Program-made: the position numbers and the translations under genes
Shown here: piece by piece, positions 1 through 14,207 of the stretch
Numbering within the stretch: position 1 is the first letter of the stretch
How the letters are laid out: every line of letters starts with the position of its first letter
The notes under the pieces: generated by a model
Told to the model about the DNA's origin: nothing
The model's database searches: none
The model's input: only the letters and a program-made list of their open reading frames with translations
Source of the DNA: a virus
Taxonomy: Duplodnaviria > Heunggongvirae > Uroviricota > Caudoviricetes
Virus record (IMG/VR): IMGVR_UViG_3300042869_000717
Location: 1-14,207 of that record
Strand: one strand, 5' to 3'
DNA: 14,207 nucleotides

Positions 1-55
1 ATAACCATGTACTAATGAATCTATCTAATTGGTTTTCTGTTATAATGTATTTCAT
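1..55 (-). CDS. Partial (runs off window) small phage protein, MKYIITE family
   Basis: Reverse complement of 1-55 reads MKYIITENQLDRFISTWL; TATTTAT motif 5 nt upstream of ATG; same N-terminus as several other ORFs in the window. Confidence 0.75.
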   Translation of the reverse strand, partial: MKYIITENQLDRFISTWL

Positions 56-484
56 ACTAAATAAATATAAGGGGTTGGGGATTAACGCCTCGGACCATAT
101 AATAGATTAATGAACCACAGTTCCATCAACATCCCATAAAGAATAGGGGCCGTCACCAATACCAAGATTAAACATGGAATTAATATCGTTTTGAATTGTT
201 CTTAAAGTTCGGGATGGTGATGCACTTAAATAACCGTGAACCATCTCACCGGAATTAAACTCAATATTAATAATTGTTAAAGTAATGTTTCGAACGGGAT
301 TACCTTCAAAAAAACTCGGTGTATGAACATTTCTTTTTGTAAAGTAAACCTTACTAACTGAATTGTAACGAGACATAATGTATGACTTAATTAGTTTCTT
401 AAGTTTTTCTTCGGGTATAATATATTTCATACTAAATAAATATAAGGGGTTGGGGATTAACGCCCCGGACCATATAATAGATTA
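41..484. repeat. 69-bp direct repeat pair (41-109 and 416-484) bracketing ORF 107-430
   Basis: TATAAT(G/A)TATTTCATACTAAATAAATATAAGGGGTTGGGGATTAACGCC(T/C)CGGACCATATAATAGATTA twice with 2 mismatches; each unit = upstream stop codon + intergenic + MKYII start on the minus strand. Confidence 0.95.
107..430 (-). CDS. Hypothetical phage protein (107 aa), MKYII family
   Basis: ORF track; MKYIIPEEKLKKLIKSYI N-terminus; TATTTAT 5 nt upstream. Confidence 0.8.
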   Translation of the reverse strand: MKYIIPEEKLKKLIKSYIMSRYNSVSKVYFTKRNVHTPSFFEGNPVRNITLTIINIEFNSGEMVHGYLSASPSRTLRTIQNDINSMFNLGIGDGPYSLWDVDGTVVH

Positions 485-748
485 CTCAGATATAGTATAA
501 AATCCCACGACTTTAATAATATCCGGATGAGGTAAAATGTATTTACCTAAGTTATTAACATATGGTATAAACTCAGAGTAATTATTTCTAATAACATCCG
601 TATAACTCACCCCAACATAAACATGATATTTACTGTAGCCCTTACCAAATATATGAACAATCCTTGTTCCCTCCACGGAAGGATACTCCGTTCTAATAAG
701 ACGAAGCAATACTTTCTCAATAATTTCAGGATGGGTGGGTTTATTCAT
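482..748 (-). CDS. Hypothetical phage protein (88 aa)
   Basis: ORF 482-754; ATG at 748 preferred because the GTG overlaps the -7 promoter box at 754-761. Confidence 0.7.
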   Translation of the reverse strand: MNKPTHPEIIEKVLLRLIRTEYPSVEGTRIVHIFGKGYSKYHVYVGVSYTDVIRNNYSEFIPYVNNLGKYILPHPDIIKVVGFYTISE

Positions 749-753
749 AATCA

Positions 754-784
754 CAAAGATAATAATAAAGATTTACATAACAAA
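754..784 (-). promoter_or_regulatory. Bacteroidota sigma-A promoter for 482-748
   Basis: Minus strand TTTG (781-784), N19, TATCTTTG (754-761). Confidence 0.7.
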
Positions 785-1734
785 GAAATACTAAAGACTA
801 AAACCATTCGTTCATACCTATGTTCCGTTCCACTTCCCTGTCGGTCAGTTCTCTCTCCACTCCGGATTCACTCATAGTTTCATTCTTCACTATTTCTTAT
901 AATCATTATCGGTCCATAACCTTATTACTACCAATAACCCGATAATAATTGTTTTACTCACAATATATACAATTCCCCGCCTGAATGTATTGTCCCCACC
1001 TAACGACAAGACAATGATGAGGTGGTATTAGTAGTTAATGAGGGGATTATACCTATTAGGGTATAAGACAATACCTTCGGTAAACAATTACACCCCTTAA
1101 GGTATAATCCATCCATAACCGTATAATAAGTTATGTTTTGTATCAGTGTAGTCAGTTTAAAACTCACATGAGTGATATGAATAGTAACTTTTAACGACTT
1201 ACCACCTCCCGATGGTCGGGGTTATTACATAACCACCTACGACTTGTCTTCCTTCGAACTCCCTTTGGTCGGTCTACCGACAGGGGCGTAGAATGGTTCA
1301 CTAAGGGGTATCGGTTCCCTCGTTGAGGTTATAAATGTCCTATTATAGGTTCCCTAAAGGGAACTCCCCGCCTCTTGTACTACTCACTACTGTTTTTGCC
1401 AGGTTTTATATATAGTAAAAAACTGGTCCTGTAGGGGTCGTGAGAGGGGAAAAAGTGGTCTTTACACTATAACCACACAGGATATGGTGGTAAAATGTGG
1501 GAGGACTACCCACTTGTTAACACCTCAAAGGCGGGGAAAGGGATTATCCCTTATCGAAACCTCGACTGACATTTTGACAAATCCTAATAATTTACCCCCA
1601 AACTTATCAACAACTACACTTTTTTTTATCAACTGACATAGCGTCAGGACCATTCCCCGCCTGTTAATAACTTTATTTTTATATGTTCCATAACTATATT
1701 TAACTGTATACGGTATTATCCGGACAAGAAAACA

Positions 1735-2001
1735 ATGGAAGATTTAATATTCAACATAGATTATATAGATGAGAAGGTGATTCGAGTGGTCATCTCAGAC
1801 AACAATGTGAATCAGAAAGGGGTTCTATACTTCGAGAAGGTAAAGGCGGGGTTTAATAGGAAACCAATAAGCATGAACTCTTGGGCGTGTGTGGACGCCA
1901 AGATAGAAGGACTATATGAGATGGGAGGGGATTATTCCTCACTCGACATCTTAAACAAGTGTCAGGAACTAATATCTTCGTTTGTCCCCACCGGTAAATA
2001 G
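1735..2001 (+). CDS. Hypothetical protein (88 aa)
   Basis: ORF track; A-rich upstream context; no recognised motif. Confidence 0.65.
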   Translation: MEDLIFNIDYIDEKVIRVVISDNNVNQKGVLYFEKVKAGFNRKPISMNSWACVDAKIEGLYEMGGDYSSLDILNKCQELISSFVPTGK

Positions 2002-2058
2002 GTTATATATTATGGTGACTAACCACCCAAGGAATAAGAATTTTAGTAATGTTCTCAT
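1969..2058 (-). CDS. Putative small membrane peptide (29 aa, MRTLLKFLFLGWLVTIIYNLFTGGDKRRY)
   Basis: Manual translation; single hydrophobic stretch; TATCTTTG -7 box at 2078-2085 on the minus strand upstream; overlaps the 3' end of 1735-2001. Confidence 0.35.
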   Translation of the reverse strand: MRTLLKFLFLGWLVTIIYNLFTGGDKRRY

Positions 2059-2129
2059 ATGATTATTTAATTAACCACAAAGATAATGATTAATATTTGA
2101 TTTTACATATAATCAACTATATTTATAAT

Positions 2130-2449
2130 GGAATATGATTGTCCCCCACAGTAGGGGATTAACCACTCAGTACCTTAGGGACGTAAAGTTTGGAATTATA
2201 GACAACCACATATAACTATTCATTATCCTACTCCACTAGCGTGTCGGTCTACGACACCCGGACCAAATGGAAGATTAAAAATCTTCTCTGTCGTGTCCAT
2301 TACGTGTGGGAATTTTTTGTTTCCGGTCATCACCAAATGGGCGGGGTTTATATAAAAATATAACTTAACCTAAAGGTCAAGTATGAGCGCTGCTCCGTCC
2401 ACTCTCCCCAACCCTTGTTGCGCCCCCTGTCGGGTTGATTACCGATTCA
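2130..2449 (-). ncRNA. Candidate non-coding RNA (promoter-driven, no substantial ORF); 3' boundary is a guess
   Basis: Perfect minus-strand promoter at 2456-2487; downstream sequence is GC-richer with hairpins (e.g. GTGTCG-gtcta-CGACAC near 2241-2257); longest ORF I noticed is ~25 aa. Confidence 0.3.
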
Positions 2450-2455
2450 GTGGTA

Positions 2456-2487
2456 CAAAGATACAACATTATAATAACCCCGCCAAA
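2456..2487 (-). promoter_or_regulatory. Bacteroidota sigma-A promoter
   Basis: Minus strand TTTG (2484-2487), N20, TATCTTTG (2456-2463). Confidence 0.7.
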
Positions 2488-2543
2488 CGGAATATTAAAA
2501 ATATTCTCTGACGTATTTAACATAAGATTATATATTTATTATC

Positions 2544-2996
2544 ATGACACAGGAAGAAGTAGAAAACAATTATACCTACAAGATAGTTAGGAAGGTACTA
2601 ATGAGAGAGTACCCATGGATAAAGGATGTCCAATTAGATGTCCCAAGATTAGAGAACTTTACTTATGTTATCTTCTTGGACATATTCATTGACCCATATG
2701 AGTTGGGGAAAGAACAGGAGTGGGATGTGGCCCGGTGGATTGATAGGTCAGTAGAACAAGGGGAACAATATGAGTCCACGTCCTTATCATTATTCTTTGT
2801 GGGGTCAACTGAAGATATGAGGGAACTAAAGAATGATGTTAACACAACCATTGAAGATGTACAACAGTCCCCCGCCATTCCACCCGAGATGAGAATGCCT
2901 GAAGCAAGATTCACGGTAGGAAGTTTTTTTACTGTAAAAGGTTTGACTGTCCCGGAACCTGAACCGGATGAAGACATTGAAGAAGATACTTACTAA
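2544..2996 (+). CDS. Hypothetical phage protein (150 aa), acidic C-terminus
   Basis: ORF track; TATTTAT-N4-ATG start context; followed by hairpin/T-run. Confidence 0.8.
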   Translation: MTQEEVENNYTYKIVRKVLMREYPWIKDVQLDVPRLENFTYVIFLDIFIDPYELGKEQEWDVARWIDRSVEQGEQYESTSLSLFFVGSTEDMRELKNDVNTTIEDVQQSPAIPPEMRMPEARFTVGSFFTVKGLTVPEPEPDEDIEEDTY

Positions 2997-3002
2997 CATA
3001 TA

Positions 3003-3049
3003 ACCCTCACATCACCATAACATACTGTTATGAATGGTGGGGGTTTTTT
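3003..3049 (+). terminator. Putative intrinsic terminator
   Basis: CATAACA-tac-TGTTATG inner stem with outer CACC/GGTG-type pairing, then GGGGGTTTTTT, right after the 2996 stop. Confidence 0.55.
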
Positions 3050-3089
3050 ATTAACAAGGAGGGGAGGTGTCATGTTAATAACTTATGGG

Positions 3090-3425
3090 TGGGGTCCATA
3101 CTCCCGCGTGGGGCGGGGTACACCCCCCCCCCCCCCTCCCTGCGGTATCCCCCCTTACTATACTGTCAAAACGTCATATAGGGGGGATAATCCCCTAAAT
3201 CAAATAAAATAATTTTTGGGGAAAAATTTACCCCTCCGGTTAGATGGTCGGGGGAATAAATCCCCCACCCTTTAATGGGGGAATAACTCTGTCCGGAAAT
3301 TAGAACTTATCTTAACCCTACCTAATGGGTGGGGTATTGACGGGGGAACACGTACTACACTATCGTTCCGTAAACACGACCCCTTCTTTTTTAAATGTCC
3401 CTTCAACGATAAAAAAAATTTTTGG
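3090..3425. other. G/C-homopolymer-rich non-coding segment with a C14 tract (3123-3136)
   Basis: GGGGCGGGGTACA-C14-TCCCTGCGGTATCCCCCC, further G/C runs to ~3345, then A8T6 near 3411-3424; function not established. Confidence 0.5.
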
Positions 3426-3429
3426 AAAA

Positions 3430-3461
3430 TTTGTGAGGAATTAGGAAATGTTATATCTTTG
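3430..3461 (+). promoter_or_regulatory. Bacteroidota sigma-A promoter for the nucleotidyltransferase
   Basis: TTTG (3430-3433), N20, TATCTTTG (3454-3461). Confidence 0.75.
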
Positions 3462-3475
3462 TAGAAAAATAACTT

Positions 3476-4096
3476 ATGGAGTATTGTGAATTACCGAAAG
3501 ATTCTTTATTAACTAAATTACCTAATTTCAATTTTATTAGGGATGATGAGAAAAAGGACAGGATGAATGTTGTAATTGCCGGTGGAGCCGTCCGGGATAG
3601 TTTATTTGGGGATGAGTATAGTGATATAGACATCTTTGGATTAACTAAAGAGGATTTGGATTTATTTGTTAAGTTGAATCTATCTAAGGGTAATGGTTAT
3701 AAATTGGTTTATTTCAATGAGAACTTGAGGACTTATAGAAAGGGTAAGATTAAGGTTCAGATTATATATAGGGAATATGATAAATTAACGGATATTATTG
3801 ATTCATTTGATTTTACGGTATGTCAGTTTATGTTTGATGGGGAGAAGGTTATATGTAACCCCTCCGGTTTATTGGATGTTTACCATAAGAGGATTATTAT
3901 AAATCATCTTGAACCATTATTTGTCTTTGATTCTTTGAGAAGAGTTCAGAAATATATACAGAAAGGATATACCATCTGTAATGGTGGGATAAAGGACATA
4001 TTGGATAAGTGTCGGGAATTGACTCAGGAACAATATGATGAGAATGTGGAATTCTATCCTAACACTAATGAATATCGAATAATTCGATTTGATTAA
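3476..4096 (+). CDS. Nucleotidyltransferase, PolyA-polymerase/CCA-adding enzyme head-domain-like (206 aa)
   Basis: Signature IAGGAVRD...SDIDIF (GG..RD plus DxD) and downstream SFDFTVCQF motif; no HD or anticodon-binding tail. Confidence 0.8.
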   Translation: MEYCELPKDSLLTKLPNFNFIRDDEKKDRMNVVIAGGAVRDSLFGDEYSDIDIFGLTKEDLDLFVKLNLSKGNGYKLVYFNENLRTYRKGKIKVQIIYREYDKLTDIIDSFDFTVCQFMFDGEKVICNPSGLLDVYHKRIIINHLEPLFVFDSLRRVQKYIQKGYTICNGGIKDILDKCRELTQEQYDENVEFYPNTNEYRIIRFD

Positions 4097-4172
4097 TATT
4101 ATAATGGGCGGGGTTATTCATATACCTTCCAGTCCGGACTCACTTCGTTCGATGGAATCCCAGCCCTTTTTT
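4086..4172 (+). repeat. Dispersed repeat copy A (core 4129-4172, extended homology to copy B)
   Basis: GATTTGATTAATATT...TATACCTTCCAGTCCGGACTCACTTCGTTCGATGGAATCCCAGCCCTTTTTT. Confidence 0.9.
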
Positions 4173-4193
4173 GATAGTCAAGTATTTATCAAT

Positions 4194-4466
4194 ATGAGAT
4201 ATGTTATAAGTGAAAGTAGATTAGAAAGAATGTTTAATAATTATATGGACTCCCAATATGATTTAACATATGATAGTTCACCTCGGGAGTTTGTGGATAA
4301 GAACGGGGATATATTTGGGTTTATGATATTATATTATCAATTTGACTATGTTGATTATTCAACGGAGTATACTTTGAATCAAATGTTTGGGGAACTTACT
4401 GATGAATTATTACTTTCTTATTTAAGGGAGAAATTTCCTGATATAAGAATTGACGGAATAGAATAA
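4194..4466 (+). CDS. Hypothetical phage protein (90 aa), MRYVISESRL family
   Basis: Internal ATG of ORF 4089-4466 with TATTTAT-N4-ATG context; the upstream in-frame part is the repeat element. Confidence 0.8.
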   Translation: MRYVISESRLERMFNNYMDSQYDLTYDSSPREFVDKNGDIFGFMILYYQFDYVDYSTEYTLNQMFGELTDELLLSYLREKFPDIRIDGIE

Positions 4467-4469
4467 GAC

Positions 4470-4494
4470 CCCCACCCTTAAGGTGGGGTTTTTT
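4470..4494 (+). terminator. Intrinsic terminator between convergent genes
   Basis: CCCCACC-cttaa-GGTGGGG followed by TTTTTT. Confidence 0.8.
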
Positions 4495-4789
4495 GTTTTC
4501 TTCTTTTTAATCTATAACCCACTTTCCTATCATATATGTTCCCAATATCATCATAGAATAATGGTTTAACATAATCAAAAAAATTGTCGATACCATAATA
4601 ATCAATTTCGTCGTATAGTTGATGAAGAACCTCATCAATAAAATCCTCTCTATTGTATTCATCAACATCATAATACTTAATAACTTTTGGTATTGTTGAT
4701 TTTATTAAATCAAATCTTCGTAATAAATCTATTGGAGGTTTATTTGATAGTAATTTTTTATATTGAATCTCTGTTAATATTATTTCCAT
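4478..4789 (-). CDS. Hypothetical phage protein (103 aa), MEIILTE family
   Basis: ORF track; TATTTAT-N4-ATG on the minus strand. Confidence 0.8.
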   Translation of the reverse strand: MEIILTEIQYKKLLSNKPPIDLLRRFDLIKSTIPKVIKYYDVDEYNREDFIDEVLHQLYDEIDYYGIDNFFDYVKPLFYDDIGNIYDRKVGYRLKRRKQKTPP

Positions 4790-4837
4790 ATTAATAAATA
4801 CCCTAATTGTTGAGTATTTATAATAAATAAATTTAAT

Positions 4838-4960
4838 ATGGGGAATATTGTTAGACTTACTGAAGGTGATTTGATTAATATTTTAATTGGAGGGGATATT
4901 CGTATACCTTCCAGTCCGGACTCACTTCGTTCGATGGAATCCCATCCCCTTTTTTTTTAG
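4838..4960 (+). pseudogene. Gene fragment (MGNIVRLTEGDLINIL...) running into dispersed repeat copy B
   Basis: Starts with a VRLTExDL-type N-terminus typical of small phage proteins; after ~15 codons the frame enters the repeat and stops at 4958-4960 (40 aa). Confidence 0.4.
4868..4958 (+). repeat. Dispersed repeat copy B (core 4911-4958)
   Basis: GATTTGATTAATATT...TATACCTTCCAGTCCGGACTCACTTCGTTCGATGGAATCCCATCCCC-T9. Confidence 0.9.
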
Positions 4961-4963
4961 AAT

Positions 4964-5446
4964 CTAATTAGGTGATTTAAGACCTATGATGTTTTGATAT
5001 TTTGGGAATAAGGTATCGTATTGGATTAGTATCTCATTAAGATTCTTGATATTCATAAATTCATTTTTTCCCGGGAGTTTTAGGTTGGACTCTATTGTAA
5101 AGATTGAACATACTGATTTAAGTTGTTTTTCGAAATCCACCGCTCCTTTTGCTTGTAATGTGTTTCCTCTTAGAACTTCGATTATTTCTATCTTATGGTG
5201 GTCGGTCCATCTTTTTTCTGAGAATCTTCCGGTTACTGAGTTTTTGGTATAACCAATTTTAATCATGTCTATACCATCCACTTTCATATGAACAACATAT
5301 ACGATGTGTTTCCCGAAACAAGTGTCAATTCTATTATAAAGGTAATCCGTGATTTTTGGATATTCGGTTATAAGGTTAGTGATAGTTTTAATTTTATCAT
5401 CTATCCCCTCCGTTTTCGAGTTCTCGTATTGTTCATATAAATTCAT
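4964..5446 (-). CDS. GIY-YIG superfamily / T5orf172-like protein (160 aa)
   Basis: VYVV...MIKIGYTKNSVTGRF pattern, later FEKQLK and GKNEF motifs, resembling T5orf172/MUG113-type domains. Confidence 0.6.
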   Translation of the reverse strand: MNLYEQYENSKTEGIDDKIKTITNLITEYPKITDYLYNRIDTCFGKHIVYVVHMKVDGIDMIKIGYTKNSVTGRFSEKRWTDHHKIEIIEVLRGNTLQAKGAVDFEKQLKSVCSIFTIESNLKLPGKNEFMNIKNLNEILIQYDTLFPKYQNIIGLKSPN

Positions 5447-5494
5447 GGGTTAAATATATGGAATAATTTTGGGATTAACAAATTATGGTCTCTC

Positions 5495-5540
5495 CCAGTT
5501 CGGACTCACTTCGTTCGATGGAATCCCAACCCTTTTTTTT
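5495..5540 (+). repeat. Dispersed repeat copy C
   Basis: CCAGTTCGGACTCACTTCGTTCGATGGAATCCCAACCC-T8. Confidence 0.9.
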
Positions 5541-5548
5541 ATTATATA

Positions 5549-5580
5549 TTTGGTGGAATAAAAAATTTATTATATCTTTG
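5549..5580 (+). promoter_or_regulatory. Bacteroidota sigma-A promoter
   Basis: TTTG (5549-5552), N20, TATCTTTG (5573-5580). Confidence 0.75.
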
Positions 5581-5598
5581 CTTTCTAAATAAAAAATT

Positions 5599-6015
5599 AT
5601 GGAAAAAGAATTTATACCTTACGAACAAGCATTAGCTTTAAAAGAATTAGGATTTGATGAACCTTGTTTAGGATATTATGTAGGTAAAGATAGAGAGGTT
5701 TATATATCAAATGAAACTATATCTGCTCCTTTTCAATTTAGATTAGAATCTAAAACAACATTTGTAGCACCACTTTACCAACAAGCATTTAGATGGTTTA
5801 GAGAGAAGTATAATTTAGATAGTTGGATTACTAAAGAAAACAAATATCAACAACCTTATTGTTGGTATATCCAAGATAATATCACTGAATATAATAGTGA
5901 TTTTAGAATAGGCGGATTAATATGGGATACTTTTTTTCAAACTTACGAAGAAGCAGAACTTGAATGTTTGGTCAAGTTGATAGAAATTGTTAAGAAGCAA
6001 AACTTAAAAAATTAA
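5599..6015 (+). CDS. Hypothetical phage protein (138 aa), 'EFIPYEQALALKELGFDEPC' family
   Basis: ORF track; promoter upstream; APLYQQAFRWFREKY and TYEEAELECL..LIEIVK motifs that I recognise from Bacteroidota phage hypotheticals. Confidence 0.85.
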   Translation: MEKEFIPYEQALALKELGFDEPCLGYYVGKDREVYISNETISAPFQFRLESKTTFVAPLYQQAFRWFREKYNLDSWITKENKYQQPYCWYIQDNITEYNSDFRIGGLIWDTFFQTYEEAELECLVKLIEIVKKQNLKN

Positions 6016-6022
6016 TAGAAAT

Positions 6023-6118
6023 ATGCAAAAAATAAAAGATTATTGGGGGTTAGTAATTTCATTATTACTCTTATCATTACCATTGTTAGCTTTATTATGT
6101 AATGTCTTAGAAAATTAA
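6023..6118 (+). CDS. Putative small hydrophobic peptide (31 aa)
   Basis: MQKIKDYWGLVISLLLLSLPLLALLCNVLEN; fills the gap between two genes; one predicted TM helix. Confidence 0.35.
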   Translation: MQKIKDYWGLVISLLLLSLPLLALLCNVLEN

Positions 6119-6133
6119 TAGAAATAGTAAAAA

Positions 6134-6457
6134 ATGATGTGGAACTCCAAACCAAAAACAACTGAACCCTTATCTCGAATTGATATATTGAACGAGTATA
6201 AGAAAAACCGAAATCAATATTATTATGAACTAATTAAATCCATTATGGACGGTGCCATTAGTCAATGTACTGATGTTGTTCTATTGGAACCAATCAAAAA
6301 TCATTACCCACATTACTCATACAATGATGTGGTGATTTATTATGATGATAATATCCATAAAATGTTATTGGATGATGACATTGCTTCGTATGCGGATTCA
6401 AGTAATAACATTGTGATAACAATAGACCCTCAAAGGGTTTCACTATTCAAAAAATAA
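6134..6457 (+). CDS. Hypothetical protein (107 aa)
   Basis: ORF track; operon-like spacing. Confidence 0.75.
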   Translation: MMWNSKPKTTEPLSRIDILNEYKKNRNQYYYELIKSIMDGAISQCTDVVLLEPIKNHYPHYSYNDVVIYYDDNIHKMLLDDDIASYADSSNNIVITIDPQRVSLFKK

Positions 6458-6462
6458 GTAAG

Positions 6463-6651
6463 GTGAAAAAGAAAATGACCATTACGGGAATCTTTAATGA
6501 TTTCTTCACAAATTACGAAGATAAGGTGAGCAGTGCTTCATTTGAGATTGATGATGAATTGGATTGTACTTGTTATAAAGAGAGTGGAAGATGTTTGGTT
6601 CATTTTCCACCTGAAGGTTATGTGATGTCCGATATTAATGAAACAACATAA
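6463..6651 (+). CDS. Hypothetical protein (62 aa from GTG; alternative ATG at 6475)
   Basis: ORF track; TAATG stop/start overlap with the next gene. Confidence 0.65.
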   Translation: MKKKMTITGIFNDFFTNYEDKVSSASFEIDDELDCTCYKESGRCLVHFPPEGYVMSDINETT

Positions 6652-6929
6652 TGGAAAAATTGGTTCATGAATATCTTAATTCTATTGTTGGTGATAACCC
6701 CACCTTATCGGTATCGAAAGAGAGTAACCATTTTGAGAGGGCGTTTAAGATGTTTAGTTATTATTATATTGTGAATGGAGTTAAGGTTGGTTCGAGACCA
6801 CATAGTGTTAGTAAAATATCTATGAAGTCTGAGTTATACAATAGTATAAGAAAACTATTTGGATTAAATCATGTGGATACTTCACAATATTTTAATAATT
6901 GGTTAAATAATATCCCTGCTGATGAGTAA
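6651..6929 (+). CDS. Hypothetical phage protein (92 aa), related to the small 'LFGL...W' family
   Basis: ORF track; translationally coupled; C-terminal ELYNSIRKLFGL...FNNWL resembles 12990-13301 and 11207-11497. Confidence 0.8.
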   Translation: MEKLVHEYLNSIVGDNPTLSVSKESNHFERAFKMFSYYYIVNGVKVGSRPHSVSKISMKSELYNSIRKLFGLNHVDTSQYFNNWLNNIPADE

Positions 6930-6943
6930 TTCGTATAGTGCTC

Positions 6944-6990
6944 TTCGTCCGGTTTCTCACTTCGTTCGAGGGAATCCCATTCCTTTTTTT
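6944..6990 (+). repeat. Dispersed repeat copy D
   Basis: TTCGTCCGGTTTCTCACTTCGTTCGAGGGAATCCCATTCC-T7. Confidence 0.85.
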
Positions 6991-6999
6991 CATTATATA

Positions 7000-7031
7000 T
7001 TTGGTGATTTGAATTCTTTGTTTTATATTTG
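7000..7031 (+). promoter_or_regulatory. Bacteroidota sigma-A promoter for the TnpB-like gene
   Basis: TTTG (7000-7003), N20, TATATTTG (7024-7031); flanks share ATTATATATTTGGTG and TTTGCTTTCTAAATAAA with the promoter at 5541-5598. Confidence 0.75.
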
Positions 7032-7050
7032 CTTTCTAAATAAATTATAT

Positions 7051-8253
7051 ATGAATCATTTTTTGGTTGAAAGAAAAAAGGGTCCATCTTATGTTGGAGT
7101 ATCAGTTGAGTATAGGATATACCCGGATGATAAACAAAAGAGATGGTTATTTGATATTGGTAATAAATTAAGAGGGGGATATAATCTTTTGGTTAGTGAA
7201 TTTATTGATGGGAAAGATTTTAAGGACTTTCCTGCTCCGAACTTAAAGAGTAAATCTCTTTTCTCTAATTATCTTTCAACGATTAATTGGTTTGATAATG
7301 TTCCATCAATATTTAGGGAATATGTTTCTGAATCTTTGGTCACATCAATTAAAAATTTCAGAAAAAAACCAAAATCAAGAAAACCTTCGTATAAGAAAAA
7401 AACGAATATATTGAAATTAACGACTAATTCAAATAGTATTAGTCGTGGAAGTTTAAGTTTGGATTGGGATAATAATGAAATTAGGTTTGCTCCTACTTTA
7501 CTTAAAAAAGTTGGGATAAATCCAATTATAAAATGTAAGTTTCATAAACAATTCAAAGGGTCTACACCAAAGTTAATGTCAATCCATAGGAAGTCTGATG
7601 GTAATTGGTATTTATCTTTAACATTGGATTTAAAGGATACTGAAATTGTTAAGATTAATAGTTCGGGTAAATCATTGGGAATTGATGTAGGTATTAAAGA
7701 TATGGCAATTACATCCGAAGGACTTAAATATCAGGTACCAATTGAGAGGATTAAAAAATTGGAAGATAAGATTTCAATTATTCAAAAGAGTATATCTCGT
7801 AAGAACAGATTAAACAAGGGTAAACCTAAATCCAAAAATTATTGGAGAGTAATTGAGAAGAAGGGTAGATTACAGAATGAATTAAATAATATTAGAAAAG
7901 AATATCACAGATATGTTGTTGGTGTTTTAACTAAAGGTAAGTTTTCTAAAATACAAGTTGAGGATATTCGTTTGTCATTTATGTTACAGAATAAACATAT
8001 GGCTAAATCCACTGCAAGAATCGGGATTCGTTCATTTGTCGATTATTTGGGAAGTGTTTGTAATTCAAAAGGAATTGAATTTAATAGGATTGACCCCCGT
8101 AATACAAGTAAGACTTGTTCTAACTGTGGGGATATAAATACTGAGTTAAAGTTATCCCAAAGGGAATGGACCTGTAAGTCTTGTGAGGAACACCACGATA
8201 GAGATATAAACGCAGCAAAAAATATCAGAGAAAGTTTGTTAGTTAGAGAATAA
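7051..8253 (+). CDS. tnpB: CRISPR-adjacent TnpB/Cas12f-like RNA-guided endonuclease (400 aa)
   Basis: N-terminal YRIYPDDKQK (IS605 OrfB-type), RuvC-I LGIDVG (D212), RuvC-II IQVEDI (E304), Zn finger C356/C359/C375/C378 (TSKTCSNCG...WTCKSC), RuvC-III HDRDINAAKNI (D385). Start set at ATG 7051 because the ORF-track extension 6922-7050 covers a repeat and the promoter. Confidence 0.93.
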   Translation: MNHFLVERKKGPSYVGVSVEYRIYPDDKQKRWLFDIGNKLRGGYNLLVSEFIDGKDFKDFPAPNLKSKSLFSNYLSTINWFDNVPSIFREYVSESLVTSIKNFRKKPKSRKPSYKKKTNILKLTTNSNSISRGSLSLDWDNNEIRFAPTLLKKVGINPIIKCKFHKQFKGSTPKLMSIHRKSDGNWYLSLTLDLKDTEIVKINSSGKSLGIDVGIKDMAITSEGLKYQVPIERIKKLEDKISIIQKSISRKNRLNKGKPKSKNYWRVIEKKGRLQNELNNIRKEYHRYVVGVLTKGKFSKIQVEDIRLSFMLQNKHMAKSTARIGIRSFVDYLGSVCNSKGIEFNRIDPRNTSKTCSNCGDINTELKLSQREWTCKSCEEHHDRDINAAKNIRESLLVRE

Positions 8254-8266
8254 TTACTTATCTTTG
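8235..8266 (+). promoter_or_regulatory. Bacteroidota sigma-A promoter driving the ncRNA/CRISPR transcript
   Basis: TTTG (8235-8238, in the last tnpB codons), N20, TATCTTTG (8259-8266); no ORF downstream. Confidence 0.75.
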
Positions 8267-8272
8267 TATCAT

Positions 8273-8469
8273 AATAAAAAAGTTCTTAAACATATTGGTA
8301 ACTCGCGTGTGTGTAACACGTTAAAAGGTTAAAACACTGTATGCAGATATAACCCGGGTAAAAGAACACGGTCAACGTGTGATTGCCGGAACGGTTAGGC
8401 GGCTAGGGGTCTCAAAACCTCATTATCCGAGAACGGATAGACTATCACAATTTCATTTGAAAAGCCATT
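8273..8469 (+). ncRNA. Candidate omegaRNA/tracrRNA-like scaffold
   Basis: Promoter upstream; hairpins CGTGT/ACACG (8306-8320), ACACG/CGTGT (8366-8380), GGGGT/ACCTC (8406-8421), TATCCG-agaa-CGGATA (8424-8439); anti-repeat GACTATC-acaa-TTTCA (8440-8455) complementary to the repeat segment TGAAAG(A/G)TAGTC. Confidence 0.6.
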
Positions 8470-8751
8470 ATTGGGATGTGTCTCGATTTTAAAGGTAGTC
8501 ACAACGAGGACACCGATATAAACCTCGTTAATAGGGTTGGGAATCATCACAATTTGAAAGGTAGTTACAACATAAAATCCCCAATTGAATAACATTTTGA
8601 GTTGGGAATCATCACAATTTGAAAGGTAGTCGCAACCGCTGTAAGTTAGCCTCAACGAAATTCAAAGTTGGGAATCATCACAATTTGAAAGATAGTCACA
8701 ACATAACATTTTAACTCTAACAGGGGAGCAAGTTGGGAATCATTACAATTT
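8470..8751 (+). CRISPR. CRISPR array: 5 repeats (36 nt; first diverged, last truncated), 4 spacers
   Basis: Repeats 8470-8505 (diverged 5' half), 8536-8571, 8601-8636, 8667-8702, 8732-8751 (partial); consensus GTTGGGAATCATCACAATTTGAAAGGTAGTCACAAC; spacers 30, 29, 30, 29 nt (8506-8535, 8572-8600, 8637-8666, 8703-8731). Confidence 0.95.
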
Positions 8752-8791
8752 AAACACAAAAAAAAAATGTTACCAATATGTTTTTAAACAT

Positions 8792-8824
8792 ACCCCATTT
8801 CTTTAATTAGATTTGGGGTTTTTT
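8792..8824 (+). terminator. Putative terminator of the array transcript
   Basis: ACCCCA...TGGGGT imperfect stem followed by a T-run. Confidence 0.45.
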
Positions 8825-8879
8825 ATTTGACATAACCATAAATTAGAATTATACTTTTATTCCATAAGGTATATTCATT

Positions 8880-9287
8880 ATGGTAAAAACAAAAACAATT
8901 TCATTTCTAAAATACAATAAGTTCGAGTTCGGGGAACAGGTCGTTAGTCAATTCGTGGTCTTTGAGTGTAAGTGGTTATTCTCCATCATCTTTTTTTATT
9001 TTCATAAATCTCTTGGTAGTCAGGACCGGTTTCATACCCACGCTTTTAATGCGTGGTCTGTGAAACTGTTTGGTGAGTATGATGAACAAATCTTGGATGA
9101 TGAGGTTAGTGGAGAATATCGTATTGTTCGTAGGGAGAAAGTCTTGGTTTATTTTCCCCGGGATTCATATCACCGGATTTCTAATAGTAACGGATGTATG
9201 ACCGTATTGTTTTCCGGTCCATGGAATAAAACTTGGAAGGAATATATTGATGGGGAGGTGGTTCATTATGGGTGGGGGCGGGAGTAG
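8880..9287 (+). CDS. Cupin-fold (RmlC-like) protein (135 aa)
   Basis: RFHTHAF...GEYDE first motif and YHRI...MTVLFSGPW second motif, matching the HxH..E..H cupin metal-binding pattern. Confidence 0.65.
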   Translation: MVKTKTISFLKYNKFEFGEQVVSQFVVFECKWLFSIIFFYFHKSLGSQDRFHTHAFNAWSVKLFGEYDEQILDDEVSGEYRIVRREKVLVYFPRDSYHRISNSNGCMTVLFSGPWNKTWKEYIDGEVVHYGWGRE

Positions 9288-9288
9288 T

Positions 9289-9357
9289 CTCACTTCGTCC
9301 GGTCACTCACTTCGTCCGGTCACTCACTTCGTTCGATGGAATCCCAACCCTTTTTTT
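9289..9357 (+). repeat. Dispersed repeat copy E, with a 17-bp internal tandem duplication
   Basis: (CTCACTTCGTCCGGTCA)x2 + CTCACTTCGTTCGATGGAATCCCAACCC-T7, starting 1 nt after the 9287 stop. Confidence 0.9.
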
Positions 9358-9386
9358 GGTTATGTGGAATCTTTGTTATATCTTTG
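9355..9386 (+). promoter_or_regulatory. Bacteroidota sigma-A promoter
   Basis: TTTG (9355-9358), N20, TATCTTTG (9379-9386). Confidence 0.75.
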
Positions 9387-9400
9387 TAAAAAAGTAGTAT

Positions 9401-9778
9401 ATGAAAAATGAAGATACTTTATTTCCATCCCCGAACGATAAGAAAATTGAAGTCCCCGATACATTAAAGGTTGTCATACTGAAGATGTGCCCCGAGATTA
9501 TTGATGTTGTTTCCACAGGATATAGGGAACAAATTATATATGACCCAATAAACTTCTCCCCGATATATAAATATTTGGTTGGAGTTGACATCCATTTTGA
9601 TAACCACAATGGAATGAAGAAAAGTAAACATGAATATAGTACGGAGATTAATGATTATTTTAAAATGACTTACGGTAGTGAGATGGGATTTGTATCATTC
9701 CATGTTCAGTCATTTATATTCCCCCCTGAAAAAAACAATAAGGATAAATTCTTTGAACTGTTTGAAAAAGTTAATTAA
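9401..9778 (+). CDS. Hypothetical protein (125 aa)
   Basis: ORF track; promoter upstream. Confidence 0.8.
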   Translation: MKNEDTLFPSPNDKKIEVPDTLKVVILKMCPEIIDVVSTGYREQIIYDPINFSPIYKYLVGVDIHFDNHNGMKKSKHEYSTEINDYFKMTYGSEMGFVSFHVQSFIFPPEKNNKDKFFELFEKVN

Positions 9779-9905
9779 TAAAGTTCTAAATAATTCCATT
9801 GAGGGATTTGTGTGCTATGAATACAAAGAATCTTATTGGATTATTAATCCTATCACAAATCAGTGGGTTTTTTATTGCTCATACTTTTTTGGAAATATAA
9901 AATAA
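9762..9905 (+). pseudogene. Truncated paralog of the N-terminal domain of 10213-11166 (47 aa from TTG)
   Basis: KKLINKVLNNSIEGFVCYEYKESYWIINPITNQWVF aligns by eye with GKIINTLINSSVQGVDTYNHNGSTWLIFTESKQWVI; then ends abruptly. Confidence 0.45.
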
Positions 9906-9919
9906 TATTCGTATCTTTG
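9888..9919 (+). promoter_or_regulatory. Bacteroidota sigma-A promoter
   Basis: TTTG (9888-9891), N20, TATCTTTG (9912-9919). Confidence 0.75.
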
Positions 9920-9938
9920 TCAAATAAAAAAGAAACAA

Positions 9939-10220
9939 ATGGATGGATTAACAATTGGTGTAACGTGGAGACGTGAAAACGATAGAAACTACTTTGACAT
10001 TGGATTCCCAAAAGACCAAGAGGCATTATCTGTTAAGGAATCAACAATGATGTTGGCTGCGGGTATGTCTTTATTAATGAAGGCTGGACATAAAAACGGA
10101 GATTTTAAAGATTACGAGATGATGGAACATGTAATTAATTATTTGAAAAGTGAGTTTGTATCCACAGAATCTTTTGAAGATGCTGAGATTCAACCAAATA
10201 TATTTAAAAATAATGTCTAA
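9939..10220 (+). CDS. Hypothetical protein (93 aa)
   Basis: ORF track; promoter upstream. Confidence 0.8.
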   Translation: MDGLTIGVTWRRENDRNYFDIGFPKDQEALSVKESTMMLAAGMSLLMKAGHKNGDFKDYEMMEHVINYLKSEFVSTESFEDAEIQPNIFKNNV

Positions 10221-11166
10221 TAAAAAGATTATGGGAAAAATAATAAACACCTTAATTAATTCTTCTGTCCAAGGTGTTGACACATATAATCATAATGGTT
10301 CCACTTGGTTAATCTTTACGGAGTCCAAACAATGGGTGATAGAATTAACTGAAAGTAAAACCCTGTGGTATAATTTTAATTTCTTTAAAAATCTTTTTGG
10401 GTATGCCTCATTGGAGGTTGTTCAAAACCAACACCTCATCACAAAATGGGTAGAAGATAATGTAATGAATGGTTCTAAGAATACCGCGTCACCATCTCAA
10501 ACACCATCATATAATCTGATGGAGGTTTTTGAGAATGGGATTAAAGAAACTTGTTGGAACCCGGAAGATAATACAAGTTGGGTTGAAAATGTTATTAAAG
10601 GCGGAGTAAAAGAAACCTGTTTGGAAATGAACATTACTGAAGGTGAGGTTGATGACATCATACAAGATGGTGTGAAGAAAACTAAAGGGGTGAAACTAAC
10701 CAACAAATCATTACAAATGGATGGTTCTTGTGTTATTGAAATTGTCATACAAGATGGAGTGAAAATGACTTCAAAATTAGAATCTCGTGAATATACCGGA
10801 GACATTGATGATGCACTTGAAAATGGTGTTAAAAGTTCTAACCCACGACAATATGTGGGAGAAGACATAATTGATAAGGTGATTGACAAGGGTGTTAATG
10901 AAACTTACTATGATGTATATCAACACAAAGGAAGAATTGATGGTGTGATTAAAAATGGAGTTAAAAAAACAAAAAAATTGAATGAGGTCGTTGTTGATTG
11001 GATTGGTGATATAATTGAGAATGGTGTAAAAGAAATAAAACCATTACCAGACCAAAGTGGAGAACTAATAGGTTATGGTAATTATTATCACGGTAAAGAA
11101 GATAGAACAAAAGCTTTTATAGATTATCTTGAGGAAACACTTGAGAAGGGTGTTAAAATTAATTAG
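10213..11166 (+). CDS. Repeat-containing protein (~317 aa; 9 copies of [IV]xx[VI][IL]xxGVKxT); alternative start 10231
   Basis: ORF 10150-11166 trimmed to the ATG overlapping the upstream gene end; repeats visible in the translation. Confidence 0.8.
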   Translation: MSNKKIMGKIINTLINSSVQGVDTYNHNGSTWLIFTESKQWVIELTESKTLWYNFNFFKNLFGYASLEVVQNQHLITKWVEDNVMNGSKNTASPSQTPSYNLMEVFENGIKETCWNPEDNTSWVENVIKGGVKETCLEMNITEGEVDDIIQDGVKKTKGVKLTNKSLQMDGSCVIEIVIQDGVKMTSKLESREYTGDIDDALENGVKSSNPRQYVGEDIIDKVIDKGVNETYYDVYQHKGRIDGVIKNGVKKTKKLNEVVVDWIGDIIENGVKEIKPLPDQSGELIGYGNYYHGKEDRTKAFIDYLEETLEKGVKIN

Positions 11167-11206
11167 ACCTACCTAAGGAAACTCCGATTCATGAATATTT
11201 ATTGGA

Positions 11207-11497
11207 ATGAAGATAATAATAACAGAAACCCAACAAGAAAGATTATTTAAGATAATTTCAAATCTCTTGGATGACAAATACAGTATTGAATATACCAATG
11301 ATAATCATTGGGTCTGGTATGATGGATATGCCGCAAGAATGAGATTAATTCCTAATGGTGAACTACGAGTTAGTTCAATAATGATAGATTATCTTGTTTC
11401 ACTATTTGGTTTAAATGAAGAAACATTAAAAGACTTTATAAAATATTACATGTCAATACACGATAAAGAATTTAATAGACTATTCATTATTGGTTAA
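11207..11497 (+). CDS. Hypothetical phage protein (96 aa), MKIIITE family
   Basis: ORF track; TATTTAT-N4-ATG. Confidence 0.85.
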   Translation: MKIIITETQQERLFKIISNLLDDKYSIEYTNDNHWVWYDGYAARMRLIPNGELRVSSIMIDYLVSLFGLNEETLKDFIKYYMSIHDKEFNRLFIIG

Positions 11498-11513
11498 ATA
11501 AAAAAAAAATATT

Positions 11514-11699
11514 ATGGAATATAAAATTAATAAAGAAGAAAAAACTATTACAATTTTTGATAGTGCGGGTAAAGTTGATGAGATTAAATCAATAATGTCA
11601 TTATTCCCCGATTACACTTTAAAAACTGGAACCCCAAAACAGGAATGTGTATGTGACCCCGATAAAGGTGGTGATGGTGTGTGTAAATGTGAAAAATAA
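11514..11699 (+). CDS. Small protein (61 aa) with C-terminal CxC...CxC motif
   Basis: ORF track; ECVCDPDKGGDGVCKCEK. Confidence 0.7.
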   Translation: MEYKINKEEKTITIFDSAGKVDEIKSIMSLFPDYTLKTGTPKQECVCDPDKGGDGVCKCEK

Positions 11700-11715
11700 A
11701 AAGAAATTAAAATAA

Positions 11716-11997
11716 ATGATGACAAGAAAATTAAGCAAACACATCGAAGATGAGCTCTTCGATAAAGAAAAAAGGGATATACCAACTGTGTTTCCTGAAC
11801 AAAGAGTAAAATTACAAGAAAATGTTGAACCTAAACCGGTTAAAAAGAAAAAACCTTACTATCGAAAGAAATATAATAAACCAAAAACTATTGAGATTAT
11901 ACCGGAACCGACTAAAAATTATGGTTTTTTTGTTGGGGTATTAGTTGGATTTCTTTCGGGTTTATTGGTTTCTTTAATTTTTACTATATTAACTTAA
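11716..11997 (+). CDS. Basic protein with C-terminal transmembrane helix (93 aa)
   Basis: ORF track; KKKKPYYRKKYNKPK basic patch and GFFVGVLVGFLSGLLVSLIFTIL hydrophobic tail. Confidence 0.8.
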   Translation: MMTRKLSKHIEDELFDKEKRDIPTVFPEQRVKLQENVEPKPVKKKKPYYRKKYNKPKTIEIIPEPTKNYGFFVGVLVGFLSGLLVSLIFTILT

Positions 11998-12006
11998 TAA
12001 AATAAC

Positions 12007-12035
12007 AACCCTACTCTAATCGGTAGGGTTTTTTT
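12007..12035 (+). terminator. Intrinsic terminator
   Basis: AACCCTAC-tctaatcg-GTAGGGTT plus T-run. Confidence 0.8.
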
Positions 12036-12049
12036 ATTATCTTTGTTGG

Positions 12050-12310
12050 ATGAAAAATTTGGTATTTAAATATTTTGATACTTTTTGTTACGGGGAACTG
12101 TGTGAGGATGTAGAACACAAAAATTGGCTTAAACCCGATAACCTTTCGGACGCTTTCGGGTATTCAACAGAGTGTAATCAGATTTTTTATAACGAATTAC
12201 TACAACATAACATCTATTCGATGTTTAGTGTTGGTAGAACTGAATTTAGAGAACTTTTGGGTGAGTGGTTTGAACACCGGTATCAATTACCGGTTTCGAT
12301 GGTTTTATAA
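12050..12310 (+). CDS. Hypothetical phage protein (86 aa), 'LVFKYFD' paralog
   Basis: ORF track; TATCTTTG box at 12038-12045; N-terminus shared with 12344-12664. Confidence 0.8.
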   Translation: MKNLVFKYFDTFCYGELCEDVEHKNWLKPDNLSDAFGYSTECNQIFYNELLQHNIYSMFSVGRTEFRELLGEWFEHRYQLPVSMVL

Positions 12311-12343
12311 TTACTCTTTTTAACCTTTTAAGTATTTATCATT

Positions 12344-12664
12344 ATGAATAAAAAGAAACGATTGGTATTTAAATATTTTGATATGATATATTCCGATTAT
12401 AAAAAACACATGCGTAGACCGGTAACCATGGAGTCACCAAATGTTTTATTTGAATATAAAAATGAGGATGGTAATGTCGCATTTAAATTCGATACTTCTA
12501 CTCAAATATTAAATTTTAATAATAAGGATTTTTATACTGCATTGAATATGTTAGGATTCACTACTTCAGAGTTTGCAAACATATGTAAAGAATATGCCGC
12601 GGATAAATTTGATTCAACAGTCATATTGAGGTCACCAATTTATAATTCATTAAAAAATAAATAA
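12344..12664 (+). CDS. Hypothetical phage protein (106 aa), 'LVFKYFD' paralog
   Basis: ORF track; TATTTAT-N4-ATG. Confidence 0.85.
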   Translation: MNKKKRLVFKYFDMIYSDYKKHMRRPVTMESPNVLFEYKNEDGNVAFKFDTSTQILNFNNKDFYTALNMLGFTTSEFANICKEYAADKFDSTVILRSPIYNSLKNK

Positions 12665-12666
12665 TT

Positions 12667-12993
12667 ATGGAATATATTATAACAGAGTCTCAATTCTCCA
12701 CAATTCAGACAAATAACCCCGGTTCCATTATCAGAATGGTGCGAAAATTCTATAATTCCATGGATATGGAAGGTATTTGTGAGTTAGATGTTGGATATGA
12801 CGAGGAAGATAACAATTTTCATTGTTATTTAATTATCGATAAGGATTGGTATACTAAAAACCCTATTGAAAAAGATTTAAAAAACGCTAAAATTCGTAAA
12901 TATGCAAAGGAACTTAAAGAAAAAATAAACAATTATTTGGGAATTTATATGTTTGTTGGACATTATGTAAGTCCATTACCTTGTGAATCATGA
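12667..12993 (+). CDS. Hypothetical phage protein (108 aa), MEYIITESQ family
   Basis: ORF track; ATGA overlap with the next gene. Confidence 0.85.
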   Translation: MEYIITESQFSTIQTNNPGSIIRMVRKFYNSMDMEGICELDVGYDEEDNNFHCYLIIDKDWYTKNPIEKDLKNAKIRKYAKELKEKINNYLGIYMFVGHYVSPLPCES

Positions 12994-13301
12994 GATACAT
13001 TATAACTGAAAGTAGATTAACCTCAATAATTGAAAATTGGTTGAGTGATAATTACGGTAATTTGGTAAGTGCGGTTATGGGTGGATATAGATTATATGTC
13101 CCATCTGAAGACGACATAACCGTTATTTTTTCTGTCAGCCCAAATTCGGAGAATCTAATTATGACTGAGAAACTTTTTAATTCTATGATAGATTTATTTG
13201 GAATAGAAAAAGAAGGAATAATTAGTGGTCTTGTGATGAAATGGTTTAATGAAAAATATAATCAAAAAGTTATTCGATTTAGAATTGAGCGTTTCTCATA
13301 A
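12990..13301 (+). CDS. Hypothetical phage protein (103 aa), MRYIITESR family
   Basis: ORF track; translational coupling. Confidence 0.8.
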   Translation: MRYIITESRLTSIIENWLSDNYGNLVSAVMGGYRLYVPSEDDITVIFSVSPNSENLIMTEKLFNSMIDLFGIEKEGIISGLVMKWFNEKYNQKVIRFRIERFS

Positions 13302-13418
13302 GTCTATATTTTCCACTAAAAAGAGAAAATTAAGTATAATTGTCCTTTATTTTCTATTATAACCAGACACTGAGCAAATATTTTCCATTATAACAAGATA
13401 CTTATAATAAAATAACAA

Positions 13419-13580
13419 ATGAAACACATATTAAATAATTTATCTGCTGAGGAGAAAAATAGTATCCTTGAACAACACACCGGAGGAATGAAAGTCATGA
13501 CCGAGAATTTCTCTAAATTGATTAATTCAAAACTTGGAGATTCAAAACCATTAGTGGAAGAAAAATCTAAGAAAAAATAA
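13419..13580 (+). CDS. Small phage protein (53 aa, MKHILNNLSAEEKNSILEQHTGGMKVMTENFSKLINSKLGDSKPLVEEKSKKK)
   Basis: Manual translation (below the track cutoff); A-rich start context; followed directly by a terminator. Confidence 0.75.
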   Translation: MKHILNNLSAEEKNSILEQHTGGMKVMTENFSKLINSKLGDSKPLVEEKSKKK

Positions 13581-13587
13581 TCTAAAT

Positions 13588-13613
13588 CCCACCCATTAAA
13601 GGTGGGTTTTTTT
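13588..13613 (+). terminator. Intrinsic terminator (same stem family as 4470-4494)
   Basis: CCCACC-cattaaa-GGTGGG followed by T7. Confidence 0.8.
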
Positions 13614-13730
13614 ATCCCCATCTCTCAATAGAATAGCAACTTCAATCATCTCTTGAACTCCACCATATCCACAGGAACAAGATGATAAACCCATATTACT
13701 TAAATAATATTTTGCTTCTTCTACTGTCAT
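13596..13730 (-). CDS. Small hypothetical protein (44 aa, MTVEEAKYYLSNMGLSSCSCGYGGVQEMIEVAILLRDGDKKTHL)
   Basis: Manual translation; TATTTAT-N4-ATG on the minus strand; converges on the terminator. Confidence 0.55.
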   Translation of the reverse strand: MTVEEAKYYLSNMGLSSCSCGYGGVQEMIEVAILLRDGDKKTHL

Positions 13731-13774
13731 ACTGATAAATATTGATTGAATTTTTTTATATAAAAACTTTTTCA

Positions 13775-13782
13775 TATATTTG
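13775..13782 (+). promoter_or_regulatory. -7 box of a sigma-A promoter
   Basis: TATATTTG; the -33 position reads TTTT (imperfect). Confidence 0.55.
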
Positions 13783-13796
13783 TCAAAAAATAATCT

Positions 13797-14150
13797 ATGG
13801 CGACTTATAAAAAAGGATGGACTCCTGAGGAAAAAAAAGTGATTGACACCAGTAAAAAAACTGTAAAAACCGTATTTGAATCGGTAACGTCCTCAATGTT
13901 CCCATTTGATAATATATCATTTGAAAATATAAAGGAAACTTTCATGTATCGATACATCCGTAATTTTATTGGAGGGTTCTTAATCATTGGGTTTCTATTA
14001 CTAATTCTTTATTTAGGCACTATTTTTGTGACTTGGAGTGTTCCTAAAGGAAATGATAGTCCAATAGATGGACCAACAAAAATGTTTTTTAGATTATTAT
14101 TTTTAGGATATCTATTTGTAATACTTTGCTTGACAATTGATGAAGATTAA
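13797..14150 (+). CDS. Membrane protein with two predicted TM helices (117 aa)
   Basis: ORF track; hydrophobic segments FIGGFLIIGFLLLILYLGTIFV and FFRLLFLGYLFVILCL. Confidence 0.8.
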   Translation: MATYKKGWTPEEKKVIDTSKKTVKTVFESVTSSMFPFDNISFENIKETFMYRYIRNFIGGFLIIGFLLLILYLGTIFVTWSVPKGNDSPIDGPTKMFFRLLFLGYLFVILCLTIDED

Positions 14151-14173
14151 TCCAATTAACGGTATTTATATAT

Positions 14174-14207
14174 ATGATTGAAACTTCGTTAAAAAAATTA
14201 TTACTTA
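14174..14207 (+). CDS. Partial CDS running off the window (MIETSLKKLLL...)
   Basis: TATTTAT-N4-ATG at 14163-14176; frame open to the window end. Confidence 0.5.
   Translation, partial: MIETSLKKLLL

Follow-up and report, generated by a model that had tools for sequence, protein, structure and literature searches.

A TnpB-family gene, a scaffold RNA and a short CRISPR array form a conserved module in a clade of phages

The analysed window is a 14,207-nt stretch of DNA from a lake-water phage (Caudoviricetes) with a probable Bacteroidota host. The full record is a 96.7-kb contig rated 32% complete, that is, about a third of the phage genome. In the window, a TnpB-family gene is followed in order by a promoter, a structured scaffold RNA of about 170 nt and a four-spacer array of 36-nt repeats. 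The features and the basis for each are as follows.

7000-7031, + strand: predicted Bacteroidota-type promoter of the nuclease gene; -33 TTTG (7000-7003), 20 nt, -7 TATATTTG (7024-7031) (sequence reading, pattern list)
7051-8253, + strand: P0001, a TnpB-family predicted RNA-guided nuclease of 400 aa (ORF, Pfam, NCBIfam, phmmer, residue conservation, predicted fold)
8235-8266, + strand: RNA-module promoter across the stop codon; -33 TTTG (8235-8238), 20 nt, -7 TATCTTTG (8259-8266) (12-locus conservation, alignment A3)
8288-8302, + strand: 5' arm of the closing stem (15 nt, perfectly complementary to 8769-8783)
8296-8465, + strand: scaffold RNA (tracrRNA-like or omegaRNA-like) with six internal helices (RNAalifold, pair counts, RNA-library contigs)
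8440-8455, + strand: anti-repeat to the 3' half of the repeat, made up of GACTATC, a 4-nt bulge and TTTCA (helix 7 covariation, duplex energies)
8470-8505, + strand: first repeat, 5' half degenerate, 3' handle intact (repeat comparison; conserved in L308, 98% identical)
8506-8535, 8572-8600, 8637-8666 and 8703-8731, + strand: four spacers of 29-30 nt (array within 8506-8731)
8536-8571, 8601-8636 and 8667-8702, + strand: three full 36-nt repeats (repeat comparison)
8732-8754, + strand: truncated terminal repeat, 5' half only (repeat comparison)
8769-8783, + strand: 3' arm of the closing stem, after an A-run (inverted repeat with 8288-8302; compensatory changes)
8793-8824, + strand: terminator-like hairpin (CCCC...GGGG) followed by six T (sequence reading; 7-locus conservation)

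Sequence, fold, RuvC triad and zinc finger all place P0001 in the TnpB family. It scores 185 bits on the NCBIfam guided_TnpB model (cut-off 100) and contains a Pfam Cas12f1-like TNB domain (73 bits). A preliminary description, made from the letters alone, had reported a TnpB-like protein with an intact RuvC triad (D212/E304/D385) and a zinc finger; these residues, the latter C356/C359/C375/C378, are invariant in 23 clade members. A longer reading frame from 6922 has 43 extra residues that are present in no relative. The protein lies below the cut-off of the IS200_TnpB equivalog model (155 bits versus 425) and outside the Cas12f family, with 45 bits versus a cut-off of 450 on the Cas12f2 model and 68 versus 350 on c2c8. 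In phmmer comparisons, P0001 scored 105 bits against ISFba1 TnpB, 77 against ISDra2 TnpB, 73 against LaTranC and at most 54 against Cas12f proteins. Foldseek, run with the predicted fold, gave the same ranking, with TnpBs on top and those of ISFba1 and ISDra2 closest. Judged by these scores, TnpBs are closer to P0001 than is any solved Cas12f or TranC, which makes the earlier idea of an independent TnpB-to-Cas12 transition, separate from the solved families, plausible.

The homologues of P0001 form a discrete clade, with scores of at least 308 bits within it and at most 137 bits outside. In a tree with the 40 nearest TnpBs, the 24 clade rows fall on one side of a branch with support of 100/99. 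The locus was inspected for 12 of these 24 rows, and a scaffold and an array were present in every clade locus with enough downstream DNA (12 loci, 33-98% protein identity; clade loci with both are L002, L165-L168, L170-L183, L308 and L085, the last 33% identical). An array-like repeat chain of any sort was found in 5 of 160 ordinary TnpB control loci. The conserved gene-array arrangement that the preliminary description proposed to look for in homologues therefore exists: this TnpB-like clade is consistently tied to a downstream array, as in TranC and type V-U systems, and the juxtaposition is not due to chance. Nuclease gene, scaffold RNA and repeat-spacer array are one conserved unit across the clade.

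The clade seems to be restricted to phages, as 401 sampled Bacteroidota genomes yielded no match better than about 32-34% identity. Across IMG/VR, the scaffold DNA pattern matched one other record and no more. Alignment-based scans of IMG/VR and of metagenome contigs responded to generic TnpB motifs and returned only ordinary TnpBs, which served as controls; comparison with cultured phages, by megablast for the window and by blastn for the RNA module, gave nothing useful. In relatives of 80-85% identity, the cassette is flanked by differing neighbour genes.

Could P0001 be an ordinary IS200/IS605 TnpB that happens to lie beside a CRISPR array that is unrelated to it or in decay? It does score as a TnpB, and phages often have genes of this family (409 phage records with a match). 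Against this, conservation of the arrangement reaches down to 33% protein identity, scaffold and repeat covary (below), the gene is single-copy in the 96.7-kb contig with no TnpA, and the IS200_TnpB score is below its cut-off. The conserved arrangement and the covariation contradict this explanation, which we regard as extremely improbable. We found no Y1 TnpA, serine recombinase, resolvase or Cas1 in the 96.7-kb record (32% complete), in agreement with the earlier description, which had identified no TnpA; adaptation genes could lie elsewhere because the contig represents only about a third of the genome. The locus has none of the marks of transposon membership that we looked for, namely a nearby TnpA, transposon ends and several copies. 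A 54-nt direct repeat (6943-6996 and 9310-9363) was considered as a pair of transposon ends and rejected, being an intergenic motif that occurs at seven places, all on the + strand, at 4.1-9.4 kb.

The preliminary description had also placed structured non-coding sequence after the second promoter. Covariation confirms this structure, without support from folding energy, which is ordinary for the single sequence (z = -0.96). By RNAalifold and pair counts, pairing holds in 98.8% of the cells of the scaffold alignment, versus 26-42% with partners slid, and 19 of the 37 base pairs show compensatory changes, those of the anti-repeat:repeat helix included; none of 500 shuffles reached the observed covariation. 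No Rfam family matched at E below 0.49, nor was there a tRNA. The covarying helix 7 reads GACTA/TAGTC here versus GGTTA/TAACC in relatives, and anti-repeat:repeat duplexes have energies of -10 to -15 kcal/mol when cognate versus -3.1 to -8.4 kcal/mol across the two compatibility groups. This is the split guide of TranC and type V-U systems, in which a tracrRNA and a crRNA pair through an anti-repeat. In two lake metatranscriptome studies, contigs within 6900-8900 cover the scaffold only (8306-8456, 151 nt; 8296-8465, 170 nt), as assembled contigs of depth 2-4 whose true ends and strand are not readable, from RNA libraries that may hold DNA. The differences in these contigs leave the stems intact. 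In the relatives L002, L165, L167 and L085, a 12-nt handle forms the end of the scaffold and a guide follows immediately, an omegaRNA-like organization.

Bacteroidota promoters follow the consensus TTTG / TAnnTTTG, and by resemblance to it 7000-7031 probably acts as the promoter of the nuclease gene. The second promoter, proposed earlier at the 3' end of that gene, stands as a Bacteroidota-type element: its motifs and exact 20-nt spacing are kept in 12 of 12 loci examined, its TAnnTTTG columns are invariant in alignment A3, and its -7 octamer also lies upstream of the ORFs at 3476, 5599, 9401, 9939 and 12050. As a sigma-70 promoter it does not stand, as the scan gave a weak match (9/12) and promoter-like sites no commoner than in shuffles. 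The closing stem (15-21 bp across loci) encloses both scaffold and array right before the terminator and is kept through compensatory changes in seven loci, with one G-U pair in L167. A hairpin and T-run occur at the equivalent place in all seven complete loci; a simple terminator scan does not flag 8793-8824, probably because the loop is longer than the 3-8 nt that the scan allows.

The array has a start-to-start period of 65-66 nt, and the regular 36-nt/29-30-nt pattern noticed at the outset holds for all four spacers. L308, with 98% protein and 99% scaffold identity, has no spacer in common with the window array, and in two pairs of loci with identical proteins (L179/L180 and L172/L178) the spacer nearest the scaffold differs. 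Spacer content thus changes while nuclease and scaffold stay nearly identical. Four spacers behind repeats, with turnover among close relatives, differ from the single RNA with one flank-derived guide that defines a TnpB omegaRNA.

The repeats themselves have a recognizable kinship. We used a type VI-B pattern of 36 nt, GTTG-N13-TTTG-RRR-GGTA-N3-ACAAC, with spacers of about 30 nt, and found it in at least 120 genomic stretches, almost all of them from Bacteroidota. Six genes adjoining arrays of this pattern scored 782-907 bits on the Cas13b model. The window repeat shares 32 of 36 positions with a type VI-B repeat of Chryseobacterium that lies next to a gene scoring 853 bits on that model; compared with L252, it is identical at 32 of 36 positions and at 13 of the 16 that the pattern leaves free. 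By sequence, the window repeats, which have the 36-nt form and spacers of about 30 nt, are members of the type VI-B (Cas13b) family of Bacteroidota repeats. No Cas13b match, and so no adjacent cas13b, was found in the 96.7-kb contig (the control genomes of this search also lacked the family), and no relative of P0001 occurs at the bacterial VI-B loci examined.

The preliminary description had the system aimed at competing phages or host loci, which the spacers do not bear out in the collections searched, one candidate protospacer apart. The four spacers had no match in the phage's own 96.7 kb and the fetched loci, in a related 44-kb phage record, in cultured phages or in the bacterial VI-B loci, and their 22-mers had none in IMG/VR. 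Against 301 Weeksellaceae genomes, hits were short or inside repeats only. The candidate is a 598-nt contig from a DNA run of the same lake that matches spacer 3 over 32 nt with two mismatches and has non-array flanks; its flank was not found in IMG/VR. In the opposite direction, none of 80 bacterial array loci contained a host spacer against this phage.

We read the locus as a type V-like CRISPR effector module that belongs with the TranC / V-U systems, has a nuclease the size of TnpB and is carried by a phage; from comparative sequence evidence, we give this reading a probability of about three in four. The preliminary description, in calling it a domesticated, multi-guide, miniature type V-like effector, is supported on two counts: homologues near and distant carry scaffold and array, and the scaffold covaries with the repeat. 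A possible course of action begins with the Bacteroidota-type promoter in the 3' end of the gene, which would drive one precursor comprising the 5' arm, scaffold, array, 3' arm and terminator. Host RNases, perhaps RNase III at the closing stem, may then free the tracrRNA-like scaffold of about 170 nt and the repeat-spacer units. The scaffold would pair over 12-15 bp with the last 20 nt or so of each repeat, and the nuclease would bind the scaffold-repeat duplex with the downstream 29-30-nt spacer as guide. Its RuvC site is predicted to cut matching DNA beside a short 5' motif, with co-infecting phages or other mobile DNA as the likeliest targets. New spacers may enter at the scaffold-proximal end, either by array-array recombination or because adaptation enzymes of the host act in trans on the VI-B-type repeats.

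Modules of this kind are already published: some 40-50 TnpB-array unions and the TranC class have been described (PMC10691335, PMC12669027, PMC13565253, bioRxiv 10.64898/2026.03.27.714800), among them type V-U* systems and a phage-borne TranC9, and the present clade adds a member with some undescribed details. TranCs are transposon-CRISPR intermediates (Jin et al., Cell 2025, as cited in PMC13565253). As in TranC, taken from its description, the nuclease is TnpB-sized without enlarged REC/WED, a short array lies downstream, adaptation genes are absent and the guide RNA is split into tracrRNA-like and crRNA parts. Unlike TranC as described, the clade has VI-B-type repeats, a closing stem and scaffold-fused guides, features that have no mention in the portions of the TranC literature examined; solved LaTranC aligns with P0001 over the C-terminal 134 residues only. 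CauTranC9 is likewise encoded by a tailed phage but has, by its published description, 38-bp repeats rather than 36-nt ones, in a clade 9 that averages 414 aa and five repeats (bioRxiv 10.64898/2026.03.27.714800). The type V-U* candidates V-U6 to V-U45 (Altae-Tran et al., PNAS 2023, PMC10691335; Makarova et al. 2025, PMC12669027) are also TnpB branches tied to a downstream array without other cas genes, and arose many times independently; set beside them by description, and without a V-U number, the present clade differs in being apparently phage-restricted.

The TnpBs of ISFba1 and ISDra2 (PDB 8IAZ, 8H1J, 8EXA) share the domain order and catalytic residues of P0001 and have an RNA encoded directly after the gene. 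Unlike them, the present locus lacks TnpA and transposon ends and has several exchangeable guides, and its scaffold has its own promoter, with overlap of the coding region limited to the -33 box. Cas12f systems (AsCas12f, CnCas12f1, OsCas12f, Un1Cas12f) similarly combine a miniature RuvC effector, a tracrRNA and a short array with 36-37-nt repeats with GTTG...CAAC-like ends, but P0001 scores at most 54 bits against Cas12f versus 105 against TnpB and is without the Cas12f REC/WED enlargements. Bacteroidota VI-B arrays likewise combine 36-nt repeats of this family with 30-nt spacers, lack neighbouring cas1/cas2 and vary at the end where transcription starts; here, by contrast, the array is carried by a phage, lies beside the gene of a TnpB-type DNA-cutting nuclease rather than that of Cas13b, and has a scaffold RNA in place of the leader.

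This kinship allows another account, in which the array mainly serves the Cas13b of the host, which would process and load VI-B-type repeat-spacer units transcribed from the phage, redirecting it against competitors or acting as a decoy of harmless guides in the manner of RNA anti-CRISPRs, with the nuclease incidental or secondary. In its length, its GTTG...TTTG...ACAAC frame and its 30-nt spacers the repeat conforms to VI-B, and it has the 32/36 identity to the Chryseobacterium repeat; the array is oriented relative to transcription as in VI-B loci, the repeats can still form a terminal-stem hairpin, and different phage subclades resemble the VI-B repeats of different hosts. Yet within the clade the array never occurs without nuclease and scaffold, the anti-repeat covaries with the repeat even in a subgroup off the VI-B consensus (GATGTAACC), several relatives have the first guide fused straight to the scaffold, and the window repeat hairpin is weak (-1.5 to -4.9 kcal/mol), so we consider this account unlikely. 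About equally doubtful is selfish homing, whereby the guides would cut related phages with a rival cassette or none, and repair at co-infection would copy the cassette in. TnpB naturally cuts the transposon-free donor site left by excision, a role that homing would extend. The change of neighbour genes among relatives fits such movement, as do the copies of the repeated intergenic element that bracket the cassette in the window, and in L002/L167-type phages a site some 120 nt past the module agrees with one L165 spacer at 19 of 20 nt. However, this match is marginal (E = 0.004, one of 51 queries), as well as short and AT-rich, the window spacers have no match in the related phage record, and rapid, diverse spacer turnover is more in keeping with defence or conflict than with homing to a fixed site.

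Under our preferred reading of a TranC / V-U-like effector module, the source of the array can be considered separately. For TnpB systems, duplication of an omegaRNA segment and landing by an existing array have both been proposed, and neither is excludable (PMC10691335). Tentatively, the array may have been taken from host VI-B arrays and may still be exchanged with them, rather than built from duplicated omegaRNA segments; a TnpB scaffold would then be fused to a Cas13b-type repeat, with new spacers from host adaptation enzymes or from recombination with host arrays. One transcript could then arm both the phage DNA-cutting nuclease and the RNA-cutting Cas13b of the host. If true, this would document a type V-like system born from the array of another CRISPR type, with a precursor RNA closed by a processing stem. 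How TnpB nucleases acquire arrays is an open question, and the clade makes both array capture and adaptation in trans directly testable, because some scaffolds are guide-fused, the repeats clearly belong to another CRISPR type used by the hosts and spacers turn over without adaptation genes in the loci examined. The clade also offers another candidate for genome editing, a nuclease of 400 residues whose guide-RNA architecture is defined, and a further example of RNA-guided weapons carried by phages.

In Flavobacterium columnare, VI-B arrays gain spacers in trans through the Cas1 of a II-C system (PMC8092290), and the spacers of the phage arrays were probably acquired via host machinery. The first repeat is degenerate, yet the spacer that follows it varies among near-identical relatives, a pattern that simple leader-proximal integration does not explain.

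The locus is a genuine miniature type V-like system, conserved and carried by a phage, and, judging from sequence, probably active. Its nuclease, P0001, is encoded by an ORF at 7051–8253 (400 residues) in a 96.7-kb IMG/VR record (31.7% G+C, rated 32% complete) whose first 14.2 kb make up the window. The preliminary description of a TnpB-like protein with a RuvC triad and a zinc finger, unaccompanied by TnpA, holds. P0001 clears the guided_TnpB cut-off, and D212, E304, D385 and four zinc-finger cysteines are invariant across 23 relatives. No Cas1, TnpA, resolvase or Cas13b was found across the 96.7-kb contig. An AlphaFold model (mean pLDDT, 82.8) is nearest to ISFba1 TnpB (8IAZ) and ISDra2 TnpB in fold comparison, with Cas12f and LaTranC lower, and phmmer against PDB sequences gave the identical ranking.

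Scores of P0001 against protein family models
NCBIfam guided_TnpB: 185 bits (cut-off 100)
IS200_TnpB: 155 bits (far below its cut-off of 425)
c2c8: 68 bits (far below its cut-off of 350)
Cas12f2: 45 bits (far below its cut-off of 450)

Among 5.8 billion proteins, we recovered 16 clusters at 80–98% identity to P0001 and 20 at 41–53%. Scores then fall from 308 to at most 137 bits, where ordinary IS200/IS605 TnpBs start; the relatives make up a discrete clade. In a maximum-likelihood tree built without Cas12f references, 24 clade rows (locus inspected for 12) fall together on one side of a branch supported at 100/99, opposite the 40 nearest TnpBs. The best relative in 401 sampled Bacteroidota genomes reached only 95 bits.

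We examined the loci of eleven clade proteins and of a 33%-identical outlier, L085. Several contigs stop within the array, and every locus with enough downstream DNA has the gene, a conserved non-coding stretch and a 36-nt-repeat array; the proviso that close homologues might never carry arrays therefore fails. Array-like repeat chains of any sort occur in 5 of 160 ordinary TnpB loci fetched with generic motifs, L085 being one. The array is no chance neighbour of the nuclease gene. L085 (728–2718 of a freshwater metagenome contig) encodes a 413-aa protein and has at least nine repeats; because so distant a relative has the same promoter geometry and repeat 3′ half, with a scaffold ending in an omegaRNA-like handle plus guide, the union of nuclease and array is old. 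Three further ordinary TnpB loci (L076, L113 and L118) have repeat chains with periods of 66–72 nt. In a 141,124-bp IMG/VR record (L059:2871–4700), about six palindromic repeats of ~38 nt with a 66-nt period, preceded by a sigma-70-like promoter, lie downstream of an ordinary phage TnpB; this may represent another TnpB–array union, in a Firmicutes phage.

A second promoter at the 3′ end of the gene, a structured non-coding stretch and a regular array had been proposed from the sequence, and all three are borne out. The promoter has the form used by the host: TTTG, exactly 20 nt and TAnnTTTG span the stop codon in 12 of 12 loci, with differing intervening sequence, a conserved motif pair of the known Bacteroidota sigma-A promoter form. 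The nuclease gene has a promoter of identical geometry upstream, and the octamer recurs ahead of five other window ORFs; a sigma-70 scan found no enrichment. A −33 TTG promoter element has been cited for Flavobacterium (PMC8092290).

Scaffold and array are enclosed by a 15-nt perfect inverted repeat (8288–8302 and 8769–8783). Its arms pair over 15–21 bp in each of the seven loci whose array is complete, and a hairpin and T-run come after this closing stem every time. Pairing is preserved through compensatory changes; L167 has a single G–U pair and L165 a single mismatch. The G–U pair speaks for an RNA stem rather than a DNA site. One possible role of the stem is RNase III-type processing, which rRNA precursors also undergo; another is protection of the RNA ends.

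Closing-stem arms (inner nine or ten pairs)
Window: 5′ arm ATTGGTAAC; 3′ arm GTTACCAAT
L171: 5′ arm AATCAATAAC; 3′ arm GTTATTGATT
L172: 5′ arm AATTAATAAC; 3′ arm GTTATTAATT
L182: 5′ arm AATCGATGAC; 3′ arm GTCATCGATT

Because the single-sequence folding energy of the scaffold is unremarkable (z = −0.96), the evidence for its structure is covariation. The RNAalifold consensus of nine scaffolds (alignment A3) has seven helices, six of them internal and the last (helix 7) formed between anti-repeat and repeat. Paired cells amount to 98.8%, versus 26–42% after the partners are shifted one to three columns; compensatory changes occur in 19 of 37 scaffold pairs, and 0 of 500 shuffles matched the observed covariation. 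In helix 7, the scaffold 3′ end (8440–8446, reaching 8455 past a 4-nt bulge) pairs with the repeat's 3′ half: GACTA with TAGTC in the window and, with both sides changed, GGTTA with TAACC in L002, L165 and L167. Predicted duplexes are −10 to −15 kcal/mol for cognate partners and −3.1 to −8.4 kcal/mol between the two compatibility groups. The scaffolds of L002, L165, L167 and L085 terminate in a 12-nt repeat-like handle, with a guide immediately after it and full repeats beyond, a handle-plus-guide end that resembles omegaRNA. L002 and L167 have this first guide in common (28/30 nt) and no later spacer.

In two metatranscriptome runs from different studies, just two contigs lie on 6900–8900, of 151 nt (8306–8456) and 170 nt (8296–8465); they cover the span from the 5′ arm to the first repeat, which is the scaffold. 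Where they differ from the window, the stems stay intact: 8368 A>G gives a G–U pair, 8420 T>C turns G–U into G–C, and those at 8371–8375 fall in a loop. These are low-depth assembled contigs of relatives, from which neither ends nor strand can be read, so they hint only weakly at a tracrRNA-like RNA that is stable and discrete. The whole stretch is present in eighteen lake-water DNA runs from 2020–2024.

A scan of 185,579 species genomes for the repeat frame GTTG-N13-TTTG-RRR-GGTA-N3-ACAAC gave at least 120 stretches, nearly all in Bacteroidota, including Bergeyella zoohelcum, Segatella buccae and Flavobacterium columnare. Many of the matched arrays lie near an ORF of ~1,100–1,240 residues, and the six such ORFs tested scored 782–907 bits with a Cas13b model; no relative of P0001 was found at the bacterial VI-B loci examined. 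The window repeat is identical to that of a Chryseobacterium array at 32 of 36 positions (13 of 16 free positions), and repeats of other phage subclades best match those of other hosts. By these sequence comparisons, the module repeats are of the Cas13b (VI-B) kind. Covariation of scaffold and repeat makes the phage nuclease the most likely user of the phage array; use by a host Cas13b is less likely.

The window array has five repeat copies, 65–66 nt from start to start, and four spacers of 29–30 nt. In L308, nuclease and scaffold are 98% and 99% identical to those of the window and every spacer differs; identical proteins likewise accompany different scaffold-proximal spacers (L179 versus L180; L172 versus L178). 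Several relatives have a last spacer with a like start, perhaps an inherited trailer-end spacer, perhaps a piece of the trailer itself. Such polarity agrees with spacers being gained at the scaffold end. The start reads CATAAC or CATAA (window 8703–8715, L165:4750–4765, L002:6621–6626 and L172:4653–4658), and these loci have no other spacer in common. Window 8470–8535 and L308:3295–3360 conserve a degenerate first repeat, and the spacers directly behind it differ. Integration confined to the first full repeat does not account for this; the arrays may have recombined with one another. In F. columnare, VI-B arrays acquire spacers in trans via the II-C Cas1 (PMC8092290); by analogy, such a route would explain the turnover.

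None of the four window spacers has a match in the phage's own 96.7-kb contig, a related record, IMG/VR (searched with 22-mers), cultured phages or 301 Weeksellaceae genomes. One lead to a target is a 598-nt contig from a lake DNA run (depth of 3, versus 35 for the phage) that matches, with two mismatches, spacer 3 and the base adjoining it at either end; the match is not flanked by array sequence, and its 5′ flank ends ...GGTTTCT-C. A spacer of L165 (4618–4647) matches 19/20 nt (~21/29 overall) at L167:4924–4943 and L002:7385–7404, ~120 nt past the module; this marginal, AT-rich match is a weak hint that related phages target one another.

Forty V-U* branches comprise TnpBs that gained downstream arrays without other cas genes (PMC10691335), and ~50 independent TnpB–array events have been reported (PMC12669027). 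In the TranC class, division of omegaRNA into tracrRNA and crRNA is formalised (cited in PMC13565253), and an active phage-borne TranC9 averaging 414 aa is reported in a preprint (bioRxiv 10.64898/2026.03.27.714800). Judged by these published descriptions, the window locus would work like such systems. In the literature examined we found no description of VI-B-type repeats, a covarying closing stem or a scaffold-fused guide, details that bear on how TnpB-derived systems get arrays.

The module and the following ORF (8880–9287) are flanked by two copies of a repeated intergenic element (CACTTCGTYCG followed by GGAATCCCA and a T-run). All seven copies are on the + strand, confined to 4.1–9.4 kb of the 96.7-kb contig:

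4141, 4923, 5507, 6943–6996 and 9289–9363, + strand: intergenic element copies (tandem 17-mers at 9289–9332)

The element may be a terminator/promoter cassette that promotes accessory-gene shuffling, and the region resembles an island of accessory or counter-defence genes. ORF 8880–9287 matches phrog_4786, annotated as cysteine dioxygenase, with no Pfam hit, and ORF 3476–4096 matches nucleotidyltransferase PHROGs. Upstream of the module in L167, a 202-aa gene (725–1333) matches Pfam Gad2 (anti-Gabija), as it does in the near-identical loci L168 and L169.

What the first reader, a model, noticed from the sequence alone, without database searches (positions are those of the whole stretch)
8440..8535. 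Anti-repeat pairs in cis with the diverged first repeat: possible omegaRNA-to-tracrRNA intermediate
Seen: 8440-8455 GACTATC-acaa-TTTCA is the reverse complement of the repeat's TGAAAGATAGTC with a 4-nt bulge. The match is perfect to repeat 8667-8702 and near-perfect, with wobble pairs, to the others. The first repeat (8470-8505) keeps the pairing 3' half (AAAGGTAGTCACAAC) but has diverged in its 5' half. The last repeat keeps only the 5' half. Inference: scaffold + first repeat + spacer 1 forms a natural single guide, while downstream crRNAs could pair with the same anti-repeat in trans, as in Cas12f repeat:anti-repeat duplexes.
Basis: partly seen in the sequence, partly recalled or inferred. 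Interest (0 to 1): 0.8.

Follow-up and report, generated by a model that had tools for sequence, protein, structure and literature searches.

The report
Anti-repeat of a phage TnpB-CRISPR guide scaffold
The 16-base segment is most likely a real anti-repeat: the 3' tail of a structured guide-scaffold RNA that lets a 400-residue phage TnpB-type nuclease read a small CRISPR array, a variant of the recently described transposon-to-CRISPR "TranC" kind rather than a new kind of system.

Summary
8440-8455 pairs with the 3' half of the 36-nt repeats as 7 + 5 bp around a 4-nt bulge. Repeat 1 has diverged only in its 5' part, and repeat 5 keeps only its 5' part.

In this window alone the match is not beyond chance: 2.7% of random 18-mers pair as well. 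Comparison with relatives makes it real. In 12 related phage loci (33-85% protein identity) the bases directly 3' of a covarying AGAA-loop hairpin always complement the local repeat in the same register. The last 4-5 nt (ACAAC) and the spacer stay free. Two repeat classes have fully compensating anti-repeats.

Scaffold and array look like one transcript. No terminator lies between them, and a covarying 15-21 bp helix joins the scaffold 5' end to the array's 3' flank.

Pairing in cis with repeat 1 is possible but not privileged here. In three lineages of relatives the first unit is reduced to a 31-32 nt sgRNA-like hairpin plus spacer. Yet the anti-repeats keep extra complementarity that only the full downstream repeats can use.

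The repeats are Cas13b (type VI-B)-like, so "omegaRNA relic" is only one possible history.

This scan found the same module earlier in another genome. Verdict: a new variant of a known kind (TranC, Cas12f-like tracr:crRNA).

The parts
7051..8253 (+). 400-aa TnpB-type RuvC nuclease gene. The ORF opens at 6922, but its first 43 codons read through an intergenic repeat.
   Evidence: Pfam Cas12f1-like_TNB 72.8 bits and OrfB_IS605. NCBIfam guided_TnpB 184.5 bits, above its cutoff of 100; Cas12f2 and C2c8 models far below theirs. D212/E304/D385 invariant in 28 relatives. All homologues are 397-400 aa and start at M44. The N-terminal 43 aa match other intergenic sites.
8259..8266 (+). Bacteroidota-type -7 promoter box (TAnnTTTG) just after the stop codon
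   Evidence: Read directly. The same box sits at the same place in all related loci. Function inferred.
8282..8439 (+). Structured scaffold RNA (tracr/omega-like)
   Evidence: RNAalifold on 12 loci: 30 pairs, 18 with compensatory changes; G.U pairs fit only the + strand. A covariance model finds it next to a 33%-identical nuclease in L009 (51.6 bits, E 1e-11).
8282..8303 (+). 5' arm of the long-range closing helix (perfect core 8288-8302)
   Evidence: 15/15 complementary.
8378..8387 (+). Second scaffold site complementary to repeat nt 25-34, including the CACA tail; unexplained
   Evidence: -15.2 kcal/mol, 10 bp including 2 G.U. It does not covary where the repeat classes differ.
8424..8439 (+). 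Conserved 6-bp hairpin with AGAA loop that abuts the anti-repeat
   Evidence: Found in all 12 loci with 7 different stems. All six pairs covary or are invariant (columns 175-190).
8440..8457 (+). Anti-repeat (the finding): 8440-8446 and 8451-8455 pair with repeat nt 25-31 and 20-24
8470..8505 (+). Repeat 1: 5' 21 nt diverged (8 changes), 3' 15 nt intact
8506..8535 (+). Spacer 1 (30 nt). With the last 3 nt of repeat 1 it forms a 7-bp hairpin of its own.
8536..8702 (+). Repeats 2-4 (8536-8571, 8601-8636, 8667-8702) with spacers 2 and 3
8703..8731 (+). Spacer 4
8732..8767 (+). Terminal half-repeat (5' 20 nt kept) running into an A-run
   Evidence: The same pattern is seen in relatives.
8768..8790 (+). 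3' arm of the closing helix (perfect core 8769-8783)
8793..8830 (+). Terminator-like hairpin (C-rich and G-rich arms) followed by a U-run
   Evidence: Read directly. Clearer equivalents exist in relatives. The simple scan did not call it.

Best explanation
8440-8457 is the anti-repeat at the 3' end of a roughly 175-nt structured scaffold RNA. The scaffold is made from its own promoter just downstream of a phage TnpB-type nuclease gene. It is co-transcribed with a five-repeat CRISPR array whose repeats are of the Cas13b (type VI-B) kind.

The anti-repeat stacks on the AGAA-loop hairpin and base-pairs with nt 20-31 of a repeat. The last five repeat bases and the following spacer are left single-stranded as the guide. 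This is the 5'-handle geometry of TnpB omegaRNA and of Cas12f tracr:crRNA.

One scaffold and several repeats lie on one precursor, so the anti-repeat can pair with any repeat. Repeat 1 forms first during transcription and would give an omegaRNA-like single guide with spacer 1. Pairing with repeats 2-4, within the molecule or between molecules, followed by trimming would give split tracr:crRNA guides.

Shown: the complementarity, its covariation, its fixed position and register, the scaffold structure and the closing helix. Inferred: the transcription start, co-transcription, processing, which repeat is used, and DNA cleavage.
For: (1) Position and register. In 11 loci the 18 nt after the hairpin form the duplex with the cognate consensus repeat. 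It starts at anti-repeat nt 1 and repeat nt 31, at -9.9 to -18.2 kcal/mol, z -2.3 to -8.0 against shuffles. In 8 of 10 loci no other scaffold window pairs as well.
(2) Covariation. The first three pairs of helix 1 show changes on both sides across the loci; at two of them the window's class and the other class of its own clade differ on both strands. Pairs 4, 6 and 7 toggle through wobbles. Cross-class duplexes reach only -4 to -9 kcal/mol.
(3) Close relatives (80-85% protein identity) share the scaffold up to 8439 but carry a different anti-repeat together with a different repeat. The two travel as one module.
(4) The scaffold is a real RNA on this strand.
(5) One transcript. No + strand terminator was found between scaffold and array. 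A 15-21 bp helix joins the scaffold 5' end to the array's 3' flank in all 9 complete loci, at -19 to -27 kcal/mol, with compensatory changes and one G.U.
(6) The decay of the array ends fits 5'-handle use. Every spacer has an intact repeat 3' half upstream of it, while the last repeat has lost its 3' half.
(7) The nuclease keeps its RuvC triad.
Against: In this window the duplex is the weakest of the family and is not significant on its own. A non-covarying scaffold site, 8378-8387, pairs more strongly with the same repeat bases. The number of independent anti-repeat variants is small, about five. No RNA data could be obtained, so ends, processing and loading are unknown. No protospacer was found for any spacer, so activity and TAM are untested.
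Confidence: 0.78

Rival explanations
1. Dedicated natural single guide. Scaffold + repeat 1 + spacer 1 is the main or a privileged guide, an omegaRNA retained from the transposon ancestor. The rest of the array is secondary.
For: The isolated fold pairs the anti-repeat with unit 1 in 9 of 10 loci. Repeat 1 keeps exactly the pairing half. In L006/L177, L175/L189 and L009 the first unit is only 31-32 nt from anti-repeat start to ACAAC, an sgRNA-like hairpin. This occurs in three lineages, including the most distant member. Spacer 1 is conserved 28/30 between L006 and L177 while all later spacers differ.
Against: The whole-transcript fold of this window prefers repeat 2. Anti-repeats keep a second helix that has no partner in the truncated first units. 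In L188 unit 1 has largely lost pairing, and in L189 spacer 1 is only 17 nt. Five loci have an ordinary full first repeat. The truncated units carry the local Cas13b-type repeat's own last 11-12 nt, so they derive from array repeats, not from an unrelated omegaRNA end.
Confidence: 0.3
2. Trans-only tracrRNA. The anti-repeat serves only repeats 2-4, and repeat 1 with spacer 1 is a decaying array end without function.
For: Degenerate terminal repeats are usual in arrays (general knowledge). L188 and L189 show decay of unit 1. The anti-repeat matches consensus repeats better than it matches unit 1.
Against: The decay is one-sided: 0 of 15 changes in the pairing half against 8 of 21 in the rest. 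The same 31-32 nt compact unit recurs in distant lineages.
Confidence: 0.3
3. The array works for the host's Cas13b, as a viral mini-array or a decoy. The complementary segment then only regulates or masks it.
For: The repeat 3' half occurs in a roughly 20-repeat array next to cas13b in Sphingobacterium hungaricum (NF038190, 810 bits) and in a Chitinophagaceae array. Viral mini-arrays with host repeats are known (PMC11656645).
Against: The anti-repeat covaries with the repeat and always accompanies the nuclease and scaffold. The last spacer lacks the full 3' repeat that Cas13b crRNAs need (from memory of Cas13b crRNA layout), whereas each spacer has the upstream half-repeat. The window's own repeat was not found in 401 sampled Bacteroidota genomes.
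Confidence: 0.08
4. Chance complementarity or a relic of a direct repeat copy: 8444-8453 equals repeat nt 11-20 in direct orientation.
For:: 2.7% of random windows pair as well, and a stronger site exists in the scaffold.
Against: The same position, register and compensating changes are seen in 12 loci. The direct match is absent in relatives.
Confidence: 0.04

Closest known systems
TranC, transposon-CRISPR intermediates (Jin et al., Cell 2025;188:6283, known here only through PMC13565253 and preprint 10.64898/2026.03.27.714800; LaTranC structures 9jfo/9jfq)
   Same: A TnpB-sized nuclease beside a small CRISPR array without cas1/cas2. The guide is split into a scaffold (tracr) and repeat-derived crRNAs, with the idea that single and split guides can both be used. 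A phage-borne example (CauTranC9) is reported.
   Different: Sequence relation to LaTranC is limited to the C-terminal RuvC/zinc region (E 4e-19 over residues 303-436). Clade membership could not be tested. Features I did not find mentioned in the two citing papers I could search: scaffold and array contiguous on one transcript closed by a 15-21 bp helix, Cas13b-type repeats, and first units reduced to a hairpin.
Type V-F Cas12f (Cas14) tracrRNA:crRNA
   Same: The anti-repeat pairs with the 3' part of the repeat, the guide follows the repeat, and the repeat ends in a CAAC-type tail (from memory of the Un1Cas12f1 guide).
   Different: The protein scores as TnpB, not Cas12f (NF049972 44.8 bits against a cutoff of 450). 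It has no enlarged N-terminal lobe at 400 aa. The tracr is not a separate gene.
IS200/IS605 TnpB omegaRNA (ISDra2, 8h1j/8exa)
   Same: Protein family (NF040570 184.5 bits). The scaffold is followed directly by the guide. The compact first units of relatives look like an omegaRNA terminal hairpin plus guide.
   Different: No TnpA or transposon ends, and a single copy in the 96.7-kb contig. The scaffold starts after the stop codon with its own promoter instead of overlapping the gene. Several guides are separated by repeats.
Natural single guides of Cas9: tracr-L (10.1101/2020.05.21.102756) and phage vsgRNAs (10.64898/2026.06.01.729453)
   Same: Naturally fused tracr-repeat-guide RNAs exist beside, or instead of, split guides.
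   Different: These belong to type II systems, have other roles (autoregulation, anti-CRISPR) and are unrelated RNAs.
Viral CRISPR mini-arrays with host-type repeats (PMC11656645)
   Same: A small phage array whose repeats resemble a host CRISPR type.
   Different: Here the phage brings its own effector and a matching anti-repeat of a different CRISPR type.

Membership tests
TranC (transposon-CRISPR intermediate) | Nuclease is TnpB-like rather than a member of an established Cas12 subtype | tested here: met
   guided_TnpB 184.5 bits (cutoff 100). The Cas12f2, C2c8 and IS607 models score far below their cutoffs. 400 aa. The nearest non-family hits are IS200/IS605 TnpBs at about 30% identity.
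TranC (transposon-CRISPR intermediate) | Stable association with a CRISPR array, not with transposon ends or TnpA | tested here: met
   An array lies downstream in all 13 family loci with enough sequence. The element is single-copy in the contig. No Cas1 in the contig.
TranC (transposon-CRISPR intermediate) | Guide functionally split into tracrRNA and crRNA joined by repeat:anti-repeat pairing | tested here: inconclusive
   Pairing and covariation are shown in silico.
TranC (transposon-CRISPR intermediate) | Placement in one of the published TranC clades | not testable with these tools
   The Cell paper and the preprint's sequence tables are not held. Only LaTranC is available for comparison, and it is distant.
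Type V-F Cas12f | Match to the Cas12f family model and an enlarged REC/WED N-terminal half | tested here: not met
   NF049972 44.8 bits against a cutoff of 450. PDB Cas12f hits reach only E 1e-13 or weaker, over the C-terminal half.
IS200/IS605 TnpB-omegaRNA transposon | TnpA partner or IS ends, multiple copies, omegaRNA overlapping the gene's 3' end with one guide set by the flank | tested here: not met
   Single copy, own promoter after the stop codon, and 4 spacers between repeats.
Type VI-B (Cas13b) array | 36-nt GTTG...CAAC repeats with about 30-nt spacers adjacent to cas13b | tested here: inconclusive
   The repeat type is met: the 19-nt 3' half is shared with a cas13b-linked array. No cas13b lies beside the array in the window, whose ORFs beyond the nuclease are all under 340 aa. 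The Cas13b family search of the contig could not be run.

The most novel reading that the evidence does not exclude
One precursor RNA, closed by a panhandle helix, carries a single TnpB scaffold and a Cas13b-type array. The anti-repeat picks one of several repeats within the molecule. In three lineages the first unit has become, or has remained, an sgRNA-like hairpin. Single-guide and split-guide modes would then coexist in one transcript. Because the anti-repeat reads type VI-B repeats, the phage DNA nuclease might also be programmable by host Cas13b array transcripts.
Probability: 0.12. Interest if true: 0.85.

Novelty: new variant of a known kind. Interest (0 to 1): 0.55.

Why it matters
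This family gives a natural comparative series for how a TnpB scaffold is coupled to a CRISPR array. The scaffold stays the same, the anti-repeat is swapped together with the repeat, and first units range from a full repeat to an sgRNA-like hairpin. That makes the proposed 'RNA splitting' step in the origin of type V CRISPR directly testable in one small (about 1.8 kb) module. It also raises the reverse route, fusion after capture of a foreign Cas13b-type array. In practice, the mapped anti-repeat, handle and hairpin give the design of a single guide for a 400-aa nuclease.

Tried and rejected
- Profile-driven locus searches in metagenome and viral collections returned only generic TnpBs at about 30% identity, because the chosen peptide patterns were too general. 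One of those loci (L009) proved useful later, through the covariance model.
- A scaffold DNA pattern scan of IMG/VR found only the contig already known.
- Rfam found no family in the window. In particular there was no RAGATH-18, although the best PDB sequence hit, 8iaz, is an IS607 TnpB guided by RAGATH-18-derived RNA.
- No named phage carries the family.
- The array gave no protospacer in 50,697 phage records.
- The window's own repeat was not found in 401 sampled Bacteroidota genomes.
- The Cas13b family search of the contig failed on a library-name error.
- I looked for a scaffold complement of the free ACAAC tail. The exact complement is absent. The invariant GUGUGU loop could pair only with (C/U)ACA, and it shows no variation to test.
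- I ran no structure prediction and no complex prediction. They would not bear on the RNA question.

Full report
CONTEXT. The window is the first 14.2 kb of a 96.7-kb IMG/VR viral contig that CheckV rates about 32% complete, so it comes from a large phage. Gene starts carry Bacteroidota-type TAnnTTTG boxes (read directly).

The ORF 6922-8253 encodes a TnpB-type nuclease. It matches Pfam Cas12f1-like_TNB and OrfB_IS605. It scores 184.5 bits on NCBIfam guided_TnpB (cutoff 100), while the Cas12f2, C2c8 and IS607 models stay far below their cutoffs. All homologues are 397-400 aa and begin at the ORF's M44. The first 43 codons match other intergenic sites of the contig. The gene is therefore 7051-8253. 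D212, E304 and D385 of the RuvC triad are invariant in 28 relatives. The contig holds one copy of the gene and one of the downstream RNA region, and no Cas1.

THE OBSERVATION.
- 8440-8446 complements repeat nt 25-31 and 8451-8455 complements nt 20-24, with 8447-8450 bulged.
- The match is perfect to repeat 4. One wobble appears against each of repeats 1, 2 and 3.
- Repeat 1 has 8 changes in its first 21 nt and none in its last 15 (Fisher p 0.011).
- Repeat 5 keeps only nt 1-20.

Three qualifications apply.
- Change 21 of repeat 1 removes the only C-G pair of the second helix.
- The duplex energy (-11.0 kcal/mol) is modest. It gives z -2.7 against shuffled anti-repeats, and 2.7% of all 18-mers in the window do as well.
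- The scaffold holds a stronger complement, 8378-8387, to repeat nt 25-34 (-15.2).

On this window alone the finding would not stand.

COMPARATIVE TEST. A protein search found a tight family. About 16 proteins lie at 80-98% identity and about 20 at 41-53%; beyond that come generic TnpBs near 30%. I fetched the DNA downstream of the gene for twelve other distinct family loci. A covariance model of the scaffold then found one more, L009, beside a nuclease only 33% identical (51.6 bits, E 1e-11).

Every locus has the same order: promoter box after the stop codon, a structured region of about 160-180 nt, then a 36-nt-repeat array. RNAalifold on 12 scaffolds gives 30 pairs, 18 of them with compensatory changes. 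Several G.U pairs fit only the + strand.

The last scaffold element is a 6-bp hairpin with an AGAA loop (AGUA in one locus), found with seven different stems. In the window it is 8424-8439, so the finding's segment begins at the very next base.

In 11 loci with a usable repeat, the 18 nt after that hairpin pair with the cognate consensus repeat at -9.9 to -18.2 kcal/mol (z -2.3 to -8.0). The duplex always starts at anti-repeat nt 1 and at repeat nt 31. The final ACAAC stays unpaired. In 8 of 10 loci no other scaffold window pairs as well.

There are two repeat classes. The window and the 41-53% tier have repeats ending in the TAGTY-ACAAC type, with anti-repeats starting GACTA. The four closest relatives of the window have repeats ending in TAACC-ACAAC, with anti-repeats starting GGTTA. 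Two adjacent pairs are changed on both strands between these classes. A third pair changes on both sides in L009, and three more toggle through wobbles. Cross-class duplexes reach only -4 to -9 kcal/mol.

The positions of bulges and of the second helix differ between loci, but complementarity is kept each time. The layouts are 7+5, 5+7, 6+6, 7+7, 6+7, or 13 continuous bp.

The close relatives share the window's scaffold almost base for base up to 8439 and differ from 8440 onward. Anti-repeat and array are therefore exchanged together as one module.

ONE TRANSCRIPT. No + strand terminator was found between scaffold and array. The perfect 15-nt inverted repeat 8288-8302 / 8769-8783 is conserved as a 15-21 bp helix between the first bases of the scaffold and the flank just after the array. 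It is present in all nine loci with complete arrays, at -19 to -27 kcal/mol. Compensatory changes occur in four lineages, with one G.U and one A.A. The helix also appears in the minimum-energy fold of 8282-8792. A terminator-like hairpin with a U-run follows at 8793-8830. The simplest reading is a single precursor, scaffold-array, closed by a panhandle. Terminal inverted repeats at the DNA level cannot be strictly excluded.

CIS OR TRANS. Folded with only unit 1 and spacer 1, the anti-repeat pairs with unit 1 in 9 of 10 loci. In the window P is about 0.9, and the hairpin and duplex stack without a gap. Folded as the whole precursor, the window's anti-repeat pairs with repeat 2 (P 0.83-0.96) and not with repeat 1. 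The four repeats differ by only about 3 kcal/mol. Thermodynamics therefore does not single out repeat 1; only the order of transcription would.

Relatives are more telling. In L006/L177, L175/L189 and L009 the first unit consists of the anti-repeat, a 9-15 nt loop, and exactly the last 11-12 nt of the local repeat, followed by a spacer. The stretch from anti-repeat start to ACAAC is 31-32 nt. This is the layout of an engineered single guide or of an omegaRNA end. It occurs in three lineages of the protein tree, including the most divergent one. L188 has a similar unit that has partly lost pairing, and L189's first spacer is only 17 nt.

In all six loci with a truncated or diverged first unit, the anti-repeat keeps a second helix that has no partner in unit 1 and pairs only with the full downstream repeats. 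Selection therefore acts on pairing with downstream repeats. The one-sided preservation and the recurrent compact form argue that unit 1 is also used. I rate dual use as the most likely state, and exclusive use of either kind as less likely.

The decay of the array ends fits 5'-handle use. Every spacer has an intact repeat 3' half upstream of it, while the last repeat has lost its 3' half.

Spacer turnover also differs between loci. L182 and L183 encode identical nucleases but have different first spacers. L006 and L177 share spacer 1 (28/30) and none of the later spacers.

ORIGIN OF THE REPEATS. The 19-nt repeat 3' half occurs in a roughly 20-repeat array (period 66) next to a gene scoring 810 bits on the Cas13b model in Sphingobacterium hungaricum. 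It also occurs in a Chitinophagaceae array. The phage repeats are therefore of the type VI-B kind. The window's exact repeat was not found in 401 sampled Bacteroidota genomes.

This weakens the simple story that the array grew from duplications of an omegaRNA end. A TnpB scaffold may instead have adapted its 3' strand to captured repeats, and the compact first units may be secondary fusions. Both histories remain open.

COMPARISON WITH KNOWN SYSTEMS. The system works like Cas12f tracr:crRNA and like the TranC systems. TranC are TnpB-like nucleases with CRISPR arrays whose omegaRNA is functionally split (Jin et al. 2025, as cited in PMC13565253 and in preprint 10.64898/2026.03.27.714800, which also reports a Caudoviricetes TranC). 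Sequence relation to the solved LaTranC is confined to the C-terminal RuvC/zinc region. Clade membership could not be tested because the paper and the sequence tables are not held. Natural single guides are known for Cas9 (tracr-L; phage vsgRNAs).

An earlier follow-up of this scan described the same module in another genome and reached the TranC and Cas13b-repeat reading. My results agree with it independently. They add the anti-repeat covariation, the hairpin anchor, the compact first units and the closing helix.

VERDICT. The finding is a new variant of a known kind, of moderate interest.

Noticed in passing
window 8282-8303 with 8768-8790; L006, L175, L177, L189, L169, L181, L184, L188: A 15-21 bp long-range helix joins the very 5' end of the scaffold to the flank just after the array. 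It is conserved with compensatory changes in all nine complete loci. It may be a panhandle closing the scaffold-array precursor or an RNase III site; DNA-level inverted repeats are not excluded.
   Followed up: partly
window 8378-8387: This scaffold segment pairs with repeat nt 25-34, including the CACA tail that the anti-repeat leaves free. It is stronger than the anti-repeat here (-15.2 kcal/mol) and keeps 8-9 of 10 pairs in close relatives, without covariation. It could be a competing fold, a second contact or chance.
   Followed up: partly
window 8309-8314 (loop of the first scaffold helix): The GUGUGU loop is invariant in all 12 scaffolds. It could pair with the (C/U)ACA of the invariant repeat tail, like the pseudoknot contact recalled from Cas12f guides. 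There is no variation, so it cannot be tested by covariation.
   Followed up: no
window 8470-8767; L191 3177-4533 and 4641-7994; L190 7000-8000: The phage repeats share their 19-nt 3' half, their 36-nt length and their roughly 30-nt spacers with arrays beside cas13b in Sphingobacterium hungaricum and in a Chitinophagaceae genome. The repeats are of the type VI-B kind, next to a type V-like nuclease.
   Followed up: yes
window 8503-8529: Spacer 1, together with the last 3 nt of repeat 1, forms a 7-bp hairpin of its own. This is unusual for a working guide and may be chance.
   Followed up: no
window 8444-8453: A 10-nt direct match to repeat nt 11-20 overlaps the anti-repeat bulge. It is absent in relatives and may be a recombination scar from the swap of the anti-repeat-array module.
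   Followed up: partly
L182 3226-3255 versus L183 1606-1635; L006 4425-4454 versus L177 3425-3454: Loci with identical nuclease proteins carry different first spacers (L182 and L183). Loci with a truncated first unit share spacer 1 and differ in all later spacers (L006 and L177). This hints at where the arrays turn over.
   Followed up: no
window 6922-7050, 5495-5608, 9295-9390, 4917-5015: The apparent N-terminal 43 residues of the nuclease ORF are a translated copy of an intergenic repeat. The same repeat occurs at three other gene boundaries of the contig.
   Followed up: partly
L177 1-333: A Gad2-family (PF26128) gene lies about 1.7 kb upstream of the nuclease in one related phage contig.
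   Followed up: no

Follow-up and report, generated by a model that had tools for sequence, protein, structure and literature searches.

A short CRISPR array in a phage record (IMG/VR record IMGVR_UViG_3300042869_000717, Caudoviricetes; the window analysed here is the 14,207-nt stretch at positions 1 to 14,207 of that record) raises the question of which effector reads it, as its repeat resembles those of type VI-B (Cas13b) arrays, yet the array lies beside the gene of a type V-like nuclease. The answer we favour, with a probability of about 0.72, is that the adjacent 400-aa phage TnpB-type nuclease, rather than Cas13b, takes its guides from this array. A large Bacteroidota phage would then carry a tiny DNA-cutting CRISPR system, whose repeat is most likely read in the direction opposite to that used by Cas13b. 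Encounters between TnpB elements and CRISPR arrays are regarded as the origin of new type V systems, and where the array came from can seldom be told. In this case it can: a deep phage TnpB-type lineage has Cas13b (VI-B) repeats, a probable opposite direction of reading and a co-evolving anti-repeat. The locus offers a testable case of array capture across CRISPR types, of a phage system probably dependent on host adaptation enzymes, and of possible cross-talk between a phage DNA-targeting and a host RNA-targeting effector. A 400-aa nuclease whose guide RNA can be read from its locus may also be of interest for compact genome editors.

The array holds four spacers, with 36-nt repeats starting at 8470, 8536, 8601 and 8667 and a stub at 8732; re-reading it gave the same repeat consensus and 29-30-nt spacers as the original prediction had reported. 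Its parts are:

8470 to 8505, plus strand: repeat 1, with a degenerate 5' half and a conserved, intact 3' half (TTTTAAAGGTAGTCACAAC)
8506 to 8535, 8572 to 8600, 8637 to 8666 and 8703 to 8731 (within 8506 to 8731), plus strand: spacers 1-4, 29-30 nt
8536 to 8571, 8601 to 8636 and 8667 to 8702, plus strand: repeats 2-4, full length, one substitution apiece
8732 to 8767, plus strand: terminal repeat stub, only the 5' 20-24 nt of the repeat (8732 to 8751/55), then an A-run

An intact repeat 3' half precedes every spacer, and the last repeat is represented by its 5' stub only. Closure of the array by a stub and an A-run recurs in most homologous loci examined (clearly in L004, L170, L176 and L305, less clearly in L168). 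This anatomy fits the repeat-then-spacer polarity of type V systems. A 60% repeat-like match inside the nuclease gene (7510-7552) was taken as chance.

The family membership of the repeat was assessed by scanning a genome collection with the signature GTTG-N13-TTTGRARKGTA-N3-ACAAC, which matched at least 120 stretches. Almost all of them are in Bacteroidota, and Bergeyella zoohelcum ATCC 43767, Segatella buccae ATCC 33574 and Flavobacterium columnare are among the carriers. Among the 120 signature loci listed, each fetched to at most 8 kb, 58 contain a Cas13b homologue and none contains the TnpB family of the window. Seven ORFs tested from signature loci match NCBIfam NF038190 (Cas13b) with E values of 1e-139 to 1e-272, and all three loci recovered from 401 Bacteroidota genomes by an unbiased search for Cas13b carry the signature. 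Five large ORFs beside signature arrays had no NCBIfam match, and that of L215 had no PDB sequence match either. The window repeat falls within the spread of the 105 bacterial repeats with the VI-B signature among the matches listed (bacterial VI-B repeats agree with one another at a mean of 27.4/36 positions); the closest of the matches listed, from Chryseobacterium sp. IT-36CA2, is identical at 32/36 and adjoins a genuine cas13b (NF038190, E about 1e-256). The best identity to bacterial VI-B repeats is 30-32/36 in six of the eight phage lineages, 27 in L004 and 24 in L168. Closely related phages vary in the 5' half of the repeat, the variants matching different VI-B repeats of bacteria, and the window and L004 repeats are identical at only 23/36. 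On this evidence the window repeat genuinely belongs to the VI-B (Cas13b) repeats of Bacteroidota, as had been proposed from its appearance, and its best matches are VI-B repeats rather than those of II-C or Cas12L/Cas12f. The 29/36 identity given at that time to a 'Riemerella' repeat was reproduced for the window consensus, and this 'Riemerella' repeat is 35/36 identical to that of Bergeyella sp. RCAD1439.

The gene beside the array encodes the following protein:

7051 to 8253, plus strand: 400-aa TnpB-type RuvC nuclease, with its true start at M44 of the longer ORF 6922-8253

Close homologues are all about 400 aa and align from the start at 7051. The protein matches Pfam Cas12f1-like_TNB (2.5e-20) and, weakly, OrfB_IS605, and D212/E304/D385 and the four zinc-finger cysteines (CxxC..CxxC) are invariant in 18 homologues; the type V-like nuclease of the original prediction is here recognizable as a TnpB-type RuvC protein with intact catalytic residues. 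Its nearest solved structures are TnpBs (8IAZ, 4e-29; ISDra2 TnpB, 1e-20), with LaTranC at 3e-19 and Cas12f structures at 3e-8 or weaker. The locus departs from an IS200/IS605 TnpB transposon in its single nuclease copy in 96.7 kb of phage record, its own guide-RNA promoter and its multi-spacer array with turnover, and the nine neighbouring ORFs scanned gave no Pfam match to transposase families.

The end of the gene and the sequence around the array contain the elements of a putative guide-RNA unit:

8235 to 8266, plus strand: Bacteroidota-type promoter of the guide-RNA unit, -33 TTTG at 8235-8238 and -7 TAtcTTTG at 8259-8266, read from sequence
8270 to 8439, plus strand: structured scaffold RNA of the omegaRNA/tracrRNA kind, from conservation and consensus fold
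8288 to 8302, plus strand: 5' arm of a long-range inverted repeat (AAACATATTGGTAAC), complementary to 8769-8783
8440 to 8453, plus strand: anti-repeat GACTATCACAATTT at the scaffold 3' end, pairing with repeat positions ~16-31 (AATTTG..GGTAGTC)
8769 to 8783, plus strand: 3' arm of the long-range inverted repeat (GTTACCAATATGTTT), bracketing scaffold and array together with the 5' arm
8793 to 8826, plus strand: probable intrinsic terminator, an interrupted hairpin then a T-run, read from sequence

The promoter overlaps the end of the nuclease gene, and both of its motifs are present at equal spacing in all homologous loci; a sigma-70 scan is ill-suited to a promoter of this type. The scaffold matched no Rfam family, and compensatory changes are seen at 19 of the 30 pairs in its consensus fold over 10 loci. 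Between the window and L004, whose nucleases are 83% identical, the scaffold is ~95% identical though the repeats differ; the anti-repeat is the sole scaffold segment that changes, and its changes are compensatory (GACTATC/GGTAGTC in the window, GGTTATC/GTAACC in L004 and L168). Anti-repeat/repeat duplexes are predicted in all eight lineages, with a mean of -13.95 kcal/mol for cognate against -9.9 kcal/mol for non-cognate combinations (permutation p=0.0006, for lineages that are related and not fully independent). Repeat 1 could pair with the anti-repeat in cis, and within the window array the substitutions C31>T and G26>A keep the pairing. In L004, L168 and L170 the scaffold continues without a gap into the last 14 nt of a repeat and then into a segment as long as a guide, which would make it a naturally occurring single-guide RNA. 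When more distant TnpB-linked arrays were screened crudely for an anti-repeat, L343/L351 alone gave a clear result, and L327/L332 gave a suggestive one. The long-range inverted repeat has 12-17 bp of complementarity in each of seven lineages, with compensatory changes. A consensus scan did not call the terminator at 8793 to 8826; its hairpin and T-run are clearer at the equivalent place in L004, L176, L305 and L309.

The arrangement of nuclease, promoter, ~200-nt scaffold, array and terminator is found in every homologue examined, from 98% down to 41% identity, and signature arrays recur in IMG/VR beside diverse OrfB_IS605 proteins of 320-533 aa. One branch, with support 89/92, splits 22 array-bearing nucleases from 40 array-less phage TnpBs, the array-less set being distant TnpBs from metagenome and alignment-seeded viral scans with generic TnpB peptide patterns; an array of any kind occurs at only 4 of 162 generic TnpB loci. 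The use of a VI-B-type array is a property of the whole deep phage nuclease lineage, beyond this locus. The original prediction had suggested that the TnpB captured a VI-B-type array and reads it with the opposite polarity. The pairing and covariation of the anti-repeat, the anatomy of spacers and repeats and the conserved module all favour that proposal, and the homologous nucleases use repeats related to that of the window; what did not hold is capture as a one-off event.

A mechanism can be proposed in which one transcription unit, with a Bacteroidota promoter of its own in the last stretch of the nuclease gene, yields the scaffold RNA and then the array. The terminal anti-repeat of the scaffold would pair with the 3' half of the repeat (~16-31), in cis with repeat 1 or in trans with later repeats, and the spacer 3' of the paired repeat would become the guide, in the repeat-then-spacer order of TnpB omegaRNA and Cas12 crRNA. 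The layout, the repeat/anti-repeat pairing and its covariation come from sequence analysis, and RNA processing, nuclease loading and DNA cleavage would be the steps that complete the pathway. In the likeliest history, a VI-B-type leader-plus-array module joined a TnpB scaffold early in the phage lineage, and the module may afterwards have been exchanged, or have tracked host repeat variants. Host Cas1-Cas2, which also serves VI-B arrays in trans, would probably insert new spacers beside the scaffold.

By its features, the locus classes with the V-U or TranC intermediates between TnpB and Cas12, an intact RuvC nuclease, a co-oriented conserved array and an anti-repeat scaffold RNA being its type V (V-U*/TranC-like) features. 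The TranC systems (transposon-CRISPR intermediates; Jin et al., Cell 2025, as described in PMC13565253 and PDB 9JFO/9JFQ) and the V-U* candidates (Altae-Tran et al. 2023, PMC10691335) likewise have a TnpB-sized 'typical TnpB' with DRDxN in RuvC-III, no adaptation genes, and an omegaRNA-like scaffold split into a tracr-like part and array-encoded guides. Unlike the systems so described, that of the window is phage-borne, has an apparent single scaffold-array transcript within a covarying long-range stem, and has a repeat belonging to an identifiable foreign family (VI-B). Sequence similarity between LaTranC and the window nuclease is confined to the C-terminal RuvC and zinc-finger region. The V-F Cas12f systems (Un1Cas12f1, AsCas12f and Alistipes Al3Cas12f) share a miniature RuvC effector, the usual lack of cas1/cas2, a tracrRNA between gene and array, and a short repeat:anti-repeat duplex beside the guide (PMC13186708), whereas the window protein is smaller and closer to bona fide TnpBs (4e-29 and 1e-20 against 3e-8 or weaker, a ranking by E-value and not by phylogeny). 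With VI-B arrays (Hoikkala et al. 2021, PMC8092290; PMC13187072) the window shares the 36-nt repeat with GTTG..TTTG.A.GGTA...ACAAC, ~30-nt spacers, the leader on the GTTG side, an anti-repeat directly upstream of the first repeat, and no adjacent cas1/cas2. It differs from them in that no cas13b was found in 96.7 kb, and in its anatomy, which fits repeat-then-spacer use, with a terminal 5' stub, and its weak repeat hairpin. Viral mini-arrays and RNA anti-CRISPRs (Racr; PMC11656645, PMC10651486) are also cases of phages carrying host-CRISPR-type repeats, but they rely on a host effector, whereas this phage brings its own nuclease and a matching, covarying scaffold. The Racr survey found viral repeat units of every type except VI (PMC11656645, PMC10651486), and in the published surveys examined VI is the sole repeat type absent from viruses and plasmids.

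The kinship with host repeats also invites the reading, which we judge unlikely, that host Cas13b binds and cuts the full repeats of the transcript, besides or instead of the phage nuclease. In that case either the phage would choose the spacers that Cas13b carries, with RNA targeting excluding rival phages, or Cas13b would be soaked up and host crRNAs diluted. The window repeat agrees at 30-32/36 with two repeat variants of a single Chryseobacterium VI-B locus that are themselves a similar distance (6/36) apart. Of the 17 positions in its 5' half, which the scaffold leaves unpaired, 13-14 still agree with host VI-B repeats. In several phage lineages, however, the 5' GTTG needed to close the Cas13b hairpin is gone (GGTG or GGTA instead). 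TnpB-linked repeats also fold more weakly than bacterial VI-B repeats (mean MFE -6.5 vs -9.0 kcal/mol, p=1.4e-4, in a comparison biased by the search pattern); the window repeat is at -2.2 kcal/mol, and the closest Chryseobacterium repeats are also weak, at -2.8 to -7.3. Transcription runs through the repeats in the Cas13b sense, the leader lies on the side where Cas13b arrays have it and a full repeat follows each of spacers 1-3, but spacer 4 is followed by the stub instead of a complete repeat and the 5' half of repeat 1 is degenerate. Over-expressed extraneous crRNA has been found experimentally to sequester Cas13b and weaken phage defence (PMC13187072), yet pairing with the scaffold anti-repeat should block Cas13b as the leader-repeat hairpin does (PMC13187072), and Cas13b activation leads to dormancy, which is harmful to the phage too. 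Hijacking or decoying of host Cas13b is unneeded to explain the array.

Because VI-B-type repeats flank each internal spacer on both sides, the array could be read both ways, and it is conceivable, if quite improbable, that the TnpB-type nuclease reads it repeat-then-spacer for DNA while host Cas13b reads it spacer-then-repeat, for RNA targeting or sequestration. If so, it would be the first natural array shared by two opposite-polarity effector types across the phage-host boundary.

Very little weight falls on the idea that serial duplication of the nuclease's omegaRNA 3' end gave rise to the array, which would then resemble host arrays by convergence or chance. GTTG...CAAC ends are common to many class 2 repeats, and in L004, L168 and L170 the end of the scaffold RNA beside the guide is identical to the 3' end of the repeat. 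Duplication of an omegaRNA segment is one published route to type V arrays (PMC10691335). Such an origin sits poorly with the 30-32/36 agreement in six of eight lineages, which is in register along the entire repeat, with matches at 11-13 of the 16 pattern-free positions against a mean of 8.2 for bacterial pairs, and with the finding that for each phage repeat some VI-B repeat of bacteria is closer than most of the other phage repeats are. Repeat length, spacer length and leader side are likewise common to both, and the half that the scaffold leaves unpaired is the part that matches particular host repeats. Least probable of all is a decaying relic, with a non-functional nuclease or array conserved by recent common descent: the end repeats are both imperfect, each full window repeat has one substitution and no spacer targets were found, but the module persists unbroken in relatives with as little as 41% protein identity, the catalytic residues are invariant, near-identical phages differ in their spacers, substitutions in the paired region preserve pairing, and scaffold and anti-repeat carry compensatory changes.

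The absence of protospacer matches counts against the reading we favour. The window array gave no convincing protospacer in the INPHARED phage collection. Neither the ~45 family spacers nor 98 others matched the phage record or the fetched loci, and exact 22-mers of window spacers 1 and 3 and of L176 and L305 spacers had none in IMG/VR. A match of L168 spacer 3 to L170/L004 (19/20) was rejected, since over their full length the sequences, which are AT-rich, align only with an indel and two mismatches. Bacterial CRISPR spacers from ~128 bacterial loci had no match to the phage record and therefore give no host link for the phage.

Spacers turn over at the scaffold-proximal end (L176 vs L183, L306 vs L307, window vs L167), and the window and L167 differ in all four spacers with nucleases 98% identical. 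In the window lineage, where repeat 1 is degenerate and repeats 2-4 are canonical, the array does not fit a simple leader-proximal duplication of repeat 1. Neither Cas1 nor Cas13b (NF038190) was found in 96.7 kb of the phage record, which is ~32% complete by CheckV estimate, so that cas1/cas2 or cas13b could lie in the missing part. Together, the scaffold-proximal turnover and the lack of cas1 in 96.7 kb make spacer supply by host Cas1-Cas2 plausible, if unproven, and the II-C enzymes acting in trans are plausible suppliers. In F. columnare, VI-B arrays gain spacers via II-C Cas1 in trans (PMC8092290). The II-C repeat of Chryseobacterium sp. IT-36CA2, a host-like genome, is 47 nt rather than 36 nt long, which counts against II-C supply, but the spacers of this II-C locus are 30 nt and its repeat shares 5' GTTG.GAAT and 3' TAGTCACAAC both with the VI-B repeat of the same genome and with the phage repeat.

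The source IMG/VR virus record is 96.7 kb long and ~32% complete (CheckV), and the window, its first 14.2 kb, carries five copies of a 36-nt unit between 8470 and 8755, with a period of 65–66 nt, next to a TnpB-type nuclease gene:

6922–8253 (+): long ORF of the TnpB-type gene, start Met at 7051 by homologue alignment, upstream of the array and co-oriented with it
Within 8470–8755: repeat copy 1, 5′ half degenerate, 3′ half intact
Within 8470–8755: repeat copies 2–4, full length, one substitution apiece
Within 8470–8755: repeat copy 5 (last), a 5′ stub of ~20 nt, then an A-tract
Within 8470–8755: four spacers of 29–30 nt

Because the close homologues are all 400 aa long and begin at the Met of 7051, the start is placed there and not at 6922, and the 43-codon upstream extension (6922–7050) is probably untranslated. 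In Pfam the nuclease matches Cas12f1-like_TNB and, weakly, OrfB_IS605; its RuvC residues (D212, E304 and D385) and four zinc-finger cysteines do not vary among 18 homologues, and the nearest solved structures are TnpBs (8IAZ, 4e-29; ISDra2 TnpB, 1e-20), then LaTranC, then Cas12f.

The original prediction that the repeat resembles those of type VI-B (Cas13b) was borne out. A signature built from features common to the window repeat and Cas13b repeats (GTTG-N13-TTTGRARKGTA-N3-ACAAC) was searched in one genome per prokaryote species and found in at least 120 stretches, almost all Bacteroidota arrays; carriers among the matches listed include Bergeyella zoohelcum ATCC 43767, Segatella buccae ATCC 33574 and Flavobacterium columnare, all classical Cas13b strains. 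Among the 120 stretches listed (fetched sequence ≤8 kb each), 58 hold a Cas13b homologue and none the phage nuclease family, and seven large ORFs adjoining signature arrays match NCBIfam NF038190 (Cas13b; E 1e-139 to 1e-272). A protein-first search found Cas13b in 3/401 Bacteroidota genomes, with the signature in the arrays of all three. The closest bacterial repeat among the matches listed, GTTGGGAAGTATCACAGTTTGAAGGGTAGTCACAAC of Chryseobacterium sp. IT-36CA2, agrees with the window repeat at 32/36 positions and those of other Chryseobacterium species at 29–31/36, while bacterial VI-B repeats agree with one another at a mean of 27.4/36; at the 16 pattern-free positions the window agrees at 13, bacterial pairs at a mean of 8.2. 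The reference repeat given with the original prediction is 35/36 identical to that of Bergeyella sp. RCAD1439, and its count of 29/36 against the window repeat is correct. In one Chryseobacterium VI-B locus (L245, 3334–3900), two sub-arrays stand in succession, with variants 6/36 apart and intermediate repeats between them.

Relatives of the nuclease were fetched at 98%, 80–86%, 46–53% and 41% identity, and all sufficiently long loci have the same order of nuclease, promoter, ~200 nt of conserved non-coding sequence (the scaffold), array and terminator. In each of these the promoter is of the Bacteroidota type (TTTG, ~20 nt, TAnnTTTG) and overlaps the nuclease stop codon; the arrays have 36-nt repeats and ~30-nt spacers, a terminal stub and A-run being usual but not universal. 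The scaffold fold is conserved, 19/30 pairs being kept via two-sided changes. Between the window and the phage locus L004, the nucleases are 83% and the scaffolds ~95% identical, the repeats merely 23/36, and the sole scaffold segment that differs is the 3′ end, GACTATCACAATTT in the window and GGTTATCTCAAAAT in L004. The former complements GGTAGTC...AATTTG of the window repeat and the latter GTAACC...TTTGAGAT of the L004 repeat, a sequence comparison that we regard as decisive for ownership of the array by the nuclease. Three further phage loci pair as follows:

L305: anti-repeat ACACCTTACAAAT, paired repeat segment ATTTGTAAGGT
L309: anti-repeat GACTACCTCAAATT, paired repeat segment AATTTGA..GGTGGTT
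L310: anti-repeat GGTTATCTTTTAAAT, paired repeat segment ATTTGAAAGGTAA

Across eight lineages, cognate duplexes average -13.95 kcal/mol and non-cognate ones -9.9 (permutation p=0.0006, which overstates independence, the lineages being related). Pairing also survives both substitutions within the paired region of the window array, C31>T and G26>A.

The anti-repeat partner spans repeat positions ~16–31, and ACAAC and then the spacer remain downstream, the same arrangement as in omegaRNA or Cas12f tracrRNA:crRNA. An intact repeat 3′ half directly precedes each spacer in all lineages examined, a degenerate 5′ half of repeat 1 is tolerated in the window-type and L004-type lineages, and the terminal stub lacks the 3′ half in most lineages. 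For a repeat-then-spacer effector all four window units would be complete; the intact 3′ halves before spacers and the 5′-only stub thus favour the earlier suggestion that the TnpB reads the array with a polarity opposite to that of VI-B. In three phage loci, the scaffold is followed by a short loop, a 14-nt copy of the repeat 3′ end and a guide-length segment ('spacer 0'), a fused unit that we interpret as a natural single guide:

L004, 4465–4508: scaffold-fused 'spacer 0' unit
L170, 3911–3954: scaffold-fused 'spacer 0' unit
L168, 3906–3949: scaffold-fused 'spacer 0' unit

'Spacer 0' is nearly alike in L004 and L170 (28/30), whose other spacers are unlike, and may be a fixed omegaRNA-like guide ahead of a variable array. 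A search for targets of the 'spacer 0' segments found none, nor was a protospacer found for any spacer in any collection searched; the functions of nuclease and array are putative.

The VI-B likeness is a trait of the whole nuclease lineage, beyond the window. Of the eight phage repeat types in the comparison, six agree with some bacterial VI-B repeat at 30–32/36, and phage repeats agree with one another mostly at 20–29/36. The values of 31 below are for single repeat variants; consensus repeats give 30–32.

L306 repeat: Dysgonomonas termitidis, 32/36
L176 repeat: Dysgonomonas MAG, 31/36
L305 and L309 repeats: Sphingobacterium hungaricum, 31/36
L310 repeat: Tenacibaculum agarivorans, 31/36

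For the L004 (27) and L168 (24) types the sample contained no close bacterial counterpart, the search pattern being blind to such repeats. An IMG/VR scan with two repeat 3′ cores at 66-nt spacing returned 35 stretches, about twenty of which adjoin a Cas13b homologue; most others lie directly 3′ of diverse OrfB_IS605 proteins (320–533 aa), and a few are uninformative (too short, or flanking ORF without Pfam match). Any array was present in only 4/162 generic TnpB loci, the signature in one of those. In a maximum-likelihood tree, one branch (support 89/92) parts the nucleases that have an array (22) from the phage TnpBs that have none (40); because the tree is unrooted and has some long branches, a single early array capture in the nuclease lineage stays compatible with it.

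The leader of VI-B loci is found on the GTTG side, and transcription proceeds from it into the repeats (PMC8092290); in the phage, this place is taken by the scaffold. VI-B leaders form anti-repeat hairpins with the first repeat, blocking Cas13b (PMC13187072). In the 60 nt preceding repeat 1, 38/74 bacterial VI-B leaders (from L184–L303) have an anti-repeat-like segment at about -40 to -6 (z below -2); in many it is an imperfect reverse complement of almost the whole repeat, consistent with the published leader-repeat hairpin. The phage anti-repeat lies 15–50 nt 5′ of repeat 1. This common leader position and leader anti-repeat point to capture of an entire VI-B leader-plus-array module. Sequence homology between the phage tracr-like anti-repeat and the VI-B leader anti-repeat was not demonstrated, and we hypothesize descent of the former from the VI-B leader element.

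Near-identical loci differ in their spacers: the window and L167 (nucleases 98% identical) have no spacer in common, L176 and L183 (same protein) differ in presence versus absence of the scaffold-proximal spacer, L306 and L307 (same protein) have unlike first spacers, and between L170 and L173 one internal unit is gone. The last spacers of several lineages begin with (C)ATAA, which fits an old leader-distal array end. No Cas1 was found in the 96.7 kb of the record (~32% complete). The proposed supply of spacers in trans by host II-C Cas1-Cas2 is plausible by analogy, since II-C Cas1 adds spacers in trans to VI-B arrays of F. columnare (PMC8092290), and it would also account for the tracking of host variants by the phage repeat in its unpaired 5′ half and its last bases. 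IT-36CA2 has a II-C locus (Cas9, Cas1, Cas2) with 30-nt spacers and a 47-nt repeat; GTTG.GAAT and TAGTCACAAC recur in this repeat, in the VI-B repeat of the same genome and in that of the phage. Reverse-complemented, the initial 20 nt of the phage repeat match the 47-nt repeat at 16/20 (read by eye), and D. termitidis has a weaker form of this likeness. Against the simplest form stand the repeat lengths (47 versus 36 nt) and the degenerate first repeat of the window lineage; repeats and spacers could alternatively derive from recombination with host arrays. II-C arrays are present in IT-36CA2 (L315, 5711–6917) and D. termitidis (L316, 7316–8289). When reverse-complemented, the VI-B repeat of either genome is similar to the initial ~20 nt of the II-C repeat from that genome (GTTGTGA....C.TTCAAA); these VI-B repeats have the appearance of II-C relatives that are shorter and inverted, which bears on trans servicing of VI-B arrays.

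Hijacking or decoying of host Cas13b by the phage array is not needed and is less likely, though possible. In its favour, a Chryseobacterium VI-B locus has two repeat variants to which the window repeat is as near as they are to each other, and surplus non-productive crRNA sequesters Cas13b experimentally (PMC13187072). Against it, Cas13b requires a complete repeat 3′ of the spacer, binding the whole-repeat hairpin and cleaving at its 3′ end (PMC13187072), and therefore the first window repeat would be useless to it and the last spacer dead. The 5′ GTTG is moreover lost in several lineages, and repeat hairpins are weaker in the TnpB-linked set (mean -6.5 versus -9.0 kcal/mol, p=1.4e-4), a comparison that the search pattern biases and in which the nearest Chryseobacterium repeats likewise have weak hairpins.

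CRISPR arrays linked to TnpB genes and devoid of adaptation genes are already well documented (V-U* candidates, ~50 independent events; PMC10691335, PMC12669027), and the name TranC has been given to TnpB-to-Cas12 intermediates with split guide RNA (PMC13565253). Viral repeat units and plasmid CRISPR systems have been surveyed, and all types but VI were found. In the accessible literature, no type V-like lineage was found to be described as using VI-B-family repeats. About twenty viral-classed IMG/VR contigs carry arrays with the repeat GTTGTATTAGCCTTTAGTTTGAAAGGTAGAAACAAC (among them L323, L324, L325, L328, L331, L337, L342, L346, L347, L349, L350 and L354); twelve have a Cas13b homologue (~21% identity over 700–775 aa) and two more a short match alone, and they are either prophage-adjacent host loci or mobile-element-borne Cas13b. 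Five large ORFs (1087–1237 aa) adjoining VI-B-signature arrays had no NCBIfam match, and the one tested (L215) no PDB sequence match; they may be Cas13b variants beyond reach of the current model:

L215, 2024–5455 (-)
L263, 1180–4524 (+)
L240, 565–4053 (+)
L197, 1344–4604 (-)
L198, 1324–5034 (-)

In the phage loci, an inverted repeat of 12–17 bp joins the scaffold 5′ extremity to sequence right after the array A-run, 456–753 nt apart:

Window, 8288–8302 and 8769–8783: long-range inverted repeat, also in L004, L168, L170, L176, L305 and L309

Compensatory changes preserve its pairing in 7 lineages (e.g. AAACATATTGGTAAC, TGACATAATTAATAAC, TTGACATAATCGATGAC), and the two arms apparently form a long-range RNA stem enclosing the entire scaffold-array transcript, possibly serving processing or stability or forming part of the scaffold fold.
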